Of a DNA stretch of 64,000 bases, positions 1-64,000 are shown piece after piece. Origin of the DNA: an uncultured Candidatus Saccharibacteria bacterium (lineage in GTDB: Bacteria; Patescibacteriota; Minisyncoccia; Phycocordibacterales; UBA9973); contig CAZIZK010000002.1 in the NCBI GenBank assembly GCA_964544225.1, positions 69,452 through 133,451 on the forward strand, in the 5' to 3' direction. The position numbers were made by a program, and so were the translations under genes. Positions within the stretch are counted from its first letter, which is position 1. Each line of letters opens with the position of its first letter. The notes below the pieces were generated by a model. That model had not been told where the DNA came from. It made no database searches and saw only the letters and a list, made by a program, of their open reading frames with translations.

Positions 1-83
1 TCATGGCTTGGTATGATAATGAAATGGGGTATACACATACACTTGTCGATCACGTAATCAAAACCGGCCAGAGTATAAAATAA
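1..83 (+). CDS. gap: Glyceraldehyde-3-phosphate dehydrogenase, C-terminal end (5' truncated by window)
   Basis: Frame 3 translates ..AWYDNEMGYTHTLVDHVIKTGQSIK* and matches the conserved GAPDH C-terminus (WYDNEWGYS..). TAA stop at 81-83. Confidence 0.7.
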   Translation, partial: MAWYDNEMGYTHTLVDHVIKTGQSIK

Positions 84-87
84 ATTT

Positions 88-744
88 ATGGAAGAAAATA
101 CACCACAATTAAATATGCAAGGAGATGGAATGGTTAATATTACAAAACCTATAAAAATTTTTAAATATAAAAAGAAAGCTATTTTTCTTATAATTGCTGG
201 TATTGTCGGTATAATCCTTTCAATAATATATTACAAAATGTCAGTTACTGGATGTCCTGATAGTTTAATAGATAATCTGTGTTCTGATAAAGATTTAATA
301 AATAATAAAATTACAACTTCTTACCAAACAAGTTATTATTTATTTGTAGCTATTATTGTATTTATAGCTGGTATATTTCTGTATAAAAAAAAGAAAATAG
401 GTTTGTATTTATTTTTGGTTTCTGTGTCTATGATTATCTTTAGTATTTTTTTACCAAAGGATCTTACACATATCTACAAAATTGTTTTTAATTCTAATAA
501 TTTATTTTTAAATTCAATTATTACCGCAACTGCTTTTGGTTTCATTTTCTTCCCAGTTTTAATAGGTTTATATTTTTATTTTTTTGCTATATTTTTTAAT
601 TTATTTTCAATAAAAAAATGGGCATATTTATTTAATATAAATACATCAAAATTATGGTTTTTCTGTTTAAAAATGATAGGTTTTTATTTTATTTTGTTTG
701 AAGTTATAAATATATTTAGAAAATTAATTTACTTAGCTTTATGA
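88..744 (+). CDS. Hypothetical polytopic membrane protein (very AT-rich)
   Basis: 218 aa ORF with several hydrophobic segments. No recognisable motif. Codon usage is unusually AT-rich. Confidence 0.4.
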   Translation: MEENTPQLNMQGDGMVNITKPIKIFKYKKKAIFLIIAGIVGIILSIIYYKMSVTGCPDSLIDNLCSDKDLINNKITTSYQTSYYLFVAIIVFIAGIFLYKKKKIGLYLFLVSVSMIIFSIFLPKDLTHIYKIVFNSNNLFLNSIITATAFGFIFFPVLIGLYFYFFAIFFNLFSIKKWAYLFNINTSKLWFFCLKMIGFYFILFEVINIFRKLIYLAL

Positions 745-1205
745 AAATATACATAGGGACAGATCATGCGGGGTTTGAGTTGAAGAATAAATTGAAAGTA
801 TTCTTGGGTACTTTGAATGGGTCTGGCTACGAGGTGGTAGACATGGGGGCGAATGAATATCACGAAAATGATGATTACCCAGACTTTATCCGCCCAGTGG
901 CCGAAGCTGTGGTGACTGATGAATTGTCTATCGAAGCACCAGTCAAATCTTTTGGCATAATACTTGGCGGAAGTGGCAATGGCGAGGCCATGTGTGCTAA
1001 CCGCATAAAAGGTGCCAGGGCTGCTGTGTACCACGGAGGCAATCTAGATATTGTAAAGTTTGCCCGTGCACATAACAATGCCAATATATTGTCTTTAGGT
1101 GCGCGCTATGTCAGCGAGGAAGAGGCAATGTATGCTGTACGTATATTTATCGATACAGCCTTTACTGGTGAGGCTCGCCATATAAGACGACTTAATAAAT
1201 TTTAA
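741..1205 (+). CDS. rpiB: Ribose-5-phosphate isomerase B
   Basis: N-terminus MKIYIGTDHAGFELK is typical of RpiB/LacAB. Sits beside rpe and tkt. Confidence 0.85.
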   Translation: MKIYIGTDHAGFELKNKLKVFLGTLNGSGYEVVDMGANEYHENDDYPDFIRPVAEAVVTDELSIEAPVKSFGIILGGSGNGEAMCANRIKGARAAVYHGGNLDIVKFARAHNNANILSLGARYVSEEEAMYAVRIFIDTAFTGEARHIRRLNKF

Positions 1206-1208
1206 AAA

Positions 1209-1910
1209 ATGAAGATCATCCCTGCCATAATGCCAGAGAATTTTATAGACATGCGCCACAAAATGGGGGTTATACTTGGTGCTGTGCCGATAGTACAGCT
1301 CGATATCATGGATGGCCGTTTTGTTCGTGAGCGAACATTTCCATACAACAGTGGTGACGAGGTAGATATGGCAAAATTGGAAAGCGAGGATGGTGGCATG
1401 CCGTATTGGCAAGATGTAGATGTAGAGTTGGACTTGATGGTCCGCTACGCACATAAATCCTTTGATATGTTTATGGCTTTTGCCCCAAAGAGGATCATCT
1501 ATCATATCGAAGCCGAAGCTACAAATGAAAAGGAGATGGAAGAGTTCAAAGAATACCTAGAAGCGATAGACATGTACACTCGCGAGAGTGTAGAGTTCGG
1601 CCTAGCTATAGGGAACGACACACCTCTTGAAAGTATCTACCCACTTATACCATTTGTATCATTCGTACAATGTATGGGTATTGCCAATATTGGCTATCAA
1701 GGTGAGCCATTTGATGAAAGAGTTATTGAAAGAGTAACAACTTTGAAAGAAAAATTCCCAGATATGGAGGTAAGTGTAGACGGCTCGGTAAATGAGGACA
1801 CAATACACACACTACAAGACGCCGGTGTAGATAGATATGTAATAGGTAGTGCAATATTTGGGGACTCAGACCCACGTGGCAAGATAAAAGAATTCCAAAA
1901 TATGTTATAA
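1209..1910 (+). CDS. rpe: Ribulose-phosphate 3-epimerase-like
   Basis: LDIMDGRFV motif (HxDxMDGxFVPN family) in a pentose-phosphate context. Confidence 0.65.
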   Translation: MKIIPAIMPENFIDMRHKMGVILGAVPIVQLDIMDGRFVRERTFPYNSGDEVDMAKLESEDGGMPYWQDVDVELDLMVRYAHKSFDMFMAFAPKRIIYHIEAEATNEKEMEEFKEYLEAIDMYTRESVEFGLAIGNDTPLESIYPLIPFVSFVQCMGIANIGYQGEPFDERVIERVTTLKEKFPDMEVSVDGSVNEDTIHTLQDAGVDRYVIGSAIFGDSDPRGKIKEFQNML

Positions 1911-1922
1911 TTAAATTTATAC

Positions 1923-2792
1923 ATGGAAGAATTGAATGCTGAAAAATTAAAATTCCTACGAATCAAAGCGACAGAGATCCGCGAGAGTATTATTAGTATG
2001 TTGCTGGAGGCAAAGAGCGGGCACACTGCAGGACCACTGGGTATGGCAGACATCTTTACACTACTTTATTTCCACGCTATGCATAATGATCCAAAGGATC
2101 CGTACATGAAGAACCGTGATCGACTAGTATTGTCAAACGGGCATATCTGCCCAGTATTGTATGCGACTATGGCACACCGTGGGTATTTCCCTATAGAGGA
2201 ATTGAAGACTTTAAGAAAATTTGGCAGTCGCCTACAAGGCCACCCACACCGCGAGTTCATGCCATGGCTTGAAACTTCATCGGGCCCACTGGGAAGTGGA
2301 CTTTCACAAGCAGTGGGTATGGCTATAGCCGACAGGATGGACAATGGTGTAAATACACATACTACAATGTATGCACTACTTTCCGATGGTGAGCATGATG
2401 AAGGTAATATATGGGAGGCAGTGATACTGGGTGCAAAAGAAAAGCTAGGCAACCTAATAGCCATTATTGACCGCAACAATATCCAGATCGACGGCTATAC
2501 CGAGGATGTAATGCCACTAGGGGATATGAGCAAGAAATACAAAGAGTTCGGCTGGCATGTGCAGGAGATCAATGGCCACAATATGGAAGATATAAACAAT
2601 GCTATCAATACAGCAAAGGCAGTGCGTGACAAGCCATCTGTAATAGTGGCGCGTACTATCCCGGGTAAAGGTGTGAAGGAATTTGAATACGACTTCCACT
2701 GGCATGGAGTGGCACCGGATCGCGAGCAGGCCAACATGGCTTTGAAGGAACTGCGTACATTACAAGGCCAGATAGAGGGGGAACACATGTAA
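1923..2792 (+). CDS. tktA: Transketolase, N-terminal subunit (split tkt)
   Basis: SGHTAGPLGMADIFTLLY..NRDRLVLSNGH..GHP motifs of the transketolase TPP-binding half. Confidence 0.85.
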   Translation: MEELNAEKLKFLRIKATEIRESIISMLLEAKSGHTAGPLGMADIFTLLYFHAMHNDPKDPYMKNRDRLVLSNGHICPVLYATMAHRGYFPIEELKTLRKFGSRLQGHPHREFMPWLETSSGPLGSGLSQAVGMAIADRMDNGVNTHTTMYALLSDGEHDEGNIWEAVILGAKEKLGNLIAIIDRNNIQIDGYTEDVMPLGDMSKKYKEFGWHVQEINGHNMEDINNAINTAKAVRDKPSVIVARTIPGKGVKEFEYDFHWHGVAPDREQANMALKELRTLQGQIEGEHM

Positions 2793-2800
2793 AATATTTT

Positions 2801-3787
2801 ATGTTAAATCAATCATTAAAATTAAATACAAAAATGTGGAACGACGATGTGGAACAGCTACCAATACGCAAAGGCTTTGGCCAAGGGTTATTGAAAGCGG
2901 GTGAGAACGATGCCAACATTGTCGCACTATGTGCTGACCTGACCGAGAGTACTCAAATGCATTTCTTTAAAGAAAGATTTCCTGAAAGATTTGTACAGAT
3001 AGGTGTCGCCGAGCAGAACCTAGTAACAGTAGCAAGTGGTATGAGTGCCATGGGAAAAATCCCTTTTGTATCTAGCTATGCGATGTTTAGCCCAGGCAGA
3101 AATTGGGAACAGATTCGTACAACTATTGCATACAATGACAGGAAGGTGGTGATAGTCGGCTCACATGCTGGTATATCTGTTGGTCCCGATGGAGGTACAC
3201 ACCAAGCTATCGAGGATATGGCTATCATGCGTGTGATACCCAATATGGTGGTGATATCACCATGCGACGCTATCGAGGCCAGGAAGGCGACCCTCGCACT
3301 TGCAAAAAGTAAGGAGCCAGCATACCTGCGCCTCGCTCGCGAGAAGACTCCGATAATGACTACCGATGATACACCTTTTGAGATAGGAAAGGCACAGATA
3401 ATGTTCGTACCAGAAGCAGGCCTTGCCCAAGTAGGTATCATTGCAACAGGCGCACTCGTACACAAGGCACTTGTGGCGGCAAAGCAATTGGAAGGCGAGG
3501 GCATAAAAGTAAAAGTAATGAATATAGCAACTATCAAGCCACTGGATACCGAGGCGGTGATAGCGCTTGCAAAAGAAGCTAAGAAAATTATAACAGTCGA
3601 GGAGCACCAGATAGCCGGAGGCCTTGGAAGCGCTGTGGCTGAATGCCTAGCCGAGAACTATCCGGTAAAGATAAAGTTCATCGGAGTTCATGACAAATTC
3701 GGTCAGTCTGGCACCCCAGCAGAACTTATTGAACATTATGGTATGGGGGTAAAAGACATACTAAAAGCAGTAAAGGAAATCTTATAA
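2801..3787 (+). CDS. tktB: Transketolase, C-terminal subunit (split tkt)
   Basis: Pyrimidine-binding and C-terminal domains (VGSHAGISVGPDGGTHQ). Immediately downstream of the N-terminal subunit. Confidence 0.85.
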   Translation: MLNQSLKLNTKMWNDDVEQLPIRKGFGQGLLKAGENDANIVALCADLTESTQMHFFKERFPERFVQIGVAEQNLVTVASGMSAMGKIPFVSSYAMFSPGRNWEQIRTTIAYNDRKVVIVGSHAGISVGPDGGTHQAIEDMAIMRVIPNMVVISPCDAIEARKATLALAKSKEPAYLRLAREKTPIMTTDDTPFEIGKAQIMFVPEAGLAQVGIIATGALVHKALVAAKQLEGEGIKVKVMNIATIKPLDTEAVIALAKEAKKIITVEEHQIAGGLGSAVAECLAENYPVKIKFIGVHDKFGQSGTPAELIEHYGMGVKDILKAVKEIL

Positions 3788-3808
3788 TAAATAAGCATTT
3801 CGTGTTAA

Positions 3809-3827
3809 TATATATATATATATATAT
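3809..3827. repeat. (TA)9 dinucleotide tract abutting the start codon
   Basis: tatatatatatatatatat directly precedes and overlaps ATG 3826. A homologous (TA)5 tract precedes the paralog at 25797-25807. Confidence 0.9.
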
Positions 3828-6636
3828 GAATTCAAGCAATAAATTAAAACAAATATTTATATCTACATTTATTGTTGGTATTTTTGTATTATTCTTAATA
3901 CCTTTAAATACAAATGCAGCAACTTGGACACAACAATTAGGTTCAGGTAGTAGGTATTGGTCCGATGTAGCTTCATCATCTGATGGTACAAAATTGGTAG
4001 CGGTAGGAAATAATAGTTCTGATGGAGTATATATCTACACATCAACCGACAGTGGAGCAACCTGGACAGAGCGAACAGGTGCAGGACAGCATAATTGGAG
4101 AGGGGTAGCTTCTTCATCTGATGGTACAAAATTGGTAGCTATATATTATGATGGTTCCGCTGGTTCTATATACACATCAAGTGACAGTGGGGCAAACTGG
4201 ACAGAGCGTACAGGCGCTGGTTCTAGGCAATTTTTTTCAGTCGCATCATCTGCTGATGGTACAAAGCTTGTAATTGGTGTAATTGGTGGTGGATATATCT
4301 ACACATCAAGTGACAGTGGGGCAAACTGGACAGAGCGTACAGGCGCTGGTAGCTCATATTGGTACAGTGTTGCATCATCAGCTGACGGTACAAAATTAGT
4401 AGCAGTAAAAAATACAGGTCTCGGTTCTGACTATATCTATACATCCACTGACAGTGGAGCAAACTGGACAGAGCGCACAGGTGCTGGTAATAAGCGTTGG
4501 ACAAGCGTTGCATCATCTACTGATGGTACAAAATTGGTAGCAGTAGAAGATAATAATAGTAATGCTGGTGGGGGGTATGTATACACATCTACTGACAGTG
4601 GTGCAAACTGGACACAACAAACTGGTTCGGGTCTTGATTTTTGGCAGAGTGTTGCATCATCTGCTGATGGTAGTATATTGATAGCAACAACATATAATTA
4701 TATATATCTATCTTACGATAGTGGTGTTAGTTGGGCAGCACAAACTCTTGCAGGTAATCAAACTTGGGGAAGCACTGCTTCATCGTCTGATGGTACAAAA
4801 TTCATTACATTTGCACCTGGTCCTGGTAATCTAGGTTATATATACACATCTCCTGCGATTGTCCCTTCGTTAACAACAGGTGCATCTTCATCTACAACAC
4901 AAACAACAACAACGTTATCTAGTAATATGGTAGATATAGGTGCAGACACACCAACAATACGAGGTGTCCAATATGGATTAACAACATCTTATGGATCAAC
5001 AGCTTCAGAAAGTGGTTCATTTAGTACAGGTGTGTACACCTTGGGATTAACAGGTCTGACTTGTAACTCTACTTATCATTATCGTGCATACTCAACCAAT
5101 AGTTCTGGTACAGGATACGGTAGCGACGCAACATTTAGTACTTCTTATTGTGCACCTACCATGACTTCTGGATCTTCTTCATCTATAGCTAGCACAACAG
5201 CAACTCTAGCTGGTGAAATAACGGCAAATGGTGGAGCAACAAGTACCATACGAGGTTTCCAATATGGCACAACAACCTCTTATGGATCCACAGTTTCAGA
5301 AAGTGGGTCATATGGACCATTTGGTACATACCTCTCCCAATTTGGAACAAATGGTGGTGGTGACGGAGAGCTTGATTATAGTCAAGGAATTGAAACAGAT
5401 TCTTCTGGTAATATATATGTTGTTGATCAGTATAATGGACGCGTTCAGAAATTTAACTCTAGTGGAACTTTTGTTTGGAAAACAAGTTATGCATTTGACT
5501 ATCCTACTGGTATAGCTATTGACTCATCGGGTAATCTTTATGTTCTTGATGGTAATAGTACAGTTGTAAAGCTCGACCCTTCTGGTATATATGTATCCCA
5601 ATTCAGTTCAAATGGTTCTGGCAATGGAGAGTTAGCATACCCTTATGCAATAGCTATTGACTCAGATGATAATATTTATATAGCTGATAGTGGTAATAGC
5701 CGTATTCAGAAATTCGATCCAAGTGGTGTGTATCTTTTGCAGTGGGATGGAAGTGATAGTCCTGATGGAGCTCTATCCGTTCCTCGAGGTATTGCAGTTG
5801 GTGCAGATGGTAATATATATGTATCTGAGCGTAATGCCTCAAGAAGAATTATAAAATTTACACCTTCTGGAGTTTATATTTCTCAATTCGGATCATCAGG
5901 CTCTGGAGATGGACAGTTTAATAGACCTCATGGTATAACAGTCGATTCTTTAGGTAATATATACGTAGCTGATATGAATAACAACCGTATTCAGAAATTC
6001 GATTCTACTGGTGCCTATGTAGCCCAATTCGGCTCATCTGGTTCTGGAAATGTAGAATTCTCGCAACCTTTTGATGTGGCTATAGATTCAAATAATAATA
6101 TATATGTATCTGATACTAATAATAATCGTGTCCAAAAGTTAGCAGTTTCTGGTAACTACACAGCTTCACTTACAGGTCTTGTGTGTGGAACCACATACCA
6201 CTACCGTGCGTATGCTACAAACTCTATAGATACTGGATATGGATCTGACGCGACATTTACCACATCTGCATGTGCTACAAGTTCTGCAACAGGTTCATCG
6301 GCTGGTAGTAGAATACAAAATTTATTAAATATGGGTAAAGTGGATGAGGCGCAAAAATTAGCACTCCAATTTCCAAATGCAGTAACTCCAACTCAAAATC
6401 AATTCAATACCCCAGGTATACAAATAACAAAGAAGCTGATAAGGGGTATTAAAGACAATGAAGTAAAGACACTTCAAACCATACTAAATAAAATATTAAA
6501 TATGAATCTAGTAATCGACGGAGCTTTTGGACTAAAGACTCGTAATGCTGTTATGGAATTTCAAAAGAAATATAATCTAAAGGCCGATGGGGTAGTAGGG
6601 CCTATGACAAGAGGGGTATTAAATAAATTATTATAG
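3826..6636 (+). CDS. Large secreted surface protein with BNR/Asp-box propeller, Fn3-like modules, NHL repeats and a C-terminal peptidoglycan-binding domain
   Basis: Signal peptide present. About seven S-x-D-S-G-A-x-W-T (BNR) repeats with a period near 46 aa. Two Fn3-like modules (LTGLxCxTTYHYRAYxTN..GxGYGSD). Six NHL repeats (GNIYVxDxxNNRIQKF). C-terminal DGxFGxKTxxAVxxFQKxxxLxADGVVGPxT = PG_binding_1. The ORF caller's GTG at 3802 runs through a (TA)9 tract. ATG 3826 (MNSSNKLKQ) is the likely start. Confidence 0.7.
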   Translation: MNSSNKLKQIFISTFIVGIFVLFLIPLNTNAATWTQQLGSGSRYWSDVASSSDGTKLVAVGNNSSDGVYIYTSTDSGATWTERTGAGQHNWRGVASSSDGTKLVAIYYDGSAGSIYTSSDSGANWTERTGAGSRQFFSVASSADGTKLVIGVIGGGYIYTSSDSGANWTERTGAGSSYWYSVASSADGTKLVAVKNTGLGSDYIYTSTDSGANWTERTGAGNKRWTSVASSTDGTKLVAVEDNNSNAGGGYVYTSTDSGANWTQQTGSGLDFWQSVASSADGSILIATTYNYIYLSYDSGVSWAAQTLAGNQTWGSTASSSDGTKFITFAPGPGNLGYIYTSPAIVPSLTTGASSSTTQTTTTLSSNMVDIGADTPTIRGVQYGLTTSYGSTASESGSFSTGVYTLGLTGLTCNSTYHYRAYSTNSSGTGYGSDATFSTSYCAPTMTSGSSSSIASTTATLAGEITANGGATSTIRGFQYGTTTSYGSTVSESGSYGPFGTYLSQFGTNGGGDGELDYSQGIETDSSGNIYVVDQYNGRVQKFNSSGTFVWKTSYAFDYPTGIAIDSSGNLYVLDGNSTVVKLDPSGIYVSQFSSNGSGNGELAYPYAIAIDSDDNIYIADSGNSRIQKFDPSGVYLLQWDGSDSPDGALSVPRGIAVGADGNIYVSERNASRRIIKFTPSGVYISQFGSSGSGDGQFNRPHGITVDSLGNIYVADMNNNRIQKFDSTGAYVAQFGSSGSGNVEFSQPFDVAIDSNNNIYVSDTNNNRVQKLAVSGNYTASLTGLVCGTTYHYRAYATNSIDTGYGSDATFTTSACATSSATGSSAGSRIQNLLNMGKVDEAQKLALQFPNAVTPTQNQFNTPGIQITKKLIRGIKDNEVKTLQTILNKILNMNLVIDGAFGLKTRNAVMEFQKKYNLKADGVVGPMTRGVLNKLL

Positions 6637-6693
6637 ATATTAAGTAAAACTTGGAAGCAAGGCTTCCAAGTGACATAATATAAAAAGAAAAAA

Positions 6694-6720
6694 AGAGCAC
6701 TTTGGTTATGTGCTCTTTTC
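6694..6720 (+). terminator. Intrinsic terminator hairpin (aagagcac..gtgctctttt)
   Basis: 7 bp GC-containing stem followed by a T-run, downstream of the 3826..6636 gene. Confidence 0.6.
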
Positions 6721-6740
6721 TTAATGGGGGTGTGTAGAGG

Positions 6741-7046
6741 TTAATTTATGATTTTTTTGATTTCGTCTTGTAGACGATGTACTTCTGCTTTTTCTTTGTG
6801 GATTTCAATAAAAGCTGGGTCTCTTTCAGGGTGTTGATAAATTTCTTCGGCAAAATGTCTTTGAATTGAGTTGTCGCTATCTAATCCATCAATTGTTGAA
6901 TTAAATTTTGCTTCCAAGCTAGCAATTCTTACATTATGTTGGTTGATTTCATCAAGCATCTGATTCATAATTTCCTCTTGTTCTTTTGTTAGAACTGGTC
7001 CTTCTAGATGTTTCTGTATCATAGTTTTGGAGTTTAGGTGGGACAA
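6741..7046 (-). CDS. Hypothetical protein (charged, helical)
   Basis: 101 aa ORF. No recognisable motif. Confidence 0.4.
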   Translation of the reverse strand: MSHLNSKTMIQKHLEGPVLTKEQEEIMNQMLDEINQHNVRIASLEAKFNSTIDGLDSDNSIQRHFAEEIYQHPERDPAFIEIHKEKAEVHRLQDEIKKIIN

Positions 7047-7057
7047 TTGTTTAAAGA

Positions 7058-7094
7058 ATTATAAACAATTACACCCTGTGTGTCAACAGGGTGT
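7058..7094 (-). terminator. Hairpin acaccctg..cagggtgt downstream of the PfkB gene
   Basis: 8 bp stem immediately 3' of the stop at 7119. Confidence 0.45.
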
Positions 7095-7118
7095 AATTTG
7101 TCAATATTTTATAAGTGT

Positions 7119-8111
7119 TTAGTTGATCTTACTGATCTTGTAATCTGCTGGGGCTTTGGCTAGGTGTTCCTCGAGTTTATCTTTGAACAATAGTCCTGCT
7201 TGAGCACCAACTTTCTGTACCACTGACATAGAGTTGATAGGTGCCCAAGTCATGGCCTCGGCTAGAGTCTTACCCATACACAATACTGCTGTAATAGTAG
7301 ATGAAAAAGCGTCTCCAGCACCTGTACGTTCGTATGGTTCGTGTGGATACACCGGCATAAAGAATGCGTCAGTACCGTCATATGCATAGGCACCCTTGAT
7401 ACCATCGGTCATGATTATTATCTTTGGGCCAAGGTCCTTCAAACCTTGCATTAATTTGATCTTATCTTTTTCTTCTGTTGCCAATATCCTCTGAGCTTCT
7501 TCAAAATTACAGAAGAATACTTCAGTGTTCTTGTAGATATCTTTCAATATTTCAGTACCGAGCTTCATCTGGAATGTACCAGGCTGAAAAGCCAATTTTA
7601 CATTTGGGTGCTCGTTCAGGTACTGGGCTATTTGTTTATGATACTCAGTAGAGTTGGAAGCCATCGATGAAAGATATATCCACTTCGGCTCAGGCATGTT
7701 CATAGGGAAGGCGTATGGGTATTCCTCGTGCTTTACCAGTATTGTGCGTTCTACATCGTACCAAAGCACGTAGTGGAAGTTCGACTTCATGCCTTCTACA
7801 GTTGTGACATAGTCAGTTATGATATTGTTCTTCTTTAATTCGGCTACATTGTTTACACCTATGTCGTCACTACCTATATATGTCATAAGGGCAGTGTTCA
7901 GGCCTAGGCGTGCGGCAGATACAGCAGCATTTGGGCTGTTGCCTACAGCTACACACAACTCGGCAGATTCATAAGGCACTTTGTCACCAAAGCGGAGTGA
8001 TAATTTGCAGTGTTCTTGGTCCAGATCACAGGTGGCTTCTGCGTCTTTTAGTCTAATAAATGGCTCGGTGACTATGTCACCAATTGCTAAAAAGTCAATT
8101 TGTTTTTCCAT
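7119..8111 (-). CDS. PfkB-family carbohydrate kinase (ribokinase-like; candidate phosphofructokinase)
   Basis: C-terminal TGAGDAF anion-hole motif and PfkB-like fold length. Divergently adjacent to a class I aldolase. Confidence 0.75.
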   Translation of the reverse strand: MEKQIDFLAIGDIVTEPFIRLKDAEATCDLDQEHCKLSLRFGDKVPYESAELCVAVGNSPNAAVSAARLGLNTALMTYIGSDDIGVNNVAELKKNNIITDYVTTVEGMKSNFHYVLWYDVERTILVKHEEYPYAFPMNMPEPKWIYLSSMASNSTEYHKQIAQYLNEHPNVKLAFQPGTFQMKLGTEILKDIYKNTEVFFCNFEEAQRILATEEKDKIKLMQGLKDLGPKIIIMTDGIKGAYAYDGTDAFFMPVYPHEPYERTGAGDAFSSTITAVLCMGKTLAEAMTWAPINSMSVVQKVGAQAGLLFKDKLEEHLAKAPADYKISKIN

Positions 8112-8146
8112 AGGTACAGTATAACATAGTGTGATATAATTTTGGA

Positions 8147-9142
8147 ATGAACAAAGAAATACTTATAGATACAGTTAGTAAATTAGTAAAAGAACCAAAG
8201 GGAATACTCGCTATCGATGAGAGCATGCCTACTTGTAATACTCGATTTGAAAAATTGGGCATCCCGACAACAGAAGAAAAGCGCCGAGATTACCGTGACT
8301 TGTTAGTATCTGCCCCTGGTATAGAACAATACGTTTCTGGATATATCACATTCGACGAGACAATGCGCCAGAGCACACGCGATGGAGTAACATTCCCAAA
8401 TGTTTTAAAGAATAAGGGTATTGAGGTGGGTATCAAGCTCGATGAAGGTACAAAGAATTTCAACGACATGGGTGAGAAGGTGACAACAGGCTTGGATAGT
8501 CTGCCAACACGCATACCAGAATACAAAGCTATGGGTGCAAGCTTTGCAAAGTGGCGCGCTGTGATAAATATCGGTGATGGTTTACCAACTGACGAGGCAT
8601 TGAATGCAAATGCTCAAGCTTTATCAAAATATGCAAAGATCTGCCAAGACAATGATATCGTTCCAATAGTTGAGCCTGAAGTTCTAATCGATGGTAACCA
8701 CACTATGGAGCGTTGTTATGAGGTAACAGCAAACAACTTAGATATTTTATTTACAGCTTTAGCTAATGAAGGTGTATTTATTCCCGGCATAATTTTAAAG
8801 ACAAGTATGATCCTACCAGGTAAAGATAGTGGTATCATTGCAATACCCGAGCAAGTAGCCGAGATGACAATCAAATGTCTTCGTGAACATGTACCAGCAG
8901 ATATTGGTGGCATTGTGTTCCTCTCTGGTGGCCAGAGCGATATGGACGCAGTGTTGAACCTAAACGCAATGAAGAAGAATGCTGACTTGCCTTGGGCTCT
9001 GACATTCTCATACGGGCGTGCAATACAGAACAATGCATTACAAGCTTGGGCAAAGAATCCTACAGATATAGCCGGCGCACAAAATGCATTACTTGAATCT
9101 GCAAAGGCAAATAGCCTAGCATCTGTGGGTCAATATAAATAA
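8147..9142 (+). CDS. fba: Fructose-bisphosphate aldolase, class I
   Basis: GILAIDES..RRDYRDLL..GIKLDEG matches the eukaryote-type class I FBA signature. Confidence 0.8.
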   Translation: MNKEILIDTVSKLVKEPKGILAIDESMPTCNTRFEKLGIPTTEEKRRDYRDLLVSAPGIEQYVSGYITFDETMRQSTRDGVTFPNVLKNKGIEVGIKLDEGTKNFNDMGEKVTTGLDSLPTRIPEYKAMGASFAKWRAVINIGDGLPTDEALNANAQALSKYAKICQDNDIVPIVEPEVLIDGNHTMERCYEVTANNLDILFTALANEGVFIPGIILKTSMILPGKDSGIIAIPEQVAEMTIKCLREHVPADIGGIVFLSGGQSDMDAVLNLNAMKKNADLPWALTFSYGRAIQNNALQAWAKNPTDIAGAQNALLESAKANSLASVGQYK

Positions 9143-9155
9143 TTAATTTTTCAAA

Positions 9156-10898
9156 ATGATATTATCAAACGAGTTAAAGAAAATAATAAAGGGTGATGTA
9201 GACGACACTATCGATACGCGTACCAAATATTCACGCGACGCGAGCCTACTCGAGGTAATGCCCGAGGTGGTAGTGTATCCGAAGGACTCGGCCGATGTAT
9301 GTGCAATAGTAAAGTGGGTTAGTGAGAATAAAGATACATATTCCAAATTATCTATCACAGCGCGCTCTGCTGGAACATGTATGTCTGGTGGCGCTATCGG
9401 TGAGTCTATTATCATGGACTTTACTCGTTATATGAATGTTATCGAAGGTGTAAATAAAGTCACACCATTTAATATCGTTCCGAAATACCCAAACGCTCAC
9501 GAGGTAGAAGTGGCAGGCCAGGCGACTGTAATGCCAGGGTGCTATTATCGTGACTTTGAAAAGGTAACATTGGAGAATGGTTTGATATTACCTTGCTACA
9601 CCGCTTCCAAGAGTATCAATGCTGTCGGTGGTATGGTGGGCAACAACTCTGCTGGGGAGAAGACTTTGCAATACGGCAAGACCGAGGATTATATAAAGGA
9701 ATTGAGTGTAGTATTTGCTGATGGGTATGAATATGTTGTAAAGCCACTCAATAAAAAAGAGTTGTATGCAAAAATAGCGCAGACCGACTTTGAGGGCAAA
9801 GTCTACAAAGATATATTCAATATGATAAAGGACAATGCCATGACACTGAAAAATGCAAAGCCAAATGTTAGCAAGAACTCTGCCGGCTACTATCTATGGA
9901 ATGTATGGGATGAAGAAAAAGAAATATTTGACCTAACAAAATTAATCGTAGGTTCACAGGGGACACTCGGTATAGTTACAAAGATCACTTTCCACCTGAC
10001 AGCGGTAAAGCCTGCTTCAAAGTTGGTGGTATTGTTCATGAAAGATCTGAGCAAGCTCGGTGATGTGGTAGATACAATACTCCCATACAAGCCCGAGAGT
10101 ATCGAGAGTTACGATGATGCTACTATGAAGCTCGCTATAAAGTTCTTCCCAGACTTTTTCAAGAAGAAGGGCGCATGGGGGATGATAAAGTTCATGTGGA
10201 GCTTCTGGCCAGAAGTATTTATGATGCTAGCAGGTGGTATGCCAAAGTTGATAATCCTTGTCGAGTTTGCAGGCGACAGTGAGGCTGTGATAGATAAACA
10301 GGCAAAAGATTTTGCCAAAGATATAAAGAAGTTTGGCTTTCCAACACGTGTTACTGCAAGTAAATCTGAAAGTGAAAAGTATTGGGATATTCGCCGGGAG
10401 AGCTTCGCCCTTCTTCGCAAACATGTGAAGGACAAGCATACAGCACCGTTTATCGACGACATTATCGTGGCTCCACACTTACTTCCACAATTCCTGCCAG
10501 AGTTAAATAAAATATTGAAGGATTACCCGATCACTTATACTATTGCCGGCCATGCTGGTAATGGGAACTTCCATATCATACCGCTTATGGACTTCTCTGA
10601 CCCTAAAACAGCCGAGATCATTATCGAATTGTCTGCAAAGGTTTATGACCTAGTGATAAAATACAAAGGCTCCACAACAGCCGAGCACAATGATGGTATC
10701 ATCCGCACAGCATTCCTGAACCAAATGTATGGTGACAATGTTACAAAGCTTTTTGCAGATACAAAGAATCTATTTGACCCAAAGGTAATACTGAACCCAG
10801 GCAAGAAGGTGGCATTGGGCGATGGAGGCCCAGGAACTGTTGAATATATTCGTTCACATATAATAAAAGAATCCCACGACCATAGTCATAAAGTGTAA
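9156..10898 (+). CDS. FAD-linked oxidase, D-lactate dehydrogenase (Dld)-like
   Basis: N-terminal PCMH-type FAD-binding region. 580 aa length and the C-terminal ..AEHNDG..NPGK resemble quinone-dependent Dld. Confidence 0.55.
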   Translation: MILSNELKKIIKGDVDDTIDTRTKYSRDASLLEVMPEVVVYPKDSADVCAIVKWVSENKDTYSKLSITARSAGTCMSGGAIGESIIMDFTRYMNVIEGVNKVTPFNIVPKYPNAHEVEVAGQATVMPGCYYRDFEKVTLENGLILPCYTASKSINAVGGMVGNNSAGEKTLQYGKTEDYIKELSVVFADGYEYVVKPLNKKELYAKIAQTDFEGKVYKDIFNMIKDNAMTLKNAKPNVSKNSAGYYLWNVWDEEKEIFDLTKLIVGSQGTLGIVTKITFHLTAVKPASKLVVLFMKDLSKLGDVVDTILPYKPESIESYDDATMKLAIKFFPDFFKKKGAWGMIKFMWSFWPEVFMMLAGGMPKLIILVEFAGDSEAVIDKQAKDFAKDIKKFGFPTRVTASKSESEKYWDIRRESFALLRKHVKDKHTAPFIDDIIVAPHLLPQFLPELNKILKDYPITYTIAGHAGNGNFHIIPLMDFSDPKTAEIIIELSAKVYDLVIKYKGSTTAEHNDGIIRTAFLNQMYGDNVTKLFADTKNLFDPKVILNPGKKVALGDGGPGTVEYIRSHIIKESHDHSHKV

Positions 10899-10902
10899 TA
10901 AA

Positions 10903-10937
10903 AAAATCCTTCATACATAGTACGAAGGATTTTTATA
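10903..10937. terminator. Bidirectional terminator (atccttc..gaaggatttttat)
   Basis: Hairpin flanked by A-run and T-run between convergent genes. Confidence 0.6.
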
Positions 10938-10951
10938 ATTGTTTGAGAAAA

Positions 10952-11707
10952 TTACTTTCTTTTAATACTACCAGATCCTGACATATCAATATCAGAAACT
11001 AGAGTATTCTTTGGAAGTATTAAACTTCCACTGCCAGTGATTTCTACCTCATCTATGCTTGCGCATTTGTTGATAGATACATCGGCTGAGCCAGTAATTT
11101 CAATCTTGTTAGCATGCTTACAGCTATCAATTGATACCGAAGCGGAACCTGTTACCTCAAGTTGCATTAAGTTTGTAACTAAAGCAACAGTAACATCGGA
11201 ACTTCCTGTAATTTCCAAATTTAAATTTGTTACTTTGTTGTTGATAGTTACATCATACAACGAAGTTATTTTTAAATCTGAATTATCAGGCATGGTAATT
11301 GCAAAAGTTGTTATTGGTGTAGAGTTATTAGGTATAACCTGACCATTTACAATGATTACATTTTTACCTGATACTTTTTTGCCATCGATTGTAATTGTAT
11401 TGGTATTACCAGTATTGATTATTGTTCCATCAATATTAGTATTACCACCGATTATAACCGAACCGTTAGAGCCACCTACAACATTTACGCCTGTATTTAC
11501 TCCTTTGAGTGTATACATCTGCGATAAAGAGTCATAGGTTAGGGTAACATTGTATTTTTTCAAGGTGTCTTTGTTTGGTAAACTGAGAGCACCTTTATTT
11601 ATTACAATGTTTCCAGGAAGATTTTTTAAGGTCAATTTCTGACCATAAACGCAATTGCTACTGATGCACAGTGCAAGTAAGATAAGGTAATTAATGTAAT
11701 TTTTCAT
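10952..11707 (-). CDS. Secreted repeat protein, putative adhesin-like beta-helix (DUF2807/DUF4097-like)
   Basis: Signal peptide present. Repeated E(I/V)TGS(A/S)DV(S/T) units with a period near 20 aa. Confidence 0.45.
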   Translation of the reverse strand: MKNYINYLILLALCISSNCVYGQKLTLKNLPGNIVINKGALSLPNKDTLKKYNVTLTYDSLSQMYTLKGVNTGVNVVGGSNGSVIIGGNTNIDGTIINTGNTNTITIDGKKVSGKNVIIVNGQVIPNNSTPITTFAITMPDNSDLKITSLYDVTINNKVTNLNLEITGSSDVTVALVTNLMQLEVTGSASVSIDSCKHANKIEITGSADVSINKCASIDEVEITGSGSLILPKNTLVSDIDMSGSGSIKRK

Positions 11708-11833
11708 TGTTTTGTCGATTTATTAGTATTATATCATATTTATACTGTTTAGTCAATATATTGCAATAAAAGCATATAATATAAGGATCAATAAAGTTTG
11801 CCTAAATGGGGGATTTATGCTAAAGTTGGACCT

Positions 11834-12460
11834 ATGAATAAATTAACCGCAACAAAGCGAAGTAAGGCTGAAAAGCTTGCAACTGTACGAAATAACGGTA
11901 TGGTGCCGGCTGTAGTCTATGGCGCTCACGTGGAGAATACTATACTCTCTGTGCCGAGCGTTGATTTTATAAAGGTTTTTAGAGTCGCAGGAGAGTCAAG
12001 TACAATACAGCTTGCCATTGATGGCATAAATGTAGATGTACTTATACACGATGTACAATTGGACCCATTAAAGGGCTTCCCATTGCATGTAGACTTCCTA
12101 GCTGTTGATATGAACAAGCCTGTCCAAGTTGCAATACCACTTGAGTTCACTGGTGTAGCACCTGCTGAAAAGGCTGGTTTGGGAGTATTGGTAAAGGTAT
12201 TACACGAAGTAGAAGTAAGTGCTCTTCCAAAAGATTTGCCACATGCTATATCAGTAGACCTAGCTACTCTTGCAACATTAGAAGACCAGATACACGTATC
12301 TAACATTGTACTTCCAAAGGGAGTAGAAATGATTACAGATACTGAAGAAGTAGTAGCTCTTGTGGCTGCTGCCAAGGAAGAAGTAGAGTCAGCTCCTGTT
12401 GACCTTTCATCTATTGAAGTAGAGAAGAAGGGTAAGAAGGAGGAAGAAGCTGCTGAATAA
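11834..12460 (+). CDS. rplY: 50S ribosomal protein L25/general stress protein Ctc
   Basis: MNKLTATKRSK..PAVVYG is an L25 N-terminus with an acidic C-terminal extension. Start taken at the conserved MNKL (ORF caller start 11798). Confidence 0.8.
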   Translation: MNKLTATKRSKAEKLATVRNNGMVPAVVYGAHVENTILSVPSVDFIKVFRVAGESSTIQLAIDGINVDVLIHDVQLDPLKGFPLHVDFLAVDMNKPVQVAIPLEFTGVAPAEKAGLGVLVKVLHEVEVSALPKDLPHAISVDLATLATLEDQIHVSNIVLPKGVEMITDTEEVVALVAAAKEEVESAPVDLSSIEVEKKGKKEEEAAE

Positions 12461-12485
12461 AAATAAAACACAGATTTCTTAATTG

Positions 12486-12518
12486 AAAACCCCTAAAATA
12501 AACATTTTAGGGGTTTTC
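12486..12518 (+). terminator. Intrinsic terminator (aaaacccctaaaat..attttaggggtttt)
   Basis: Perfect 14 bp stem with U-run after rplY. Confidence 0.7.
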
Positions 12519-12537
12519 GTATGCTATAATATGTACT

Positions 12538-13890
12538 ATGAATCGAGCAATACGATATTTTATTTCTGTTACTCTAATATTTTCCTTTTTTATTTCTGTT
12601 ATTCCTGTCCACGCCGACCAATTACAAAACGCCCAAGCTGACAAAGCTCGCTTGGAGTCTGAATTGGCAAGTCTAGAGGCTGAGATAGCCCAGAAGCAAA
12701 AAGAACTAGAAGGGCAAAAGGGTCAGTCCGTGTCACTTTCGCGTGATATTACAATACTTACTACTCAGATCAACAAAGCAAAGCTCGATATAAAAGCTCG
12801 TAACCTTACTATTACAAAGCTTGGTGGAGAGATCACCCAGAAGAATACAGCTATCCGATCACTAACCGAGAAGATCGAGATGGAGAAAGAATCATTAGCC
12901 CAGCTTTTGCGTAAAAGTAGGGAGATAGACGATATGTCATTGTTGGAACTAATGCTTTCAAAGAAGAGTCTGAGCGAGGCTTATGGTGATGTAGACGATT
13001 TTGCATCATTGAATAAATCTATTAAAAATTCAATAGAGACTATTTCAGGTGTTCGCAATCAGACGGAGGTACAGAAGAAGTCGCTAGAAGTAAAGAAGAA
13101 CCAAGAGATAGATACAAAAGTGGCGCTTGAAAATGCAAAGAAATTGGTAGAGACTAGTGAGGCCCAAAAGAAGCAACTTCTTTCAATAAGTAAAAACAAA
13201 GAGACTGAATATCAAAAAGTCCTAGCTGACAAAGCAAAACGTAAAAATGAAATATTGGCAATGTTGTTCGGCCTGCGTGACACGGCGGCTATCCCTTTTG
13301 GAAAGGCCCTGGAATATGCTAATTATGCATCTAGTAAGACAGGGGTCCGGCCCGCGTTTATATTGGCGATACTTACTCAGGAGAGTAACTTAGGTACTGA
13401 CCAGGGTTCATGTTATGTTACTAACTTTGAAACAGGGGCGGGGGTGAGCTCACGTAGTGGTAAAACATTTACAAATGTGATGAAGCCAACACGCGACATT
13501 GAACCATTCAAGGCTATAACTGCCTCAGTTGGCCGTGACCCGTATAAAACTCTGATATCTTGTCCTATAGGTGGATATGGTTACGGTGGGGCGATGGGTC
13601 CAGCCCAGTTCATACCATCGACCTGGAACCTTATGAAGACTCGTGTTGCCAGTGCCCTGGGCAAGACAGCCGCAGACCCTTGGAACCCACGTGACGCATT
13701 CATGGCTTCAGCTATATACCTAGGTGACTTAGGGGCAAAAGCCGGAACTTATACATCTGAAAGGACAGCAGCTTGTAGGTATTATGGTGGGGGCAAGGCT
13801 TGTACTACTATCACATCACCATATGGTAATAGTGTTATGAAGAAGGCCGACAATATCCAAAAGAACATGATCGACCCATTGCAAAATTAG
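12538..13890 (+). CDS. Secreted coiled-coil protein with C-terminal lytic transglycosylase (SLT-like) domain
   Basis: Signal peptide present. About 230 aa of coiled coil. The C-terminal region has ES (TQESNLG) and [13 protein letters not shown], matching the SLT GLMQ..T motif. Confidence 0.55.
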
Positions 13891-13916
13891 TAAACCTATG
13901 CTATTATGGCACCTAT

Positions 13917-14129
13917 ATGAAAAAGGAAATCCACCCAAAATACAATATAGCTTCAGAAGTGTCTTGCGCATGCGGAGCGTCATTTGCTGTTGGTTCTACA
14001 ATGGACAAGATCAATGTTGAAATCTGCAGTCAGTGCCACCCATTCTATACAGGTAATGAAAAGGTTCTAGACACAGCAGGACGTGTTGATCGCTTCAAGA
14101 AGCGCGCAGCTGCGAGTGCAAAGAAATAA
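13917..14129 (+). CDS. rpmE: 50S ribosomal protein L31
   Basis: MKKEIHPKY..Cx[11 protein letters not shown] matches L31 type A. Confidence 0.85.
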
Positions 14130-14140
14130 ATATTTTACAA

Positions 14141-14170
14141 AAAGCGCTCTTTAAGAGCGTTTTTTGTTTG
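14141..14170 (+). terminator. Intrinsic terminator after rpmE
   Basis: aagcgctctttaagagcgtttttt hairpin with T-run. Confidence 0.6.
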
Positions 14171-14177
14171 GAAAATT

Positions 14178-15149
14178 ATGGAAAATATTGAAGAATTAAA
14201 AAAGAATCACAAGACGGGCTACCTCGCAACACAATACGAGCATCTTTGCCGTGAGGAAGAGAAGGTGAAAGGGATGATCAATGAGGATGAGAGTATGAGG
14301 GAACTTGCCGACGAAGAATTGCAAAATATAAAATTTCAAAAAGAGGGTATAGAGATGCAAATAGAGGAAATATTGAAGAGCGAAAAAGAGGAAGAAGAAT
14401 TTCCAAATGAAATAGTTTTGGAAGTCCGCGCAGGTGCAGGTGGTGATGAAGCGTCACTCTTTGCTTGGGAACTGGCTCGTATGTACGAGCGCTATGCCGA
14501 GACACAAGGCTGGAGCTGGAAGACTCTGGATGAATCCGAGAACAATGTAGGTGGGTACAAAGAAGCTTCTTTTGAAGTGCGTGGAAAGGATGTATATAGG
14601 GAACTACGCTACGAGACAGGTGTACACCGTGTACAGCGTATCCCCGCAACGGAAAAGAATGGCCGTATACATACATCTACTGCATCGGTAGCAGTGTTGC
14701 CAATGAAGAAGAAGGTAACTATCGAAGTAAACCCTGCCGATATCGACATGGAATACTCACGTTCAGGGGGTGCCGGTGGGCAGAATGTGAACAAGGTGGA
14801 GACAGCTGTCCGCTTAATCCACAAGCCAACAGGTATTGATGTTCGCTCTACAAGTGAGCGTACACAGCTTGGAAACAGGGAAAAGGCCATGACAATCTTG
14901 ATGTCCAAGCTTCAGATGGCAAAGGATGAAGAAGATGCAAAGAAGTATTCTGCCGACAGAAAGAACCAGATAGGAACAGGGGACAGAAGCGAGAAGATCC
15001 GCACCTACAACTTCCCCCAGGACCGTATTACCGACCACCGTATACGAACGTCTTGGTCCAATATACCAGGCATTATGCAGGGTAATATAACTAAAATAAT
15101 CGAAGCCCTATCCTCCGGCACCGTCGGCGACGCCGAAGACGAGGAATAA
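14178..15149 (+). CDS. prfA: Peptide chain release factor 1
   Basis: GGQ motif ([13 protein letters not shown]) and PAT tripeptide (RVQRIPATE), diagnostic of RF1 rather than RF2. Confidence 0.9.
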
Positions 15150-15186
15150 AAAAATCCCCGTTTATTTTTAAACGGGGATTTTTTGC
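15150..15186. terminator. Bidirectional terminator (aatccccgttta..aaacggggatttttt)
   Basis: Perfect hairpin with flanking A-run and T-run between prfA and a convergent gene. Confidence 0.7.
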
Positions 15187-15194
15187 TTATTTTT

Positions 15195-15707
15195 TTAAGC
15201 AAGATTTTTAGTAGAATAATCTTGTTCTGAACTACACAATAAAGTTCCACACTCTGGATTTTCATCATCGCATCCAGATGGCAGGCATGAACCACATCGT
15301 CCAGCTAAAACCAGCTTGCCCTTCTTTGAATTGCAAATTTCTCCGAATTCAATCATGAAGTATTTATTAGTCTTTTTAAATAGGATTTTCAACCTTTCTT
15401 TTTCACCTTTTGTATTTCCTGCTGGATTGTGATGTAAGTAATATCCAAATGTTTTTTGACAATCACTTTGGTATCTTTTTGAAAAAAGTATATGGTGGTG
15501 CCAAACTTCATCAATCATTTTGCTGGGTGCAAATGGACCTGCATCGTGATATTTTGCATGGATAATCAAAAATCTTTTGTACCATTTAATGGCAGTCTCA
15601 GCTTCTTCTTTTGTCCATGGATTTTGATTGTCTGTTGTCTTCTTTGTAAGTTGGGTTAAAATCATATCAAGATTTAAACCATCAATCATTTGTGTGATAT
15701 TGTTCAT
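15195..15707 (-). CDS. Hypothetical Cys-rich protein with W-HHH..C..FG-YLHH motif (possibly DUF1399/GRDP-like)
   Basis: DEVWHHHILFSKRYQSDCQKTFGYYLHH core. C-terminal CGSCLPSGCDDENPECGTLLC cysteine cluster. Confidence 0.45.
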   Translation of the reverse strand: MNNITQMIDGLNLDMILTQLTKKTTDNQNPWTKEEAETAIKWYKRFLIIHAKYHDAGPFAPSKMIDEVWHHHILFSKRYQSDCQKTFGYYLHHNPAGNTKGEKERLKILFKKTNKYFMIEFGEICNSKKGKLVLAGRCGSCLPSGCDDENPECGTLLCSSEQDYSTKNLA

Positions 15708-15840
15708 GGTGTATTTAGTTTTGTTTCTATTAAAATAACATGATTTATATATATTGTAAAGGATATGTATAGGCTCACTAGCTTGGATGGAATAGGTAAA
15801 GTAATAAAAATAAATATGTAACTTGCTAGATAATGGGGTT

Positions 15841-15856
15841 TTGTGGTATATTAATC
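15841..15856 (+). promoter_or_regulatory. Extended -10 promoter (tttgtggtatattaat) about 160 nt upstream of the RRM gene
   Basis: Matches the recurring TTTGTGGTATAAT promoter motif seen elsewhere in the window. Confidence 0.4.
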
Positions 15857-16009
15857 CTCAGTAGTTTGCTTACGTTTTGGTTATTTGTTTCATTTTCGTT
15901 GTGTTAAACATTGAGAGTGTAAATGAAAATCGGCTAGCGATTACATTTATAAATTTATTTCCTTTGAATTTCAGTATGAAAGTACTGTTAGGAGAAGTAC
16001 ATTGTCATT

Positions 16010-16270
16010 ATGGCAAAGAAATTATATGTTGGTGGTCTTCCTTACAAGACAACTAACGACGAGCTAAAAGCTCACTTTGAAGCAGCTGGATCAGTTGCAT
16101 CAGCAACTATTATCATGGATAAGATGACTGGACGCTCAAAAGGCTTCGGTTTCGTAGAAATGAATGATGATGCAGATGCTGACAAGGCTATCTCAATGTT
16201 TAACGGTCAGGACTTCGATGGAAGAAACCTAACTGTAAACGAAGCTCGCCCAATGGCACCACGTGCTTAA
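16010..16270 (+). CDS. RNA-binding protein with single RRM domain
   Basis: RNP-2 LYVGGL and RNP-1 KGFGFVEM. 86 aa. Confidence 0.85.
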   Translation: MAKKLYVGGLPYKTTNDELKAHFEAAGSVASATIIMDKMTGRSKGFGFVEMNDDADADKAISMFNGQDFDGRNLTVNEARPMAPRA

Positions 16271-16282
16271 TTAGGCCTGTAT

Positions 16283-16314
16283 AAAAAGCCCTGGGGTAAC
16301 CCGGGGCTTTTTGT
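16283..16314 (+). terminator. Intrinsic terminator after the RRM gene
   Basis: aaagccctggggtaaccccggggctttttg hairpin with T-run. Confidence 0.6.
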
Positions 16315-16479
16315 TTGCAAAATAGGGTTATTTTTGCTATATTTTAGGTGCTCATATATAGATGAATGGGTCGTTATTTTTATTTACAAATAGGAATCTG
16401 AAGTATGAGCGTATAGTTGTTGGTAGGACTATGAGTAACCAATAATTGGCACATTTATAAAAGTAAGGTTTAAATCGAT

Positions 16480-16551
16480 GCGCGTATAGTTCAGTGGTAG
16501 AACGCTGTCCTGATAAGACAGAGGCCCTTGGTTCGATTCCAAGTACGCGCA
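16480..16551 (+). tRNA. tRNA-Ile (anticodon GAT)
   Basis: Manual cloverleaf: acceptor GCGCGTA/TACGCGC, D-stem GTTC/GAAC, anticodon stem CTGTC/GACAG with loop CTGATAA, T-arm CTTGG-TTCGATT-CCAAG, discriminator A. CCA is not encoded. Confidence 0.9.
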
Positions 16552-16679
16552 CAAAGTGTTAAAACACTTTGTGCGAGACGGAGCGCGACGGCGCGAGTCA
16601 GGGTCGTGCAAATTTTCACCAGAAAATTATGTATGACCACAAAGTGTTAAAACCACAAAGGTTAAAAACACAAAAATGT

Positions 16680-16925
16680 ATGGAAGAAAACAATACAAAA
16701 AGTAAATCAAAGTGGCTTGTTGGTATAGTTTTATTTACCAAAGTATCTATTTGGATTGTAGGTCCTATACTAGTTGCTTTGTTTGTAGGTAAATACATGG
16801 ATGCTAAATACGGTACAGAACCATGGATGTTTATAGGTGCGATGGTTATTGCATTTATTACATCAATGATAGCCATAACAAAAGTTGCTTTTAAATATAT
16901 TAAAAAAGTTGATATAAAAAAATAA
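16680..16925 (+). CDS. Small membrane protein upstream of atpB (AtpZ/AtpI-like)
   Basis: MEENNTKSKSKWLVGIVLF.. has two TM helices and sits at the head of the atp operon. The ORF caller's start at 16569 runs through a GC-rich non-coding stretch. Confidence 0.45.
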   Translation: MEENNTKSKSKWLVGIVLFTKVSIWIVGPILVALFVGKYMDAKYGTEPWMFIGAMVIAFITSMIAITKVAFKYIKKVDIKK

Positions 16926-16926
16926 T

Positions 16927-17883
16927 ATGTCACAAACAGAAATTACAACAGAAGATACTCACGTAAACAATACAGCTATTGTTGTGGATGGTATAGAGCA
17001 TGCAACTTCAACTGAAAGTCATTCTTCTGAGCTTGTACCACACGAGGCAGGGCTGTATGCAGAAGAGATAGGTCATATTGGTAATTTTCCTATAACCAAT
17101 GCTTTATTTACTGGCTGGTTGTCTGTTGGTGTGATATTGATATTGGCTATTATAATTCGCCTAAAAATAAAAGAAGTTCCAAAAGGTATACAGAATTTCT
17201 TTGAATATGTTGTAGATGGTGCAATGTCGCTGGCTGACCAGGTAACAGGTGACAGAAAGATAACCGAAAAAGCTTTTCCATTTATATTTCCTATATTCAT
17301 GTTTGTTTTGATCAATAACTGGTTCGGTATTATGCCACTAGGAGGATTCGGAATTATCCATGTAACAGAACATGGTAATGCATTTATACCACTGATACGT
17401 AGTGCTACTGCCGATATCAATGGTACAGTCGCACTAGCCATATTCTCAGTTATAGGAGCCAACATATTTGGAGCAATATTTATCGGTATATGGAAAATGT
17501 TCAATAAATATGTTAATCTAAAGGCGCTCGGTGGTGTTGTAACAAAGGTCAGGAAAGACCCAATGGTTCTCCTAACAGCACCGATCATGGTATTCGTAAG
17601 TGCATTGGAAATAGTGGGTGAGATAGCAAAGGTTGCCTCACTTTCATTCCGTTTATTTGGTAACGTATTTGCAGGTGAAGTATTGCTTGCATCTATGGCA
17701 GCACTAATGTCATATATATTACCAACACCATTCCTAATATTGGAAGTATTCGTAGGAATAATCCAAGCATTTATATTTGCTATACTTACACTGGTGTATT
17801 ACACAATCGCAGCACAGGACCATGATCATGATGAGGAGCACGAACACAAACCCCATCATGAGGCAGAGGTAAGTGCAGTGTAG
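16927..17883 (+). CDS. atpB: F0F1 ATP synthase subunit a
   Basis: Conserved LSFRLFGNVFAGE arginine motif. Has an N-terminal extension and a His-rich C-terminal tail (HDHDEEHEHKPHHEAE). Confidence 0.85.
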   Translation: MSQTEITTEDTHVNNTAIVVDGIEHATSTESHSSELVPHEAGLYAEEIGHIGNFPITNALFTGWLSVGVILILAIIIRLKIKEVPKGIQNFFEYVVDGAMSLADQVTGDRKITEKAFPFIFPIFMFVLINNWFGIMPLGGFGIIHVTEHGNAFIPLIRSATADINGTVALAIFSVIGANIFGAIFIGIWKMFNKYVNLKALGGVVTKVRKDPMVLLTAPIMVFVSALEIVGEIAKVASLSFRLFGNVFAGEVLLASMAALMSYILPTPFLILEVFVGIIQAFIFAILTLVYYTIAAQDHDHDEEHEHKPHHEAEVSAV

Positions 17884-17919
17884 TTTTATTTAGAGGTCAA
17901 AACATTATTAGTTTAATAA

Positions 17920-18153
<234 letters not shown>

Positions 18154-18247
18154 TTCGCTATTTGTAACTGGCCACTTTACTCTATCAAGCTGGCTGGTGA
18201 CAAGGAGCGAATGAAGATTCACTTTTATAATTTAATTTTTTACACAA

Positions 18248-18739
18248 ATGGACTCATTTATTGACGCATTTCATATAGATTGGAAGATAATCATAGCTCA
18301 GGCTGTGAACTTTGTTGTTGTATTGATAGTACTGCACTTTATCCTTATCAAACCATTGAAGAAGGTAATGGCAGAACGTTCAAAGAAGATCGAGCAGGGT
18401 ATTGAAGATGCAAAGTGTAATGCCGAGGCAATAAAGGCTACAAAAGAAGAATATACAAAGATAATAGCCGAGGCAAAATCTGAGGCACACAAGATTTTCC
18501 AAGAAGGTAAAATTGAAGCTGAAACAAAAAAATCCGAGATGCTAGCTCAAGCGTCTTTAGATGTAGAAGCAATGGTATTAAACGGCAAGAAGCAGTTAGA
18601 ACGTGAAAAATTGACAATGGTAGATGACGCAAGGCGCGAAATAGTGTCACTAGTAGTAGCTGCAACTGAGAAATTGCTAGGTGATGAGGCTGATAGCAAG
18701 CTCGATGCAAAGTTAACAAAGCGTATAAGCAAGATGTAA
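18248..18739 (+). CDS. atpF: F0F1 ATP synthase subunit b
   Basis: Single N-terminal TM followed by a long charged helix. Operon position supports the call. Confidence 0.75.
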   Translation: MDSFIDAFHIDWKIIIAQAVNFVVVLIVLHFILIKPLKKVMAERSKKIEQGIEDAKCNAEAIKATKEEYTKIIAEAKSEAHKIFQEGKIEAETKKSEMLAQASLDVEAMVLNGKKQLEREKLTMVDDARREIVSLVVAATEKLLGDEADSKLDAKLTKRISKM

Positions 18740-18745
18740 TTATTT

Positions 18746-19153
18746 ATGATAAAGGCTCGAACAAACGACATAGCACACGCAATACACGAAGCAGTAAAAG
18801 GCAAGAAAGGTGCCGAGCTTGAAGCGGTGCTTGAAAATGTTGCAAAGTTCTTGGCCAAGAATAGGTTACTAAAGAAGAAAGAGGAAATAATAAATAAACT
18901 CGAGATTTTACAAAATAAAGAGGAAGGACGGATAAAAGTAAGTTTACAAAGTAGGCATAAATTGAAAAAGGAAAATATTGCAGACATAAATCATTTCTTG
19001 AAGAATCATTACAAAGCTGAAGAGATAGATATAGATGAAAGTGTGGACGAGAGTTTGATAGGCGGAGTAAGGATACAAGTAGGCAACGACATTATAGACA
19101 TGACACTGAGCAACCAGATAAAACAATTAAAAAATTATTTATTACAAAATTAA
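18746..19153 (+). CDS. atpH: F0F1 ATP synthase subunit delta (short OSCP)
   Basis: C-terminal GGVRIQVGNDIIDMTLSNQIKQL matches the delta/OSCP signature. Confidence 0.7.
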   Translation: MIKARTNDIAHAIHEAVKGKKGAELEAVLENVAKFLAKNRLLKKKEEIINKLEILQNKEEGRIKVSLQSRHKLKKENIADINHFLKNHYKAEEIDIDESVDESLIGGVRIQVGNDIIDMTLSNQIKQLKNYLLQN

Positions 19154-19165
19154 TACAATACCAAT

Positions 19166-20668
19166 ATGACAAAAAATAACATAGTAGAAAATTTAAGAAA
19201 GCAGATTGAACATTTCAATACCGACATGAAGGTAGAAAAGGTTGGTCATGTTGTAGAAGTATTCGACGGTATTGCAAAGGTGTCAGGACTATCTGATGTA
19301 AAGGTGTCAGAAATGGTGACTTTCGCAGGTGGTGAAGTGGGCGTAGCCTTGAACCTCGAAGAGGATTTCGTAGGTATCATCATATTGTCAGACTTTTCAA
19401 ATATTAAAGAGGGTGATGAAGTTCGTGCAACAGGTAAAATATTGGAAGTAGGTGTTGCCGACGAACTTGTAGGCCGTGTGGTAAATGCCCTAGGTGAAGC
19501 TATCGATGGCAAAGGTGCTATAAAGGCTACAGCTTATAACCCGATAGAAAAGGTGGCTCCAGGTGTGGTTACTCGCCAGAGTGTGGACCAGCCAGTTCAG
19601 ACTGGTATCAAGGCTATCGACGCTATTATCCCTATCGGCCGTGGTCAGCGCGAGCTTATCATTGGTGACCGCCAGACAGGTAAGACTGCTATCGCTATAG
19701 ACGCTATATTGAACCAAAAAGGGCAAAACATGATCTGTGTTTATGTATCTATCGGTCAGAAGGATTCCAAACTTCGCAAACTACAATCACGTCTAGAGGA
19801 GGGTGGTGCTATGGATTATACAATCATTGTTTCTGCAGGTGCATCTGAGCCTACATCTTTGTCATATATTGCACCATATACAGGTGTAGCTATCGCTGAA
19901 TACTTTATGGACAAAGGTCAAGATGTATTGATAATCTACGACGATCTTTCAAAGCACGCTGTTGCGTACCGTGAAATATCACTTCTACTTCGCCGCCCAC
20001 CAGGACGCGAAGCTTACCCTGGAGACGTGTTCTACCTACACTCACGCTTGCTCGAGCGTGCATGTCGCAGGAATAAAGAGTACGGTGGTGGATCTATCAC
20101 AGCATTGCCTATTATCGAGACTCAGGCTGGAGACATCTCTGCATACATTCCTACAAACGTGATCTCTATTACTGATGGACAGATCTTCCTAGAAACAGAT
20201 CTATTCTACAAAGGTGTTCGCCCTGCGGTGAACGTCGGGTTCTCTGTGTCACGTGTGGGTTCATCTGCTCAGATCAAAGCTATGAAGAAGGTGGCTGGTA
20301 CATTGAAGCTTGACCTTGCACAATTCCGTGAATTGGAAGCCTTTTCACAATTCGGTTCCGACCTTGATGATGCTACAAAGCGCCAGCTAGAACGCGGCAA
20401 GAGGGCTGTGGAAGTTCTTAAACAGCCACAATACGCACCGGTAGTAGTACAGCATCAGGTAGCTGTTATGTACGCACTTGTAAAAGGCTACATGGATGAT
20501 GTGCCATTGGATATGATCAAGAAGTTCGAGCAAGAATTGGTGGAGTACACAGAGCGTGCAGTACCAAACTTCTTCAAAGAAGTAGTAGAGAAGGGTATGT
20601 ACAGTGAGGAGAGTGAAGAAGCTTTCAAAAACGTAATCGTAGAATTCAAAACAAACTTCTTGAAATAA
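19166..20668 (+). CDS. atpA: F0F1 ATP synthase subunit alpha
   Basis: Walker A GDRQTGKT and highly conserved alpha-subunit sequence throughout. Confidence 0.95.
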
Positions 20669-20679
20669 TAATTTAATTT

Positions 20680-21588
20680 ATGGCATCAGGTAAAGAAATT
20701 AAAAACCGAATAAAGAGTGTAAAGAACACAAAGAAGATCACAAAGGCTATGGAACTTGTGGCGGCTTCAAAGATGAAGCGCGCAGTGTCATCTACACTTG
20801 CATCACGTTTGTATGCACAATACTCTTGGGAGGTTCTGACATCTTTGGCAAACAGTAGTGAGGAGATACAGCACCCACTTTTCAATAAAAGAGAGGTAAA
20901 GAATATATTGCTAGTATTGATCACTTCAAACCGTGGACTATGTGGTGCTTACAATGCCCAGGTGATAAAGAAGACTCTGGCACTATTGCGCGCAGACAAT
21001 GGTGATGCGAATATTGATATTATAACTATTGGTCGCAAGGGCGACACAGCTATGCGCCGAATCGGCCGCAATATAATAGCAAGCTTTACTGAACTACCAG
21101 ACAATGTAAAATTGTCAGACACACGACCAGTATCGAGCCTAGCATTAGCCGAGTTTAAGAATGGTAATTATGATCAGGTGATGGTGGCTTATACAGACTT
21201 TGTTTCCGCATTAACTCAGAAGCCAAATATTAAACAAATCCTTCCAATATCAAAAGATTATATAAAGGAACTGATAGACACACTAGGTGACAATGAAAAG
21301 GATAAGGTAGAGGAAAAGGCTGAAAAGCAAAATGATTATTTATTTGAAGGGAACAAGGTTGTATTACTAGACACACTAGCAGACAAGATATCCCAGATGC
21401 AGATCTATCAGATGCTCCTTGAGTCCAATGCTTCTGAACAATCATCCCGAATGGTCGCCATGAAGAATGCAAGCGAGGCTGCCGGCGAGATGATCGATGA
21501 CCTAACACTGGTATTCAACAAAGCCCGCCAAGCGTCGATCACGCAGGAGATATCAGAGATAAGTGCCGGTATGGCAAGTGTAAGTTAA
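20680..21588 (+). CDS. atpG: F0F1 ATP synthase subunit gamma
   Basis: MASGKEIKNRIKSVKNTKKITKAMELVAASKMKRA is a classic gamma N-terminus. Confidence 0.9.
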   Translation: MASGKEIKNRIKSVKNTKKITKAMELVAASKMKRAVSSTLASRLYAQYSWEVLTSLANSSEEIQHPLFNKREVKNILLVLITSNRGLCGAYNAQVIKKTLALLRADNGDANIDIITIGRKGDTAMRRIGRNIIASFTELPDNVKLSDTRPVSSLALAEFKNGNYDQVMVAYTDFVSALTQKPNIKQILPISKDYIKELIDTLGDNEKDKVEEKAEKQNDYLFEGNKVVLLDTLADKISQMQIYQMLLESNASEQSSRMVAMKNASEAAGEMIDDLTLVFNKARQASITQEISEISAGMASVS

Positions 21589-22983
<1,395 letters not shown>

Positions 22984-23007
22984 ATAATTACGAATTTCAA
23001 ATTACGG

Positions 23008-23454
23008 ATGAATAAAAAAATATTATTAAAAATAGTCACACCGGAAAAGTTGGTCCTCGAAGAAGAGGTAGACCAAGTTACTTTCCCTACATCAGAAGGG
23101 GAGCTGACAATACTACCAGAACATATTCCACTAGTTGCATCTCTTGCATCTGGTGATGTGGTTGCAAAGGTAAATGATGAGTCTGTACCTATGGCTGTAT
23201 CTGGTGGGTTCGTCGAGGTAAAGAATGATATAAACAACAATACTGTGGTTGCAATCTTGGCCGACTTTGCTGAACATGTTGCCGATATGACAGACGACGC
23301 TATCAGTCAGGCCCGTGCCCGTTCCGAGGAACTCAGAAAGTTGGCCGAGGACAAAGGTACTGTGGACTTTGAACACTTTGCAACAGAATTGGAAAGGTCA
23401 CTAACCCGTGTAAAAATAGCCGATAAGTGGAAGAGCAAGAAGTATCGCAAATAA
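23008..23454 (+). CDS. atpC: F0F1 ATP synthase subunit epsilon
   Basis: Beta-sandwich N-terminus (LKIVTPEK..) plus helical C-terminus. Last gene of the operon. Confidence 0.85.
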   Translation: MNKKILLKIVTPEKLVLEEEVDQVTFPTSEGELTILPEHIPLVASLASGDVVAKVNDESVPMAVSGGFVEVKNDINNNTVVAILADFAEHVADMTDDAISQARARSEELRKLAEDKGTVDFEHFATELERSLTRVKIADKWKSKKYRK

Positions 23455-23465
23455 TATAAAAATAA

Positions 23466-23508
23466 AAATACCGTAAGCTTTCATCCCTGAAAACTTACGG
23501 TATTTTTT
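23466..23508. terminator. Bidirectional terminator after the atp operon
   Basis: aaaataccgtaag..cttacggtatttttt perfect stem with flanking A-run and T-run. Confidence 0.7.
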
Positions 23509-23511
23509 AAT

Positions 23512-24138
23512 TTAACTTTGTTGATATTTTAATATTTCCGTTAATGTCTTAAAATCATCATCATCATCTGCTGTTTCTGGTAAAATCACTTCTTTGATTT
23601 CGTATTGAAGTTTATTTACCTCGGCTTGAGTAAAGTTGTATTCTTTTATTAGTCGCTTCAATTCGTGTTCAAATTGAAACAATGAAGAAATATCTTCACT
23701 AACCTTTTTTGTTTCTTCACCACTGGCATCTTTTACTTTGAAATAAATTCGAACAAAAGGACCCTCTAATTCATCAAAATATCCAATGCCTGGAAAATTT
23801 ACAATTTTTGAAGAAACAATTTCATTTTCAATTTCTTCGCATATTGTAGCGACTCTATCTAGAAAAGATTGTTCTTCGTAGATCCTGTAGTATCCACTAC
23901 TCTCATTTAAAGAAGATAAATTTGGCAATTCTAGGCCAATAATATTCATAAATAATTCAAATGCATTTCCATAAGACATTTTTCTATTTCGTAATAATTC
24001 AGAGACTAAATCACAAAGATCTTCTTTGTTGTAGTGAACAGAACTCTCGTAGTCACTAGTTGTGTCAACGATTTTGTAACCTAGCTCCATTTCGTCTTCT
24101 GAAACGACAAAGCTTACTTTTTCATTTAATTTATCCAT
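23512..24138 (-). CDS. Hypothetical acidic protein
   Basis: 208 aa ORF. No recognisable motif. C-terminal DDDDD. Confidence 0.4.
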   Translation of the reverse strand: MDKLNEKVSFVVSEDEMELGYKIVDTTSDYESSVHYNKEDLCDLVSELLRNRKMSYGNAFELFMNIIGLELPNLSSLNESSGYYRIYEEQSFLDRVATICEEIENEIVSSKIVNFPGIGYFDELEGPFVRIYFKVKDASGEETKKVSEDISSLFQFEHELKRLIKEYNFTQAEVNKLQYEIKEVILPETADDDDDFKTLTEILKYQQS

Positions 24139-24216
24139 AGCTATAAAGATTTTTTCTTCATTCTATACTTAAAATAGGCTTTGTCAATAAAGTACTTTTT
24201 TGCTATAATTTGGCCC

Positions 24217-25173
24217 ATGAGACAGATATATCAAATACTTTTATACTATAAATATGTGCATGTAGACGACCCTAAAATGCTTCGGGATCTGCAATTTCAC
24301 CTATGTCAGGACTTGGATATGCGTGGGCGCATAATAGTGGCTCATGAGGGCATAAATGGCACTGTAGAGGGGACTGTAGATGCTTGTGTCGAGTATATGA
24401 GGGTTATGAAGGCCGACCCACGTTTTGCCGATATACACTGGAAGATCAGCGATGGAACAGCCGACGGCACCGCCTTTCCAAGGCTATCAGTAAAGACACG
24501 CCCCGAGATAGTATCACTACACTTAGGTGATGAAGAGGATATCGACCCGAACCAACTAACAGGTGTGCACCTAAAGCCTGAACAGTTGAGGCAGTGGTAT
24601 GAAAGTGGCGAGGAATTCCACATAGTAGATATGCGCAATGAATACGAGCTACGTGTTGGTAAGTTCGAAGGTACCGTATTCCCAGATCTTGATAATTTCC
24701 GTGATTTGAAGAAGAACTTGAAGAAACTAGAAGGACTGAAGGACAAGAAGGTCCTAACTGTTTGTACTGGTGGCGTGCGTTGCGAAAAGGCTTCAGGGTT
24801 ACTTGTTCGCGAAGGGTTCAAAGATGTCTATCAGCTCGATGGTGGTATGGTCAGTTATATGGAGAAATACCCAGGGCAGGACTTCAAAGGTTCACTATAT
24901 GTATTCGACAAGCGCAATGTAATGCACTTCGAAGATCCGGATAAGCACGAAATCATCGGCCGTTGCGCCAAGTGTGGTGTTCCTAGCGAGCATTATGTAA
25001 ACTGTGCGAACCTCATGTGCCACGACCACTTCATCTGTTGCGAGGATTGTCTAGAAGAACCTATTGGTAACCATCCATCGGGTGGGGTAGCGTATTGCGA
25101 CTGGAAATGTAATTTAAAATGGAAGCTCTATAATAAAAAGAACAATTTTTTTAAAAAGTTTGCCCACAAATAA
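24217..25173 (+). CDS. trhO: tRNA uridine(34) hydroxylase TrhO (UPF0176/YceA, rhodanese-domain protein)
   Basis: RGRIIVAHEGINGTVEG N-terminal signature. Rhodanese CTGGVRCEK. C-terminal Cys-rich Zn finger. Start taken at MRQIYQILLYYKY (ORF caller start 24181). Confidence 0.75.
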   Translation: MRQIYQILLYYKYVHVDDPKMLRDLQFHLCQDLDMRGRIIVAHEGINGTVEGTVDACVEYMRVMKADPRFADIHWKISDGTADGTAFPRLSVKTRPEIVSLHLGDEEDIDPNQLTGVHLKPEQLRQWYESGEEFHIVDMRNEYELRVGKFEGTVFPDLDNFRDLKKNLKKLEGLKDKKVLTVCTGGVRCEKASGLLVREGFKDVYQLDGGMVSYMEKYPGQDFKGSLYVFDKRNVMHFEDPDKHEIIGRCAKCGVPSEHYVNCANLMCHDHFICCEDCLEEPIGNHPSGGVAYCDWKCNLKWKLYNKKNNFFKKFAHK

Positions 25174-25796
25174 TGCAAGATTTTACAAAAAAAGAAATAG
25201 CACTGTTTAGAAAGTTAAATACACCGGCAAAGGTGCAGGACTTCCTAAATACTATTCCTTTCAATTTTGAAGAAGACGGCAAAGATGTTATAAAGTCACC
25301 ACTTCATGTAATACGTACTAACAATGCTCACTGTATCGAGGGGGCAATACTTGGTGCATATATACTGTCACTACACAGTCACAAGCCGTATATTATGAAT
25401 CTGCGTACAACTGCCCATGATCTAGAGCATGTGATAGTGCCTTTCAAGGTGGGCGGACTGTGGGGTTGTCTGTCAAAAACGAATCATGCAGTACTTCGCT
25501 ATCGTGACCCAGTTTACAAGACCATCCGCGAGTTGGTTATGTCGTATTTCAACGAGTATTATCTAGATGATGGCACCAAGACTCTGCGCCAATATTCAAA
25601 CCTAGTAAATTTAAATATTTTCAAGGATGATTGGTACAAGGCTGACTATGATTTGTGGAGTATCGACGATGAATTGGATAGTGCTATGTATCATGACATT
25701 GCACCAAAAAATATTTTGAAGAACTTACGCAAAGCAGACCCTATAGAGCGTGAGGCTGGTAAATTGATGAATTGGAAAAAGGGTAATATGTGTTAA
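25173..25796 (+). CDS. Hypothetical protein (possible Cys/His hydrolase fold)
   Basis: 207 aa ORF with conserved-looking NAHCIEGAILGAYIL and DLEHV segments. No confident family assignment. Confidence 0.4.
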   Translation: MQDFTKKEIALFRKLNTPAKVQDFLNTIPFNFEEDGKDVIKSPLHVIRTNNAHCIEGAILGAYILSLHSHKPYIMNLRTTAHDLEHVIVPFKVGGLWGCLSKTNHAVLRYRDPVYKTIRELVMSYFNEYYLDDGTKTLRQYSNLVNLNIFKDDWYKADYDLWSIDDELDSAMYHDIAPKNILKNLRKADPIEREAGKLMNWKKGNMC

Positions 25797-25807
25797 TATA
25801 TATATAT
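25797..25807. repeat. (TA)5 tract abutting the start codon of the paralogous surface protein
   Basis: tatatatatat precedes and overlaps ATG 25806. Homologous to the (TA)9 at 3809-3827. Confidence 0.9.
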
Positions 25808-27746
25808 GAATTCAAACAATAAATTAAAACAAATATCTAGAAATATATTATTTATATTTTCTTTTCTATCATTAGTTTTACCAACGAGTGTGTTTGCTGC
25901 TGCTGGTACTCCTGATACTACATTTACCACAAATATGGGTGATCCAGGGCTTGATAATGTTGTACGTGCTTCTGTTGTATTGTCTAATGACAAAATAGTT
26001 GTTGGAGGGTCTTTTAATTATTTAAATGACATAATAGATGCAAATTATGTTGCTGGGTTTAATAGTGATGGAACTCCGGATACTACATTTAATACAAATC
26101 TTGGGACAGGCTTTAGTGATGCTGTATATGCTATGGCTGTTCAATCTGATGATAAAATAGTTGTAGGAGGGTCTTTTACTGGTATAAATGGAACAACAAG
26201 CAATCGTATAGCTCGATTAAACAGTGACGGAACACTTGATACTACTTTTACCACAAATATTGGCACAGGATTTGGAGCTACTCGTGTAAACACTATCGCT
26301 ATCCAGTCTGACGGCAAGATAGTTGTTGGAGGTTCGTTTAGTACTATAAACGGGGTGACAAGTAACCGTATCGCTCGATTAAACAGCGACGGAACTCCAG
26401 ATACTACCTTTACCACTAATATCGGTACAGGGTTTGGTAGTAGCGTGTATCGTGTAGGGATACAGTCTGATGGTAAAATAATTGCTGGAGGAATATTTAG
26501 TACTCTTAATGATGTATCTACTACTACTATAGCTCGATTAAACAGCGACGGTACTCCTGATACTACATTTACCACAAATATTGGTACAGGATTTGATAAT
26601 GATGTACAAACATTAGCGGTTTTATCTAATGATAAGATCGTTGTCGGTGGATTAATAGAAAATTTTAATGGCACGAGTATACATTTCTTTACTGGGTTAA
26701 ATAGTGATGGTACATTAGATACAACATTTAATACAAATCTTGGGACAGGCTTTGGTAATTTCGTAGAGACCATCGCTATCCAATCTGACAATAAAATAAT
26801 AGTAGGAGGGTCTTTTACTACAATTAACGGTGTAACTAGTAACCGTATTGCAAGGTTAAGTAGTGTTGGAATCCCAGATACTACCTTTACCACTAATATC
26901 GGTACAGGGTTTGATGGAACAACACGCACGATTGCTTTCCAATCTGATGGTAAAATAATCGTTGGAGGGGCTTTTGGTTCTGTAAATAGTGTAACTAGTA
27001 ATTACGTTGCTCGTCTTGATGGTGATGTATTTGCTCCTACTGTCACTACTGGTTCAAGCTCGGCTATTACCACAACTACTGCAACCCTTGCCGGTAATAT
27101 AACAGTCACCGGTGGTGAGAATAGTACAACTCGTGGAGTCGAATATGGTCTAACAACAGGTTATGGTACAACTTCATCAGCTTCAGGAAGCTTCAGTACA
27201 GGTGCGTATACTACCGACATCACCGGTCTTACTTGTGGCACTACATACCACTATCGTGCGTATAGTACAAATACTGCAGGTACTGGTACAGGTAGTGATG
27301 ATACATTTACCACATCTACTTGTCCTGTAGTTGCAAGTACTAACAATACTTCTTCTGGGTCATCTGCCGGATCTCGAGCTTCCAACCTATTTGCTATGGG
27401 TAAAGTAACTGAAGCAAATAAAATACTGCAACAATTCCCAAATGCTATAAATGAAATCAAAGATGCAAATACAAAGAATGCTCTATCAAATACAAATACT
27501 GAAAATTCTAATTCTAATATTTCTGGATCAAAGATAACAAAGAAGTTGATTAAAGGTATGAAAGATAATGAAGTAAAGATACTTCAAACAGTTCTAAACA
27601 AAGTATTAAAACTCGGTTTAACTGTAGATGGTGTATTCGGTCAGAAGACCAAAGATGCTGTTATGCAATTCCAAAAAGCTAATAATCTAAAGGCCGATGG
27701 GGTAGTGGGGCCTATAACAAGAGGTGTTTTAAATAAATTACTATAA
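25806..27746 (+). CDS. Secreted surface protein with delta-60-like beta-propeller repeats, one Fn3-like module and a C-terminal peptidoglycan-binding domain
   Basis: N-terminus MNSNNKLKQI is near-identical to the 3826 gene. About nine repeats of roughly 60 aa (GTPDTTFTTNIGTGFG..IQSDGKIVVGGSF..INGVTSNRIARLNSDG). Fn3-like GLTCGTTYHYRAYSTN. The C-terminal PG_binding_1 is about 70% identical to that of the 3826 protein. Confidence 0.7.
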   Translation: MNSNNKLKQISRNILFIFSFLSLVLPTSVFAAAGTPDTTFTTNMGDPGLDNVVRASVVLSNDKIVVGGSFNYLNDIIDANYVAGFNSDGTPDTTFNTNLGTGFSDAVYAMAVQSDDKIVVGGSFTGINGTTSNRIARLNSDGTLDTTFTTNIGTGFGATRVNTIAIQSDGKIVVGGSFSTINGVTSNRIARLNSDGTPDTTFTTNIGTGFGSSVYRVGIQSDGKIIAGGIFSTLNDVSTTTIARLNSDGTPDTTFTTNIGTGFDNDVQTLAVLSNDKIVVGGLIENFNGTSIHFFTGLNSDGTLDTTFNTNLGTGFGNFVETIAIQSDNKIIVGGSFTTINGVTSNRIARLSSVGIPDTTFTTNIGTGFDGTTRTIAFQSDGKIIVGGAFGSVNSVTSNYVARLDGDVFAPTVTTGSSSAITTTTATLAGNITVTGGENSTTRGVEYGLTTGYGTTSSASGSFSTGAYTTDITGLTCGTTYHYRAYSTNTAGTGTGSDDTFTTSTCPVVASTNNTSSGSSAGSRASNLFAMGKVTEANKILQQFPNAINEIKDANTKNALSNTNTENSNSNISGSKITKKLIKGMKDNEVKILQTVLNKVLKLGLTVDGVFGQKTKDAVMQFQKANNLKADGVVGPITRGVLNKLL

Positions 27747-27830
27747 TTTATTTGCAAATTGATAGATTGGAAAAAGGGTACAAAGGGGGTATAATAGGGG
27801 TATTAAAAGCTTAATAAAGAATTTTATTTT

Positions 27831-28193
27831 ATGACAACATCTATGGCATTAACATTTCTTGGACGTATATTGTTTGGTTTATATTTCATGTACAGTGGTT
27901 ACAATCATTTCAAGCATGTAAAACATACATCTGAATATGCAAAGATGAAGGGCGTTCCAATGCCTCGTGAAGCAACACTTATAACTGGGTTGTTGATGAT
28001 ATTAGGAGGTCTAGGATTCTTCTTGAATGTTGGTATTGGTGCATCTGCTGTATTACTCCTTGTATTCATGGTACCTACAACATTTATCATGCACCAGTTC
28101 TGGAAGATAAAGGACCCTGCACACCAAATGGGCGAGAAGATCAACTTCCTAAAGAACCTAGCTCTAATCGGCTCATTGCTAATGTTGATGTAA
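27831..28193 (+). CDS. DoxX family membrane protein
   Basis: 120 aa with 4 TM and DoxX-like LGRILFGLYFMYSGYNHF. Preceded by a GGTATAAT -10. Confidence 0.65.
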   Translation: MTTSMALTFLGRILFGLYFMYSGYNHFKHVKHTSEYAKMKGVPMPREATLITGLLMILGGLGFFLNVGIGASAVLLLVFMVPTTFIMHQFWKIKDPAHQMGEKINFLKNLALIGSLLMLM

Positions 28194-28211
28194 TTCAATA
28201 GTTTTCGTTCA

Positions 28212-28904
28212 ATGAATAATGAAATAGGAACTTTATACATAGTGGCAACCCCGATAGGTAACATGGAAGACATGACCTATCGGGGTTGTCGTGTATTAAA
28301 AGAGGTGGATTGTATATTGTGCGAAGACACTCGCACCACTGGCAAACTCTTGGCAAAATACGATATAAAGAACAAGACCATGAGCTACCACGCCCACAGT
28401 TCAAAGGGTAAGGAAAACGTGATCATAGAAATGCTAAAAGAGGGTAAGAACCTGGCCCTAGTATCTGATGCAGGTACACCATGCATATCGGACCCAGGTG
28501 TCATGCTAGTTGCCCAGGTCCGATCCGAGTTTGGATCCGATGCAAAGGTGGTTCCAATACCTGGGGCTTCGGCACTAGTGTCTGCAATATCTGCATCTGG
28601 AGTATCGGCATCGTCTTTTGTCTTCCTCGGTTTCCTGCCACACAAGAAGGGTAGGGAGACATTATTTAAAGAGATATCGACTATGGATAGAACTGTCGTC
28701 TTCTACGAATCCTCACACCGTATTATAAAGACTCTTGAATCATTGTCCGAGTATTGTCCGGCAAAAAATATAGTTGTCGCGCGCGAGATAACCAAGATGT
28801 TCGAGGAATTTACCTCTGGTACACCTCTTGAAGTTCTAAAACATACACAGTCAGATGTCAATAAACAAAAAGGTGAGTTCGTGGTCATTGTAGAGTCAAA
28901 GTAA
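28212..28904 (+). CDS. rsmI: 16S rRNA (cytidine1402-2'-O)-methyltransferase
   Basis: LYIVATPIGNMEDMTYRGCRVLKEVDCILCEDTRTTGKLL is the RsmI/tetrapyrrole-methylase signature. Confidence 0.85.
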   Translation: MNNEIGTLYIVATPIGNMEDMTYRGCRVLKEVDCILCEDTRTTGKLLAKYDIKNKTMSYHAHSSKGKENVIIEMLKEGKNLALVSDAGTPCISDPGVMLVAQVRSEFGSDAKVVPIPGASALVSAISASGVSASSFVFLGFLPHKKGRETLFKEISTMDRTVVFYESSHRIIKTLESLSEYCPAKNIVVAREITKMFEEFTSGTPLEVLKHTQSDVNKQKGEFVVIVESK

Positions 28905-28922
28905 ATAAGATATAATTAGAAT

Positions 28923-29150
28923 ATGAAAAAAGAAAGAACACTATTTTTTATTGGTTTGTGGGTTGCGATACTACCATATCTTGGTTTTCCAACATCTTTT
29001 AGAAAGATACTATTTGTAATAACTGGTTTGGTTATTATTTATTTCTCATACATGCTACGCAAGAAGGCAAAGGAAGAGGCTCAGGTTATGCAAAAGGAAG
29101 ACAACAGCAAGATGAATACTTTTGTTGATAATATAGGTAATACTGCATAA
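28923..29150 (+). CDS. Small membrane protein
   Basis: 75 aa with 2 predicted TM. Confidence 0.35.
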   Translation: MKKERTLFFIGLWVAILPYLGFPTSFRKILFVITGLVIIYFSYMLRKKAKEEAQVMQKEDNSKMNTFVDNIGNTA

Positions 29151-30370
29151 TGCCTAAGAATAATTTTAAAATTTTTATAATCACAGTGGTTATCATCGGA
29201 GGTGCCACTGTTGTTTATTTCTCACTACCTTATGTATTCACTAAATCATACTCTATTCATAATAAAGAAATAGATAATAAAGATGATGTAAGCAAAGATC
29301 AGATTTTAGGTGCAAGTGTAAACACTGCCACTGTAAATGGTGTGGCCAACCCATCGGCTATTGTGGTCACACATATCAAGACCCCTGACCCACTCAAAGC
29401 TGTATACATATCAGCCTGGGTCGCTGGGTCACCTAACCTTCGTGATAAAATAATCAACATGATAGACACTACCGAGATCAATGCTGTCGTGATAGATGTA
29501 AAAGACTCTACCGGTAAAATCAGCTTTCCTGTAGATAACCCCGATCTTGCCAAGTTCGGCTCAACTGAGAAACGCATAAAGAATGCAAAAGAATTAGTAG
29601 ACATGTTCCACAAGAAGAATATATATGTCATCGGCCGTGTATCAGTATTTCAGGACCCATACATGACAGGCCACAAGCCAGAGTGGGCAGTAACACGCAA
29701 AAGTGATGGTAAGGTCTGGAAGGATCGAAAAGGCCTATCCTTTATGGACCCATCTAAACAAGAAGTTTGGGATTATAATCTTGCAATCATAAAAGACGCA
29801 TATGCTCAAGGGTTCGATGAGTTAAATCTGGATTATATCCGCTACCCATCAGATGGCAATATAAAAGATATAAATTATCACCTAGTCGATGGTAAAACAC
29901 GAGCAGACAATATAAAATCTTTTTTTGAATACATAAATCGTGAAGCAAAGAAGGATAACCCAATAGTATTGTCAGCAGACTTGTTTGGACTCGTTACTGT
30001 TACCACATCTGCAACCGATGATCTAGGTATCGGTCAGATACTAGAACATGCTTTACTTCATTTTGACTATGTTGCACCTATGGTGTACCCGTCACATTAT
30101 GCTACTGGCTGGCACAATTTCAAGAACCCGGCAGTTCACCCATACGATGTTATCAAGATATCTATGGACAGTGCTGTAGTCAAAGCAAAAGCTATCAACG
30201 TTCCTGCAAGTAAATTGCGTCCATGGCTACAAGACTTTGACATGGGGGCAAAGTATACACCCGACATGGTAAGGGCACAGATAAAGGCTACAAATGACGC
30301 AGGGCTAACATCGTGGATGCTATGGGACCCAGCGAATACTTATACAGTTTCTGCTCTTGAAATTAATTAG
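29150..30370 (+). CDS. Putative glycoside hydrolase-like protein (TIM-barrel, DUF4015/GHL-type)
   Basis: N-terminal TM. The ..AVVIDVKD..GRVSVFQDP..GFDELNLDYIRYP pattern resembles the putative glycosyl hydrolase DUF4015. Confidence 0.45.
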   Translation: MPKNNFKIFIITVVIIGGATVVYFSLPYVFTKSYSIHNKEIDNKDDVSKDQILGASVNTATVNGVANPSAIVVTHIKTPDPLKAVYISAWVAGSPNLRDKIINMIDTTEINAVVIDVKDSTGKISFPVDNPDLAKFGSTEKRIKNAKELVDMFHKKNIYVIGRVSVFQDPYMTGHKPEWAVTRKSDGKVWKDRKGLSFMDPSKQEVWDYNLAIIKDAYAQGFDELNLDYIRYPSDGNIKDINYHLVDGKTRADNIKSFFEYINREAKKDNPIVLSADLFGLVTVTTSATDDLGIGQILEHALLHFDYVAPMVYPSHYATGWHNFKNPAVHPYDVIKISMDSAVVKAKAINVPASKLRPWLQDFDMGAKYTPDMVRAQIKATNDAGLTSWMLWDPANTYTVSALEIN

Positions 30371-30397
30371 AATAATTGCGATACTTAATTCAATATT

Positions 30398-39183: not shown

Positions 39184-39906
39184 TTATATACCCGCTACGC
39201 CAAATAGTTTACCAATACCGAATGTTACAACCATGGCGATAATACCGCCTAGCACCACGCGTATAGTAGCCTTTGTCTTGTTCGCACCACCAGCATGCGC
39301 ACTAAGTGTGCCAGTGAATATGAGCGCTATTAGTACAGATACGAAAGTAAATACTATCTTCCACCCTGCTGGGGCTATAATAACAGCGATGATAGGTATG
39401 ATCGCTCCGCAGAAGAATGCTGCACCCGATGCATAGGCTGCATGCATTGGGTCGGTCAGGTTGTTTGGGTCGATACCTAGCTCGGCATCTAGGTGGGCGG
39501 CATAGGCATCCTTGGCAGTGAGTTCCTTTGCCACAACTTCCGCTGTGGCGCGTGATAGGCCTTTGCCTTCGTATATTGTGACCAGTTCCTCTAGTTCCTG
39601 TTCTGGTAAGTTGTCCAATTCGTATTGCTCTTTTGCCATGAGGGCCTTCTCGGTATCGCGCTGAGTACTGACCGATACATATTCACCCACCGCCATAGAC
39701 AATGCGCCCGCCACCAGTGCTGCCACACCTGCAGTGAGGATGAACTTCGTATCGCTCGATGCACCAGCCACACCGACTATCACAGATGATACCGACACAA
39801 TACCATCATTGGCACCGAGTACGGCTGCACGTAGCCAGTTGAGCTTGGAATTGCCTATATTACTATCTAGTTGCACATGAGTAAGTGGGTCGCGTAATTT
39901 ATCCAT
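39184..39906 (-). CDS. VIT1/CCC1 family iron/manganese transporter
   Basis: N-terminal ..LRAAVLGANDGIVSVSSVIVGVAGA is the VIT signature. 5 TM. Confidence 0.8.
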   Translation of the reverse strand: MDKLRDPLTHVQLDSNIGNSKLNWLRAAVLGANDGIVSVSSVIVGVAGASSDTKFILTAGVAALVAGALSMAVGEYVSVSTQRDTEKALMAKEQYELDNLPEQELEELVTIYEGKGLSRATAEVVAKELTAKDAYAAHLDAELGIDPNNLTDPMHAAYASGAAFFCGAIIPIIAVIIAPAGWKIVFTFVSVLIALIFTGTLSAHAGGANKTKATIRVVLGGIIAMVVTFGIGKLFGVAGI

Positions 39907-39937
39907 ATATAAATATTATTTTTATTATTAAGAATTT

Positions 39938-40336
39938 TTACCAATTCAATCGAGTTATTGTTAATTGCAAAACTGTAGCAAATGATACCCATAACAAATA
40001 CGGTATCTGGATATAGGCAATCCAACGTGCGTGTGGGTAGATAGCTACCATTAGCCATACAATAGTAATCAAGATCAATACTATATCAATAGCAGCCAAT
40101 AAATTATTTTTTAATCCAAATTGAAAATAAGTAAAAGAGAAATTAAAAATCAAATTTAAAATAAAAGGCAATACTACAATAAATGGGATCTGCTTGTTGT
40201 AGAACATCATAAATACTTTACCAAAAGATATGGCAATAAGTATATACAAGAATGTCCAAACAGGCCCGAATAGGAAGCTCGGTGGTGACCATGTTGGCTT
40301 GATAAGTGTGCTGTACCAGTTGTATGAATTATTCAT
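39938..40336 (-). CDS. TspO/MBR family protein (short)
   Basis: WYSTLIKPTWSPPSFLFGPVWTFLY matches the TspO N-terminal consensus. Confidence 0.6.
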   Translation of the reverse strand: MNNSYNWYSTLIKPTWSPPSFLFGPVWTFLYILIAISFGKVFMMFYNKQIPFIVVLPFILNLIFNFSFTYFQFGLKNNLLAAIDIVLILITIVWLMVAIYPHARWIAYIQIPYLLWVSFATVLQLTITRLNW

Positions 40337-40375
40337 ACATACATTATAGCACTTTCACAAATAATATTGTGCGTT

Positions 40376-40735
40376 TTAGTGTAGCTTGTGGTATGAACGA
40401 TAAGACACGAACAATACTACGATAGCAATAACAGGTAGCAATAGGAAAGTTGATACACCCATTACGAAATACATACTCAATAGTGCTGCGATAAAGTCGA
40501 ATGCGAACCCAGCATAAGCCCATTCTTTTATTGTCTTTGGAACTTGTGGTATTACTAGAGCCAATGAACCTAGAACTTTCGCGAACACTATCATACCTAC
40601 AAAGTATGCAGGGTAACCCAAGCCCACTATGCCAGCAGTAGCAGATCCGTTCATATAAGCAACCACTTCCATTACACCTTGTGTAAAGAATATTAGTAAA
40701 GTTGTAACCCAAAACATTATTTTGTATTTTTTCAT
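40376..40735 (-). CDS. DoxX-like membrane protein
   Basis: Starts MKKYKIMFWV. 120 aa with 4 TM. The ORF caller's start at 40942 is upstream of an in-frame hydrophilic non-genic stretch. Confidence 0.5.
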   Translation of the reverse strand: MKKYKIMFWVTTLLIFFTQGVMEVVAYMNGSATAGIVGLGYPAYFVGMIVFAKVLGSLALVIPQVPKTIKEWAYAGFAFDFIAALLSMYFVMGVSTFLLLPVIAIVVLFVSYRSYHKLH

Positions 40736-40761
40736 ATTTTTTATTATAACAAATTTTATTT

Positions 40762-41280
40762 TTATTTTGTATTGTATGCCCAGTGTAGTAGTGCCTGGCG
40801 CTGGCGTGGTCGGCAGTGTATGTCGCCAGGCCTGCAGTTCGCACTGATCTGGCCTAGGTGCCTGCGGATAGCCTTCCACCTCTTTATCTGCCTCGCATCT
40901 TCCTTTGGAATCCGGCGCCCCATATAATACCGGCAGTACCATTGGAACCAGCCTCGGGGGTCATCCTTGTGTATCCAGTGCTTTACCTTCCACTCGGCTA
41001 GCGACTGGCTTGCATTGACTCCAAAATAATTTAACCCTGGTTCCCTCTTTGTACCTTTGGCCATTTTTGCCCGGGTGAACCAATCCTTTGGAAATTCTTT
41101 TATACAATCACGCATGTATATGCCACCGAATACGCCCATTGCCAGCATTTGCTTTGGGGTAACATTTGGCTTGAACTCGGGGTCGAAATTCTTGCCCACC
41201 GGCTCGGTCAGTACATATTCGTAACCCTTTTGCATTTTGTCATTTACTACGACTTTTTTATTTTGCTTTTTTTGCTTCAT
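40762..41280 (-). CDS. Conserved hypothetical protein (DUF4385-like)
   Basis: GGIYMRDC..LNYFGV..GWFQWYCRYYMGRR..EDARQIKRW conserved blocks. Confidence 0.45.
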   Translation of the reverse strand: MKQKKQNKKVVVNDKMQKGYEYVLTEPVGKNFDPEFKPNVTPKQMLAMGVFGGIYMRDCIKEFPKDWFTRAKMAKGTKREPGLNYFGVNASQSLAEWKVKHWIHKDDPRGWFQWYCRYYMGRRIPKEDARQIKRWKAIRRHLGQISANCRPGDIHCRPRQRQALLHWAYNTK

Positions 41281-41531
41281 TTTGTTTTGTAATTTTTTAT
41301 TAATTCTAGCTTTTGTGTGCGGGTCAATTTCTTTATTTTCGCTTCTGCTATCGATGCCCGGGACCGGTCGCGGAACTTTCTGGAATATACCAGTGTCACA
41401 GGCCTGCGTGCCGATGTATATTTGGCACCCAACTTGCTTGTGTTATGTTCACCCACACGCCTCTTTAAATCGGTTGTAATGCCCGTATACAGCGTTTTAT
41501 CCGCACATCTGAGTATATATAGGTGGTACAT
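41277..41531 (-). CDS. GIY-YIG nuclease superfamily protein (YhbQ/UPF0213-like)
   Basis: YHLYILRCADKTLYTGITTDLKRRVGEHN is a GIY-YIG signature. Start taken at MYHLY (ORF caller start 41585). Confidence 0.7.
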   Translation of the reverse strand: MYHLYILRCADKTLYTGITTDLKRRVGEHNTSKLGAKYTSARRPVTLVYSRKFRDRSRASIAEAKIKKLTRTQKLELIKNYKTK

Positions 41532-41602
41532 TATTTTATTATAGCACTTTTGTGGATAATTTATTTCCTTGCCTATTATGATCATTTTGATATAATTTCA
41601 AG

Positions 41603-41893
41603 ATGAATCAATTAATTATATTTTTTTATAATACTATCTTTATTTATCCTGTATTTTTTGTATTTTGTATAGTAATACTATTTTTAACTCGTAAGGAATA
41701 TAAGGGTATTAAAAATAAACAAAAAAACGATTTAAGTAATAATGAAAAATTTGTCATTTTTTTATATAAATTAAGTAAAATATATGCTTATATATTTACT
41801 ATTGCAGTTGTATTATATTATTTAACTGGTACATTTGAACTTTTTTACGGAATAATTAGAGTTGCCTGTTCAGATAATATTTGTCTTAACTAA
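41603..41893 (+). CDS. Small AT-rich hypothetical membrane protein
   Basis: 96 aa with 2 TM. Very AT-rich, so it may be non-coding. Confidence 0.25.
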   Translation: MNQLIIFFYNTIFIYPVFFVFCIVILFLTRKEYKGIKNKQKNDLSNNEKFVIFLYKLSKIYAYIFTIAVVLYYLTGTFELFYGIIRVACSDNICLN

Positions 41894-42159
41894 TCTGCTT
41901 GGCAGAATATAGCACCTTCTTTTTGAAGTAGTTTAGCTTTTGCCATGCTTCCACCACGATTGTAGTCGCCCACTTTACCATCGCTACGTATGACACGGTG
42001 GCAAGGCACATCTGGCTTGTAATTCCCCTTCATGATACTACCCACCACTCGACAAGCTCGTGGCGAGCCTGCACGTGTAGCGACTTGTTTATAAGTCATT
42101 GTTTTACCCTTTGGTATTTTACGGACAATGTCTAGCACCTTTTCATTAAAACTTTTCAT
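41890..42159 (-). CDS. ogt: Methylated-DNA-protein-cysteine methyltransferase family protein (MGMT DNA-binding domain only)
   Basis: PCHRVI active-site motif and HTH region. 89 aa. Confidence 0.75.
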   Translation of the reverse strand: MKSFNEKVLDIVRKIPKGKTMTYKQVATRAGSPRACRVVGSIMKGNYKPDVPCHRVIRSDGKVGDYNRGGSMAKAKLLQKEGAIFCQAD

Positions 42160-42168
42160 TGTATTTTA

Positions 42169-42657
42169 CTACTTCAAATAACTATCAAAGTATATAGCAT
42201 GACAGGTGTAGCCACCTGGGTTCTTTTGTAGAAAGTCTTGATTAAAATCTTCAGCGACCCAGAATTTGGTAAATGGCTCAAGTGTTGTTACTACAGGCCC
42301 CGGCCATCGGCCGGAATCGTTGACTATTTTTATAAAATCTTTCGCTTGCTTTAATTCACTTTCATTCTGGTAGAATATCGCACTCCTATATGAAGTACCC
42401 ATATCATTACCCTGCTGGTTGAGTGTAGTTGGGTTGTGTATCTGAAAGAAGAAGTCCAGCAACTTCCAGAAGCTCGTAATATTTGGGTCATAGACTATCT
42501 CTATTGCTTCAGCATGGCCTGCATGGTTCTCATAAGTAGGATTTTCCACAGTCCCACCAGTATACCCTGCGGTAATATCCAATACTCCCGCCTGACTTCG
42601 CATCAGTTCCTCGAGGCCCCAGAAGCACCCACCAGCTAAATATGCTTTGTTATTCAT
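42169..42657 (-). CDS. msrA: Peptide methionine sulfoxide reductase MsrA
   Basis: GGCFWGLEE active-site motif. Confidence 0.9.
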   Translation of the reverse strand: MNNKAYLAGGCFWGLEELMRSQAGVLDITAGYTGGTVENPTYENHAGHAEAIEIVYDPNITSFWKLLDFFFQIHNPTTLNQQGNDMGTSYRSAIFYQNESELKQAKDFIKIVNDSGRWPGPVVTTLEPFTKFWVAEDFNQDFLQKNPGGYTCHAIYFDSYLK

Positions 42658-42664
42658 AAAATAA

Positions 42665-42961
42665 TTATATCACCTTTATAAATACTTTTATTTCATCACC
42701 TGGGTAGATATCTTCCGCACGCAATACCTTTTTATTTATACATATTAGGTATTCCACTTGTTTAGACTTTTTATTTACTGTGTGTGGGAAAAGTGATGTA
42801 TTCCATATTGTATGGCCCACCTTTACCTGCACTTTTACAAAGCCTTTTGTGTACACCTGGCGGATACCTTCGGACACCTTTTTATCGAGCGTTACAAAAT
42901 GCCAGCCCGCATCGCCCGGCCACCGCCACACCTTTGCCTTGATTGTAAAATCCTTCTTCAT
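42665..42961 (-). CDS. DUF1905-like small protein
   Basis: VWRWPGDAGWHFVTL..motif. 98 aa. Confidence 0.45.
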   Translation of the reverse strand: MKKDFTIKAKVWRWPGDAGWHFVTLDKKVSEGIRQVYTKGFVKVQVKVGHTIWNTSLFPHTVNKKSKQVEYLICINKKVLRAEDIYPGDEIKVFIKVI

Positions 42962-42980
42962 CTATTTCTCTTCTTATTTT

Positions 42981-43427
42981 TTATTTAACTATGTACCAAA
43001 CCAGCATTACTAAGCTACTCCACCAGCCAATGTCGGAAATTATCAAACTTGCCATTATTTTATTCTGTAGTGTTTGTGGTAACAATTCATTTACCCTACC
43101 TTCAGCCTCCATCTTCAGTAGAAATGGGCTCACGTAGAATGACAGGAAAAGACCATTGAGTACTAAAATAACAGCAATGATTGCATGATACATTGGTATG
43201 CCAGCTAATGGCACATTGTTGTAAAACATGAACCCACCAATAATCGCAATTATGGTACCCGCCCATATCATTGGCTTTGTTACTTTGTGTGTGCGTATTG
43301 TCGCCTGTGTCCAATAAATTGATTTACGCCCTAGGAACCCATGAATATCGATAACAGTCACCGCCCCGAGGCCGATGATAAACCCAGCGATCATTAGAAA
43401 TAGTCCGATAAAATTTAATGTAATCAT
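42981..43427 (-). CDS. Hypothetical membrane protein
   Basis: 148 aa with 4 TM. Confidence 0.45.
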   Translation of the reverse strand: MITLNFIGLFLMIAGFIIGLGAVTVIDIHGFLGRKSIYWTQATIRTHKVTKPMIWAGTIIAIIGGFMFYNNVPLAGIPMYHAIIAVILVLNGLFLSFYVSPFLLKMEAEGRVNELLPQTLQNKIMASLIISDIGWWSSLVMLVWYIVK

Positions 43428-43428
43428 T

Positions 43429-43818
43429 TTATATAAACTTTGTTATAACTACGTTGATCACTGCCATAGATAGCATCAATAGTGCCGGCACTGTGCGAAT
43501 AAATGGGTCCTTTACCTTTATATGCATAGACACTGCACCCAGCATTAGCAATACTAACAATGCGGATGCCGGATATACAACCACTGGCACCCAGAAGCCT
43601 ACTATCATGAGTGTGGCTATCAGCATCTTGCCTGCACCTATTAAATACATGAACCACTTCGGCAGACCATACGCTGCGAATTCGTCGGCCATATTACCTG
43701 CGCCACCTCCGCGATATTTAGTCGGCTTGTTGAATCGTACGAGCCATACATTGATCAAACCAAAAGCAATAATTATTTGAAAGATGTAAACAATATACAT
43801 AGGCATTATTTGTGACAT
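43429..43818 (-). CDS. DoxX-like membrane protein
   Basis: 4 TM. ..NKPTKYRGGGAGNMADEFAAYGLPKWFMYLIGAGK..is typical of the DoxX-like family. Start taken at MSQIMPMY, downstream of the 43848-43860 promoter. Confidence 0.5.
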   Translation of the reverse strand: MSQIMPMYIVYIFQIIIAFGLINVWLVRFNKPTKYRGGGAGNMADEFAAYGLPKWFMYLIGAGKMLIATLMIVGFWVPVVVYPASALLVLLMLGAVSMHIKVKDPFIRTVPALLMLSMAVINVVITKFI

Positions 43819-43847
43819 AAATATAAGATTTAATTTTAATATATAAA

Positions 43848-43888
43848 TATTATACCACAAAGGCCCAAGTGTCCCCTTGGGCCTTTGG
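43848..43888 (-). promoter_or_regulatory. Terminator-hairpin + TTTGTGGTATAAT extended -10 module
   Basis: Minus strand reads ggcccaaggggacacttgggcc-TTTGTGGTATAAT. The same module recurs at 46401-46438. Confidence 0.55.
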
Positions 43889-43923
43889 TATTTAACTATC
43901 TAGGTATATAATGCCCTTATGAT

Positions 43924-44041
43924 CCCGTTAGAGGCCGCGGTCACGCTAATCAATACGGAATTGTATCATTTAATTTATAATATTAATTAGGTTAGGAGTG
44001 TTTCTATTTTAGAATATAGATCGCGACCTGCCTCTAACGGG
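43924..44041. mobile_element. MITE-like element, copy A
   Basis: CCCGTTAGAGGCCGCG..CGCGACCTGCCTCTAACGGG terminal inverted repeats with an AT-rich interior. Flanked by ATGAT (43919-43923) and ATGAAT (44042-44047). The right flank is the start codon of the PhnA-like gene. Confidence 0.6.
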
Positions 44042-44281
44042 ATGAATAATGAAGAAGACGAAGATGTAGTAATACAGCGCGATGCCAACGGTAACATATT
44101 GGCCAATGGTGACAGTATTACACTGATAAAGGATTTAAAATTAAAAGGTAGTAGCACTGTGATAAAGAAAGGCACAAAGGCCAAGAATATTCGCCTGACC
44201 GATGTTGAGGGCGAGATAGAATGCAATATCGACGGCATGCGTGGTATAGTCCTAAAAACTGAATTTATCAAAAAAGCCTAA
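44042..44281 (+). CDS. PhnA-domain protein (lacks the N-terminal zinc ribbon)
   Basis: DANGNILANGDSITLIKDLKLKGSS..KKGTKAKNIRL matches the E. coli PhnA C-terminal domain. Confidence 0.65.
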   Translation: MNNEEDEDVVIQRDANGNILANGDSITLIKDLKLKGSSTVIKKGTKAKNIRLTDVEGEIECNIDGMRGIVLKTEFIKKA

Positions 44282-44352
44282 TCCAACGATTAGGCTTTTT
44301 TGATTGACATTTCTATATTTTCATGTTAATTTAAAGAAAAATTTAAACAACC

Positions 44353-44835
44353 ATGAACTTAATTGATTTTAATCAAAAACCAACATCAATAGCGCCATAC
44401 GAATTTGGCCACGATGTAAACCGAGAGAATTTTGTAAATTTTCTAATTCTTAGTTACGCTGTTTCCAGAGGAAACTTTGTAATTCAAAAAGTCTTCTTTG
44501 TAATGTATAAAAGAAAGTTTGGCTTTCCTTGGAAGCATGTCATACAAGACTTTTATGAAAGTGGCGGATACGATGCCCTAACCGAAGACGAACAACAAAT
44601 TTTTAAAAAAGCATTCCGCAACGTTTCTGCTCATATGGAAAAATACATTGAGATAGAAATTGAAGATGAAATCCGAGATGAAATCGATGGTTTGGGTGAC
44701 CGGCCAGAAAATCAAGGAGAAATTACTTTTAATGCTGCATTGAGCTTTTTTAAATTCGAGGAGATAAATTCAATTGCTGAATTTAATGCAACCGCAAAAG
44801 AATTCAATTCAAAATTTGAATCTTCATTAAACTAA
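44353..44835 (+). CDS. Hypothetical protein
   Basis: 160 aa ORF. No recognisable motif. Confidence 0.4.
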   Translation: MNLIDFNQKPTSIAPYEFGHDVNRENFVNFLILSYAVSRGNFVIQKVFFVMYKRKFGFPWKHVIQDFYESGGYDALTEDEQQIFKKAFRNVSAHMEKYIEIEIEDEIRDEIDGLGDRPENQGEITFNAALSFFKFEEINSIAEFNATAKEFNSKFESSLN

Positions 44836-44855
44836 GCTTGGAACAACTAAAAAAT

Positions 44856-44890
44856 TAAAGCGACACAATTTGTCGCTTTTTTATTTTTTA
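44856..44890. terminator. Bidirectional terminator (aaagcgacacaatttgtcgctttttt)
   Basis: Hairpin with flanking A-run and T-run between convergent genes. Confidence 0.65.
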
Positions 44891-45408
44891 TAATATTTAC
44901 ACCCTTTTACATGCGCGCCAGGTAGCAGGCCTATGGACATGAGGAATTCATTTACTATTTCCCCGCCGGTAAATTTAAATGTTTTCTTGAACAATTTCAC
45001 CCACTCCCCTTTATTTAAATTTGGATACTCCAAAAGCCATTTATGGAACGACCCATGTTTCTTTTGTAACCCTATTATTACATTGGCATTATGTATGGCC
45101 GCATCTACCTTTAGCCTGTTACGGATTATCCCCGCATCGGCCAGTAGTCGTGCACGGTCAGTATCACCATACTTTGCTACCTTTTTAATATTAAAATTAT
45201 TATAAGCTTTTCTAAAATTCTTTTGCTTGTTTAATATAGTGTTCCAGCTTAGGCCGGCTTGGTTTATCTCCAGTATCAACCTTTCAAATAAATCATTATC
45301 GTCATTTATATCCACGCCATAGAATTGGTCATGGTATACACGGTGCACATTGTCCGGTGGTAATGTCTTTACATAATCACAATAAGATTTTGGTTTTTCT
45401 TTTCCCAT
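44881..45408 (-). CDS. tag: DNA-3-methyladenine glycosylase I
   Basis: CxY..YHDxEWGVP-like N-terminus (YCDYV..YHDQFYGVD), EINQAGLSW and Zn-binding Cys. Confidence 0.85.
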   Translation of the reverse strand: MGKEKPKSYCDYVKTLPPDNVHRVYHDQFYGVDINDDNDLFERLILEINQAGLSWNTILNKQKNFRKAYNNFNIKKVAKYGDTDRARLLADAGIIRNRLKVDAAIHNANVIIGLQKKHGSFHKWLLEYPNLNKGEWVKLFKKTFKFTGGEIVNEFLMSIGLLPGAHVKGCKYYKK

Positions 45409-45417
45409 TTGAGTTTA

Positions 45418-45451
45418 AACATTCCTACATTCTCAAGAATGTAGGAATGTT
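45418..45451. promoter_or_regulatory. Perfect 16-2-16 palindrome P1 (candidate ArsR-family operator)
   Basis: AACATTCCTACATTCT-CA-AGAATGTAGGAATGTT. Lies 10 bp upstream of the tag ATG and overlaps the last codons of the regulator gene. Confidence 0.6.
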
Positions 45452-45717
45452 TTTATGAACTTTGTAATTTGTTTTCCGTATGGTGAAAGAGAGTGCGCTA
45501 CTTGCCTACCCTTGTAGTTTTTATTTAGCAAGCCTGCTTGCACCAGTCTGCGAGTATGTTCAGAAACTGTTTTAAAATTAGCTTTCAATTGTGTTGCTAT
45601 TTCGTCGACAGTAATACCATCATGCTTTTCAACTATCAGGAGGATGTCTATTCGACGATGATTCGCGATACCTTTGAAGTGCCTCTCGATCTGTTTACTT
45701 GTTTTGATCTTTTGCAT
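45433..45717 (-). CDS. ArsR/SmtB-family winged-helix transcriptional regulator
   Basis: ..RRIDILLIVEKHDGITVDEIATQLKANFKTVSEHTRRLVQAGLL.. HTH. 94 aa. Leaderless-type promoter (TGATATAAT 8 nt before the ATG). Confidence 0.75.
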   Translation of the reverse strand: MQKIKTSKQIERHFKGIANHRRIDILLIVEKHDGITVDEIATQLKANFKTVSEHTRRLVQAGLLNKNYKGRQVAHSLSPYGKQITKFIKTFLHS

Positions 45718-45733
45718 GTTTTAATTATATCAA

Positions 45734-45767
45734 GACATTCGCACATTCTCAAGAATGTAGGAATGTT
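45734..45767. promoter_or_regulatory. Palindrome P2 (candidate operator overlapping the regulator's own promoter)
   Basis: gACATTCgcACATTCT-CA-AGAATGTAGGAATGTT, two mismatches from P1 and P3. Sits immediately upstream of the -10 of the ArsR-family gene. Confidence 0.6.
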
Positions 45768-45814
45768 TATAAAGGGATGAGGGAGGATTAGGAGGAGGGT
45801 TTAGTGATAGAGGG

Positions 45815-46180
45815 TTACTTCCCTTCTACGAATTTGAGTGATATTGAATTTACACAGTGGCGGGTGTTTTTGTCTGTTAGCATCTCGCCTTCGAATACGT
45901 GGCCTAGGTGGCCACCACAGTTTGCACAAGTGATCTCTTGCCCATAATATGGATCAATATAAGAGGCTCTTTTGATAGCACCTGGAATCTCCTGATCAAA
46001 ACTTGGCCATCCGCATGTATATTCGAATTTATCCTTTGAGTCATATAGCGGTGCATTGCACTGCTTGCACACATATACACCCGTTGCTTTGTTATTCACA
46101 TACTCACCGGTAAAAGGCATCTCGGTCCCTTTGTCCACTATCACCCTCTTCTCTTCCTCTGTTAGTTGATTTAATTGCAT
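45815..46180 (-). CDS. msrB: Peptide methionine sulfoxide reductase MsrB
   Basis: SelR domain with CxxC..CxxC zinc site and catalytic RHCVNS. Start taken at MQLNQLTEEEK. The ORF caller's 5' extension overlaps the upstream small gene. Confidence 0.85.
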   Translation of the reverse strand: MQLNQLTEEEKRVIVDKGTEMPFTGEYVNNKATGVYVCKQCNAPLYDSKDKFEYTCGWPSFDQEIPGAIKRASYIDPYYGQEITCANCGGHLGHVFEGEMLTDKNTRHCVNSISLKFVEGK

Positions 46181-46190
46181 GTTATTTTTT

Positions 46191-46394
46191 TTATAACGGA
46201 ATTCCAAAACATAAAGATCTTTCTTCGGCATCTGCCAATTCTTTTGTAGGAGTATAGGTAAAGCCATAGCAATGCTTCTTTTCATTTGCCTCCCATGCAT
46301 CGTATATTTCTTTTGTTGTATAACCTGGGTACGTAACAAATGACTTTGGGAAAAAGAATACTGCTATTAAAATAAAAATTATCAAGTATTTCAT
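46191..46394 (-). CDS. Small secreted/membrane protein upstream of msrB
   Basis: MKYLIIFILIAVFFF signal/TM. 67 aa. Leaderless-type promoter 6 nt upstream. Confidence 0.35.
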   Translation of the reverse strand: MKYLIIFILIAVFFFPKSFVTYPGYTTKEIYDAWEANEKKHCYGFTYTPTKELADAEERSLCFGIPL

Positions 46395-46400
46395 AAGCCA

Positions 46401-46438
46401 ATTATACCACAAAGCCCGAGTGTTCCCTCGGGCTTTTT
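46401..46438 (-). promoter_or_regulatory. Terminator-hairpin + TTTGTGGTATAAT extended -10 module
   Basis: Minus strand reads gcccgagggaacactcgggc-TTTGTGGTATAAT, with the -10 six nt before ATG 46394. Confidence 0.55.
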
Positions 46439-46445
46439 ATTATAA

Positions 46446-46483
46446 TGAACATTCCTACATTCTCAAGAATGTAGGAATGTTCA
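46446..46483. promoter_or_regulatory. Perfect 18-2-18 palindrome P3
   Basis: TGAACATTCCTACATTCT-CA-AGAATGTAGGAATGTTCA, upstream of the small-protein/msrB operon promoter. Confidence 0.6.
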
Positions 46484-46487
46484 TTGG

Positions 46488-46739
46488 TTAATTTTTTCTC
46501 CAGCGTGGGGCGAAGCGGATCATGAATGTGTAAAACTTGGCTAATATATATGGGGTGCCACTTTTACGCATGGATTCGTAGCAGACTTTTTGAAACTCTT
46601 TCAAGTCATTGCCTTCGTAACAAAGCTTGCCGCCCTTGTAGCACAGGCTACAATAAATATCGCTCTCCCTTACCCCTGGGTCCTTACTAAAAGGCATTAA
46701 ACAACTCTGACACGCATTACATTTTTTGTTTTGGCTCAT
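46488..46739 (-). CDS. Putative zinc-ribbon domain protein (Zn_ribbon_2-like)
   Basis: CNACQSCLMPF..YCSLCYKGGK pattern. Confidence 0.5.
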   Translation of the reverse strand: MSQNKKCNACQSCLMPFSKDPGVRESDIYCSLCYKGGKLCYEGNDLKEFQKVCYESMRKSGTPYILAKFYTFMIRFAPRWRKN

Positions 46740-46942
46740 ATAAATATATTACTAAAATATTTTCTAGAGGTCAAAAATTTTTCAAATAAATACTCTATTT
46801 GACTAACGATTTACTTAATAACAGATTGGACTAAGTATAAAATATCCTTACTAAATAATAATCTTTTAGTAAAATTAAAAGTTTTATTTTAATGTAGCTT
46901 TAAATTTAAATACAAACTAGCGCTTTATTCATCTATTGAATT

Positions 46943-47815
46943 ATGCTATATTATTTTTATATGCAATTACAATACTTTACATATTTTTTAAACCCTCTGA
47001 GTACTCCGAGCTTATTTCCTGAAACGAGACCTAAAAAGGAAATATTCAGACAAGTCTTACAGCAGAAAAACTTAAAATATAAGGCTTCTGGATCAGATTT
47101 AGCCTACGTTTTTGAAAAAGAAGATGGAGATTATATAGTTGCTAAATTAGGCAAAAAGCAATCTCTTAAGAGAAGCCTTCCTCCAGAAGAAAGGTTTGAA
47201 GAAACTATTGATGAAAATTGGCCACATTGTTTAGTTTTTTTTAATTTAGATGAAAATCCTAATACAGGTCAAAAAATTGCATTTGAATATAAAACAAATA
47301 TTTTTAAAACACCCTTTGTCCAACTGCAAGATCTTGCTGAGGAACTAAATATTGCACTTTTTAATTCTAATTATGCTGTGTCAATTCATCCAGTAACAGA
47401 AGAGAGAAAGTTTTGGGATATTGTTAAAGAAAACCAAGGTAAGATTGAAAAAGTAACTTTTTCTTTTAATGCACCAAATCTTTTTAATCTAAAAAATAAT
47501 TTAAATGACGATTTAAGAAATGCTCAGGAGAAATTTGGACTAACAAAGGCAACCGTTGAATTCGAAAATCCACAAGGGAAACTCACTCTTTCAGAAGATA
47601 ATGATTTTTTACAACAAGGCGTAGAGTATGTTCGTAAGGGAGGAGGAGACTTTCATCTTAAAATAAAAAATAGTAAAAGCAGAATAATCAGAAGTGAGGA
47701 TGGTGTGATGACTAAAACAGTTGATTATGAAGATATTGAGGCAAGAATAAAATTTGATAATCCTAATGTTATCAACAGTGCAATTAAAAATATTTTTGAT
47801 AAAATAAAAGAATGA
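46943..47815 (+). CDS. Hypothetical protein (AT-rich island)
   Basis: 290 aa ORF with no recognisable motif. Overlaps the next gene by ATGA. Confidence 0.4.
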   Translation: MLYYFYMQLQYFTYFLNPLSTPSLFPETRPKKEIFRQVLQQKNLKYKASGSDLAYVFEKEDGDYIVAKLGKKQSLKRSLPPEERFEETIDENWPHCLVFFNLDENPNTGQKIAFEYKTNIFKTPFVQLQDLAEELNIALFNSNYAVSIHPVTEERKFWDIVKENQGKIEKVTFSFNAPNLFNLKNNLNDDLRNAQEKFGLTKATVEFENPQGKLTLSEDNDFLQQGVEYVRKGGGDFHLKIKNSKSRIIRSEDGVMTKTVDYEDIEARIKFDNPNVINSAIKNIFDKIKE

Positions 47816-48264
47816 GATTTCTTGGATTTTTATTTTTAACAATTCTAATTTCTGCTGGTATTATTACTGTAGATATTCTTCTTCCTGGAAATTTTTTAAT
47901 TAACTTTATCAATAATCATTACATTGAAACCTTTGCTTCTTTAATTGGTTTCAATCTTGCGTCAGTAACATTTTTACTCGGACAACTTATTACCATTGAA
48001 GCAACAATAAATCAAGAGTCTATGTTCGAATCAACAAGAAAAGAAATAAAGCACAATGCATTCTTTTTAATTTTTATTTTTGTTGTAGCTTTACTCCTTT
48101 TAACTTTTAGACCTGATATAGGTATAACTGGAAGATTTGACCTAAATATTGCTTATTATGTGGTTAATACTTTAGTAATTTCTATATTTTTAATGGCCTT
48201 GTTTGCTATTTTTGAAATATTGAATTCTGTATTTTCTATAGGTAAATTTTTTAAGAAAAAATAA
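47812..48264 (+). CDS. Hypothetical 4-TM membrane protein (AT-rich island)
   Basis: 150 aa with 4 hydrophobic helices. Translationally coupled to the 46943 gene. Confidence 0.4.
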   Translation: MRFLGFLFLTILISAGIITVDILLPGNFLINFINNHYIETFASLIGFNLASVTFLLGQLITIEATINQESMFESTRKEIKHNAFFLIFIFVVALLLLTFRPDIGITGRFDLNIAYYVVNTLVISIFLMALFAIFEILNSVFSIGKFFKKK

Positions 48265-48372
48265 TTTTTGATATAACAACAAGAATTAAAATTGTAAAAT
48301 TAATTAATCTCAAGTTGTTTTTTACCTATCTTAATAGGTCATTTATATCAATCGGTTCATGTGATTATTTTA

Positions 48373-49122
48373 CTATTTTTGAAATATAAATAAATGCTCG
48401 TGCATTATTAATAAGAAATTTGAATCTTTTGATTTTTGAACCCAAAATCCTGTAGCCTTGCAATTAAATTGCCTCTTAATAATGTCTTCTTTTAATTCAA
48501 AACCAGAATCTAAAAACTTTTGCATTACTTTGTATGCCAATGGCTGATACATTTTATTACGCCTTGTGTCCCCCATTAGAATTGCACAGAATTTACCTGG
48601 TCTTAATACTCGATATAATTCTTTTGCGGTCTTTTCAATTTCATAACAAAACTTGTCTATATCATGAATATTTGAAATATCGTCCTCTATTGTTCCATCG
48701 CTATATTTAATTATGTCTGCATATGGTGGATGAGTAAGAGCAAAATCTATCTCTTTATCTTTAATAAAGCTTAAATTTCTGGCATCACCCTTCACCACTC
48801 TTTGTTTAGATTTATTATCAACAATGAAATCTAAAGCTTTTATAGTTCTTTCAATAGCTACTTCATTAACATCTACACAAGTAATATGCCTATTTAAAAT
48901 TTTTGCTTCTATTGCTGTCGTGCCACCACCAATCATGCAATCTAGCAAATGGTCGCCCTCTTTTGAGTATCTTAAAATTAAATTCCGTACAACCTCTGGT
49001 GCCCAATTACCTCGCCAATCTGAAGTATGTGTAGCCCAGTTACCACGACGAGGAAAAGCCCAGACCGTAGTACACTCCATTTCAAAACTTTCAGGATGAA
49101 GTTTTAAATTTTTTTGAGACAT
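48373..49122 (-). CDS. DNA methyltransferase (N4-cytosine/N6-adenine, PF01555-like)
   Basis: Motif I LDCMIGGGTTAIEA and motif IV THPPYAD. The PF01555-like FP..L region precedes motif I. Confidence 0.7.
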   Translation of the reverse strand: MSQKNLKLHPESFEMECTTVWAFPRRGNWATHTSDWRGNWAPEVVRNLILRYSKEGDHLLDCMIGGGTTAIEAKILNRHITCVDVNEVAIERTIKALDFIVDNKSKQRVVKGDARNLSFIKDKEIDFALTHPPYADIIKYSDGTIEDDISNIHDIDKFCYEIEKTAKELYRVLRPGKFCAILMGDTRRNKMYQPLAYKVMQKFLDSGFELKEDIIKRQFNCKATGFWVQKSKDSNFLLIMHEHLFIFQK

Positions 49123-49130
49123 TGTTTTTT

Positions 49131-49751
49131 TTACTTTTTATTCCAACAATTTTTAGGAAAACCTATTTTCTTTAAAATATCTGTAAACGCAACATATTCA
49201 ATATGTTGTTCTTTGTAAAAAGCCAAGCTTTCTTTGAGTTCGATTGTTTGATTATTTTTATCTAAGAGATCTCCAAAAGCGAACTTTTCTCTAGCTTCAT
49301 ATTCTTGATAGCCAACTAAAATTATTTGTAGTGGTTTGTGATAAAGCCTTGGAACTTCTCCATATTTCAAAGGTACACCAAGAATTTTTTCGCCCGCAGT
49401 ACCTGGAGTAGACCAGCTTCTACCTTTTACTTCATAAACATAATCGTCACATTCTAAATCTGGATCATATTTTTTAGTTCTTAATGAGCTTTTTTTAGTG
49501 GTGGTAGACCTAACATTTTTTCTACCGAGCTTAATAAGTGCCTCCATTACTAATTCTTGGCAAAGTACAGTTGTCCATTGTTTTCCGCCAATGGTATTAA
49601 TAACCTTATTGCCCCAATCTTGCTCAATTTTCTTTGATTCTTTAAGCCTTTTCTCGCTTTCAGTATTACGCAAAGAAATATCAGTGATACCTTCATAGCA
49701 CCATTGAATAACTTTTGGATTATTAAGCAAATTTAAATTTTCTTTTTTCAT
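49131..49751 (-). CDS. Putative restriction endonuclease (PD-(D/E)xK-like)
   Basis: ECDDYVYEVKG resembles a (D/E)xK catalytic motif. Gene is immediately upstream of, and co-oriented with, the methyltransferase. Confidence 0.4.
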   Translation of the reverse strand: MKKENLNLLNNPKVIQWCYEGITDISLRNTESEKRLKESKKIEQDWGNKVINTIGGKQWTTVLCQELVMEALIKLGRKNVRSTTTKKSSLRTKKYDPDLECDDYVYEVKGRSWSTPGTAGEKILGVPLKYGEVPRLYHKPLQIILVGYQEYEAREKFAFGDLLDKNNQTIELKESLAFYKEQHIEYVAFTDILKKIGFPKNCWNKK

Positions 49752-49771
49752 AAATATTTTTTGATGTGAAA

Positions 49772-50860
49772 TTAGAATGGAATATCTAAAGGATCAATTT
49801 CTTCATTTTGAGTGTTAGGATCAGGTACATAATAAAATGTGTCTTTATTAATTTTATATGTTTCAATATATTTCTTTTTTATAGCTTCCCAATCTTCACT
49901 AGAAATATATCTGTCCTTTAAAGATGTTAGTAATAATTCAATTAAAGAAATATTATAATTACAAATTAATTTATAAAAATACTCATTAGATACTTTTATT
50001 CTGTCCTTTTCCGAATGTCGAACATCAAATATGCTGTTATTGAGTGTTTGGCATGTTTTTGCCATATCACTAATTATTACCATAAATTCCGCCTCCCTTT
50101 TTTCTTTTTCATCTGTGTTAACAACAATTAAGCTTACTAGGTCTTTTTTCAATCCATCTATAACATTCTTCTTTGATTCAGTTTCATCGCTAAAAATTAA
50201 TCCTAAAATCTCTGCAGATATTTTGGATGCATTTATGTAGTCATCTTCATCAAAGAAACTATAGTAAGAATTTATTTTTTCTGATAATTTAACATCTTTC
50301 AACTGAGATGCAATATTTCTCAAATCCTCTCCTTCGTTTTTAGTAATTAAGTCTTCTTTTATATAGTAATTAATTTTTTCTTCCTTAAAGATATTGTTAA
50401 TTCTATTAATGACATCTTTTCTTTGATTTGCTTTAGAAAAAAGAATAGTTGCTTCTAGTAAATCAAAAAGTATGAAATCATCGTAAACATCTTCCATAAT
50501 TTGTTTTTCATCATTACTAACAACTGATTCACCTTTAAATTTAAATGGGTAGTAATCAAAACTATCAGAAAATCTATACCCAAGTTCTGATTCAGAAAAA
50601 TCATCTATAAGTTTTTTGTTAAAGTAGTGGGCCTTGTCTTTTCTATTTTCAATTAGAATATATTTCTCTAAAAAAAGATCTGAGCTTGAAATAAATTTCA
50701 ATAGGGAAACTAATCTAATTCTTGTTTGAGAATTAATAATTTCATTCCTTTTCTGCCTATTTAAGTAACCTATTCTGGAATCTCTATTATTAACCGTGCT
50801 AGACCTATAAAAATTAGACGCAAATCCATCTCTTTTGTTTCTTTTTGAGAAAAGTTTCAT
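49772..50860 (-). CDS. Hypothetical protein within the restriction-modification island
   Basis: 362 aa, helical and charged. No recognisable motif. Tightly packed between the Dam-like methyltransferase and the putative nuclease. Confidence 0.4.
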   Translation of the reverse strand: MKLFSKRNKRDGFASNFYRSSTVNNRDSRIGYLNRQKRNEIINSQTRIRLVSLLKFISSSDLFLEKYILIENRKDKAHYFNKKLIDDFSESELGYRFSDSFDYYPFKFKGESVVSNDEKQIMEDVYDDFILFDLLEATILFSKANQRKDVINRINNIFKEEKINYYIKEDLITKNEGEDLRNIASQLKDVKLSEKINSYYSFFDEDDYINASKISAEILGLIFSDETESKKNVIDGLKKDLVSLIVVNTDEKEKREAEFMVIISDMAKTCQTLNNSIFDVRHSEKDRIKVSNEYFYKLICNYNISLIELLLTSLKDRYISSEDWEAIKKKYIETYKINKDTFYYVPDPNTQNEEIDPLDIPF

Positions 50861-50861
50861 A

Positions 50862-51830
50862 TTAATAATTAGTTACTAATACCTCTGTAATTTTTCCGCG
50901 ACCTGTGCCTTTTGAGTTTATCGATCTGCCAGCTTCGATTTTATTGATTTTCACCTTCTTGTCTTTTAATTCAGAATAGATCTTATTTATAAAAGGTGTA
51001 TCTGAATTTGAAAGCATAACAAAACAACCTCTGTTATGGAGCTGATAAAATACATCCCTGAGTTCTATCTGTTCTTTATCAAGGAAAGAATCGGCAGTAT
51101 AAGCAGTAAATGAAGAAGTTTTGTTGATTGGGTAATATGGTGGGTCAAAGTATATAAAGTCCCCTTTTTTAGCTTTCTTTAACACATTTTTATAATCTCC
51201 ATGATTAATTGTCACTTTTTGTAAAGAAGCTGAGACTTTTTTAAGATTCACCTCATCACAGATAAGAGCATTTTTATTTAATCCAAAAGGGGTATTAAAT
51301 CCACCTTGTTTATTAACACGATACAGGCCATTGAAACATGTCCTGTTTAAATAAATAAACCTTGAAGCTATCTCTACCTCTGATAAATCTTTAATATTTT
51401 TTGCACGAATTTTTAGAAAATAATCTTTATTGTTTTTATGTTTTTTAAGAGTTCCAATCAATTCATCCACATTATTTTTTATAACATTATAGGTAACTAC
51501 TAGTTCATTATTTAAATCAGAAAGTATTGCTTTTTTAGGAAGTAGGTCAAAGAAAACAGCACCACCCCCTACAAATGGTTCAAAATATGTGTTCTTTAAT
51601 GCATCAAAACCTTCAGGAGGATAGAAACCTAAATCACGAAATTGTTTTAATAATTGTCTTTTGCCACCTACCCATTTTACAAAAGGTTTTGCTTTTTCAT
51701 TAATTATTTTTTTAATTTCTTCAGGAACAAACTTACCTTTTGTGTGGTGTAAAATATGTTGAGCAAAAATTGAATTTATATCAAAATCCTTTTGAATTTT
51801 TTTAGATATTTCGTGTGTTGTCATGCTCAT
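50862..51830 (-). CDS. Dam-family DNA N6-adenine methyltransferase (D12 class)
   Basis: PFVKWVGGKRQLL N-terminal motif and IYFDPPYY catalytic motif. Start taken at MSMTTHE (ORF caller used a TTG at 51863). Confidence 0.85.
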   Translation of the reverse strand: MSMTTHEISKKIQKDFDINSIFAQHILHHTKGKFVPEEIKKIINEKAKPFVKWVGGKRQLLKQFRDLGFYPPEGFDALKNTYFEPFVGGGAVFFDLLPKKAILSDLNNELVVTYNVIKNNVDELIGTLKKHKNNKDYFLKIRAKNIKDLSEVEIASRFIYLNRTCFNGLYRVNKQGGFNTPFGLNKNALICDEVNLKKVSASLQKVTINHGDYKNVLKKAKKGDFIYFDPPYYPINKTSSFTAYTADSFLDKEQIELRDVFYQLHNRGCFVMLSNSDTPFINKIYSELKDKKVKINKIEAGRSINSKGTGRGKITEVLVTNY

Positions 51831-51859
51831 ATATTTTAGCACAAAATATTGATTTTTAG

Positions 51860-52033
51860 TCAATTTAATTCCTTTAGCAAATCCTCATAATCAAGCGGCT
51901 CAGTGACCATTTCGACGAGGCCGTCGTTGGAGACTTTCCGTTCATTCTTTGGCCTGTCTACGTATATCTCTACCCCATTGTTGTCGGGGTCGCGTAGGTA
52001 GATGGCCTCGGACACGCCGTAAGGCAGTAATAT
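51860..52033 (-). pseudogene. Fragment of a VOC-family (glyoxalase/ring-cleaving dioxygenase) gene, C-terminal 57 codons only
   Basis: Minus-strand frame reads ILLPYGVSEAIYLRDPDNNGVEIYVDRPKNERKVSNDGLVEMVTEPLDYEDLLKELN*, with an in-frame stop immediately upstream and no start codon. Typical VOC beta-alpha-beta-beta-beta C-terminus. Confidence 0.55.
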
Positions 52034-52074
52034 TTAGGTATTTTCCAGAGCTGTGGATAAAGTGGCATAAAATG

Positions 52075-52102
52075 TTGACTTATATCCCAATAGTGATATA
52101 AT
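52075..52102 (+). promoter_or_regulatory. Near-consensus sigma70 promoter (TTGACT-N16-TATAAT)
   Basis: ttgact tatatcccaatagtga tataat, with no plus-strand CDS downstream. Confidence 0.5.
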
Positions 52103-52128
52103 CTGCATATCACGAATGGAAGAGATCA

Positions 52129-52169
52129 CCCTTTAAGGTTTTGTCCTTAAGGGGCCTTTTCTTTTTTAT
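52129..52169 (+). terminator. Intrinsic terminator (ccctttaagg-ttttgt-ccttaagggg + ccttttctttttt)
   Basis: 10 bp stem with one G-U pair and a long U-run. Overlaps the stop of the convergent NYN gene. Confidence 0.6.
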
Positions 52170-52644
52170 ACGCCAATTTATTCTGTAAGTCATTCATAAA
52201 TCTTAGATAGGGCTTTACATAATGCATCTTTAAAAGTGCTGAAAACCTGAGTTTGTTTGGTATTAAAACAGCCTGAAGCTTTTCTTTTTCTATAAAGTAG
52301 TTTATTAGGCAATGAAAATCTCCATCACCACTGACAATAATAGCTTTATCGAAATTCATGTATTCTATCATTGATTGTAAAACAAGCTCGGCATCACAAT
52401 TACCCTTGGTGGTTCCATCTTTATGTTTTAGTGTGGGTTTAAAAATACAGATAAATCCAGCTTCTTGTAAAGATGTATATAAAAGATTATTCCCTTCTAT
52501 ATAACCAATAAATAAAAAGGCTTTTGTAACCCCATATTTTTCAGTTAAGTATACACGGAATCTTTTGAAGTCTAACTTCCAACCAAGCCCTTGAATCCCA
52601 AGGTTTAAATTTTGACTATCTATAAAAGCATAGTTGTTGCTCAT
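52147..52644 (-). CDS. NYN-domain (LabA-like PIN) protein
   Basis: YAFIDSQNL..KGNCDAELV..IVSGDGDF conserved NYN acidic residues. Confidence 0.75.
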   Translation of the reverse strand: MSNNYAFIDSQNLNLGIQGLGWKLDFKRFRVYLTEKYGVTKAFLFIGYIEGNNLLYTSLQEAGFICIFKPTLKHKDGTTKGNCDAELVLQSMIEYMNFDKAIIVSGDGDFHCLINYFIEKEKLQAVLIPNKLRFSALLKMHYVKPYLRFMNDLQNKLAYKKEKAP

Positions 52645-52735
52645 ATAAATATTTTACCATAAACTTTAAATGTAATATAATAGATATATTATGAAAGAGA
52701 CCCTTGTATAGGTACGCCTATACCGGGGGCTTTTT

Positions 52736-52975
52736 TTATAATAAATTATCTATCCCGCCGCCGTCGGTGACATGGGTAAAGCCATTCTCTGCCAGCATGT
52801 TGCAGGCCATCATGGATCGGTTGCCCGATTCGCAATACACTACTATCTCGGCACCCTTTTCTATATCAGGGAACTTGCCATACATCATGTCCATAATGTC
52901 GTGATGTATCGCACCGTCTACACAGCCACAATCATACTCGCCTTTTGTTCGCACATCTAAAATATACCTAGTCAT
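52736..52975 (-). CDS. Single-domain rhodanese sulfurtransferase
   Basis: Starts MTRYILDVRTKGEYD. Active-site CESGNRS. TTGTGGTATAAT sits directly upstream, so likely leaderless. Confidence 0.75.
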   Translation of the reverse strand: MTRYILDVRTKGEYDCGCVDGAIHHDIMDMMYGKFPDIEKGAEIVVYCESGNRSMMACNMLAENGFTHVTDGGGIDNLL

Positions 52976-53044
52976 ATAGCTATTATACCACAATAAAAAA
53001 GAACCCTTTTACCAGACAGCGACCCGGTCGCTGGTTGGTTTGAC

Positions 53045-53113
53045 CCCGTTAGAAGCCGCCCTCTTTAGTAAAAGAGTGCTACGGTCACCTTGGGGCGACC
53101 TGCTTCTAACGGG
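53045..53113. mobile_element. MITE-like element, copy B (short)
   Basis: CCCGTTAGAAGCCGCCC..GGGGCGACCTGCTTCTAACGGG terminal inverted repeats. Perfect 7 bp direct repeat GTTTGAC on both flanks (53038-53044 and 53114-53120). The right copy forms a TTGACA -35-like hexamer. Confidence 0.6.
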
Positions 53114-53166
53114 GTTTGACAATAGGGTTATTTAGGAGTACTTTTAAAAGAAAAAGGAGGTAAATT

Positions 53167-53751
53167 ATGTTCCAAAAAACAATTTTTCTAGGCTTGTTGG
53201 ATCAATACGCAGATGTATTTTCCCACAAAGAAGATGATGGCGACTTGGTTATAAATCTGAAGGACAATGTAAAGAAACGCATTTTTGAAAGATTCTGGCA
53301 AGAATTTATCGACCTTGCGTGGTTGATAGGGCTAAAGAATACAAAAGTGAATGTGGAGTTGCGTTACAAATCAAAATCAGCTTCTGATATAGGTGATTAT
53401 TATCTAACAGGTAAAATTATATCACTTAAAAATGAATTATTTGTAGATTCTTATACTTCAATCTTTATGGATACTAATCAAATGCAATCCATGTCTGTAA
53501 GGAGGAATACTCTTGATTCAAATGATGATCTGATAGTTGATTATAAGTTAAATAATCATTTAGAGGATCAGGTGCGAATTTTCTGGAGTTTAGAGCCCCT
53601 AAGTGACATTGAAAGGTTTGATTGTATATTAAAAGAAGTAGAAAATGAATTTATTTCTCATACTAATAATCGTGCCTATTATCAGATCGGACTGGCTATA
53701 CCGATCTATAAAATAAAACGCCTTCGGTTCTATTCCATATACGAAGAATAG
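53167..53751 (+). CDS. Hypothetical protein
   Basis: 194 aa ORF with a strong SD (aaaggaggt). No recognisable motif. Confidence 0.4.
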   Translation: MFQKTIFLGLLDQYADVFSHKEDDGDLVINLKDNVKKRIFERFWQEFIDLAWLIGLKNTKVNVELRYKSKSASDIGDYYLTGKIISLKNELFVDSYTSIFMDTNQMQSMSVRRNTLDSNDDLIVDYKLNNHLEDQVRIFWSLEPLSDIERFDCILKEVENEFISHTNNRAYYQIGLAIPIYKIKRLRFYSIYEE

Positions 53752-53812
53752 TAACCACTAAATTTTAAAAAAGCTTTACAGGTTATATAGACCTGTAAAG
53801 CTTTTTTTATTT

Positions 53813-54337
53813 TTAATACAGCTTTAGCTCTTTGCGGAGGGCTTTATAATCGGGTATATACGTGGCTACAAGGCCCCAGAAGCGTGCTGAATGGTTCATC
53901 TGGGCTAAGTGGCATAGTTCGTGTACTACTAGGTAATCCTGCAAATTTTCAGGCAAGAAAAGTATTTTATAATTGAAGTTCAAGTTCTTCTTGCCACTAC
54001 AGCTTCCCCACCTGGTGGACTGGTTCTTGATAGATATCTTGCCGATATCGTATTGATAAAATTGGTTATAATACTCTACCCTACTCATCGCAAGCTTCAG
54101 AGCCTCATCCTTGTACGCTCGATAATCTTGTTTGTTGTGGTGGGCTAGTAATCTGGTTGGCCGAGCAGACATCTCTGATACTTTAGCTGTGATCCACGCA
54201 CTCTTCCTATGTACGAGTAATTTTATATATGCGAGTGGAACGCGAAGTGGCTTTGTGATAGTCACAAAGCCACTGTCGTCTACACGAATCGTGATACGTT
54301 TCGATTTCTTATTTGATTTAACTTTATATTCAATCAA
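53813..54337 (-). CDS. YgjP-like M48-family metallohydrolase (DUF45)
   Basis: RWGSCS..YLVVHELCHL..NHSARFW (HExxH) signature. Confidence 0.75.
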   Translation of the reverse strand: MIEYKVKSNKKSKRITIRVDDSGFVTITKPLRVPLAYIKLLVHRKSAWITAKVSEMSARPTRLLAHHNKQDYRAYKDEALKLAMSRVEYYNQFYQYDIGKISIKNQSTRWGSCSGKKNLNFNYKILFLPENLQDYLVVHELCHLAQMNHSARFWGLVATYIPDYKALRKELKLY

Positions 54338-54347
54338 ATCGTATTTA

Positions 54348-55010
54348 TTACTTCAAACTGATACTCTCCAATATTACAGGCTTTACTGGGCGGTCATTTG
54401 GGCCTGTTGCAACATTGTTGATAGCTGTTACTACGTCCATACCGGCTGTTACCTTGCCAAATACTGTGTGCTTTGTATCAAGGAAATTGTTCGGAGCAAC
54501 GTTGACGAAGAATTGGCTACCGTTTGTATTTGGGCCAGAGTTGGCCATTGATATAGTGCCTACATCGTTGCGGTTTGTAGATGTCAATTCATCGTCGAAC
54601 TTGTACCCTGGGCCACCTGTACCCCAATAATCAGCCCTGCTGTCATCCTTTGTCAGTGGGTCGCCACCTTGGTTCATAAAGCCTTTTATAACACGGTGGA
54701 ACTTTGTGCCGTTGTAGAAGCCCTCCTTTGCTAATTTGGTAAAGTTGTCCACTGTGCGTGGTGTTGTGTTACTAAACTCGATAGTGATGTCGCCCATGTT
54801 TGTGTGTAATGTTGCTTGCATAATCTTCTTGTTATTTACTTCTTTATTAATAATTGTTTTATCGCCTGCGTCTGTCGCCTGTGTTGTATTGTCTAATAAT
54901 TGATTGATATCTTGGTTATTTACATTGTCGGACTGTTTATTCCTAATAGCAAAGTAAGCCATACCACCTATTACTAATAATATAATAATACCTATTAAAA
55001 CTTTTTTCAT
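54348..55010 (-). CDS. ppiB: Peptidyl-prolyl cis-trans isomerase, cyclophilin type (membrane-anchored)
   Basis: FHRVIKGFMNQGGDP and ..GTISMANSGPNTNGSQFF cyclophilin motifs. N-terminal TM. Confidence 0.85.
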   Translation of the reverse strand: MKKVLIGIIILLVIGGMAYFAIRNKQSDNVNNQDINQLLDNTTQATDAGDKTIINKEVNNKKIMQATLHTNMGDITIEFSNTTPRTVDNFTKLAKEGFYNGTKFHRVIKGFMNQGGDPLTKDDSRADYWGTGGPGYKFDDELTSTNRNDVGTISMANSGPNTNGSQFFVNVAPNNFLDTKHTVFGKVTAGMDVVTAINNVATGPNDRPVKPVILESISLK

Positions 55011-55047
55011 AAGAAGATTATATCATAAAATAAAAGAAAAACAGGCC

Positions 55048-55113
55048 ATAGGCCTGTTACTTCTTTACTACCTTCTTTGGCTTCTTTGTCTCCTTCTTCT
55101 GCCTGTTATCACC
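55048..55113 (-). CDS. 21-aa lysine-rich micro-ORF (MGKGDNRQKKETKKPKKVVKK), possibly bTHX-like
   Basis: Sits between an extended -10 (TTGTGGTATAAT, minus strand 55152-55165) and a strong minus-strand terminator overlapping its stop (caggcctatggcctg + ttttcttttatttt). The MGKGD N-terminus resembles ribosomal protein THX. No SD. Too short for the ORF track. Confidence 0.25.
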
Positions 55114-55159
55114 TTTTCCCATATAATTATTTAAAATTAACTTTTAATATATTTATTAT

Positions 55160-55192
55160 ACCACAAAATAAAAAACACAGATGATAGAATCT
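55160..55192. terminator. Bidirectional terminator (aacacagatgatagaatctgtgtttttt)
   Basis: Hairpin with A-run and T-run downstream of the SWIB gene. Confidence 0.6.
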
Positions 55193-55217
55193 GTGTTTTT
55201 TACTAAACGAATGTTTA

Positions 55218-55475
55218 TTATGAAAGATGCTTTGAAACGAGCTTTGTCATTTCGAACATGTTTACTACAGCCTTGCCACCGAATACCTTCTTTAGGTTTT
55301 CATCGGCTACGATGTTACGCTTTGCCTTTGGATCTTGAAGGCCATGCTTCTTGATGTATACCCACAATGCCTTTACTACCTCTGAGCGTGGCATTGGACC
55401 CTTACCTACAACCGCTGCCAATTCCTCACTTATCTTCATTGGCTTCATAAATGCTGATACCTTTTTTTCTGCCAT
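55218..55475 (-). CDS. SWIB/MDM2 domain protein
   Basis: ..EELAAVVGKGPMPRSEVVKALWVYIKKHGLQDP..is a SWIB-domain signature. 85 aa. Confidence 0.75.
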   Translation of the reverse strand: MAEKKVSAFMKPMKISEELAAVVGKGPMPRSEVVKALWVYIKKHGLQDPKAKRNIVADENLKKVFGGKAVVNMFEMTKLVSKHLS

Positions 55476-55580
55476 AATATATTATTACCACCCGAAGGTG
55501 TTTTAGTTACTTAATAATCTTACCTATCTATTATACCATACAATAATAAAAATGTAGCAATACCCCTAGGGGGAAATCGT

Positions 55581-56342
55581 TTATTTATACTCGGCCTTCA
55601 AAACACTCGCAAGTTCCGACAATGGTAGTGATACCTCGATATTGCCGTATACATATGGTGCGATCTGGTATTGCTGGAATATTATTGTAATATTTGCCCC
55701 ATCAATCATGAATGCAGAATAGTTGTCGGCTGTAGGTGCGGTGCCGTCAGTGAACCATTCAGAAGCGATGGCCTCTTTATAATCGGTATTGGACTTTATC
55801 TTTGCTACGACTTTGTTGGCCAGAGTTTGTAACCCAACACTTGGGTTGGTAAACAAGTCTGACACCCCTATTTGCTTGCCATTTGCATTGAATGTATAAG
55901 TCTGTACTAGGTTGCCACCATGTGCCCCACCGGTAAAGTTGTATATATCGAGCTTGTGAGTTAATAAAGCACTGGAGTGCGAAGTAGCATAGCTAATATT
56001 CATGGTGTATTCCCTATCCTTATCCAGATTCATAGTGGCCATGTCCTCGGCACTAGTGTCGGTAAAGTCATTGTCCTTTTTGAATACTTCGATCTGTTCG
56101 CGTACCTTGCCCTCCACATACGAAGCACCCACTCCGGTAGTTGGATATGTGGCAGTTATGTCTAGGTACTCTATCGAAGTATCGCGAATATCTTTGGTCT
56201 TTATCTGGGTGCCGTCAATATTTACTGGAGTCGGTAGCGTGTCTTGGACTGGATTGTTATAAAATGATCGGTATTTGTAAATCACAATACCCAAGACGAT
56301 GATGACGATGAGTATAAATGTTTTATTATTTTTCCTTCGCAT
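55581..56342 (-). CDS. DUF3298/DUF4163 domain protein (RsiV/PdaC-like), membrane-anchored
   Basis: N-terminal TM. FTGGAHGG motif typical of DUF3298. Confidence 0.6.
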   Translation of the reverse strand: MRRKNNKTFILIVIIVLGIVIYKYRSFYNNPVQDTLPTPVNIDGTQIKTKDIRDTSIEYLDITATYPTTGVGASYVEGKVREQIEVFKKDNDFTDTSAEDMATMNLDKDREYTMNISYATSHSSALLTHKLDIYNFTGGAHGGNLVQTYTFNANGKQIGVSDLFTNPSVGLQTLANKVVAKIKSNTDYKEAIASEWFTDGTAPTADNYSAFMIDGANITIIFQQYQIAPYVYGNIEVSLPLSELASVLKAEYK

Positions 56343-56350
56343 ATATTTGT

Positions 56351-56794
56351 TTATTGAGTTGGGACTATCTCGTTAGTTGTATTGAGTTCTTTATTGTTGG
56401 CCCAAGTGTTTACCTGCTTTGTAACTTCGTCGGCGACAGCCTTCTTTGCTTTGTCTTCGACAACATCTTTGGCACCAGTGATACTGTCTACACCCTTGAA
56501 GCTATTGATAAAGTCGGTAATGCCTGGAGTCTGTGATACAGGGTTTAGATTGTTAGTCTTGAAGAATTGCGAGAATATACTTCCGCCACTACTCGGAACT
56601 ATCTTGTGCCAATACACAAGTACTGTTGTCTTTACATAATTTATATTCTTGTTTAGTTGAGGGTTCTTTGTGATTGAAGCCAGATCATAGCGGAATAATA
56701 TAAATATAATACCAATGATAATGATCAAGGGTAACAGATTGATCCGAGAACCTGATTGGTGATTATGATTGTGTTGTGTGTTCTCCTCCTCCAT
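56351..56794 (-). CDS. Hypothetical membrane-anchored protein
   Basis: 147 aa with one N-terminal TM. Confidence 0.4.
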   Translation of the reverse strand: MEEENTQHNHNHQSGSRINLLPLIIIIGIIFILFRYDLASITKNPQLNKNINYVKTTVLVYWHKIVPSSGGSIFSQFFKTNNLNPVSQTPGITDFINSFKGVDSITGAKDVVEDKAKKAVADEVTKQVNTWANNKELNTTNEIVPTQ

Positions 56795-56812
56795 ATATTT
56801 TTATTATATCAA

Positions 56813-58129
56813 TTAATCTGTTCCGCTACCACTCTTCTTCATACCTGCTGTTGTCTTCGGGAAATACAGCATTGGGTCTAGATACGCAGCTGTCGCAGCC
56901 AATGGCATGATAAATGTCTTGCCACTGCATGAGATGCTAGGCTTTGTCTGCACTGATGCACCGTCAGATGCATATACTGTGACATGTAGGTGTGGCCCTG
57001 TAGAATGCCCAGTGTTGCCAGATAGCCCTACCACATCACCAGCTACGACTTTGTCACCAGCTTTGGCTTGGATACTAGATAGGTGGCCAAATGTACTAGA
57101 CAAGCCGTTGTTGTACTCTATAAATACCCACTTGCCAAATGATGCACCCTTGCAGTACTGGTCAGTGTCACCCACACCGAGCACTGTACCAGTGCCCATA
57201 GCCTTTACAGGTGTACCCACAGATGCACGAAAGTCTACACCACTGTGGCTACCAGATGTATACAACCTTTTCGAAGCAGTTGTTTTACCAAATAATTGAG
57301 TGATAACAATATTGTCCAATGGCCACGCCAAAGGTGCTGAACCAATAGTTGGAAGCAATTTATTATTTAATATGAACTTGATCTGCGATTCATAATCACG
57401 GATCTCCTTTTCGAATGCGTCGCGCTTCTTTTGACTCTCGGCTAGTAGGCGCTGATATTCTGATTCTTTATTTTTTGTAGCTTTTAGTAATTTATCCTTT
57501 TCGGCTTTACTGATCTCTACAGCCTTTTGGCTAAGGGTTAGGTCGTTCTGCAATTTGGTCAATTTCGCCTTCTCCTCCTCCTTTTGTTCCTTTGCCTTTT
57601 CTACTACTACCACTGCGCTCTTTACGTTGCCGATAAAGTTGTTGATATTGTTCGCTAGGGATATCCTGTTGTTGTATTCCTTTGCTACATCACTGAATGT
57701 GTCGAGCGTTAGTAAGTGTTCAGTAACAGAAGTATTGTCCTGTTGGTACAAGTCGTACAAGGCCTTCTTCATAGCGGTCTTTGTGACATCTATGTTCTGG
57801 TTCTTCTGATTGATATCGGCAGACAAGTTCTGAATCACAGCACCTGTTAATTTAATCTTGCTTGATGTTTGCTTTACCTGGGCTTGGAGTTTGCTACGTG
57901 TAGCTGACAATTCGCGGATACGGGCGGAGAGAGTGTTCTTCTCCTCTTGAGTCTGGCTGATCTGGCCCTGGTATTGGGATATCTGTTTATCAAGCTCGGC
58001 TATCTGCTGGTTCATGGTAGCTATCTGTTGCTCTAGAGATTCCTTTGTAGCAGTAGGTGTCGCAGCAAAAGAAACATTTGTAAATGTAATACAAATGAGA
58101 GTTATAGATAAAATTAAAAATCTACGCAT
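56813..58129 (-). CDS. Coiled-coil M23-family peptidoglycan endopeptidase (EnvC/LytM-like)
   Basis: Signal peptide. About 230 aa of coiled coil. C-terminal GNTGHSTGPHLHVTVY (HxH) and HSGVDFRA M23 motifs. Confidence 0.75.
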   Translation of the reverse strand: MRRFLILSITLICITFTNVSFAATPTATKESLEQQIATMNQQIAELDKQISQYQGQISQTQEEKNTLSARIRELSATRSKLQAQVKQTSSKIKLTGAVIQNLSADINQKNQNIDVTKTAMKKALYDLYQQDNTSVTEHLLTLDTFSDVAKEYNNRISLANNINNFIGNVKSAVVVVEKAKEQKEEEKAKLTKLQNDLTLSQKAVEISKAEKDKLLKATKNKESEYQRLLAESQKKRDAFEKEIRDYESQIKFILNNKLLPTIGSAPLAWPLDNIVITQLFGKTTASKRLYTSGSHSGVDFRASVGTPVKAMGTGTVLGVGDTDQYCKGASFGKWVFIEYNNGLSSTFGHLSSIQAKAGDKVVAGDVVGLSGNTGHSTGPHLHVTVYASDGASVQTKPSISCSGKTFIMPLAATAAYLDPMLYFPKTTAGMKKSGSGTD

Positions 58130-58149
58130 GTATACAGTATACTATATTT

Positions 58150-59631
58150 CTACAACATCTCCAGTGCGTTTTGTAAACGCAAGACTGTTTCTTCGTGTCC
58201 TAGTACTTCTGCAAGCACAAATGGGTCTGGAGATTTCTCGCGACCAGAAAGTGCATAACGCATTGGCCACAATACTTGCCCACGGCCCACAACGGTAGCA
58301 TAGTCCCAGATCGCGTTCTTTATATTTTCATTATTCCAAGTTTCTACAGTGCCTAGTATCTCGATGATTTTATTCAAAGCTTGCTTTGTCACTTCTTTAC
58401 CCTTGTTTGGATCTTCTTCGGTATTTAACTTCTTTGCTTGGGCAAGTAATATGTCGGTAGCTAGTGTCGGTTCTTTGAAGAAGTATTCAATATCGCCAGC
58501 TATACACATGGCCTCGATATCGGTACCACAGTTCACACGCTCCATGATTATCGGAACTATGGCATGCAGGCGCTCGGTGCTGTAGTGTGGCAGACTCTTT
58601 ATTTCAGATATTATGTATTGATTGATATATTCCTCTTGCTCCTCGTAAGACATACGCTTTAGATGCTCGCGGTTTACCCAGTCGAGCTTCTCATCGTTGA
58701 ATTGTGCACCTGATCGGCCCACCTTTTCAATATCGAAAGTATTAGTAAGTTCACTCGGTGTAAATATCTCTTGTTCGGTGCCTGGGTTCCAGCCTAGGAG
58801 TGCTAGGAAGTTCATCATCGCGTTCGGCAAGTAGCCTTCGGTGCGGTATTCGAGGATATCTTTGGCACCGTCACGCTTGCCCAACTTTTTATTGCCACCT
58901 TCTGCGAGTATTGGTGGAAGTGTTGCAAACAGTGGCGCATCGCATCCAAGTGCTTCATATACAGAAAGGAACTTTGGTGTAGAGGAAATAAATTCTTGCC
59001 CACGCATGACATGTGTCACACCCATCTCGATATCATCCACAATGTGCGCAAAGTTGTATGTGGGGTAACCATCGCTCTTTATCAATATGAAGTCATCCAG
59101 AGCCTCTTCACCAGCAGACAAGTCACCGTATACCAGGTCATGCCATTCGTATCTCTTTATACTTGGAACTTTGAATCGCAATGGCTTGCTTCCATCCCAA
59201 ACCTCATTTACATCTTTGCGATGCTCACGGTATAGGAATGCACGCTTCTCCTCTTCGGCTTGCTTCCTCAATACATTGATCTCTTCTTCTGTATATGGGT
59301 CGGGATATGCGTAGCCTTTGTCTATCAATATCTGTGCATACTCGCGGTACTTCTGTAGGCGTTGTGACTGGATATATGGTGCATGCTGGCCACCAATATC
59401 TGGGCCTTCGTCATAATCCATACCTAGCCATGCAATAGATTCGATAATATGCTCGATAGAGCCCATTACCTCGCGTTCCTTGTCGGTGTCCTCGATACGC
59501 AATATAAAAGTCCCGCCATGTTTGCGGGCATATAGCCATGCATATAGTGCTGTACGCAAGCCACCCACATGCATGAAGCCTGTTGGTGATGGAGCAAAAC
59601 GCGTAACAACTTTTTTGTTTTCTTTATTCAT
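58150..59631 (-). CDS. gltX: Glutamate--tRNA ligase
   Basis: VVTRFAPSPTGFMHVGGLRTALYAWL (HIGH-class) N-terminus. Start taken at MNKENKK (ORF caller start 59661). Confidence 0.9.
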   Translation of the reverse strand: MNKENKKVVTRFAPSPTGFMHVGGLRTALYAWLYARKHGGTFILRIEDTDKEREVMGSIEHIIESIAWLGMDYDEGPDIGGQHAPYIQSQRLQKYREYAQILIDKGYAYPDPYTEEEINVLRKQAEEEKRAFLYREHRKDVNEVWDGSKPLRFKVPSIKRYEWHDLVYGDLSAGEEALDDFILIKSDGYPTYNFAHIVDDIEMGVTHVMRGQEFISSTPKFLSVYEALGCDAPLFATLPPILAEGGNKKLGKRDGAKDILEYRTEGYLPNAMMNFLALLGWNPGTEQEIFTPSELTNTFDIEKVGRSGAQFNDEKLDWVNREHLKRMSYEEQEEYINQYIISEIKSLPHYSTERLHAIVPIIMERVNCGTDIEAMCIAGDIEYFFKEPTLATDILLAQAKKLNTEEDPNKGKEVTKQALNKIIEILGTVETWNNENIKNAIWDYATVVGRGQVLWPMRYALSGREKSPDPFVLAEVLGHEETVLRLQNALEML

Positions 59632-59638
59632 ATAATAT

Positions 59639-60772
59639 TTATTCTTCGTGACTAATAGCAATGTTCAGAGCTTCGCGGGCGATCTTGTTCGCGGCGTCAG
59701 GTGTGGCAAATGCGTGAGTCTTCTTTACCATTACATCGTACCTTTCTTTGTTATTCATTATTTTATCAATTTCGGCTACGAGTACATGTGGAGTCAGATT
59801 TGCCTCTTCGATCACTTCGCAGGCACCAGCACGTGCGTAGTTGAATGCGTTCTTCCTCTGGTGATCGCCATTACTATTGGTGATAGGGATAATGATAGAC
59901 GGTATACCCCATGATGCTATCTCGAATATTGTAGATCCTGCACGAGACACTACAATAGATGCAGCACCCGATGCCATCTTTGTAGTTAGATTGTTCATGT
60001 ATGCAAATGGTTGATAGCGTTCTTTATTTGGGTTCTTGTCTAGTATCAGGTTCGCACGCAAGGCAACTTCGTCCTGATTCTTCTGGCCTGTTTGGTGAAG
60101 GATTTGATATTTCTCTACAAGTAGTGGCAATGCATCCAGTACTACATTGTTGATCTTCTCTGCGCCTTGTGAGCCACCTTGTACCAATATAGTTGGCAGA
60201 GTTTTGTCGAGCTTGAAGAAGTCGTATGAAGTGTCCATATCGCCACGCACAATTTCCTTCCTCACTGGTTGGCCTGTCCACGCTACTTTGTCCTTTGGGA
60301 ATTTTTCGCCAGCTTCTGAATATGACACTGCGATACGACGAGCAAATGTTGCACTCCATTCATTCAATCGTCCTGGGTAAGAGTCGGACTCGTGGACTAT
60401 AAGTGGTATGCGTAATACTTTGGCTGCAAATACGGCTGGGAATGCGCCATAGCCACCTTTGGAAATTATTACATCTGGGTATATAGCAAATACGCGCAAT
60501 ACTCCTACCATAGCCCCGATACCTGCCGTGATCATGTCAAAGAAGTTCTTTATACTGCTATATGTACGCATCTTGCCAGCCGGAACTGCAACAAAAGTGA
60601 TATTGTTGTTAGACAATGCTTGTTTGTCGTATGGCTTGTCAGACATGTAGTATAGCTTTACATTGAGCAAGCGCTCCTTTTCCGCCAATACATTTAACTC
60701 CTCGGCAATAGCTATAAGTGGGTAGAAATGTCCCCCAGTCCCCCCACCTGTAAGTAATATCTTCATATTCAT
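59639..60772 (-). CDS. murG: Undecaprenyldiphospho-muramoylpentapeptide beta-N-acetylglucosaminyltransferase
   Basis: MKILLTGGGTGGHFYP N-terminal signature. GT28 fold length. Confidence 0.9.
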   Translation of the reverse strand: MNMKILLTGGGTGGHFYPLIAIAEELNVLAEKERLLNVKLYYMSDKPYDKQALSNNNITFVAVPAGKMRTYSSIKNFFDMITAGIGAMVGVLRVFAIYPDVIISKGGYGAFPAVFAAKVLRIPLIVHESDSYPGRLNEWSATFARRIAVSYSEAGEKFPKDKVAWTGQPVRKEIVRGDMDTSYDFFKLDKTLPTILVQGGSQGAEKINNVVLDALPLLVEKYQILHQTGQKNQDEVALRANLILDKNPNKERYQPFAYMNNLTTKMASGAASIVVSRAGSTIFEIASWGIPSIIIPITNSNGDHQRKNAFNYARAGACEVIEEANLTPHVLVAEIDKIMNNKERYDVMVKKTHAFATPDAANKIAREALNIAISHEE

Positions 60773-60915
60773 ATATTCTACCGCATCTTCCCCATTTTTT
60801 CTAGTATTCTCTACCCACAGATAGTCACCCGGTCACTATCTGGCAAAAAGAAAAACCCCAAGCATTGGAGTTTTTCTCCAAAGCTCAGGGCTTTTTAAAA
60901 TTTTTAGCAGTTAGT

Positions 60916-61287
60916 TTATATTCCGAAGAATAGATAAATACTGAAAGTTAGTAAACTTGCAATATTTAAAAAAACTATCATACCACTCAAAAACATGATC
61001 ATATCCTTGTTTCTCATGGCATGAGCACATGAAAGATAATCATTGTTTTGATGAATTGTTACCGCGTTTGTTACGCGGATTATTAACATTAATGATGTAA
61101 ATACACCCAAAATGTTAACAATTGCACAAATCCATCCGATTAAGGAGTGATCATACGTCCATTGAGAAATGAATCCAATAAGAATCATTGCTGCTAGTGA
61201 TGTTGTAAAGCTGATCACTGGCAAGCTTTTGGTGTTCCATCCGAATTTTTCAGATGAGTTTTCTGTGTTTAAAATTAAATTTTTCAT
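60916..61287 (-). CDS. Hypothetical membrane protein
   Basis: 123 aa with 3-4 TM. Confidence 0.4.
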   Translation of the reverse strand: MKNLILNTENSSEKFGWNTKSLPVISFTTSLAAMILIGFISQWTYDHSLIGWICAIVNILGVFTSLMLIIRVTNAVTIHQNNDYLSCAHAMRNKDMIMFLSGMIVFLNIASLLTFSIYLFFGI

Positions 61288-61494
61288 AATTGTTTTGTTT
61301 AAGGTTTGTTGCAGTGGCCAAAATATTCAGCCATTAGAACAAACCCTCAACAAAACATGAAAAACGTATCAATGTACTTTATTGGGTATATTATAGCACA
61401 ATAATACCCTATCTGTCAAGGTGCTAGAAACGGGTATTTAACCCTTATTTTACAAGTTATTATTCCGCCCGTGCCTAAAGCACGGGCGGAAGTG

Positions 61495-62604
61495 TTAGTC
61501 GGTGGATTTTTTATAGAAGCGGGAGATGTGCAGGATGATACCCATAGCACCCAGGGTGATGGCAAGCGCAGTTCCACCATGGCTGACAAATGGTAATGGT
61601 ACACCAGTGAGCGGAAAGACTCCGATGATAGATGCAATATTCATAAATGCTTGCGCGGTAAAGAGTGTGATGAGGCCGATGACCAAGAGTTTAGAGAAAG
61701 AGTCCGGTGCACCCCTGGCGACTTTGTACCCTCGGAAGCAAAATGCAAGATACAGTACTATCAACACTGTTGCCCCGATGAACCCCACCTCCTCCCCCAC
61801 TACAGCAAATACCGAGTCACCCTGAGGCTCGGGCAAATAATTGAACTTCTGTATACTTTGCCCGAGCCCGCGGCCAAATATTCCACCTGAACCGATAGCT
61901 ATCAGTGACTGCTGTAACTGGTACGATGAGCCACTTGGGTCACGATCTGGGTGTAGGAATGTAGCTACACGATCCTGTAGATATGGCTTGAACGATATTA
62001 AAATTAGAAATCCAATAATAGAAACTACTAGTATTCCTAATATATGTTTCCACTGCATACCAGATACGAATAGCATGGCCATAGCTGTAATAGACATGAG
62101 GATCAGGCTCTTTGTGTCGGGTTGCTTCAGTAGTACTACTGCTATGATCCCGAGCATGATAAATAGTGGTATGACAGAGAATTTGATATCGCGGACCTTG
62201 CCCTTTACCCACGACAGCCATGAAGCAAAGTAAATAATGAATCCAATCTTTAGGAACTCTACTGGCTGAAATGATATACCGAATATGTCTATCCACCTAC
62301 GTGCACCACCGTGGGCAAAGCCTATGTGCGGTACAAATACTAATGTTGTCAGTATGATAGAAGCTAGGAATATGATCAGAGACTTCTCTTTCCAGAATTT
62401 ATAAGGAATCTTTAACGCAAAGTACATGGCTATACCCCCACCCACCAGGCCAAATACGAATTGGTTAAATATGACTCCGTAGAACTTTGACTCGTTCTTT
62501 GCCAATATTCCCAATGATGCCGATGTAAATATAATAGCCCCAGCAATAATAAGTGCCAGGATGATAGTAAAGAATATTTTGTCTACACTTTTTACTTTAT
62601 TCAT
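61495..62604 (-). CDS. ftsW: SEDS-family peptidoglycan glycosyltransferase FtsW/RodA
   Basis: 10 TM and conserved SEDS blocks (..GIGRG..QSLIAIGSGG..). Start taken at MNKVKSVDKIF. Confidence 0.8.
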   Translation of the reverse strand: MNKVKSVDKIFFTIILALIIAGAIIFTSASLGILAKNESKFYGVIFNQFVFGLVGGGIAMYFALKIPYKFWKEKSLIIFLASIILTTLVFVPHIGFAHGGARRWIDIFGISFQPVEFLKIGFIIYFASWLSWVKGKVRDIKFSVIPLFIMLGIIAVVLLKQPDTKSLILMSITAMAMLFVSGMQWKHILGILVVSIIGFLILISFKPYLQDRVATFLHPDRDPSGSSYQLQQSLIAIGSGGIFGRGLGQSIQKFNYLPEPQGDSVFAVVGEEVGFIGATVLIVLYLAFCFRGYKVARGAPDSFSKLLVIGLITLFTAQAFMNIASIIGVFPLTGVPLPFVSHGGTALAITLGAMGIILHISRFYKKSTD

Positions 62605-62605
62605 A

Positions 62606-63655
62606 CTACTGTAGGAAAGATAATACGACGCCAATAATAGATGTCATAATACCGATGATCCAGTAGCGCATGGTGACCTTGTATTTCGGCCAGCCCTTCA
62701 TCTCAAAGTGGTGGTGCAGTGGTGCCATGCGGAATACCTTCTTGCCATGGCGGAATCGCCTAGACAGCATCTGGATAATGTCAGACAGTGATGTGATAAA
62801 TAATGGAAATGCAATAATAGGTAGCAACAGTACTGTATCAGTCAGGAATGCGATAGTTGAAAGCGTTACAGTCAGCCCTATCATACCTGTTTCCCCCATA
62901 TAGAAGCGTGCAGGTGGTATGTTGTACCAGAGGAATGCAAGTATACCTGCTGTAACCACCGCGCAGAATGCTGCCAGATTCAACTGCCCATGACCAAATG
63001 CTATCACAGCGTAACCGGCAAATATTGGGGCCAATACCCCACCCGATAAGCCATCGATACCATCGATCACCGATGATGAGAAGACGGCAAGCATAATGAG
63101 GATGAAGAAAGGTATAAATGCTAGACCAAGATACAATGTGCCGTCAAATGGTATGTGTAGTGTCTCCATACCCAACTTGCTATAGAACCACCACCCGATC
63201 ACAGCACCTAGCGCTACGATGATACCCACCTTGAGCCATCGCAATACTATAGGGTCACCCCGTAGCCTGCCACTGGCAAATATCTGGATAAAGTCATCAC
63301 CGAGACCAATGATAGATGCAAGTATTAGCGTAACGAATGGCAACAATGTCTCAGCACGAGTGATGAAGTATAAATGATCGGATAATCTATCACTAATAAA
63401 GAAAGAAATTATCCAAAGTATAAAGAGTGTAAATATAACAGACATCCAGATGATCATCCCACCTACGCGTGGTGTGCGAAGTTCTGTGTCTTCATATATA
63501 TTCTTGAATTCTGCATTACCTGTGGCAACTGTGACGCGACTGGTCTTGCGCCACAGTTTGTATTTATAAAAGAAATGAGTAAAGACCGGGGTAAGTAATA
63601 TACCCGAAATAAAGCTGATTATAGCTGGTATCAATATCTTTAATGCATTACTCAT
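62606..63655 (-). CDS. mraY: Phospho-N-acetylmuramoyl-pentapeptide transferase
   Basis: Conserved MraY blocks (..DGIDGL..HHHFE..). Confidence 0.9.
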   Translation of the reverse strand: MSNALKILIPAIISFISGILLTPVFTHFFYKYKLWRKTSRVTVATGNAEFKNIYEDTELRTPRVGGMIIWMSVIFTLFILWIISFFISDRLSDHLYFITRAETLLPFVTLILASIIGLGDDFIQIFASGRLRGDPIVLRWLKVGIIVALGAVIGWWFYSKLGMETLHIPFDGTLYLGLAFIPFFILIMLAVFSSSVIDGIDGLSGGVLAPIFAGYAVIAFGHGQLNLAAFCAVVTAGILAFLWYNIPPARFYMGETGMIGLTVTLSTIAFLTDTVLLLPIIAFPLFITSLSDIIQMLSRRFRHGKKVFRMAPLHHHFEMKGWPKYKVTMRYWIIGIMTSIIGVVLSFLQ

Positions 63656-64000
63656 TTGTGTCTACTTGATTATTTAATGCTTTTTGTATCTCAGATACTA
63701 CTTCACTGTATCGTGGCAATTCCTCTATATTTGTAACACCCATGAATCGTAGTACTTCGATAGTTGGCTTGTATACGGCACGGCGTGAATCGTTCGGGTC
63801 GATACCCTTCTCGATCAAACCGCGGATCATCAGGTTGCGAAGTATGAATCCAGAATTTACTCCACGGATATAGTCGATCTCACTTCTTGTAACACCACTC
63901 TTGTAAAGTATGATAGATAGTGTGTCCAGTGTTGCTTTGGACAAGTCCTTTGTCACCTCTTCACGGCGAAGTTCTTCTAGAAATACGCTTGCACTCGGTG
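63648..64000 (-). CDS. scpB: Segregation and condensation protein B, C-terminal part (5' end beyond window)
   Basis: ..SRSEIDYIRGVNSGFILRNLMIRGLIE..RAVYKPTIEVLRFMGV..is the ScpB second winged-helix domain. Reading frame stays open to the window edge. Confidence 0.6.
   Translation of the reverse strand, partial: PSASVFLEELRREEVTKDLSKATLDTLSIILYKSGVTRSEIDYIRGVNSGFILRNLMIRGLIEKGIDPNDSRRAVYKPTIEVLRFMGVTNIEELPRYSEVVSEIQKALNNQVDTNE

Follow-up and report, generated by a model that had tools for sequence, protein, structure and literature searches.

How do two genes of one genome come to begin in almost the same way, to end in much the same way, and to have nothing recognisable in common in between? 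The question is raised by two open reading frames, A (3826..6636, 936 aa) and B (25806..27746, 646 aa), in the window, that is, the whole 64-kb stretch of DNA analysed here. A sequence-only reading had described them as paralogous giant surface proteins with constant ends and variable propeller cores. Both ORFs exist as claimed, though with only 936 and 646 residues their products are not giant. Patescibacteria are abundant, mostly uncultivated bacteria; to our knowledge, every member in culture lives attached to other microbes, and we know of little on how they recognise and hold their partner cells. The organism resembles Patescibacteria, in keeping with the idea of an episymbiont but without proving it.

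Two genes with common ends and unrelated cores

The two genes can be divided into the following parts, all on the forward strand.

Gene A
3802..3825, forward: 5' block before A, made up of GTGTTAA and a (TA)n tract of 17 nt; includes TGtTAATAT, similar to an extended -10 box
3826..3918, forward: signal peptide (predicted, by inspection), aa 1-31, cleavage TNA|A
3919..4854, forward: BNR/Asp-box propeller, seven-blade, aa 32-343
4858..5154, forward: Fn3-like module 1, intact, aa 345-443; positions 1-99 of a custom HMM, E 7e-44
5152..5331, forward: Fn3-like module 2, N-terminal half, aa 443-502; strands A, B, C and C'; HMM positions 2-60, E 6e-19
5332..6147, forward: NHL propeller, six-blade, aa 503-774, nested in a loop of Fn3-like module 2
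6148..6276, forward: Fn3-like module 2, C-terminal half, aa 775-817; HMM positions 57-99, E 2e-19
6277..6453, forward: linker, aa 818-876; Ser/Gly-rich stretch, two short helices, disordered stretch
6454..6636, forward: PG_binding_1 domain, tail type 1, aa 877-936, and stop codon

Gene B
25790..25805, forward: 5' block before B, GTGTTAA plus a 9-nt (TA)n tract; TGtTAATAT-N6-ATG
25806..25898, forward: signal peptide (predicted, by inspection), aa 1-31, cleavage VFA|A
25899..27029, forward: seven delta-60 (DUF5122) repeats, predicted seven-blade propeller, aa 32-408
27033..27326, forward: Fn3-like module, aa 410-507; HMM E 2e-44
to about 27341, forward: CPVVAS junction right after the Fn3-like module; 3' recombination breakpoint mapped by cross-lineage comparison
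27327..27563, forward: linker, aa 508-586; low complexity, Asn/Ser-rich
27564..27746, forward: PG_binding_1 domain, tail type 1, aa 587-646, and stop codon

A and B have three blocks in common: the 5' block, the Fn3-like module, and the linker with the PG_binding_1 tail. The 5' block, said to be near-identical through about the first 11 codons, is indeed 89% identical over 56 nt (3806-3859 against 25784-25839) and 97% over 31 nt, with GTGTTAA(TA)n before both ATGs; it includes codons 1-11 of the A signal peptide. In the window the 31-mer ATGAATTCAARCAATAAATTAAAACAAATAT has exactly two occurrences; from shuffled sequence one would expect 0. Module 1 of A and the module of B are 66% identical in amino acids, while the C-terminal 182 residues are 54% identical and the last 212 nt 77%. 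Similarity of the 3' flanks ends directly past the stop codons, with no common terminator. Within the 64-kb window these blocks are found in only two copies, A and B.

The Fn3 module is common to both genes, as had been proposed, but A has two such modules, the second one split by the NHL propeller. We term them Fn3-like because those of A and B remain under the gathering score of fn3 (PF00041; 14.9 bits against 25), while in relatives the homologous modules score high enough for PF00041 and PF16656; matches to Pur_ac_phosph_N are also below cut-off (13.7-14.6 bits against 30). Each module has one Cys pair. In the AF2 model of A, predicted strands of the N-terminal half lie within positions 6-57, and the split module as a whole has 4 plus 3-4 strands on either side of the NHL insert (pLDDT 61-83); that of B has 6 strands at low confidence, in both cases as predicted strand counts. 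The C-terminal half of the split module is 74% identical in nucleotides to B 27222-27326.

The cores are unrelated by Pfam and TIGR02608 profiles, BNR plus NHL in A against delta-60 in B, as the sequence-only reading held. In A, a predicted seven-blade BNR propeller followed by six NHL repeats is supported by motif counts, DNA repeats and Pfam. The BNR region has six Asp boxes (S-x-D-x-G-x-x-W), seven SSxDGTKL strands and seven DNA repeats (repeat family D2), and matches BNR_6 at 28.9 bits (cut-off 27). No sialidase catalytic family reaches threshold in A (BNR_3 gives 19 bits against a cut-off of 27). The NHL region scores 147.5 bits with PF01436, for which Pfam reports five stretches, the count of six coming from motifs and inspection. 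It also matches SGL/lactonase-type families weakly. Its AF2 model (pLDDT >90) superposes in Foldseek on the NHL domains of TRIM71 and Thin with TM 0.90-0.93, and on the PknD sensor (1rwl) with 0.83. The core of B far exceeds the cut-offs of TIGR02608 (203 bits against 76.5) and DUF5122 (PF17164; 257.8 against 27). It holds seven repeats of about 53 aa by motif and DNA repeats, and not about nine as first thought; AF2 likewise gives seven repeating units at pLDDT >90, and the nearest solved fold to that of B is the CylK propeller.

The PG_binding_1 domain (PF01471) scores well above its Pfam cut-off (23 bits), with 55.1-58.9 bits in A and 56.5-62.1 in B, in line with the similar C-terminal ends noted earlier. 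The AF2 model of the A fragment predicts three helices (439-452, 464-476 and 487-496, model numbering), with pLDDT of about 84-86 for the first two and about 70 for the third; the same domain is a low-confidence region in the B model. The linker before it is conserved between A and B, and in the A model has helices at 385-409 and pLDDT <50 at 414-436. Sequence relatives of the tail in the PDB include 5tv7, phiKZ gp144 (3bkh) and 1lbu.

In both proteins, the only long segment made up solely of hydrophobic residues is in the signal peptide. We found neither an LPXTG motif nor a C-terminal hydrophobic segment, both marks of sortase-anchored surface proteins, in A or B. By inspection, both N-termini read MNSxNKLKQI followed by an h-region, with no Cys before residue 413 in A and 477 in B.

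The 5' block and the start codon

The 5' block fits a leaderless promoter pattern of the genome, TGnTAnnnT-N6-ATG. Genome-wide, -10-like hexamers are most frequent at 6 nt upstream of ATG and in many cases carry TGn, and an SD-like motif of any kind precedes only 5 of 50 ORFs. From this genome-wide pattern, the mRNAs of A and B are probably leaderless and start from the extended -10 box inside the common block. In A, the TGtTAATAT box is 14 nt from the ATG and not 6 nt. A consensus sigma-70 scan gave no -35/-10 promoter upstream of either gene. The block of B overlaps the stop codon of an upstream 207-aa ORF. GTG at 3802 was considered as an alternative start of A and rejected, since in B and in the related locus L004 the corresponding GTG is not in frame, while the ATG is conserved.

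Alignment shows the block to be conserved in five loci, and it is found only in four related contigs, all from close relatives. Six metagenome matches to a 23-mer of the block are taken as chance because none lies at a gene start and none is related. The (TA)n tract measures 17 nt in A, 9 in B, 11 in L087, and 9 and 11 (interrupted) in L004 and L088, a length polymorphism of the kind by which SSR phase-variable genes are recognised.

We found no mobile-element genes adjoining A or B, and no DGR-like template repeat in a repeat search. An Rfam scan of the window returned one tRNA only and no RNA element at either gene.

Family breadth and exchange of heads and tails

A family profile search collected 4,787 representatives at E<=1e-30. 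Relatives with the Fn3-linker-PG_binding_1 tail, almost all in Patescibacteria MAGs, have NHL, BNR, SBBP, Kelch, FG-GAP, Laminin_G, Big_2 or delta-60 heads. Among the best 120 matches to A, 21 combine BNR and/or NHL with PG_binding_1; for B, an end made of Fn3-like plus PG_binding_1 is found in the protein itself and in its three close relatives, and in only 4 among its best 120 matches. The full query from half-Fn3 to PG_binding_1 is covered by nine GTDB loci (L001-L006, L008, L039 and L057), seven labelled Patescibacteria, Paceibacterota or Saccharibacteria and two without a phylum label; the closest GTDB-representative match is at 48% identity. By Pfam, the PG_binding_1-tailed proteins of the GTDB scan have two NHL, SBBP, Kelch, FG-GAP plus Kelch, repeated fn3, or Big_2 heads.

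The nested arrangement of A is not an isolated case. We identified a further 14 proteins with, in total, 19 split Fn3 modules, whose inserts of 266-325 aa are NHL, BNR or FG-GAP-like. Two modes of attachment to the scaffold are shown: a propeller either lies on the N-terminal side of an Fn3 module or is nested in the C'-E loop of such a module. These comparisons show a common predicted plan consisting of a signal peptide, at least one propeller head, one or more Fn3-like stalk modules, a flexible linker and a C-terminal three-helix PG_binding_1 domain.

A comparison of strains for core-swapping, suggested by the sequence-only reading, is informative at the transketolase-pfkB (tkt-pfkB) locus, where synteny reveals A in the window, a B-type gene in L004 and L088, and an NHL-type gene in L093. 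At the DoxX locus the window and L087 are alike in having B. The related contigs derive from the samples SRP285395 (L004), SRR30542704 (L087), SRR12762274 (L088) and JGI 3300037882 (L093). Homology of B to L004 and L088 begins exactly at the 25790 block and collapses directly past CPVVAS. Between lineages, this cassette (25790 to 27341) is 87-89% identical in nucleotides with a pS of 0.26-0.32, while 11 housekeeping genes of the same genomes are all far more diverged and saturated (pS 0.66-0.85). Beyond the breakpoint, the tail of L004 is 66% identical to that of the NHL-type protein P0010 and only 43% to that of B; the PG-binding tail is itself of two exchangeable types, and both cores are found with both. 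The dN/dS of B between strains is 0.16, which indicates purifying and not arms-race selection.

These comparisons show that heads and tails are exchanged by recombination, both from one locus to another and across diverged lineages. The proposal of a modular family diversified by domain swapping is upheld by the varied heads on the same tail, the tkt-pfkB locus, the low pS of the B cassette and the mixing of cores and tails. That of constant ends around a variable core holds for the cores but less so for the ends, since the tail comes in two types and the 5' block is restricted to close relatives. Recombination at conserved homology handles explains why A and B are alike in their ends and unlike in their cores. 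The handles are the 5' block with the signal peptide, the C-terminal half of the Fn3-like module with its CPVVAS junction, and the tail.

Two explanations dispense with such exchange. A simple old duplication, in which A and B diverged along their whole length and the common ends are merely the slowest-evolving parts, is suggested by the presence of only two copies in the window and by the ancient divergence of the common tail (pS 0.57). It is already contradicted, and hardly credible, given that the cores differ in both repeat family and fold, that the orthologous locus has different cores in different lineages, that the B cassette is much more recent than the genomes carrying it, and that cores and tails assort independently. 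The ordinary whole-length divergence which the sequence-only reading had set against its own proposal is thus countered by the unrelated cores, the exchanged loci and the young cassette. Alternatively, the blocks may be kept for their function as promoter, leaderless start, signal peptide and wall anchor, with the apparent cassette transfer being an artefact of strain switching by assemblers. The fit of the 5' block to a promoter with leaderless start agrees with this, and the breakpoints are the limits of common sequence, where assemblers can switch. Moreover, L087 is a 4-kb k-mer assembly contig (Logan) that is possibly chimeric, its cassette being 98.8% identical to that of L004, and L004 is a co-assembly MAG. 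However, L004 and L088 are independent assemblies, 94% identical over 8 kb, that both have the B-type gene at the tkt locus with a cassette divergence matching that of the flanks. Furthermore, L087 and the window agree on B at the DoxX locus, and L093 independently has its NHL-type gene adjoining pfkB. Finally, the window B is about 10% different from all other copies and hence was not mis-joined from the reads of those strains; even so, its pS remains far below that of the housekeeping genes. We consider an artefact of this kind quite improbable.

A putative wall-bound family with interchangeable heads

What would such proteins do? We think it rather likely that A and B belong to a large family of Patescibacteria proteins that are exported by Sec, bound non-covalently to peptidoglycan, and equipped with exchangeable, ligand-binding propeller heads. 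Judging from its domain family, the PG_binding_1 tail would hold the protein on peptidoglycan, most likely that of the own sacculus. The Fn3 modules and linker may act as a stalk, and the propellers (BNR and NHL in A, delta-60 in B) as outward heads binding a partner-cell or environmental ligand. Adhesion, wall binding, surface exposure and ligand binding are all functions that we infer from sequence features.

The best-known occurrences of PG_binding_1 are in wall hydrolases and endolysins, and the tail could therefore target a foreign wall. A and B might then be secreted effectors that dock on host peptidoglycan, their propellers processing the host envelope as lectins or as enzymes (sialidase-like BNR, lactonase-like NHL). 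In favour of this are the relatives of PG_binding_1 with solved structures, mostly endolysins, carboxypeptidases, SleB and L,D-transpeptidases, the weak lactonase-type matches of the NHL region, and the link of PGBD proteins to host parasitism made by Kuroda et al. However, no catalytic domain reaches threshold in A or B, the arrangement of a C-terminal anchor, a stalk and distal heads is the usual self-anchored layout of monoderms, and some Patescibacteria hosts are archaea that have no murein. We regard the effector reading as unlikely, though less so than the two explanations without exchange; the evidence for recombination is neutral between it and a role on the own surface.

A more ambitious version of the own-surface reading would be a dedicated head-swapping system of Patescibacteria, which we regard as possible but doubtful. 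Whole propellers of different folds would be transferred from locus to locus and across lineages whose housekeeping divergence is saturated, using as handles the 5' block and the C-terminal Fn3 half with CPVVAS, and as slot the C'-E loop. DNA uptake would be a plausible route, leaderless translation would in addition be tuned on or off by the (TA)n tract ahead of the start codon, and swapped heads would re-tool host or ligand specificity. A scan of viral contigs with B retrieved only generic delta-60 proteins (42-43% identity), and thus nothing pointing to a phage vector.

Pneumococcal choline-binding proteins, Listeria GW and LysM proteins and C. difficile CWB2 proteins are non-covalently wall-anchored, modular, encoded by multiple genes and of mosaic evolution. 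A and B resemble them in having a signal peptide, a variable N-terminal functional region and a common C-terminal wall-binding module. They differ in that the anchor is a single three-helix PG_binding_1 domain past an Fn3-like stalk instead of repeats, that the heads are beta-propellers, some of them nested in a stalk module, and that the organism belongs to the Patescibacteria. Accounts of Neisseria opa and pilE/pilS, Borrelia lipoprotein loci and Plasmodium DBLMSP describe how module recombination at conserved flanks diversifies exposed proteins. Relative to those accounts, the units exchanged here are whole domains of different folds instead of hypervariable segments within a single fold, a silent cassette archive is not seen, and exchange crosses synonymously saturated lineages.

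The core of B belongs to the same repeat family as the delta-60 (TIGR02608/DUF5122) proteins of Bacteroidota, which are also secreted and multi-domain but end in a T9SS sorting domain (PF18962) instead of Fn3-like plus PG_binding_1. The NHL propeller of A has the fold of TRIM71, Brat, Thin and M. tuberculosis PknD, the last being extracytoplasmic too, but it sits within a loop of an Fn3-like domain and is combined with a wall-binding tail, whereas those of PknD and TRIM proteins accompany a kinase and a TRIM E3 ligase. In the literature we found nothing on the delta-60 repeat, nor on NHL repeats in the candidate phyla radiation. The closest description is that of extracellular PGBD proteins of Paceibacteria, which are highly expressed, have Ig-like folds and have been proposed to function in host attachment (Kuroda et al., mBio 2024, PMC10936435). 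These are likewise predicted extracellular Patescibacteria proteins with peptidoglycan-binding domains, a likeness at the level of description, and that report includes no propeller heads, nested Fn3[propeller] design or cassette exchange.

As all of these functional proposals derive from sequence, their value is that of a testable lead. The propeller in an Fn3 loop represents a clean natural case of domain insertion that could guide protein engineering. For the Patescibacteria, a large and putatively wall-tethered family with interchangeable propeller heads would provide concrete candidate determinants of attachment or host range. The exchange of heads and tails, for which the present data offer direct comparative evidence in such candidates, may represent a mechanism by which these determinants change fast.

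Common ends and differing cores of genes A and B

The two propeller-protein genes of the window, A and B, are open reading frames as the sequence-only reading had described them:

3826..6636, forward strand: gene A, 936 aa
25806..27746, forward strand: gene B, 646 aa

For A, an in-frame GTG at 3802 is a possible alternative start. The 31-mer ATGAATTCAARCAATAAATTAAAACAAATAT lies at each of the two ATGs and nowhere else in the window (0 expected in shuffles), and the common 5' block (3806-3859 and 25784-25839; 89% identity over 56 nt by blastn) takes in GTGTTAA and a (TA)n tract. Amino acid identity between A and B is 66% in the Fn3-like module and 54% in the C-terminal 182 aa (77% over the final 212 nt), and both tails score 55-62 bits with PG_binding_1, whose cut-off is 23. 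Coordinates and identities agree with the shared ends proposed from sequence. The central bodies are unrelated, as also proposed: A contains NHL (147 bits) plus a BNR match, and B contains DUF5122 (258 bits) and TIGR02608 delta-60 (203 bits). In A we count six NHL repeats and seven BNR blades, the latter with six Asp boxes; the delta-60 repeats of B number seven (starting at aa 34, 89, 142, 196, 249, 302 and 355) rather than about nine. A tblastn search of the 64-kb window found no third copy.

At both N-termini a basic n-region leads into a hydrophobic h-region and then a predicted cleavage site of A-x-A type, and LPXTG or a further membrane segment is absent from both sequences. Each Fn3-like module of A and B has exactly one pair of cysteines.

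A nested propeller and the breadth of the family

An HMM made from seven intact Fn3-like modules matches A at three places:

aa 345-443: HMM positions 1-99, E 7e-44
aa 443-502: HMM positions 2-60, E 6e-19
aa 775-817: HMM positions 57-99, E 2e-19

The last two, each half a module, place a 272-aa NHL propeller inside the second Fn3-like module of A, an arrangement also visible in the sequence alignment. In an AlphaFold2 model of A residues 440-936 (mean pLDDT 82.5), the propeller (pLDDT >90) has four strands before it and three to four after it, and the chain then continues through two helices in the linker and a disordered segment into a three-helix domain; if the strand order is taken as A-B-C-C'/E-F-G, the insertion site would be the C'-E loop. 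The modelled propeller superposes on the NHL domains of TRIM71/Thin (TM 0.9) and on the extracellular PknD sensor. The delta-60 region of B is modelled as seven repeating units (pLDDT >90); among solved folds the CylK propeller comes closest to it, with an identity of only 16-18%.

This split design is not confined to A. Among the retrieved homologues, 14 other proteins contain 19 split Fn3-like modules, with inserts of 266-325 aa that all lie at the same HMM position and are NHL, BNR/Asp-box or FG-GAP-like propellers, and the metagenome fragments P0010 and P0037 have the same NHL-to-Fn3 C-half junction as A.

Queries with the Fn3-linker-PG_binding_1 tail retrieved metagenome proteins that join this tail to N-terminal regions of BNR, NHL or other type. 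The full half-Fn3-to-PG_binding_1 query was covered at nine loci (one genome per GTDB species), seven labelled Patescibacteria, Paceibacterota or Saccharibacteria and two without a phylum name. Ten PG_binding_1-tailed proteins, from six of these nine loci and four partial matches, were scanned with Pfam; nearly all belong to MAGs of Patescibacteria type, one to a Bacteroidetes-labelled bin, and their heads are NHL x2, SBBP, delta-60, Kelch, FG-GAP+Kelch, fn3 arrays or Big_2. BNR and/or NHL occur together with PG_binding_1 in 21 of the 120 best matches to A, one of which, P0214, combines delta-60, NHL, fn3 and PG_binding_1. Searched with a profile, 1.84 billion representatives yielded 4,787 proteins at E<=1e-30; the tail is contiguous in 21 of the top 150 matches, mostly at the extreme C-terminus, under heads that include NHL (6), SBBP (4), Laminin_G_3 (3), SASA (2), BNR/Sortilin (2) and DUF5122 (1). 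Since most delta-60 proteins elsewhere end in a T9SS sorting domain, the Fn3-linker-PG_binding_1 tail looks like a lineage-specific localisation module.

Evidence for exchange of heads and tails at orthologous loci

Related metagenome contigs were compared with the window: L087, a strain-level relative (92% nt identity) in which B has the same location, between a 207-aa ORF and DoxX, and L004 and L088, two assemblies of a second lineage that are 94% identical to each other. Window, L004 and L088 have in common the gene order rpiB, rpe, tktN, tktC, pfkB, and directly downstream of tktC lies A in the window and a B-type gene in L004 and L088. When the window is compared with the second lineage, pS is 0.66-0.85 (saturated) for eleven housekeeping genes and 0.26-0.32 for the core of the B cassette, which runs from the 5' block to the CPVVAS junction closing the Fn3-like module (25790/1 to 27341) at 87-89% nt identity. 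Past this junction similarity collapses at once, the linker and PG_binding_1 of B being only 43% identical in amino acids. The tail of L004, of a second type, is 66% identical to that of the NHL-type protein P0010, whose contig, L093, terminates in a convergent pfkB gene; this is thus the same locus in yet another, third lineage, holding an NHL-type gene, and NHL and delta-60 cores are each found on both types of tail. Across lineages, one locus carries three differing combinations of head and tail.

Differing cores at an orthologous locus, and a cassette pS below that of housekeeping genes, bear out the proposal of constant ends with swappable cores and contradict ordinary duplication of A and B, the simple old event set against it. 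Constraint combined with assembly artefact could also mimic exchange: the cassettes of L087 and L004 are 98.8% identical over 1,131 nt (zero mismatches at 26626-27225) between unrelated flanks, a figure that chimerism could inflate, L087 being a short k-mer contig and L004 a co-assembly. Neither the comparison of the window with L004 and L088 nor the concordance of independent assemblies relies on L087, and that concordance makes such an explanation unlikely. Exchange is the reading we retain. Within B itself (25896-27340), window and L087 are patchily identical (0.67 to 1.00 per 90 nt), with tails at 95-100%, which suggests either more intragenic mosaicism or chimerism in the short L087 contig.

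The 5' block, the gene neighbourhood and a model of anchoring

A Shine-Dalgarno-like motif of any sort precedes only 5 of 50 ORFs in the window. Hexamers resembling a -10 box cluster 6 nt before the ATG (9 ORFs at 6 nt, 14 at 5-7 nt), and seven ORFs with such a hexamer 4-9 nt from the ATG have an upstream TG. Hexamers at about 6 nt are a signature of leaderless mRNAs, and their pile-up, together with the scarcity of Shine-Dalgarno motifs, points to widespread leaderless transcription. The block (C)GTGTTAA(TA)nATG and the first 11 codons are common to all five loci compared. In B, L004 and L088/L087, TGtTAATAT is followed after 6-8 nt by the ATG; in A the box lies 14 nt upstream because the (TA)n tract is longer:

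window 3809-3825 (A): 17 nt
window 25797-25805 (B): 9 nt
L087 748-758: 11 nt
L004 equivalent: 9 nt, interrupted
L088 equivalent: 11 nt, interrupted

We infer that the block serves at once as promoter (extended -10), as leaderless start and as n-region of the signal peptide; a simple sigma-70 scan called no promoter there. As tract length varies among the five loci, the repeat might act as an expression switch or tuner.

Both genes are set among housekeeping genes, A near pentose-phosphate enzymes, PfkB and aldolase, and B near a rhodanese protein, the 207-aa ORF, DoxX and a methyltransferase, with no mobile-element genes near either. Directly upstream of A, transketolase is split into genes for its N- and C-terminal halves (1923-3787), an arrangement kept in L004 and L088. 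The 207-aa ORF (25173-25796), directly upstream of B and adjoining it in L087 too, has its stop codon inside the 5' block of B and a sub-threshold match (E 5e-4) to Vasohibin, of transglutaminase-like cysteine protease fold; any functional tie to B (processing or cross-linking, for instance) is purely speculative. In L004, an 824-aa ORF (8960-11434) that lies two genes downstream of its B-type gene has, in its N-terminal part, a segment with 39% identity to the PG_binding_1 tails of A and B; it is a putative further PG-binding protein near the same locus.

Elsewhere in the window, the 34-nt perfect palindrome AACATTCCTACATTCTCAAGAATGTAGGAATGTT occurs in three copies (45418-45451, 45734-45767 and 46448-46481; one copy at 91%) flanking two minus-strand ORFs of ~175 aa (44881..45408 and 45815..46339), and looks like a repeated operator or terminator-type hairpin. 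Genes lie on the plus strand over 1-33.6 kb and on the minus strand over 34-64 kb (flip about 33600-38000), and the cumulative GC skew has its maximum at about 36-38 kb; both fit converging replication forks, so that the replication terminus probably lies within the window.

Domain layout, nested propeller, breadth of the family and mosaic history are shown here. Most likely, A and B would be exported via Sec and held on peptidoglycan by the C-terminal PG_binding_1, with Fn3-like modules and linker as a stalk and the propellers as distal binding heads; the conserved stretches would also serve as homology handles for swapping heads and tails. They could conceivably be effectors directed at a partner's wall instead. 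We found no literature description of a propeller-in-Fn3 slot or of cassette exchange of the A/B kind. The closest known systems are the modular, non-covalently anchored surface-protein families of monoderm bacteria, delta-60 proteins sorted by T9SS, mosaic surface-antigen genes, and PGBD proteins, for which high expression in Paceibacteria is reported (PMC10936435). The feature represented by A and B is real.

Follow-up and report, generated by a model that had tools for sequence, protein, structure and literature searches.

MITEs are small, non-coding, multi-copy elements, which commonly share terminal inverted repeats (TIRs), a short target duplication, presence or absence between strains, and the lack of an internal transposase. 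The elements described here, three copies of which are found in the window (the whole 64,000-nucleotide stretch of DNA that was analysed), meet most of the criteria for MITEs, as they are short and without transposase coding, carry TIRs and a short target duplication, and are dispersed as copies that differ between relatives. Unlike MITEs, however, this family has ends that are invariant across phylum-level lineages, with interiors that are unrelated, and these ends are perfectly complementary even where they are variable; in addition, one sub-type is nearly confined to start codons, and no parent insertion sequence is known. The whole body of findings, with translational coupling as an inferred part that is discussed below, is likely to be best explained by a non-autonomous, hairpin-forming, MITE-like family that is spread across the CPR. 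While the MITE-like organisation is of a known kind, what is new is the spread in the CPR, the sub-type that rebuilds the start codon, the stop codon within the repeat, with an enriched small frame, and the copies that lie in frame in essential genes.

Other described systems offer partial parallels. For example, the Correia elements of Neisseria (CREE/NEMIS) form hairpins of ~100-150 bp just upstream of genes, with which they are co-transcribed, and they influence expression by means of promoters and of cleavage by RNase III at the paired repeats (PMC10969869). Their target duplication is TA, and their 26-bp repeats are unrelated in sequence. Neither feature is found in the present family, in which the duplication is T-N-N-A and the ends are CCCGTTAGA, and the Correia elements also differ in that they are not placed at the start codon, do not rebuild it, and have not been described as having a built-in stop codon or small frame. 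The Rickettsia palindromic elements (RPEs) are similarly palindromic and mobile, and lie in frame in unrelated housekeeping genes, where they are translated as an extra peptide (PMC10969869). This trait is met here, as the in-gene copies are in frame and translated through, being multiples of 3 nt without stops. RPEs differ, on the other hand, in having ~150 bp and in being found only in Rickettsia, whereas the present in-gene copies have 63-102 nt and ends that are common to the start-codon sub-type.

Integron attC sites act as folded single strands. They are alike in their size (57-141 bp), the GTT/AAC triplets in the outer helix, the unpaired spacer, the inner helix with extra-helical bases, and the variable top, but they have the order 5'-AAC...GTT-3' (5'-RYYYAAC ... 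GTTRRRY-3'), as opposed to GTTAGA ... TCTAAC here. An attC identity was rejected given this reversed GTT/AAC order and the presence of single, dispersed copies with duplications rather than cassette arrays, and no integrase gene was seen near the copies. The REP/REPIN sequences are extragenic palindromes that form hairpins of similar size, with a GTAG-type tetranucleotide by the hairpin, and are moved in trans by RAYT, an enzyme that is encoded at another place. Neither target duplications nor a placement at start codons has been reported for REPINs, and no RAYT-like gene was found in the loci examined. An assignment to the palindromes derived from IS200/IS605 or to REP/RAYT, with no TIRs, no duplication and insertion on the 3' side of a fixed tetranucleotide, was likewise not met by elements that have both TIRs and duplications and whose cores vary. 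Finally, IS1380 and piggyBac have duplications of 4-5 bp (TTAA in the case of piggyBac) and ends that begin with CC(C)..TAGA; the likeness to the present ends is short and may be due to chance, and is considered here only as a lead.

The window has ~39% G+C, is 90% coding, and encodes proteins with best matches in Patescibacteria MAGs. All three of its copies have an exact CCCGTTAGARG 11-mer at one end and its reverse complement at the other. Copy C (core 38292-38410, or 38291..38411 with the terminal pair, minus strand) and copy A (core 43924-44041, or 43923..44042 with the terminal pair, plus strand) are of the long sub-type with T...A ends, and copy B (core 53045-53113, or 53044..53114 with the terminal pair, 71 nt, plus strand) is of the short sub-type with C...G ends. 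The 11-mer has six matches in the window, which form the three pairs, in comparison with 0.8 expected when one mismatch is allowed, and six matches were reached in 0/100 shuffles. The paired end pattern had no matches in shuffled sequence, and no further copy or half-copy was found in the window. The flanks read ATCCAT on both sides of copy C, GTTTGAC on both sides of copy B, and ATGAT to the left and ATGAAT to the right of copy A, with the flanking duplication of copy B being read as TTTGA (53039-53043 and 53115-53119). Copy B is intergenic, between a terminator-like hairpin (53017-53033) and a Shine-Dalgarno-led gene (53167-53751). The folds of all the copies are far more stable than those of shuffles (z -4.3 to -7.8), reaching -42.6 kcal/mol in copy A (z = -4.7) and -42.8 kcal/mol in copy B (z = -7.2), which forms a three-way junction.

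These results bear on an earlier, sequence-only reading of the window, which had proposed three copies with shared terminal inverted repeats (CCCGTTAGARG). The positions of the copies were confirmed, and their 11-nt ends proved exact, with the support of the pattern counts and shuffles. Its account of the flanking direct repeats, and of a TATAAT 6 nt before the upstream ATG at copy A, held as described. The inner GCCGC/GCGACCTGC arm, which it had reported with an ACCT bulge, is also present, but is more accurately represented by a 3-nt/1-nt internal loop (CGC opposite T) and, beyond it, a second helix of 6-7 bp. It had further stated that the window contains no transposase gene, and none was seen by Pfam among the ~30 of the ~81 window ORFs that were scanned. 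What had been overlooked is that copy C shares the geometry of copy A, with a start codon at the edge of the element.

This geometry can be followed base by base at both loci. The terminal pair of copy A is T43923/A44042, and A44042 doubles as the first base of the start codon of a PhnA/YjdM-like gene (79 aa, 44042..44281, plus strand; Pfam PF03831, E = 5.9e-30, residues 13-79), the ATG of which is rebuilt from the last A of the element and the duplicated TG. The original leaderless promoter and the relic start codon lie on the other side of the element (43885..43922, plus strand), where a promoter-like site, TTGGTA-16-TATAAT, occupies 43885-43912 (TTGGTA at 43885-43890 and TATAAT at 43907-43912) and is followed by a 6-nt spacer and the relic ATGA (43919-43922), which has one A fewer than the ATGAA of the empty site. 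At copy C, the gene of a YdjM-like membrane protein (186 aa, 37731..38291, minus strand), the orthologues of which are leaderless, begins with ATGGAT right at the edge of the element, with base 38291 being the A of its ATG. A second ATGGAT is found 7 nt after TGATATAAT, and this relic start codon (38416-38411) and the original extended -10, TGATATAAT (38432-38424), with their 7-nt spacer, make up the feature at 38411..38432 on the minus strand. Relative to their genes, copies A and C face the same way. In the window, a -10-like hexamer lies 5-8 nt before the start of 23 of the 81 genes, and a Shine-Dalgarno-like 4-mer precedes only seven, which indicates that leaderless genes are common in this organism.

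The mobility of the elements is shown by an exact empty site for copy C and an empty site for copy A in relatives. A relative of the YdjM-like protein beside copy C, with 99% identity, is encoded on an 11-kb contig of a different sample (the sister strain L124), and this contig is ~97% identical to the copy C locus on both sides and reads ...GATATAATATTTGGC-ATGGAT-ATATTGG..., missing exactly the 119-nt element and one ATGGAT. Two more distant YdjM-like orthologues have TATAAT-N6-ATGGAY and no element. In the case of copy A, the empty site of a relative with a 96%-identical PhnA-like protein (L129) reads TATATAAT-GCCTTC-ATGAATAAC, with the start reading GCCTTC-ATGAAT, and the sequence upstream is recognisably the same as that of the copy A locus; this comparison was made by reading the sequences, and not by automatic alignment, which misplaced the gap. 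The element is also missing from this site in the sister strain (L128, TATAAT-N6-ATG) and a third relative (L131, TATACT-N6-ATG). No empty site was found for copy B, where the search recovered the same strain only. Given the empty sites in close relatives, the insertions of copies A and C must be recent, and both took place at the start codon of a leaderless gene. Elsewhere, two different sites of one locus (L080) are occupied by copies that are ~95% identical.

Rather than being restricted to one lineage, the family is found in many lineages of the CPR and in a few other phyla. The same ends are found in more than 240 public loci, mostly from CPR/Patescibacteria of many lineages. The scan of a genome collection (one genome per species, with the paired pattern) yielded at least 120 loci, which were assigned by their record titles to Saccharibacteria, Paceibacterota, and Nomura-, Kaiser-, Yanofsky-, Kerfeld-, Levyi-, Gribaldo-, Falkow-, Jorgensen- and Staskawiczbacteria, with a minority in a few Planctomycetota, Elusimicrobia, Syntrophobacter, Smithellaceae and Gammaproteobacteria MAGs. 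A metagenome scan with variant ends, in which position 11 was changed on both sides, also yielded at least 120 loci. The analysis included 284 full copies, each with 60 nt or more of flanking sequence, with lengths of 63-129 nt, together with hairpin-only forms of 25-55 nt, although this range was partly set by the search pattern. Decayed copies are rare (~5 in 0.93 Mb), and phage were discarded as carriers, with only two matches in the viral collection. At Rfam gathering thresholds, only a tRNA was matched, and permissive scans of the three copies produced chance-level scores far below the family thresholds. No description of the family was found in the open-access literature searched, either by sequence string or by topic.

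Each element ends in a perfect inverted repeat of 13 bp, Y-CCCGTTAGA-NNN...NNN-TCTAACGGG-R, in which the 9-nt core CCCGTTAGA/TCTAACGGG alone is invariant, with positions 10-12 and the terminal pair changing on both sides together. The invariant core was fixed by the search pattern, and the terminal pair and position 13 were not. The 13-bp terminal helix is 100% paired in 42 distinct sequences, with four covarying pairs and just two single-side changes, both to G-U. The second helix, beyond the CGC/T internal loop, is 79% paired and presents both-side changes at all six pairs, and the interior beyond this helix, or beyond a local hairpin, is variable, being either short and GC-rich (~63-79 nt in total) or long and AT-rich (~98-123 nt in total). 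A point that counts against the preferred reading is that the perfect complementarity of the covarying ends exceeds the needs of a repeat that is recognised by a protein, and hints at a single-stranded hairpin stage or a role as RNA, neither of which forms part of that reading.

The flanks match as a direct repeat only in the 6-nt register, in which the identity by position was 0.56/0.79/0.73/0.68/0.73/0.48 in the first set of copies and 0.41/0.85/0.73/0.73/0.79/0.41 in the second, with values for the four core positions of 0.73-0.85 in comparison with ~0.25 in other registers. The outer positions behave differently, given that in the 88 copies with identical inner four bases, the outer bases agree in only 65% and 50%. 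The base to the left of the element is complementary to the base to its right in 93-95% of the copies. Of the 47 gene-oriented copies at start codons, 44 have T as the left base, and at the corresponding position the right repeat has A in 25 copies, T in 14 and C in seven. Where C...G copies lie at start codons, the relic reads ATGGAC or ATGAAC and the gene now begins with GTGGAC or GTGAAT (L017, L019, L020, L032, L093). The statistical inference from these patterns is that the duplication is most likely one of 4 bp, T-N-N-A (occasionally 3-5 bp, as with TTTGA at copy B), next to one complementary terminal pair, T...A or C...G, which belongs to the element itself. A duplication of 6-7 bp, as had been proposed earlier, was rejected on account of the mismatched outer positions and the complementary terminal bases.

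The length of the duplication is a part of the sequence-only reading that was corrected, and its main points held. The mobile, non-coding nature of the element is supported by the empty sites for copy C, in a sister strain, and copy A, in a relative, and the TIRs with flanking direct repeats were confirmed in the 284 copies. Its inference of an ancestral leaderless gene, the start codon of which was used as the target, agrees with empty sites that read TATAAT-N6/7-ATG. It had considered that conservation at orthologous positions would refute the proposal, and this is not what is observed, as homologous genes in different genomes carry different sub-types and close relatives are empty. The repeat, which it did not recognise as a described family, remains without a match in Rfam or in the literature searched.

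Insertion at start codons is a general property of one part of the family. In the first set, 74/131 copies lie directly next to an ATG or GTG from which 50 or more codons are open, as do 46/135 copies in the second set. The copies with T...A ends are found at start codons in 106 cases and elsewhere in 14, with the duplicated cores TGAA (41), TGGA (15) and TGAG (6), and those with C...G ends are at start codons in 23 cases and elsewhere in 124, with the cores TTTA (47), TTGA (15) and TGAA (15). The T...A sub-type is therefore nearly confined to start codons, where it separates the A from the TG of an ATGRA start, so that the old ATG stays by the leaderless promoter, and the last A of the element, with the duplicated TG, restores the start codon. 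In 27/95 copies, the relic ATG is preceded at 5-8 nt by a -10-like hexamer, in comparison with 5/95 at control spacings, with a sharp peak at 6-7 nt. Other copies are inserted on -35 or extended -10 boxes, where the downstream repeat preserves the promoter (L091, L021, L075, L083, L068). As TTTA duplications are never found with T...A elements and are frequent with C...G elements, a single target rule is not sufficient.

The baseline for such placement is itself high. In the window, 39/81 genes start with ATGRA, and outside the elements ATGRA sites are found at 37 gene starts, at 24 intergenic positions, and at 345 positions inside genes. With a preference for ATGRA and the loss of the in-gene insertions, ~60% of the T...A copies would be expected at start codons, in comparison with the 88% observed, which indicates that sequence preference and selection explain most of the effect, with further directing being possible, although not required. 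The proposed mechanism is that a TGRA target preference, combined with the purging of long, stop-rich in-gene hits, would generate most of the placement at start codons.

The orientation of these copies is also biased. The element is asymmetric, owing to its internal loop, and 45 of the 47 scorable copies at start codons put the same side next to the gene, whereas the in-gene copies have no polarity bias, with three one way and four the other. Two possible causes of this polarity were discarded: an outward promoter, as the -10-like hexamers number 93 in the gene orientation and 81 in reverse, and a reverse-orientation terminator, as terminator-like features number six in the gene orientation and eight in reverse. 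In addition, no usable -10 at the right distance was found in the 3' repeat by reading the sequence.

The 3' repeat reads C-TTC-TAA-CGG-G, with its TAA lying 4 nt upstream of the rebuilt ATG. In the long copies, read in the gene orientation, an ATG frame runs to this TAA in 32/59, in comparison with 10 and six in the other frames and 9-11 in reverse. The TAA frame is also open for longer (19.7 codons vs 10.9 and 13.7 in the other frames) and is richer in ATG (3.4 per 100 codons vs 0.9-1.6). When the two sets were merged and near-duplicates were removed (90 clusters from 92 elements), the frame was present in 34/73 T...A copies, in comparison with nine and 10 in the other frames and 12-14 in reverse, although the second set alone gave 10, seven and six of 33 across the frames, which is not significant. 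A Shine-Dalgarno-like motif precedes the ATG of the small frame in seven copies, in comparison with none in reverse; -10-like hexamers are not enriched before this ATG. The peptides have 4-27 residues and are conserved no further than the helices impose, and about half of the long copies have no ATG frame. Copy C has such a frame (MYDNLVIIYF*, 38296..38328, minus strand), the TAA of which is the stop codon in the 3' terminal repeat, 4 nt before the ATG of the gene, and the predicted fold of its transcript has a terminal helix that takes in the A and U of the gene's AUG. In copy A, there is no ATG small frame, as the TAA frame is closed six codons upstream, with the sole in-frame candidate start being an ATT after AGGAG.

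A mechanism can be proposed by which ribosomes that translate the small frame would open the terminal helix, where the first bases of the AUG are paired, and would then terminate at the UAA beside the rebuilt AUG, with the gene being translated by coupling. Translational coupling is most efficient at very short distances between the stop and start codons, and has been explained by unfolding or re-initiation (PMC12548453). In the absence of expression data, the coupling that would keep the downstream gene expressed is an inference, and should be considered a possibility that is suggested, rather than proven, by the findings.

A less likely alternative is that the start-codon copies are neutral passengers, the frame and polarity of which come from shared ancestry, with the gene being translated independently, for instance after a cut by RNase III. 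At 13 + 6-7 bp, the helix has sufficient length for RNase III, and the Correia elements of Neisseria are processed by this enzyme (PMC10969869); the lack of a clear frame bias in the second data set alone and the lack of an ATG small frame in copy A also favour this interpretation. On the other hand, the frame bias survives the removal of the near-duplicates (34 vs 9 and 10), and the polarity of 45/47 is explained neither by terminator-like features (6 vs 8) nor by -10-like hexamers (93 vs 81).

A second alternative, also less likely than the preferred reading, refers to the means of movement. No autonomous element was detected, as the 1.8 Mb of flanking DNA, which does not cover whole genomes, contains no candidate gene between two ends that are 0.14-6 kb apart, and the one candidate (L168) turned out to be separate short copies. 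The search for a recurrent neighbouring gene as a partner enzyme, through the all-against-all clustering of 790 ORFs from 120 loci, revealed no dominant family. The elements might move as a folded single strand or small circle through a site-specific or HUH-type enzyme (similar to those of integron attC, Xer or REP/RAYT) rather than a classical cut-and-paste transposase of the DDE type, with the flanking repeat being a carried crossover or overlap region. This possibility is consistent with ends that are 100% complementary even where variable, with a second helix that, like attC sites, is structured and has fixed bulges and a variable top, with the hairpin flanked by GTAG/CTAC next to one end in many copies, and with the lack of a transposase inside any copy. 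Joined ends would also give a palindromic site of 11-6-11 (or 13-4-13), and the sub-type tracks the duplicated core (T...A with TGRA and C...G with TTTA), as if the target were remembered. Against it, the GTT...AAC order is the reverse of that of attC, the target arms are not conserved, and the outer positions of the repeat are mismatched, which fits a 4-bp stagger better than the 6-8 bp overlap of a tyrosine recombinase. In addition, the IS200/IS605 and RAYT systems are not known to make target duplications.

A third alternative, which is unlikely, is that insertion is actively directed to starts, for example by RNA polymerase open complexes at leaderless sites. It finds some support in the 88% of T...A copies at start codons in comparison with the ~60% expected from tolerated ATGRA sites, the cut between +1 and +2 of the leaderless transcript, and the copies on -35 or extended -10 boxes. 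However, the 60% baseline already covers most of the effect, there is no recognisable leaderless promoter at 68/95 start-codon copies, and both in-gene and other intergenic copies exist. The weakest alternative, a conserved structured regulatory RNA (similar to a leader or riboswitch) that belongs to its genes rather than to mobile DNA, would account for the position directly 5' of start codons in a fixed orientation, the very stable folds and the compensatory changes in the helices, but is very unlikely, having been largely refuted by the precise lack of the element in the sister strain and close relatives, and is contradicted further by mutually unrelated downstream genes, the short flanking duplications, the copies in coding sequences and promoters, and the lack of a matching Rfam family.

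Returning to the MITE-like family as the preferred reading, a bolder version would be that one lineage of these elements has specialised for start codons in compact, leaderless-rich genomes, by means of a terminal purine, a stop codon in the repeat and a small frame that hands over the ribosome, so that insertion is non-silencing, and that movement, as the always perfect hairpin suggests, passes through a single-stranded hairpin stage and depends on an enzyme without a link so far to any known class of element; this version is somewhat less likely than not. If the preferred reading is true, this would be the first mobile-element family described as common to the CPR radiation, in which mobile DNA is considered scarce, and a form of selfish DNA that persists in genomes of ~90% coding content with its own ends repairing the damage, either at the start codon or in frame. 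The element would also mark leaderless genes, given that about a quarter or more of the genes in the window look leaderless and few have a Shine-Dalgarno, and the natural pairs of filled and empty alleles could be used to compare leaderless and coupled initiation. The invariant 9-bp core provides a handle for finding the mobilising enzyme.

Finally, the short C...G sub-type is a generalist, found either in intergenic DNA or in frame inside genes. Clear in-gene copies number twelve in the first set, with six more in the second, all of them a multiple of 3 nt and stop-free without exception, and the splicing or bypass of these copies is unlikely for this same reason. Most of them are translated as x-P-V-R-S...S-N-G-x, and the host genes include RsmH, leucyl aminopeptidase (PepA), a glycosyltransferase, SecA, DNA polymerase III alpha (DnaE), UvrC, PurD and a polyprenyl synthase. 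For annotators, this means that the extra 'PVRS...SNG' segments of 21-34 residues in SecA, DnaE, RsmH and other proteins are derived from the element. The matches to the PurD N-terminal domain (GARS_N) and the DnaE helix-hairpin-helix (HHH_6) span 24-25 residues beyond the profiles. Two Planctomycetota copies, read by eye, lie inside a prepilin-like leader sequence.

Elements placed on start codons were found in homologous genes of different genomes at the database loci L058 (3716-3831, coordinates here and below being those within each locus) and L095 (2966-3080), and a second pair of homologous genes carries them in the same manner (L063:3013-3077 and L115:3361-3458). Given that the elements at these homologous starts differ both in sub-type and in duplication, it is suggested that gene starts of one kind were hit independently more than once. 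With regard to the gene starts of the window as a whole, a -10-like hexamer lies 5-8 nt upstream of the start codon in 23 of the 81 called ORFs, a Shine-Dalgarno-like 4-mer was found in only 7 of the 81, and ATGRA is the gene start in 39. The hexamer and Shine-Dalgarno-like counts make it likely that leaderless starts are frequent here, although this is inferred from sequence alone.

The element may also be found in frame within coding regions, as in two Planctomycetota MAGs, where 63-nt copies (L074:4877-4939 and L094:3652-3714) interrupt the apparent N-terminal leader of prepilin-type proteins, which reads MRKGFT, then the element, then FTMVELMAVLIILG. The family therefore extends beyond the CPR to other phyla, and its sites include signal sequences.

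The structure of the element varies from minimal to composite. Hairpin-only forms of 25-31 nt contain nothing but the pair of terminal repeats joined by a short loop (L041:6015-6041, L168:9739-9768, L187:2913-2937 and L033:3725-3752, among others), and some of these present flanking duplications of the same kind, e.g., atttac on one side and gtttac on the other. Several units are also found combined, in composite or nested arrangements. One composite element, made up of two 28-nt hairpins that enclose a third, occurs both in a contig classed as viral (L122:2496-2585) and in a deltaproteobacterial Smithellaceae MAG (L033:3725-3814), and is flanked by inverted rather than direct repeats.

Three related long copies (L080:326-434, L080:6263-6372 and L099:5991-6099) have in common a small reading frame of 19 codons, MNKIKIINKGG/E..CF, which is preceded by GGGAG or CGGAG and 7 nt, and terminates at the TAA of the 3' terminal repeat. 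The sequence differences among these copies are located within the frame, which remains unbroken.

Small, stand-alone ORFs of 79-102 aa with a GIY-YIG nuclease domain recur near the examined loci (L121:236-544, L126:2597-2884, L127:1249-1488). They are probably merely common in these genomes, and a partnership with the elements was not tested.

In the window, two perfect palindromes about 1 kb apart (45417-45452 and 46444-46485), which share the arm sequence ..AACATTCCTACATTCT / AGAATGTAGGAATGTT.., flank the SelR-like gene region, and constitute a second repeated palindrome, unrelated to the mobile hairpin element, that could represent an operator or a terminator. The G+C content falls to 29-32% at 46000-52000, against approximately 40% elsewhere. 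Several ORFs of this stretch (e.g., 49131-49751 and 49772-50860) have no Pfam match, and Pfam identifies two DNA methyltransferase genes there, N6_N4_Mtase (48373-49122) and the Dam-like D12 (50862-51863). The stretch is likely an acquired restriction-modification or defence island.

Follow-up and report, generated by a model that had tools for sequence, protein, structure and literature searches.

A small winged-helix regulator of the Patescibacteria and the long palindromes that are probably its operators

The 94-aa winged-helix protein encoded at 45433-45717 on the minus strand of the window (the whole stretch of DNA analysed here, 64,000 nucleotides) is probably served by high-affinity operators in the form of three long palindromes, termed P1, P2 and P3, and the protein and its motif appear, from the comparison of homologous loci, to have been inherited as a pair throughout the Patescibacteria. 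The regulator gene is bracketed by two of these copies, one of which lies at the -35 box of its own promoter and the second on its own stop codon. The targets beyond the regulator vary by genome and are mostly small accessory, stress and toxin-antitoxin genes, which do not constitute a fixed repair regulon.

The Patescibacteria (CPR) represent a large share of bacterial diversity and possess tiny genomes with few regulators, and their transcription factors are, to our knowledge, essentially uncharacterised. The protein-palindrome pair was not found described in literature searches, and the pairing of this protein with this site looks undescribed. A nearly invariant 94-aa protein together with a predictable 34-bp site offers a testable entry point into the regulation of these bacteria.

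Three palindromes within 1.1 kb

A pattern search with AACATTCCTACATTCT-NN-AGAATGTAGGAATGTT, in which up to three mismatches were allowed, returned exactly three copies in the 64-kb window, all of them within 1.1 kb, as had been noticed in the preliminary description. With 0 copies expected and 0 matches in 100 shuffles, chance is excluded, and neither additional copies nor half-sites were detected in the window beyond P1, P2 and P3. Each arm contains the direct repeat ACATTC-N2-ACATTC.

P1 (45418-45451) is a perfect 16-2-16 palindrome, which covers the final five codons and the stop of the regulator gene (..ACA TTC CTA CAT TCT TGA), in agreement with the overlap reported before, with the TGA straddling its centre; the distance from its end to the tag ATG (45408) was measured as 9 nt instead of the 10 bp first given. 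P2 (45734-45767), located 48 nt after the msrB stop and with its centre 33.5 bp upstream of the regulator ATG, carries three mismatches over 34 nt rather than two; two of them are inside the 12-2-12 core and the third is the outermost base, and each falls within the arm adjoining the -10 box. P3 (46446-46483) starts 4 nt past the stop of an upstream Zn_ribbon_2 gene (46488-46739, minus strand, Pfam); it matches the 34-nt pattern at 46448-46481 and its extension to a perfect 18-2-18 palindrome was reproduced. This copy is strain-specific, being absent from the loci L001 and L002, both of which encode an identical regulator.

The regulator protein

The protein was assigned to the ArsR/SmtB-type winged-helix regulators on the basis of Pfam, PDB profiles, AlphaFold2 and Foldseek. 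In Pfam, HTH_5 (PF01022) reached 27.6 bits (cut-off 22), while MarR (31 bits) and HTH_24 pass as well, so that more than one family of the clan fits the protein. The profile search against the PDB retrieved HlyU (1.5e-6) and CadC (3.8e-5), and also ArsR and CzrA. The AlphaFold2 model (pLDDT 88.9) is composed of H7-14, H20-31, H37-44, H48-60, E64-69, E72-77 and H79-92, in which the helices alpha1-alpha5 and the beta-hairpin wing demanded by the wHTH fold are present, and its best Foldseek matches are CadC, SqrR, HlyU, CzrA and SmtB, with TM-scores of 0.69-0.76.

No Cys occurs in the sequence, which is consequently devoid of an alpha3/alpha3N Cys cluster and of a redox Cys pair, and the alpha5 helix, KQITKFIKTFLHS, has no ligand set of the DxHx10Hx2E type. 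The initial view of an ArsR-family regulator lacking metal-binding Cys is thereby upheld; in this family, inducer sites define sensor subgroups and not the fold family. A total of 1,198 homologues were found, more than 1,000 of them at 65-77% identity and apparently all from Patescibacteria, and their recognition helix, NFKTISEHTRRLVQAGLLNK, is almost invariant.

Promoters and transcription units

The predicted regulator promoter (45724-45752, minus strand; 11/12 matches, TG present) consists of a -35 box TTGAGA (45752-45747), a 17-nt spacer and a TG-extended -10 box TATAAT (45729-45724). The -35 box coincides with the centre of P2, which gives a precise form to the previously noted overlap of P2 with the regulator's own leaderless promoter. 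Only 6 nt separate the -10 box from the ATG (TGATATAAT-N6-ATG directly 5' of the regulator), and the mRNA is predicted to be leaderless; this -10-N6-ATG layout occurs nine times in the window against 0.11 expected. A second promoter-like site (46439-46466, minus strand; 11/12 matches, best in the region) has its -35 box TTGAGA at the centre of P3, followed by a 16-nt spacer and the -10 box TATAAT. The two best promoter-like sites of 44.7-46.9 kb thus place their -35 boxes at the centres of P2 and P3, while the same scan of 44.7-46.9 kb found no promoter-like site or -10 box at P1.

Between the P3 promoter and a small ORF lies a GC-rich hairpin (46411-46436), which looks like a terminator or an attenuator. 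The ORF (46191-46394, minus strand; 67 aa, hydrophobic at the N-terminus, unmatched in Pfam) most likely starts at the ATG at 46394 and has its own leaderless promoter, TGGTATAAT-N6-ATG (46409-46392); msrB (45815-46180, minus strand) was recognised by its SelR domain (Pfam E = 1.2e-40). On the other side of the regulator, tag (44881-45408, minus strand; 3-methyladenine DNA glycosylase I, Pfam) is probably co-transcribed with it, because just 24 nt and no promoter lie between them, and the transcription unit is closed after tag by a bidirectional terminator-like hairpin (44857-44879).

The protein-site pair across the Patescibacteria

The comparison set comprised 117 distinct homologous regulator loci from diverse Patescibacteria, in which the family motif reads RACATTCYNACATTCT-NN-AGAATGTNRGAATGTY, the second arm being the inverse of the first. 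In about 85-90% of the 117 loci, copies of this 16-2-16 motif stand on both sides of the homologous gene, and both protein and site are conserved from Saccharibacteria to Paceibacteria. The upstream copy (O1, corresponding to P2) is present in 105 of the 117 loci about 33 bp before the start, with its centre usually 32-38 bp ahead of codon 1. The copy on or near the regulator stop codon (O2, corresponding to P1) was found in 99 of the 117, and 82 of these 99 keep a fixed register: counted from the final base of the stop codon, the centre stands at -1.5 nt in 49 loci and at +7.5 nt in 33. The proposed tie between palindrome and regulator is strengthened by these counts.

The placement of O2 is kept whether the ORF ends in ..TFQHS-TGA at the centre or in ..TF-TAA in the arm and is therefore independent of the C-terminal peptide, indicating that the DNA element and not the peptide is conserved. 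An operator built into the stop codon of its regulator in this way dictates the C-terminus (TFQHS-stop or TF-stop), so that a DNA signal constrains a coding sequence. A -10 box (at least 5/6 positions, at 16-18 nt) accompanies 24 of the 105 O1 sites against 5 of the 99 O2 sites. P1 itself shows no acceptable -10 box within promoter distance, and a role as operator of a tag promoter was rejected; its position is set by the family-wide overlap with the regulator stop codon.

Positions -3 to 12 are conserved in each arm, and the unusual arm length remarked upon earlier is accordingly real and common to the whole family; 12 of the 16 arm positions hardly vary. Position 5 is degenerate, and 42% of the sites are mismatched there, which fits half-site reading by a protein and not an obligate hairpin. 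The arms nevertheless agree there more than a homodimer requires (58% vs 31%), and this excess, together with compensatory changes in the tsaD site (GAC..GTC -> AAC..GTT), may reflect a hairpin or a palindrome that corrects itself.

The O1-O2 spacing ranges over 307-327 bp and is clustered at 315-320 bp; looping of the DNA between the two sites was rejected, as no clear helical phasing is seen and gene length accounts for the spacing. Variant cores occur in three loci only (L032, L065 and L066), too few for a conclusion on whether recognition helix and operator co-vary.

Copies away from the regulator

A set of 163 sites was collected by the palindrome sequence alone. O1 and O2 account for 38% of all pattern matches, which corresponds to about five copies per genome, and the palindromes are dispersed over several contigs per genome among the matches listed. 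It had been argued that copies scattered in non-promoter contexts would reduce the palindrome to a generic repeat or terminator, and other Patescibacteria genomes partly bear this out: 24 of the 163 sites (~15%) lie deep inside genes and 11 of the 53 classifiable intergenic copies between convergent genes, and many sites stand just past stop codons. Of the whole set, 65% lies outside long ORFs, an intergenic enrichment that favours the operator reading. Palindrome-gene-palindrome arrays precede toxin-antitoxin, Fic and REase-like genes. Past the palindrome centre, -10-like boxes are enriched in both orientations (TG 18%, CA 16%, background 4.5%), so that orientation is uninformative outside O1, P2 and P3, and the view that the centre is generally a -35 box of defined orientation was rejected.

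Among the genes with an internal copy, those of tRNA modification and translation recur (tsaD, tsaC, tgt, truB, iscS, gltX, prmC and ychF), and the copies in the housekeeping genes tsaD, tgt and gltX are in frame, with constrained synonymous sites. Orthologues of tsaD with and without the site are equal in length, which indicates that the in-frame site there is not an insertion. Compared with solved homologues, the in-gene sites fall in loops with 4-45 extra residues (TsaD ~9, IscS 4, TGT 45), the tgt site being located in a 45-aa lineage-specific insert. If functional, the in-frame copies in tRNA-modification genes would imply regulation by intragenic roadblocks or hairpins, which would be new for these organisms.

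A phage origin of the palindrome was dismissed on 0 matches among 2.9 million viral contigs. In Rfam the palindromes match no family, the sole match in the window being one tRNA, and a known RNA family was dismissed as well.

Proposed action and alternative explanations

At P2, the bound regulator would occlude the -35 box (TTGAGA) of the leaderless promoter, resulting in negative autoregulation. By analogy with LacI at O3, the regulator bound at P1 may stop elongating RNA polymerase as a roadblock where its own gene ends, which would generate transcripts without a stop codon and gate the read-through into tag. At P3, where the palindrome centre is again a -35 box, the regulator would repress transcription into the small-ORF/msrB unit. 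A more far-reaching version, which we regard as speculative and rather doubtful, is a superphylum-wide global roadblock system, in which RNA polymerase would be halted by a few very tight sites, whether these lie at promoters, at the ends of genes (the regulator's own stop codon among them) or within housekeeping genes, where they would have become part of the coding sequence and be kept by selection on synonymous positions; if true, it could be a growth/dormancy switch or a chromosome-structuring device in bacteria poor in transcription factors.

The preliminary description had instead envisaged a compact autoregulated response to alkylation and oxidation damage, embracing tag, msrB and the nearby msrA, ogt and GIY-YIG genes, which now seems unlikely. 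Its gene inventory largely stands, as tag, msrB, msrA and GIY-YIG were confirmed by Pfam and an ogt-like ORF near 42006 (minus strand) contains the PCHRV motif (the ORF 40762-41280 was rejected as ogt), but no palindrome is found at msrA, ogt or GIY-YIG in the 64-kb window, and msrA has a leaderless promoter of its own. It is true that tag and msrB directly flank the regulator in the window and in the loci L002 and L005, and that tag (4), GIY-YIG (2), TspO (2), SelR, NUDIX and MazG-like genes occur beside sites in other genomes. Nevertheless, 93 site-adjacent proteins fall into 94 Pfam families, among which tag is the commonest enzyme family with only 4 and a generic wHTH family is matched by five, and a second set of 49 proteins yields 56 families; DEAD helicases, M16 peptidases, RhuM-Fic, MNT/HEPN toxin-antitoxin genes, PGK and aminoacyl-tRNA synthetases are all included. 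Neighbours of this heterogeneity, judged by their annotation, do not form a dedicated or conserved DNA-repair regulon, and the regulator is without redox-active or alkyl-accepting residues such as Cys.

That the palindromes act as RNA or ssDNA hairpins independently of the winged-helix protein, as REP-like 3'-end elements, terminators or mRNA stabilisers, is comparably improbable. P1-P3 all stand at gene 3' ends (the regulator, msrB and Zn-ribbon genes), as do the copies past stop codons and the 11 between convergent genes, all three fold into predicted stable hairpins (-21.8 kcal/mol and z = -6.5 for P1), and O2 is replaced by a GC-rich terminator hairpin in L064, L067, L068, L070 and L093; the above-chance arm agreement at degenerate positions and the compensatory tsaD changes point the same way. 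Yet the stems lack a following U-tract and an Rfam match, pairing alone would permit covariation anywhere instead of 12 sequence-fixed arm positions across the superphylum, and 42% of the sites are mismatched at position 5. O1, moreover, keeps a fixed distance to the regulator start and promoter and is also present where the upstream gene is divergent, hence at no gene's 3' end. Less probable still is a mobile or recombinogenic element of integron, REP/RAYT or RPE type, marking the boundaries of accessory cassettes with the winged-helix gene as an associated factor. The spread over contigs, the strain-specific P3, the arrays, the in-frame copies and the flanking of the regulator gene by its repeats, like that of a RAYT gene by REPs, would suit such an element, as would the gene order, which differs among the window, L002, L004 and L005 despite 94-100% identical regulators. 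Against it, the protein is a bare wHTH without a transposase or integrase domain, the copy number is low, tsaD shows no insertion, viral contigs hold no match, and the homology of the window to L002 breaks off inside msrB, not at a palindrome.

Comparison with known systems

Classic operators of the ArsR/SmtB family are 12-2-12 inverted repeats at the promoters of their own regulators. The best sequence and structure matches of the present regulator fall in this family, and it shares the alpha1-alpha2-alpha3-alphaR-wing-alpha5 order and a similar size (~95 aa) with the repressors without a metal site (HlyU, NolR, PagR and Rv2034-type). Like the operators of SmtB, CzrA and CadC, its site is an inverted repeat whose arms are 2 bp apart and which overlaps the regulator's own promoter, and autoregulation would be expected by analogy with the family. 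In contrast, the conserved arms measure 16 nt, each with the internal direct repeat, the Cys and alpha5 ligands of the metal sensors are missing, the stop codon of the regulator gene itself carries a second operator, copies also occur within coding sequences, and protein and site are almost invariant across a superphylum.

Auxiliary operators inside coding DNA are exemplified by lac O2 and gal OI, and C.Kpn2I is a case of a roadblock. LacI bound at O3 forms an elongation roadblock that gives a truncated transcript and represses its own synthesis (PMC3711431), and the product of this transcript is then SsrA-tagged (PMC3711431; PMC6237814). The likeness lies in where the operator stands, in coding DNA or at the end of, or within the 3' part of, the gene for the repressor itself; the site described here differs in covering the stop codon itself, in an arrangement that roughly 85% of the more than 100 loci share, and in belonging to a small ArsR-type protein, a predicted dimer, whereas LacI is a tetramer.

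In the REP/RAYT system, REPs exist in tens to hundreds of extragenic copies and flank a gene resembling HUH Y1 transposases, and Rickettsia palindromic elements (RPE) reportedly lie in frame within housekeeping genes, as Ogata et al. are said to have found in 2000. The palindromes resemble the former as short dispersed repeats of which two flank an associated gene, and the latter in that some copies are in frame inside housekeeping genes. They depart from REP/RAYT in their few copies per genome (~5) and in a flanked gene that encodes a 94-aa wHTH without a catalytic domain, from RPE, which add residues to the host protein, in that tsaD orthologues are equally long with and without the copy (although the in-gene sites do fall in the loops with extra residues noted above), and from both REP and RPE in a sequence fixed beyond what pairing alone requires. 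Integron attC sites are associated with a tyrosine-recombinase integrase beside the array and are imperfect, with extrahelical bases at the 3' ends of cassettes. No integrase was seen among the site-adjacent genes examined by Pfam and, unlike attC, the sites of this regulator are perfect or near-perfect 34-bp palindromes.

Palindromes and promoters in the window

A pattern search of the 64-kb window found exactly three copies of AACATTCCTACATTCT-NN-AGAATGTAGGAATGTT and no isolated half-sites beyond them, and none of 100 shuffled sequences gave a match. P1 (45418-45451) and P3 (46448-46481; 18-2-18 when extended to 46446-46483) are perfect palindromes, while P2 (45734-45767) carries three mismatches confined to one arm, so that the three copies of the preliminary description stand but its count of two mismatches in P2 does not. 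Every gene of the region lies on the minus strand, and the transcription order was determined as a Zn_ribbon_2 gene (46739-46488), P3, a GC-rich hairpin (46436-46411), a 67-aa ORF (46394-46191), msrB (46180-45815), P2, the regulator of 94 aa (45717-45433), P1, tag (45408-44881) and a bidirectional terminator (44879-44857). The final five codons and stop of the regulator (ACA TTC CTA CAT TCT TGA) are embedded in P1, the centre of which is spanned by TGA.

The signal TGnTATAAT-N6-ATG occurs nine times in the window, against 0.11 expected (8132-8149, 40334-40351, 41529-41546, 41588-41605, 42655-42672, 45715-45732, 46392-46409, 52973-52990 and 55008-55025), and as a rule the source organism seems to express its genes from leaderless mRNAs that start at extended -10 promoters. 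The window repeat family ATATAAATATTATACCACAAA is the same signal on the opposite strand. The signal precedes both regulator and small ORF, and in a promoter scan two sites outranked the others by far, namely TTGAGA-17-TATAAT with TG at P2 (45752..45724) and TTGAGA-16-TATAAT at P3 (46466..46439). In both of them the -35 hexamer is the palindrome centre, which supports the proposed overlap of P2 with the leaderless promoter of the regulator. The hairpin at 46411-46436 separates the P3-centred promoter from the small ORF's own leaderless promoter; because a transcript from the former would begin with this hairpin, it could be an attenuator, or equally the terminator of the Zn-ribbon gene.

The regulator and its conserved sites

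Weak but above-threshold Pfam matches to MarR, HTH_24 and HTH_5 were obtained for the regulator, and a profile built from 35 homologues matched the solved structures of HlyU, Lmo1102/CadC, ArsR and CzrA. The AlphaFold2 model (pLDDT 88.9) displays five helices and a wing in the ArsR/SmtB order, with CadC, SqrR, HlyU, CzrA and SmtB as the best Foldseek matches. Cys is absent from the protein, as is any alpha5 ligand set. Homologues amount to 1,198 matches (65-95% identity among the best 120), those named to lineage are from Patescibacteria in every case, and the family is nearly invariant in the helix NFKTISEHTRRLVQAGLLNK and in the wing. The regulator would be an ArsR/SmtB-type autoregulator, a known kind.

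Anchoring on the protein only gave 80 metagenome loci together with loci from exact-protein look-ups, and nearly all of them carried the palindrome twice. When regulators were defined by HMM, 117 distinct loci were obtained, in which O1, the counterpart of P2, lies upstream of the regulator in 105, its centre mostly 32-38 bp ahead of codon 1, and O2, the counterpart of P1, lies at the regulator stop codon in 99. The O2 centre is located at -1.5 nt from the last stop base in 49 loci, where the ORF reads TTC CAA CAT TCT TGA and ends in the palindrome centre, and at +7.5 nt in 33, where the ORF closes with TTC TAA within an arm. Since both classes share one DNA register, it is the DNA element that is conserved, with the C-terminal peptide as its consequence. 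The unusually long arms remarked on earlier proved to be a family trait: the arm logo is R-A-C-A-T-T-C-Y-N-A-C-A-T-T-C-T, with 12 of 16 positions nearly invariant and a direct repeat ACATTC-N2-ACATTC within each arm. In five loci (L064, L067, L068, L070 and L093) the stop-codon palindrome is missing and a GC-rich terminator-type hairpin, TCTGACCCCGCATTTGCGGGGTCAGA, stands in its place, in the first four of them just after the regulator stop.

A -10 box (at least 5/6 positions) 16-18 nt past the centre accompanies 24 of 105 O1 sites versus 5 of 99 O2 sites, and O2 is retained where the next gene is convergent; therefore O1 and P3 resemble classical occluding operators, whereas O2 and P1 do not. 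The promoter scan found no comparable site at P1, and together with the rarity of -10 boxes at O2 this speaks against P1 as a promoter operator for tag.

Neighbouring genes

The genes adjoining sites around the regulator comprise 93 distinct proteins in 94 Pfam families, the commonest being tag (4), DEAD (3), M16 (3), REase_MTES_1575/DUF559 (3) and GNAT (3), followed by TspO (2), RhuM-Fic (2) and GIY-YIG (2). Gene order varies even around regulators 94-100% identical to that of the window, and P3 and the small ORF are missing from two homologous loci, L001 and L002. L002 encodes the identical regulator, but has a DUF2779 gene where the window has its Zn-ribbon gene, small ORF and P3; the two strains are near-identical downstream of mid-msrB and only ~75-80% identical upstream, which marks a recombination breakpoint in the interior of msrB (window 45815-46180 versus L002:2703-3065, at about alignment column 620). 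In the window msrA, which has its own leaderless promoter in front, the ogt-like ORF and the GIY-YIG, TspO and LexA-like genes are all without palindrome. Stress and repair genes recur near the sites, yet a conserved repair regulon is absent, and the compact regulon proposed at first is not sustained.

The LexA-like gene (36853-37422, minus) lies 8 kb from the stress/repair gene cluster, and its 189-aa product combines a Peptidase_S24 domain with an HTH-like region at the N-terminus. A low-GC island (46700-51800; 23-34% versus 39% overall) harbors an N6/N4 DNA methyltransferase (48373-49122) and an adjoining 206-aa ORF (49131-49751) with no Pfam match, which probably constitute a restriction-modification system. 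At 3892-6276 and 25889-26988, diverged tandem coding repeats with periods of ~123-162 nt form long arrays, whose leader regions are common to both loci 21 kb apart (repeat families D1-D11) and which probably encode large repeat-containing surface proteins.

Dispersed and in-gene copies

When 185,579 species genomes were scanned by DNA alone for TTCCKACATTCTNNAGAATGT, at least 119 stretches were obtained; nearly all those listed were from Patescibacteria of many classes, with a few chance or mis-binned ones, and 34 of the 119 listed loci contain the regulator. The general motif had no match in 2.9 million viral contigs. Over 163 good sites among the matches listed, 62 (38%) were O1 or O2, 31 fell within ORFs of 80 aa or more, 32 were tandem intergenic, 11 lay between convergent and 10 between divergent genes, and 17 were at locus edges. 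Judging by the O1 and O2 share, a genome would hold only about five copies, although some carry at least 6-8. Where gaps measured 150 bp or more, 11 listed sites were closer to the upstream stop and 11 to the downstream start, and the palindromes are not purely promoter-proximal. Non-promoter copies, regarded by the preliminary description as the mark of a generic repeat or terminator, do exist inside genes and between convergent genes, so that this objection applies in part. Of the listed sites, 65% lie outside long ORFs against roughly 10% non-coding DNA, a strong enrichment.

Palindrome arrays precede MNT/HEPN, RhuM-Fic and REase-like genes. Arrays of 4-5 near-identical copies (L142:304-7279, L060:2939-5284 and L048:2930-5782) mostly precede the starts of small accessory genes (MNT and HEPN toxin-antitoxin, RhuM-Fic, DUF6498 and Zincin_1) by a few tens of bp, with two copies of L048 inside, or distant from, called genes; in several, an extended -10 box (TGTTAAAAT) takes its TG from the outer TGT of the palindrome. 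Canonical palindromes also occur on contigs binned to Pacearchaeota, Verrucomicrobia, Omnitrophota, Chthoniobacterales, Phycisphaerae and Gammaproteobacteria (L132, L141, L165, L166, L169, L179 and L196), in L165 accompanied by the regulator gene. These contigs are probably mis-binned Patescibacteria; most are short, but that of L132 measures 103 kb and that of L196 19 kb.

Among the matches listed, 24 sites lie deep inside long ORFs, 18 of which share the single frame HS[DN]IL[EQK]NVG[MI]. The hosts are housekeeping genes, many for tRNA modification: tsaD (L199:1760-2953, L160:4976-6211, L205-L208), tsaC/Sua5 (3), tgt (4; L089, L092, L133, L189), truB, class-V cysteine desulfurase (2; L138, L204), gltX (L127), ychF (L108), prmC, murD-like and uvrC. 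Compared with solved homologues, the sites are located in variable loops, which hold 4-45 additional residues. In tsaD the motif occupies the same position in 13 of 120 homologue clusters, and the remaining clusters have the equal-length segment NPNILEDIN instead, which speaks against an insertion in tsaD. Six tsaD orthologues keep CAT TCC [G/A]AC ATT CTn nAG AAT GT[C/T] GGA AT while synonymous change in the flanking codons is saturated, with GAC..GTC and AAC..GTT as compensatory paired changes; the site thus appears to be under DNA or RNA constraint within coding sequence.

Interpretation and precedent

The regulator and the palindrome co-occur in fixed geometry and with matched conservation of protein and site. 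Judged from these sequence comparisons, a cognate repressor-operator pair is the best-supported reading and a reasonably likely one. A hairpin formed in RNA or single-stranded DNA, either as a serious competitor or as a further layer, is suggested by stable stems and by an arm agreement exceeding what a homodimer requires, but it is made improbable by arms in which 12 of 16 positions are conserved in sequence, and by the locking of O1 to the promoter. A mobile element is a weak candidate and more doubtful still, as a catalytic protein is missing, copy number is low and tsaD length is unchanged.

As a repressor, the regulator would occlude the -35 box at P2, leading to autorepression, and that at P3, repressing the small-ORF/msrB unit. 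No description of the regulator or motif in Patescibacteria was found in a literature search. What is unusual is that protein and site are near-invariant across a superphylum, that a predicted operator is built into the stop codon of the regulator's own gene, and that selected in-frame copies reside within housekeeping genes. At P1, the regulator, if bound very tightly over the stop codon, may act as a roadblock, which would yield a truncated transcript and SsrA tagging and would also gate read-through into tag, a gene without its own promoter; such a role would explain why the sites are unusually long and perfect, and why copies lie at gene ends and inside genes. The closest precedent for P1 is LacI: close to the 3' end of lacI, its roadblock at O3 results in a truncated transcript and SsrA tagging (PMC3711431).

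Follow-up and report, generated by a model that had tools for sequence, protein, structure and literature searches.

An AT-rich, probably composite defence island in a variable CPR hotspot: a Type II restriction-modification operon with an AbiJ-like cargo gene and a RexAB-like pair

Is the AT-rich segment at positions 46740-51863 of a 64,000-nucleotide stretch of DNA from an uncultured Candidatus Saccharibacteria bacterium (the window) a foreign defence island, and if so, what do its genes do? CPR/Patescibacteria live as tiny episymbionts, their genomes are reduced and, to our knowledge, their anti-phage repertoire is poorly charted. The segment has a GC content of 28.4% (0.284) vs 39.6% (0.396) in the remaining window, and GC computed over every 5.1-kb window (mean 0.386, sd 0.031) reaches its minimum of 0.285 at 46701. 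GC3 is low as well, at 0.15-0.24 in the six genes of the island vs 0.38-0.51 in the neighbouring genes for MsrB, Tag, PPIase and the Zn-ribbon protein. The AT-rich island of about 5 kb described in the first-pass annotation is thus the lowest 5.1-kb stretch in the window, and all six of the genes claimed for it are present as ORFs. Four are on the minus strand (the restriction-modification (R-M) operon and the gene for a 362-aa protein) and two are on the plus strand (290 aa and 150 aa). The features are listed in Table 1. The island is probably a composite of three independent defence modules, namely a GATC R-M system, an AbiJ-like protein and a RexAB-like pair, located in a variable CPR hotspot.

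Table 1. Features of the island and its flanks, with window coordinates.
Feature	Coordinates	Strand	Support
Zn_ribbon_2 gene (83 aa), left flank	46488..46739	-	PF12674 2.8e-9; 76% nt identity to L001 16424-16688
AT-rich non-coding left island edge, upstream of 290-aa gene	46740..46942	.	sequence read directly
RexA-like soluble protein, 290 aa	46943..47815	+	
RexB-like 4-TM protein, 150 aa	47812..48264	+	4-nt overlap with 290-aa gene
Second methylase, 249 aa, permuted N6_N4 class	48373..49122	-	PF01555 4.7e-20; PADLOC MTase_II PDLC03376 7e-90
Type II restriction endonuclease, 206 aa, PD-(D/E)xK	49131..49751	-	PADLOC REase_II PDLC03457 2.3e-28
AbiJ-like cargo gene, 362 aa, Dam/REase slot	49772..50860	-	
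DpnM-like Dam (D12) N6-adenine methylase	50862..51827	-	PF02086 2.6e-61; TIGR00571 2.6e-84 (above cut-off)
3' remnant of VOC/extradiol-dioxygenase-like gene, conserved right flank	51860..52033	-	HpaD E 0.014
NYN/LabA-like gene (165 aa), right flank	52147..52644	-	PF01936 4.3e-11; 91% nt identity to L001

The closest solved fold to the 290-aa protein, whose true start is probably the methionine at residue 13 (MQLQYF), is that of lambda RexA, and the 150-aa protein has four hydrophobic segments at the same positions as lambda RexB. In loci L040-L044, the 4-TM partner (150-157 aa, 42-73% identity) is always found directly downstream of the 290-aa homologue. Scans of both proteins against Pfam, NCBIfam, PHROGs and PADLOC gave nothing usable, and the module escapes sequence-based defence finders (no Pfam or PADLOC match at E <= 0.1). 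Comparisons with the lambda proteins using hhalign were not significant (E 0.17 for the 290-aa family and RexA, E 0.056 for the 4-TM family and RexB), and the link to Rex is therefore one of fold, size, gene order and topology only. On these grounds a conserved, RexAB-like two-gene module is supported, which sharpens the original suggestion of an abortive-infection-like membrane module. Sequence-divergent Rex-like pairs are known from actinobacteriophages (PMC11077077). No phage genes were seen around the pair here or in L040-L044, and a scan of IMG/VR found no relatives of the 290-aa family. It is possible, if doubtful, that the pair is not involved in defence and serves housekeeping or a mobile element instead, e.g. 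as a membrane-tethered RdgC-like recombination regulator or a toxin-antitoxin-like addiction pair. The patchy distribution of the module (32 clusters only) and its unrelated contexts argue against housekeeping, and nothing comparable to the strict linkage with a 4-TM protein of RexB size exists for RdgC. Additionally, the pair sits in a defence island here and beside a ParB-methylase and an NOV_C gene in L042/43.

The R-M operon contains two methylases and one nuclease. The best PDB match of Dam is DpnM (2DPM, 1.3e-70); its ORF runs up to a TTG at 51863, and the ATG at 51827 is most likely the start. The 206-aa protein had been read as PD-(D/E)xK-like, and the PADLOC REase_II match together with the motif P97-D98...E107-V-K109, in which PD...EVK is invariant, bears this out. 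It belongs to a CPR-wide family, with 455 homologues at 60-94% identity. A Pfam scan gave no match to the DpnII/MboI family (PF04556), and when the profile of the nuclease family was aligned by hhalign with a genuine DpnII-family protein (from L031), the probability was 0.25, which is not significant. PDB sequence searches with the single sequence and the profile, as well as tblastn against a plasmid collection, returned no match. The second methylase carries motif I (MIGGGTT) followed by motif IV (THPPY, invariant in 15 homologues). Its assignment as an N4/N6 methylase holds, and the S/D-PPY motif ascribed to it is T-H-P-P-Y instead.

The R-M operon likely recognises GATC, as judged indirectly from the composition of loci that carry the cassette, the similarity of Dam to DpnM, and locus L031, where a DpnII nuclease is found together with the same two methylase types. 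GATC is under-represented in 22/22 carrier loci, with an O/E of 0.34-0.89, and GANTC is not (0.97 and 0.95). It is unlikely that the nuclease and methylases target a non-GATC site, e.g. GANTC, with Dam as an independent orphan or companion methylase. This reading draws on the unusual THPPY motif, on the host window (GATC O/E of 1.00, no avoidance), and on a second system type in which the nuclease is paired with a single methylase closest to CcrM (PDB 9.4e-58); the latter matches NF050803 at 4e-73, yet far below that model's cut-off. Against it stand the strict linkage of Dam to the MT249-type cassette, the L031 arrangement, and the rarity of GATC but not GANTC in carriers. DpnA-type GATC methylases also share the beta class with HinfI and CcrM. 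Since carriers do not avoid GANTC, the GANTC specificity to which the CcrM-like methylase hints was placed behind GATC. The 206-aa enzyme and its homologues represent a probable GATC nuclease family, common across CPR lineages, whose members carry no annotation beyond 'hypothetical'.

The origin of the island is addressed by a close relative, L001, which has homologous flanks (at the left edge the homology ends at 46750) and entirely different genes in between. These results demonstrate a variable defence hotspot between the Zn-ribbon gene on one side and the NYN gene with an old VOC-gene remnant on the other, in agreement with the first impression of a foreign-looking island. No integrase ORF was found in the window (ORF list and profile scans), no tRNA at the island (the sole tRNA of the window is at 16480), and a search for att-type flanking repeats found only a 35-nt direct repeat at 46728/52633. 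With 80% identity and a span that covers the start codons of NYN and the Zn-ribbon gene, the repeat was rejected as att-like; it probably reflects a resemblance between the starts and leaders of the two genes. It is very improbable that the low GC marks locally relaxed or fast-evolving native genes without acquisition: the window does hold further AT-rich patches (e.g. 41250-42000 at GC 0.26-0.31) and lacks an integrase, a tRNA at the island and convincing repeats, but the cargo of L001 is different, the same R-M cassette is found in other CPR lineages at different chromosomal sites, with 63-94% identity at the protein level, and the host, unlike all other carriers, does not avoid GATC.

The right edge had been interpreted as a VOC gene disrupted by insertion of the island. 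The fragment is real and GC-rich (GC 0.48, GC3 0.60), although the profile support for its VOC assignment is weak. Its own C-terminus and stop codon face the island, and the 5' part is missing on the side of NYN. The opposite (left) end, where 46740..46942 was read, contains no 5' half of the gene, and the same fragment adjoins NYN in L001 (79% aa and 78% nt identity) despite the different cargo. Insertion into the VOC gene is thus rejected; the fragment belongs to the conserved right flank and was not cut by the island.

The 362-aa gene occupies a precise slot in the operon, starting 2 nt past the Dam stop codon and ending 20 nt before the nuclease start. The four-gene order of the island recurs in L033-35. 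In six loci the slot is empty, with Dam-REase-MT249 contiguous, and in ten loci it holds other, unrelated genes: GmrSD (seven), AIPR/AbiU (two, L021 and L008), and DpnII with an unknown protein (one, L031). A conserved recombination site was searched for at the slot junctions and none was seen. HEPN genes within R-M operons have been described (Anantharaman et al. 2013, PMC3710099). It is hardly credible that cleavage by the restriction enzyme requires the 362-aa protein as a subunit or specificity partner, a role proposed at first and suggested by its overlapping or short junctions within the operon and the order shared with L033-35, since this is largely refuted by a distribution in which the cassette is complete without the gene, the slot is filled by others, and the family is mostly found as a stand-alone gene, which in L036-39 and L046-49 has no R-M genes nearby.

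The 362-aa protein consists of an alpha+beta N-terminal domain, which has an invariant Glu across the family, a C-terminal helical region with a HEPN-like fold, and an acidic disordered tail ending in DIPF. PF18863 (AbiJ_NTD4) is matched by 10 of the 51 family members (best E 2.3e-4), in addition to one precomputed weak match, and not by the window protein itself, for which Pfam, NCBIfam, PHROGs and PADLOC scans gave nothing usable. Sequence and profile searches of the PDB with the family gave no match. In the HEPN-like region the adjacent R281-H282 ('IRHTD') is invariant and the canonical Rx4-6H is absent, as the alignment has no His 4-6 residues past the Arg. Abi_C gave no Pfam match and does not figure in the list of the 25 families matched most often by members. 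The family has been seen so far in CPR metagenomes only. The resemblance of the acidic DIPF-ending tail to the SSB tip suggests that the protein docks on the usual binding partners of SSB; a literature search found nothing linking AbiJ, HEPN and SSB, or a DDIPF tail with defence. More speculatively, and at a probability that we consider low, the family may represent a new single-gene abortive-infection type, in which the DIPF-COOH tail would mimic the SSB C-terminal tip and plug into, or be triggered by, SSB-tip-binding host or phage replication/recombination proteins, the HEPN-like domain would rely on a non-canonical Arg-His pair, and CPR would reserve, inside a Type II GATC R-M operon, a dedicated swap-in position for second-line genes of this kind. 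If functional, the tail would point to sensing or recruitment via the SSB interaction hub.

While gene content, slot and hotspot are demonstrated, the biochemical activities of the three modules are inferred as follows. The R-M operon would cut unmethylated incoming DNA, most likely at GATC. For the AbiJ-like protein inside the slot, the N-terminal domain is the presumed sensor and the HEPN-like domain the presumed effector, possibly an RNase, with the Arg-His pair replacing the canonical catalytic motif and the DIPF tail presumably docking on the proteins to which SSB normally binds. In the third module, convergent with the operon, the RexA-fold protein is translationally coupled to a 4-TM protein the size of RexB. 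If the pair works as lambda RexAB does, its soluble member would detect an intermediate of phage replication or recombination and then open the membrane partner, which would collapse the membrane potential.

The kinds of system assembled here are known and the versions are new. Like lambda RexA/RexB, the pair consists of a ~280 aa soluble protein of the RexA/RdgC/CHL4/IML3 fold followed, in the same order, by a ~150 aa 4-TM protein (RexB ~144 aa) with a near-identical hydropathy layout. Unlike lambda RexAB, it has no detectable sequence similarity to these proteins, its genes overlap by 4 nt, and it is chromosomal in a CPR host, where the cI/cro immunity region is absent. The comparison with the two-methylase GATC systems DpnII and MboI made in the first-pass annotation is apt in view of the DpnM match, L031 and the GATC avoidance of carriers, as all combine, within a single operon, a DpnM-like Dam, one nuclease and a further methylase from a different class. 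The gene order of MboI is M-R-M, as in the island operon. The island nuclease, however, is a 206-aa PD-(D/E)xK protein and not a homologue of the DpnII/MboI family, the second methylase is permuted with THPPY rather than a DpnA-type beta enzyme, and the operon has an internal cargo slot. The 362-aa protein resembles AbiJ and HEPN Abi proteins (PMC3710099) in its possibly AbiJ_NTD4-like alpha+beta N-terminal domain, HEPN-like C-terminal domain, single-gene nature and location inside an R-M operon. It differs from AbiJ in that the family has no Abi_C match or Rx4-6H, and has instead the invariant R-H pair, the N-terminal Glu and a conserved, SSB-tip-like acidic tail ending in DIPF. As in defence-island hotspots, different cargos lie between conserved chromosomal flanks and, as with defence genes embedded in R-M operons, alternative defence genes share one position between conserved R-M genes. 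The best-known embedded cases, e.g. PrrC, sit in Type I operons. In contrast, the host operon here is a small Type II operon and its slot is one exact position right after the Dam stop codon, in which GmrSD, AbiU/AIPR, DpnII-type and AbiJ-like genes interchange and which could be used as bait for further unknown defence genes.

The AT-rich island is real and foreign-looking. The first-pass annotation had described a dip in GC content, and this is now quantified: GC is 0.284 in the island vs 0.396 for the remaining window, the minimum for any stretch of 5.1 kb lies at 46701 (mean over such stretches 0.386, sd 0.031), and the GC3 of the six island genes is 0.15-0.24 vs 0.38-0.51 in adjoining genes. 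An ORF check returned the four minus-strand and two plus-strand genes originally called, and the island coordinates are consistent with the edges of the variable interval seen in comparison with L001, the locus of a relative (GCA_964622505.1). The island stacks a predicted Type II restriction-modification (R-M) operon, probably directed at GATC, an AbiJ-like gene in a swappable slot inside this operon, and a putative RexAB-like pair.

Features of the island, its surroundings and the comparison loci
Feature	Coordinates	Strand	Evidence or description
AT-rich island	46740-51863
Dam/D12 methylase		-	PF02086 2.6e-61; TIGR00571 2.6e-84
362-aa protein		-	ORF
206-aa protein		-	PADLOC Type II restriction-enzyme model 2.3e-28
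249-aa N6_N4 methylase	48373-49122	-
290-aa ORF and 150-aa ORF		+	4-nt overlap
VOC fragment	51860-52033
35-nt direct repeat	46728-46762 and 52633-52667		80% identical
Hairpin region 3' of Zn-ribbon gene	46411-46486		two strong hairpins
Hairpin	46411-46436		GC-rich, terminator-like stem
Hairpin	46444-46485		perfect 20-bp palindrome
AT-rich patch	53167-53751		GC 0.32; encodes 194-aa protein
AT-rich patch	41250-42000		GC 0.26-0.31
L001 cargo	10937-16404		1040-aa Type ISP enzyme; zeta-toxin kinase, then 54-aa ORF; SOUL-domain gene; 2-phosphosulpholactate-phosphatase-family gene
L031 operon	4127-8379		Dam, 283-aa protein, DpnII-family nuclease, frameshifted 206-aa nuclease gene, beta-class methylase
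L013 genes	4750-7318		547-aa protein, 141-aa ORF and 161-aa ORF, 3' of beta-methylase/nuclease pair

Exact-sequence matches put the window genes on a contig of 234,578 bp. Proteins that cluster with them bear the names Candidatus Nomurabacteria or Paceibacterota, and the host is therefore a Patescibacteria (CPR) bacterium. The window and L001 share the NYN gene on the right (91% nucleotide identity), the VOC-like fragment (78% nucleotide, 79% amino acid) and the Zn-ribbon gene on the left (76% nucleotide). The cargo that L001 has between them is different, with genes for a Type ISP restriction enzyme and a zeta toxin as well as a SOUL-domain and a phosphatase-family gene. The interval is thus a variable hotspot. 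No integrase, nearby tRNA or convincing flanking repeat was found around the island. Each copy of the 35-nt repeat covers a start codon and leader, one those of the Zn-ribbon gene and the other those of NYN, and the two copies enclose the island together with the VOC remnant and NYN. They probably reflect alike gene starts but could mark a recombination-prone flank. Because the window likewise diverges from L001 upstream of NYN, the variable stretch may extend beyond the island. The 194-aa protein encoded in the AT-rich patch at 53167-53751 belongs to a two-member cluster and matched no family.

The VOC gene had been proposed to be disrupted by insertion of the island, and this was not borne out. 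The fragment retains its natural C-terminus and stop codon on the island side, the absent 5' part is expected toward NYN, where just 113 bp of spacer is left, and no VOC-like sequence was found at the opposite island edge. The same fragment also lies next to other cargo in L001. It is therefore an older remnant belonging to the flank, uncut by the present insertion.

The 206-aa PD-(D/E)xK-like protein has, besides its PADLOC match, an invariant P-D...E-V-K motif. This nuclease family comprises at least 455 proteins (60-94% identity), and the named homologues among those listed are "hypothetical" proteins from CPR lineages. Two layouts are seen in 27 genome loci: Dam-(slot)-nuclease-249-aa methylase, or one beta-class methylase immediately upstream of the nuclease. 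In L013, the additional genes could be extra defence cargo. In the second methylase, motif I (MIGGGTT) comes before motif IV, a permuted order. Its motif IV is not the S/D-PPY initially reported but T-H-P-P-Y, invariant in the window protein and 14 homologues (L005-L028) and atypical compared with the usual D/N/S-PPY.

The operon probably recognises GATC, because the nearest solved structure to Dam is DpnM (1.3e-70), GATC is rarer than expected in every one of the 22 carriers (O/E from 0.34 to 0.89, with pooled z of -6.9 and -5.9), and L031 has a true DpnII-family nuclease (PF04556 1e-93) between the same Dam and the beta methylase. GANTC was not under-represented in carrier loci. Caution is counselled by the beta methylase, whose nearest solved structure is CcrM, by mixed GATC statistics in control loci, and by the window itself, where GATC is not avoided. 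The suggested resemblance to DpnII and MboI holds for Dam but not for the nuclease, which showed no homology to DpnII/MboI nucleases by Pfam or hhalign. L031, where the 206-aa gene is frameshifted, looks as if it had been caught while one GATC-type nuclease was supplanting another. In contrast to the other carriers, GATC O/E is 1.00 in the window outside the island and 1.03 in L001; this would fit recent acquisition but is not proof of it. The depleted 4-mer palindromes of the window genome are GTAC (O/E 0.78, z -3.6) and TCGA (0.81), which hints at other R-M pressures.

The slot, which runs from the Dam stop codon to the start of the nuclease gene, is empty in 6 loci and holds a GmrSD-type Type IV enzyme in 7 (L005, L009, L010, L012, L020, L024, L029), an AIPR/AbiU-like protein in 2, and a 283-aa protein with no family hit together with the DpnII nuclease in L031. 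The 362-aa family occupies it in the window and in L033-35, the latter at another chromosomal site. Slot cargo begins 2-20 nt past the Dam stop codon, and the TAATATG junction is identical in the window and L005. The GmrSD proteins are mutually 24-30% identical and the surrounding R-M genes 63-94%, which implies that the GmrSD genes were replaced repeatedly or evolve very fast. The L010 copy is in two pieces.

The 362-aa protein had been considered a restriction-endonuclease partner. Given that relatives have an empty slot or other genes there, and that its family (72 representatives at 50% clustering) is found mostly as a lone gene, it is an autonomous module and not a nuclease subunit. Some homologues adjoin ThsB_TIR and Trypco2 genes (L036, L038), and that of L046 lies near an HTH regulator gene and genes of the DUF2726 and SMODS-like types; L036-L038 and L046 represent small defence neighbourhoods of CPR bacteria, in which several genes lack annotation. 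In the family alignment the N-terminus (MxLFSKR) is conserved, and E136 and the R281-H282 pair (IRHTD) are invariant. AbiJ_NTD4 is weakly matched by 10/51 members (best 2.3e-4), and the AF2 model (pLDDT 86.7) combines an alpha+beta domain at the N-terminus with a helical domain at the C-terminus, followed by an acidic tail modelled at low confidence. Published work (PMC3710099) describes AbiJ-type HEPN proteins that carry sensor domains at the N-terminus, as well as HEPN genes lying inside R-M operons. The canonical Rx4-6H motif is absent from the alignment, and the protein is therefore classed as putatively AbiJ-like, outside the family proper. The C-terminus is [DEN][IL]PF in 46/51 members, similar to DDDIPF, the hexapeptide at the SSB C-terminus, which is known as a protein-interaction tip (PMC5872125). 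By analogy, the tail may act as an interaction element of this kind; no such ending was found in other ORFs of the window (>=60 aa) or L001-L044 (>=80 aa).

The 290-aa family forms 32 clusters. In every locus examined (L040-L044) the homologue is followed by a 151-157-aa protein, 42-73% identical to that of the window, usually with a 4-nt overlap and in unrelated neighbourhoods. The pair was never adjacent to the R-M cassette in these loci and is thus a separate module. Foldseek of the 290-aa model (pLDDT 84.5) against BFVD returned 5 uncharacterised phage proteins (277-322 aa, E 1e-15 to 1e-7, TM-score <=0.72); no IMG/VR relatives were found. For RexA itself, the paper on its structure (PMC11077077) reports RdgC, CHL4, IML3 and an epimerase among the structural neighbours; it also reports Rex homologues found by BLAST in actinobacteriophages, a precedent for Rex-like pairs beyond lambda. 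The earlier suggestion of an abortive-infection-like membrane effector is accordingly refined, on fold neighbours, size, order and topology, to a distant RexAB-like abortive-infection module, a reading that we consider reasonably likely.

Every module of the island is of a known kind, and each version escapes sequence-based annotation. The least usual features are the cargo slot, placed precisely within a Type II operon of small size, and the tail of the AbiJ-like family with its resemblance to the SSB tip. Lambda RexAB gave no match to the window pair at the sequence level (Pfam, PADLOC, hhalign), but has the same gene order (rexA-rexB), similar sizes (279 and 144 aa) and the same topology, with four hydrophobic segments at near-identical positions in the hydropathy profiles of RexB and the 150-aa protein.

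Follow-up and report, generated by a model that had tools for sequence, protein, structure and literature searches.

What is the function of a protein that matches nothing in the usual databases and whose gene is lodged between a methyltransferase gene and a nuclease gene? This is the question raised by an open reading frame in the 64,000-nucleotide stretch of DNA analysed here (the window). The frame runs on the minus strand from an ATG at 50860 to a stop at 49772 (49772..50860 including the stop) and encodes 362 aa. Judged by its relatives it is a real gene and not a chance frame, because its homologues in a 5.8-billion-protein collection form 27 full-length clusters (348-364 aa, 37-100 % identity) that share 40 invariant columns. 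The original prediction had described a highly charged, helical protein in which no motif could be placed, and this description stands. The residues K/R/D/E make up 33 % of the protein, and searches of Pfam, NCBIfam, PADLOC and PHROGs return zero matches with it. Even at E up to 1 no family of PADLOC-DB v2 is found, and sequence searches of the PDB, whether started from the protein alone or from three profiles, give chance-level matches only.

One clue is the company that the gene keeps. It is the second of four co-oriented genes on the minus strand. The first (50862..51824) encodes a Dam-family (D12 class) N6-adenine DNA methyltransferase (PF02086, 2.6e-61; TIGR00571, 2.6e-84). In the ORF list this gene begins at a TTG (51863), but it more likely starts at the ATG at 51824, as indicated by a 320-aa gene call in locus L107 and by the blastn limits against other cassettes. 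The third gene (49131..49751, minus strand) encodes a 206-aa protein of the PD-(D/E)xK type that matches the PADLOC family REase_II (PDLC03457, 2.3e-28) and carries an invariant P97-D98...E107-V-K109 motif. What had been called a putative nuclease is, on these matches, a type II restriction endonuclease. The last gene (48373..49122, minus strand) encodes a 249-aa N6_N4-class DNA methyltransferase (PF01555, 4.7e-20; PADLOC MTase_II PDLC03376, 7.2e-90). The spacers are 1 nt between the Dam gene and the 362-aa ORF, 20 nt between the ORF and the endonuclease gene and 8 nt between the endonuclease and methylase genes, so the tight packing originally reported is real. Co-transcription of the four genes had been called almost certain. 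Given the spacing and the absence of minus-strand terminator-like sites within the cassette, it is better described as probable.

Could the protein be part of the restriction enzyme itself? It had been proposed as the true endonuclease of the Dam-like system, or as a specificity or control subunit. The gene does follow the Dam gene directly, separated by a single nucleotide, and the cassette has two methyltransferases. The composition also recalls cassettes of the DpnII/MboI type, which combine a Dam-class methylase, one small endonuclease and an N6_N4-class methylase. However, the endonuclease of the window does not match PF04556 (DpnII), the gene order is different and the 362-aa protein lies outside the core. 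To the protein itself, no restriction endonuclease family, no DpnII/MboI/Sau3AI-like family and no HTH domain can be matched, either by sequence or by fold.

The same position in other genomes is informative here. Homologues of the 206-aa endonuclease are far more common than those of the 362-aa protein (at least 455 clusters at 75-94 % identity, all from CPR lineages, versus 83), and their usual setting is a Dam gene, a GmrSD gene, the endonuclease gene and an N6_N4 methylase gene. From 399 metagenomic loci found, 80 were fetched and classified. The Dam and endonuclease genes are both on the contig in 38 of them. In 19 of these 38 the two genes abut with a gap of 5-81 nt and the slot is empty. 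GmrSD fills it in 14, an AIPR gene (PF10592, 1e-30 to 6e-44) in four, a DndB-like gene with a small ORF in one, and a member of the 362-aa family in none. The Dam, endonuclease and methylase proteins are 55-94 % identical to those of the window across the classified loci. GmrSD proteins from the slots of different cassettes share just 22-46 % identity with one another. There is a second variable position between the endonuclease and methylase genes, where a helicase with a ParB-like gene, AIPR, pairs of small ORFs and other genes are found.

The edges of the slot can be seen in the DNA. Homology between the window and a GmrSD-type cassette (L020) or an AIPR-type cassette (L046) is lost at 50857-50862 and returns at 49752-49761, and these break points coincide with the ends of the 362-aa ORF. 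No remnant of GmrSD is detected in the window by tblastn. The gene is an optional, exchangeable cargo in the Dam/endonuclease slot of a widespread three-gene type II cassette. The empty or otherwise filled slots and the missing family matches largely refute the proposal that its product is the endonuclease of the Dam system or one of its subunits, and this now has to be regarded as very improbable. A 79 % identical copy within a type I operon (see below) is a further point against a specificity or control subunit.

The cassette can also move with its cargo. The same four genes occur in one other genome (loci L005, L006 and L013), encoding proteins that are 75-90 % identical to those of the window. 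Locus L005 can be aligned with the window continuously, at 77.6 % DNA identity, from 51825 to 48367 and the flanks are different, which means that this four-gene block (48367..51825, minus strand) moves as a unit. The cassette is low in GC, with 29.4 % overall and 26.1 % in the 362-aa gene compared with 38.7 % for the whole window. A search of plasmids with the endonuclease found no match. A fixed chromosomal site for the family was also considered and rejected, as the flanks differ in nearly every genome.

Is the family confined to this kind of cassette? It is not. One homologue (P0002), 79 % identical to the window protein, is encoded between HsdM and HsdS in a type I operon. Another, with 38 % identity (L019), is found in the order HsdM, Bro-N, homologue, HsdS, unknown gene, HsdR. 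A third has a type ISP enzyme about 2 kb away. Other homologues have conflict genes for neighbours, namely Fic, an ADP-ribosyltransferase with a GIY-YIG gene, an HTH/DUF2726/SMODS cluster and an SLFN-type helicase. Some adjoin housekeeping genes (CTP synthase, a Trp/Tyr-type class I tRNA synthetase of the tRNA-synt_1b family, M48 peptidase), and for several homologues these neighbours count against a role in defence. About eight of the 13 contexts lack adjacent restriction-modification genes, and most members of the family have no Dam neighbour. A lack of any such context in other genomes, named in the original prediction as a refuting result, is thus not what is seen: restriction-modification genes recur beside the family, yet the systems are of different types and most homologues stand alone. 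In sum, known defence genes occupy the same slot in other cassettes, and the gene recurs inside unrelated restriction-modification operons.

This pattern invites comparison with the HEPN genes of restriction-modification operons, such as PrrC of EcoprrI, RloC and others in at least 16 HEPN clades (PMC3710099). These are also toxin-like genes within restriction-modification operons and are presumed to provide a second line of defence, and the present family likewise occurs in operons of type I as well as type II. PrrC is located in a type Ic operon and acts as a guard (PMC3710099). Perhaps the 362-aa protein is a latent toxin of the same sort, kept inactive by binding to the neighbouring restriction or modification enzyme and freed when a phage anti-restriction protein puts that enzyme out of action. 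The family has entered restriction-modification operons three independent times (the type II cassette of the window and L005, and the type I operons of the P0002 contig and L019), and the spacers of 1-20 nt suggest co-expression. However, no ABC-ATPase regulatory domain is detected in the protein, unlike in PrrC, and in some eight of the 13 contexts there are no restriction-modification genes at hand to guard. Moreover, copies that are 79-80 % identical sit beside Dam and the endonuclease in one setting and beside HsdM and HsdS in another, which makes a conserved physical partner unlikely. Movement of the same gene between unrelated types of system argues against a dedicated partnership like that of PrrC. 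A guard of one particular enzyme is thus an unlikely role. With such similar copies in type II and type I operons the protein probably acts on its own, and autonomous action is probably the better description than a PrrC-style dependence on a single restriction enzyme.

The distribution of the family is narrow. A family profile search of 1.84 billion representatives brings the number of clusters to 83, and every member with a taxon label belongs to the Patescibacteria (Nomurabacteria, Kaiserbacteria and Paceibacterota among the 27 close clusters). Among 185,579 species-representative genomes only seven have it, six of them labelled as Patescibacteria lineages and one labelled only "bacterium". 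The distribution is patchy and island-like. Loci were scanned with alignment A1, the broad alignment A3 being too divergent for the purpose. No relatives occur among IMG/VR viral contigs or GenBank phages, and nothing therefore points to an origin in phages.

A link between this family and a known group of proteins was established by profile comparison. The weakest match of the family profile (P0108, E 9.2e-4 against 1.84e9 sequences) proves to be a genuine AbiJ_NTD4 protein (Pfam, 7.4e-23) from a family with over 6000 clusters, whose proteins are about 280 aa long. Three family members match PF18863, the AbiJ-NTD4 family (Anantharaman et al., 2013; PMC3710099), at sub-threshold level, the best with E 2.1e-4 and 3.1e-3 (18.4 bits, below the gathering score of 34 bits). 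When 44 members were aligned by hhalign with 37 canonical AbiJ-NTD4 proteins, the probability was 83 % with E 8.9e-6 over 142 columns. The register pairs FDLIE with YDFIE, N.IF.EE with CN.VLE.E, DYxNxxKxS with DYRNSIKES and IRH with IRH, and under permissive settings the alignment reaches the M..FS[KQ]R peptide at one end and the C-terminus at the other. In reciprocal HMM searches 12 of the 44 and 15 of the 37 real sequences outscore all of about 2000 composition-matched shuffled decoys. On the strength of the profile, hhalign and decoy-controlled reciprocal results, the homology can be called remote but reproducible.

Several observations do not fit so well. The hhalign probability of 83 %, and not above 95 %, counts against the AbiJ-NTD4 assignment. 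The window protein itself does not match PF18863 or PF14355 (Abi_C) even at E up to 10. With PF14355 a single family member of 27 gives a match (E 0.052), as do two of the 37 canonical NTD4 proteins (best E 0.014). The R-polar-x3-6-H motif of HEPN endoribonucleases (PMC13590631; PMC3710099) is absent as well, the window sequence being L-N-N-S-I-F-D-V-R-H. With PF18863, PF14355 and the R-x-H motif all lacking, the protein is here named AbiJ-NTD4-like and is not called a member of the group.

How far does the likeness go? In both groups an N-terminal M..FS.R peptide is followed by an alpha+beta domain and a helical domain, the motifs [FY]D.IE, N..[FL].E, DY.N..K.S and I-R-H are collinear and the Arg-His pair is invariant. 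Both are also single-gene and patchily distributed. The present family differs in its length (about 360 aa versus about 280 aa), with an extra basic linker of 20-35 residues and a longer C-terminal region, in scoring below the Pfam threshold and in being restricted to the Patescibacteria.

An AlphaFold2 model from the family alignment (pLDDT 77, pTM 0.66) consists largely of helices, its N-terminal half being alpha+beta. Residues 1-8 (50837..50860, minus strand) form the peptide MKLFSKRN, which consists of invariant columns in alignment A1, aligns with M..FSQRxG of canonical AbiJ-NTD4 proteins and is modelled with a pLDDT of 40-52. A variable basic linker of low confidence (residues 9-27) leads to the alpha+beta domain (residues 28-185; 50306..50779, minus strand), which is AbiJ-NTD4-like and a predicted sensor or regulatory domain; such a role has been proposed for the N-terminal domains of AbiJ proteins (PMC3710099). 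Next is an all-helical, putatively HEPN-like domain (residues 190-335; 49856..50293, minus strand), the predicted effector. The last 15 or so residues are disordered in the model. Tentative HEPN-like structural matches were obtained for the model. The best Foldseek match in the PDB has an E of 0.5 and involves helices of CorA and of GPCRs, which is meaningless.

The candidate catalytic residues are in the helical domain. Conserved motifs across the 27 close homologues include SELGY, DDxxLFDLxE, ILFS, EE, LIT..GE, AKIS and N-N-x-I-x-D-x-R-H-S-E-K. The last of these contains the Arg281-His282 pair (50015..50020, minus strand), which lies within LNNSIFDVRHSEK in the window protein, is invariant in alignments A1 and A3 and aligns with R244-H245, a pair that is likewise invariant in canonical AbiJ-NTD4 proteins. 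The close homologues also all share Asn275 and Glu284, and the Arg-His pair stays invariant throughout the wider family, down to about 20 % identity. Compared with the canonical Abi_C motif R-N-x5-H, which is essential in SadR (PMC13590631), the arrangement here is [N/S]-N-x5-R-H. In other words, the polar residue (N275) and the histidine (H282) are kept, the first arginine is replaced by N or S and a different invariant arginine (R281) adjoins the histidine. The I-R-H arrangement is common to the family and to canonical AbiJ-NTD4 proteins. It is plausible that the protein is an RNase, though not certain, because the canonical HEPN arginine position holds N or S.

SadR, an Abi_C protein, is an RNase and cannot provide defence without its motif (PMC13590631). 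Like lactococcal AbiJ (Abi-859) and the Abi_C/SadR proteins (PF14355), the 362-aa protein is a single polypeptide of abortive-infection type with a predicted HEPN-type effector domain. It differs in lacking an Abi_C match and in having the altered motif and another class of N-terminal domain.

What if the helical domain has no catalytic activity at all? Certain HEPN domains are non-catalytic (PMC3710099) and the canonical arginine is missing in this case. In this hypothetical scenario the protein would be a helical accessory factor or regulator of repair or replication that joins the SSB network by means of its C-terminal tail and hitch-hikes in variable regions. The tail resembles the tip of SSB, which recruits genome-maintenance proteins (PMC7913777), and the housekeeping genes that adjoin some homologues would also make sense. 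Nevertheless, the conservation of the Arg-His pair, Asn275 and Glu284 suggests an active site, the genes that share the slot are all defence genes, and an island-like presence in seven species representatives at a GC content of 26 % does not suit a maintenance function. A non-catalytic SSB partner is accordingly judged improbable.

The interpretation that seems reasonably probable, going by remote homology and motif conservation, is that the 362-aa protein is a self-contained defence protein of abortive-infection type and belongs to a strongly diverged, Patescibacteria-restricted branch of AbiJ-NTD4. This is the last of the options in the original prediction, a toxin of abortive-infection type riding on the cassette, and it is the one favoured by the reciprocal profile homology and the tentative HEPN-like matches of the predicted structure. 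The remote-homology and fold predictions that had been proposed as a check have in this way supplied an AbiJ-NTD4 profile link and a model with alpha+beta and helical parts. AbiJ-type HEPN proteins are often embedded in restriction-modification operons (PMC3710099).

How might such a protein work? It would be transcribed together with the cassette and might form a second layer of defence against phages that escape restriction. The N-terminal NTD4-like domain, possibly with the tail, may hold the HEPN-like domain inactive until a phage component lifts the inhibition. The HEPN-like domain would then cleave RNA, probably via H282 and R281 as we infer from their conservation, and the infected cell would stop growing. 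The mechanism of lactococcal AbiJ itself is not known (PMC13064643).

The presence of HEPN genes within restriction-modification operons is already known (PMC3710099). Three features go further: a divergence restricted to one lineage, a swap slot with sharply defined limits in a CPR cassette that is widespread, and a tail like the SSB tip. The Patescibacteria (CPR) have tiny genomes, cannot be cultivated alone and their resistance to phages is little understood. A whole family of unannotated proteins can now be placed beside the AbiJ-NTD4 group, with the correction that its member in the window does not belong to the restriction enzyme. In addition, a very common CPR restriction cassette turns out to have defined slots in which one defence gene is swapped for another (GmrSD, AIPR, DndB-like, AbiJ-like), and these slots could be mined for new ones.

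The final feature to consider is the tail. Residues 349-362 of the window protein (49775..49816, minus strand; pLDDT 41-51) form an acidic, disordered C-terminus, NTQNEEIDPLDIPF, that finishes in NEEIDPLDIPF. The same kind of ending is found in most of the family. Full-length representatives end in PF in 71 of 76 cases (61 IPF, 7 LPF). Positions -10 to -4 contain 3.4 acidic residues on average, and position -5 is often a proline. An acidic disordered tail with [DE]-[IL]-P-F at the free C-terminus is the type of motif that defines SSB tips (DDDIPF, FDDEIPF, DLDDEIPF). The difference is that here it sits on a defence-type protein and not on an OB-fold ssDNA-binding protein, and that the proline at -5 is frequent. 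When the 1503 ORFs of 80 aa or more from the window and loci L001-L106 were compared, an ending in [ILVMP]PF was confined to this class of ORF. Neither the window nor the fetched loci contain an SSB gene.

Why would a putative toxin carry an SSB-like tip? The SSB tip is a docking site for RecO and for phage annealing proteins of the RecT type (PMC7913777; PMC13490951), and phages escape lactococcal AbiJ by mutations in their single-strand annealing proteins (PMC13064643). Together with the likeness to the tip, these findings make a bait hypothesis attractive. The D-I-P-F tail could be a decoy that senses phage proteins which dock on SSB tails, single-strand annealing proteins for example, and their binding could unlock the HEPN-like domain. 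This is speculative and, in our judgement, rather improbable as it stands. If it were true, mimicry of a host-protein tail as bait would be a new trigger principle, and the slot would be a new kind of docking site for defence genes in the Patescibacteria. The tail offers a clue, open to test, to the way in which AbiJ-type proteins might sense infection. The literature searched contains no published link between SSB tails and abortive infection, which is not proof of novelty.

The tail also has a counterpart outside the family. It is present in nearly all family members, compared with four of 120 canonical, non-CPR AbiJ-NTD4 proteins. In these four the C-terminus is an extension of DDFAPPP repeats that ends in LDVG[DE][IL]PF, and it looks like an independently gained linker and tip.

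The junction between the Dam gene and the restriction endonuclease gene is a gene-for-gene swap slot in a widespread CPR Dam-endonuclease-methylase cassette. In the window this slot spans 49762-50856 and holds the AbiJ-NTD4-like gene. The same slot was followed through related loci (L026-L105; for example L020 3261-4994, L046 3409-5004 and L058 3512-4999). Across 38 loci it is empty in half (19/38), filled by GmrSD in 14, by AIPR in four and by a DndB-like gene in one. The genes on either side of it keep 55-94 % identity to the window proteins across loci; the GmrSD occupants share 22-46 % identity among themselves, and no higher.

The cassette also varies at a second slot, located between the endonuclease and the N6_N4 methylase. 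This slot is seen in L088 (1845-4647), L090 (2309-4378), L080 (3822-4412), L028 (1418-2014) and L030 (3669-4139), and further in L054, L064, L033, L059 and L095. Its cargo includes an SF2 helicase with a ParB-like protein, an AIPR of 689 aa, a protein of 196 aa that bears an RNRAIH motif (HEPN-like), unknown proteins of 145-198 aa, and repeatedly seen pairs of ORFs of ~70 aa and ~95 aa. Perhaps these pairs encode controller proteins.

Bro-N and RhuM-family genes stand alongside the restriction-modification operons that carry either the AbiJ-NTD4-like family or relatives of the endonuclease (L019 7120-7968; L024 774-1808; and the contig of P0002, a homologue 79 % identical to the window protein). 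Bro-N and RhuM genes have likewise been described as toxin-like companions of HEPN-restriction-modification neighbourhoods (PMC3710099).

Among 120 canonical AbiJ-NTD4 proteins, four (P0110, P0112, P0116 and P0125) are extended at the C-terminus by three DDFAPPP repeats and a final LDVG[DE][IL]PF. Only P0112 has a taxon label, an Anaerolineaceae MAG. The extension looks like the disordered linker and acidic tip of SSB, and it appears to have been gained independently of the CPR family.

At its upstream edge the Dam gene abuts a fragment that encodes the C-terminus of a glyoxalase/VOC-type protein (...GVSEAIYLRDPDNNGVEIYVDRPKNERKVSNDGLVEMVTEPLDYEDLLKEL; 51866-52025, minus strand); the fragment has no start codon and is preceded by stops. 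It is probably what remains of a gene that the incoming cassette cut short. It also causes the Dam ORF to be listed out to a TTG at 51863, whereas the gene itself probably begins with the ATG at 51824. A short way upstream of the cassette is a 165-aa NYN-domain (LabA-like) predicted RNase (52147-52644, minus strand; PF01936, 4.3e-11; PADLOC NYN, 1e-08), which could be part of the same variable region. A small rhodanese gene comes next.

Convergent with the cassette, and sharing its low-GC stretch (28 % GC), are two overlapping unknown ORFs of 290 aa and 150 aa (46943-48264, plus strand). Database searches matched neither, apart from a hint of a SLATT model (E 0.58). The 150-aa product appears, by eye, to have about four hydrophobic segments that probably span the membrane. 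The pair could be a further two-gene defence unit; it is also kept in L107, the Logan copy of the contig.
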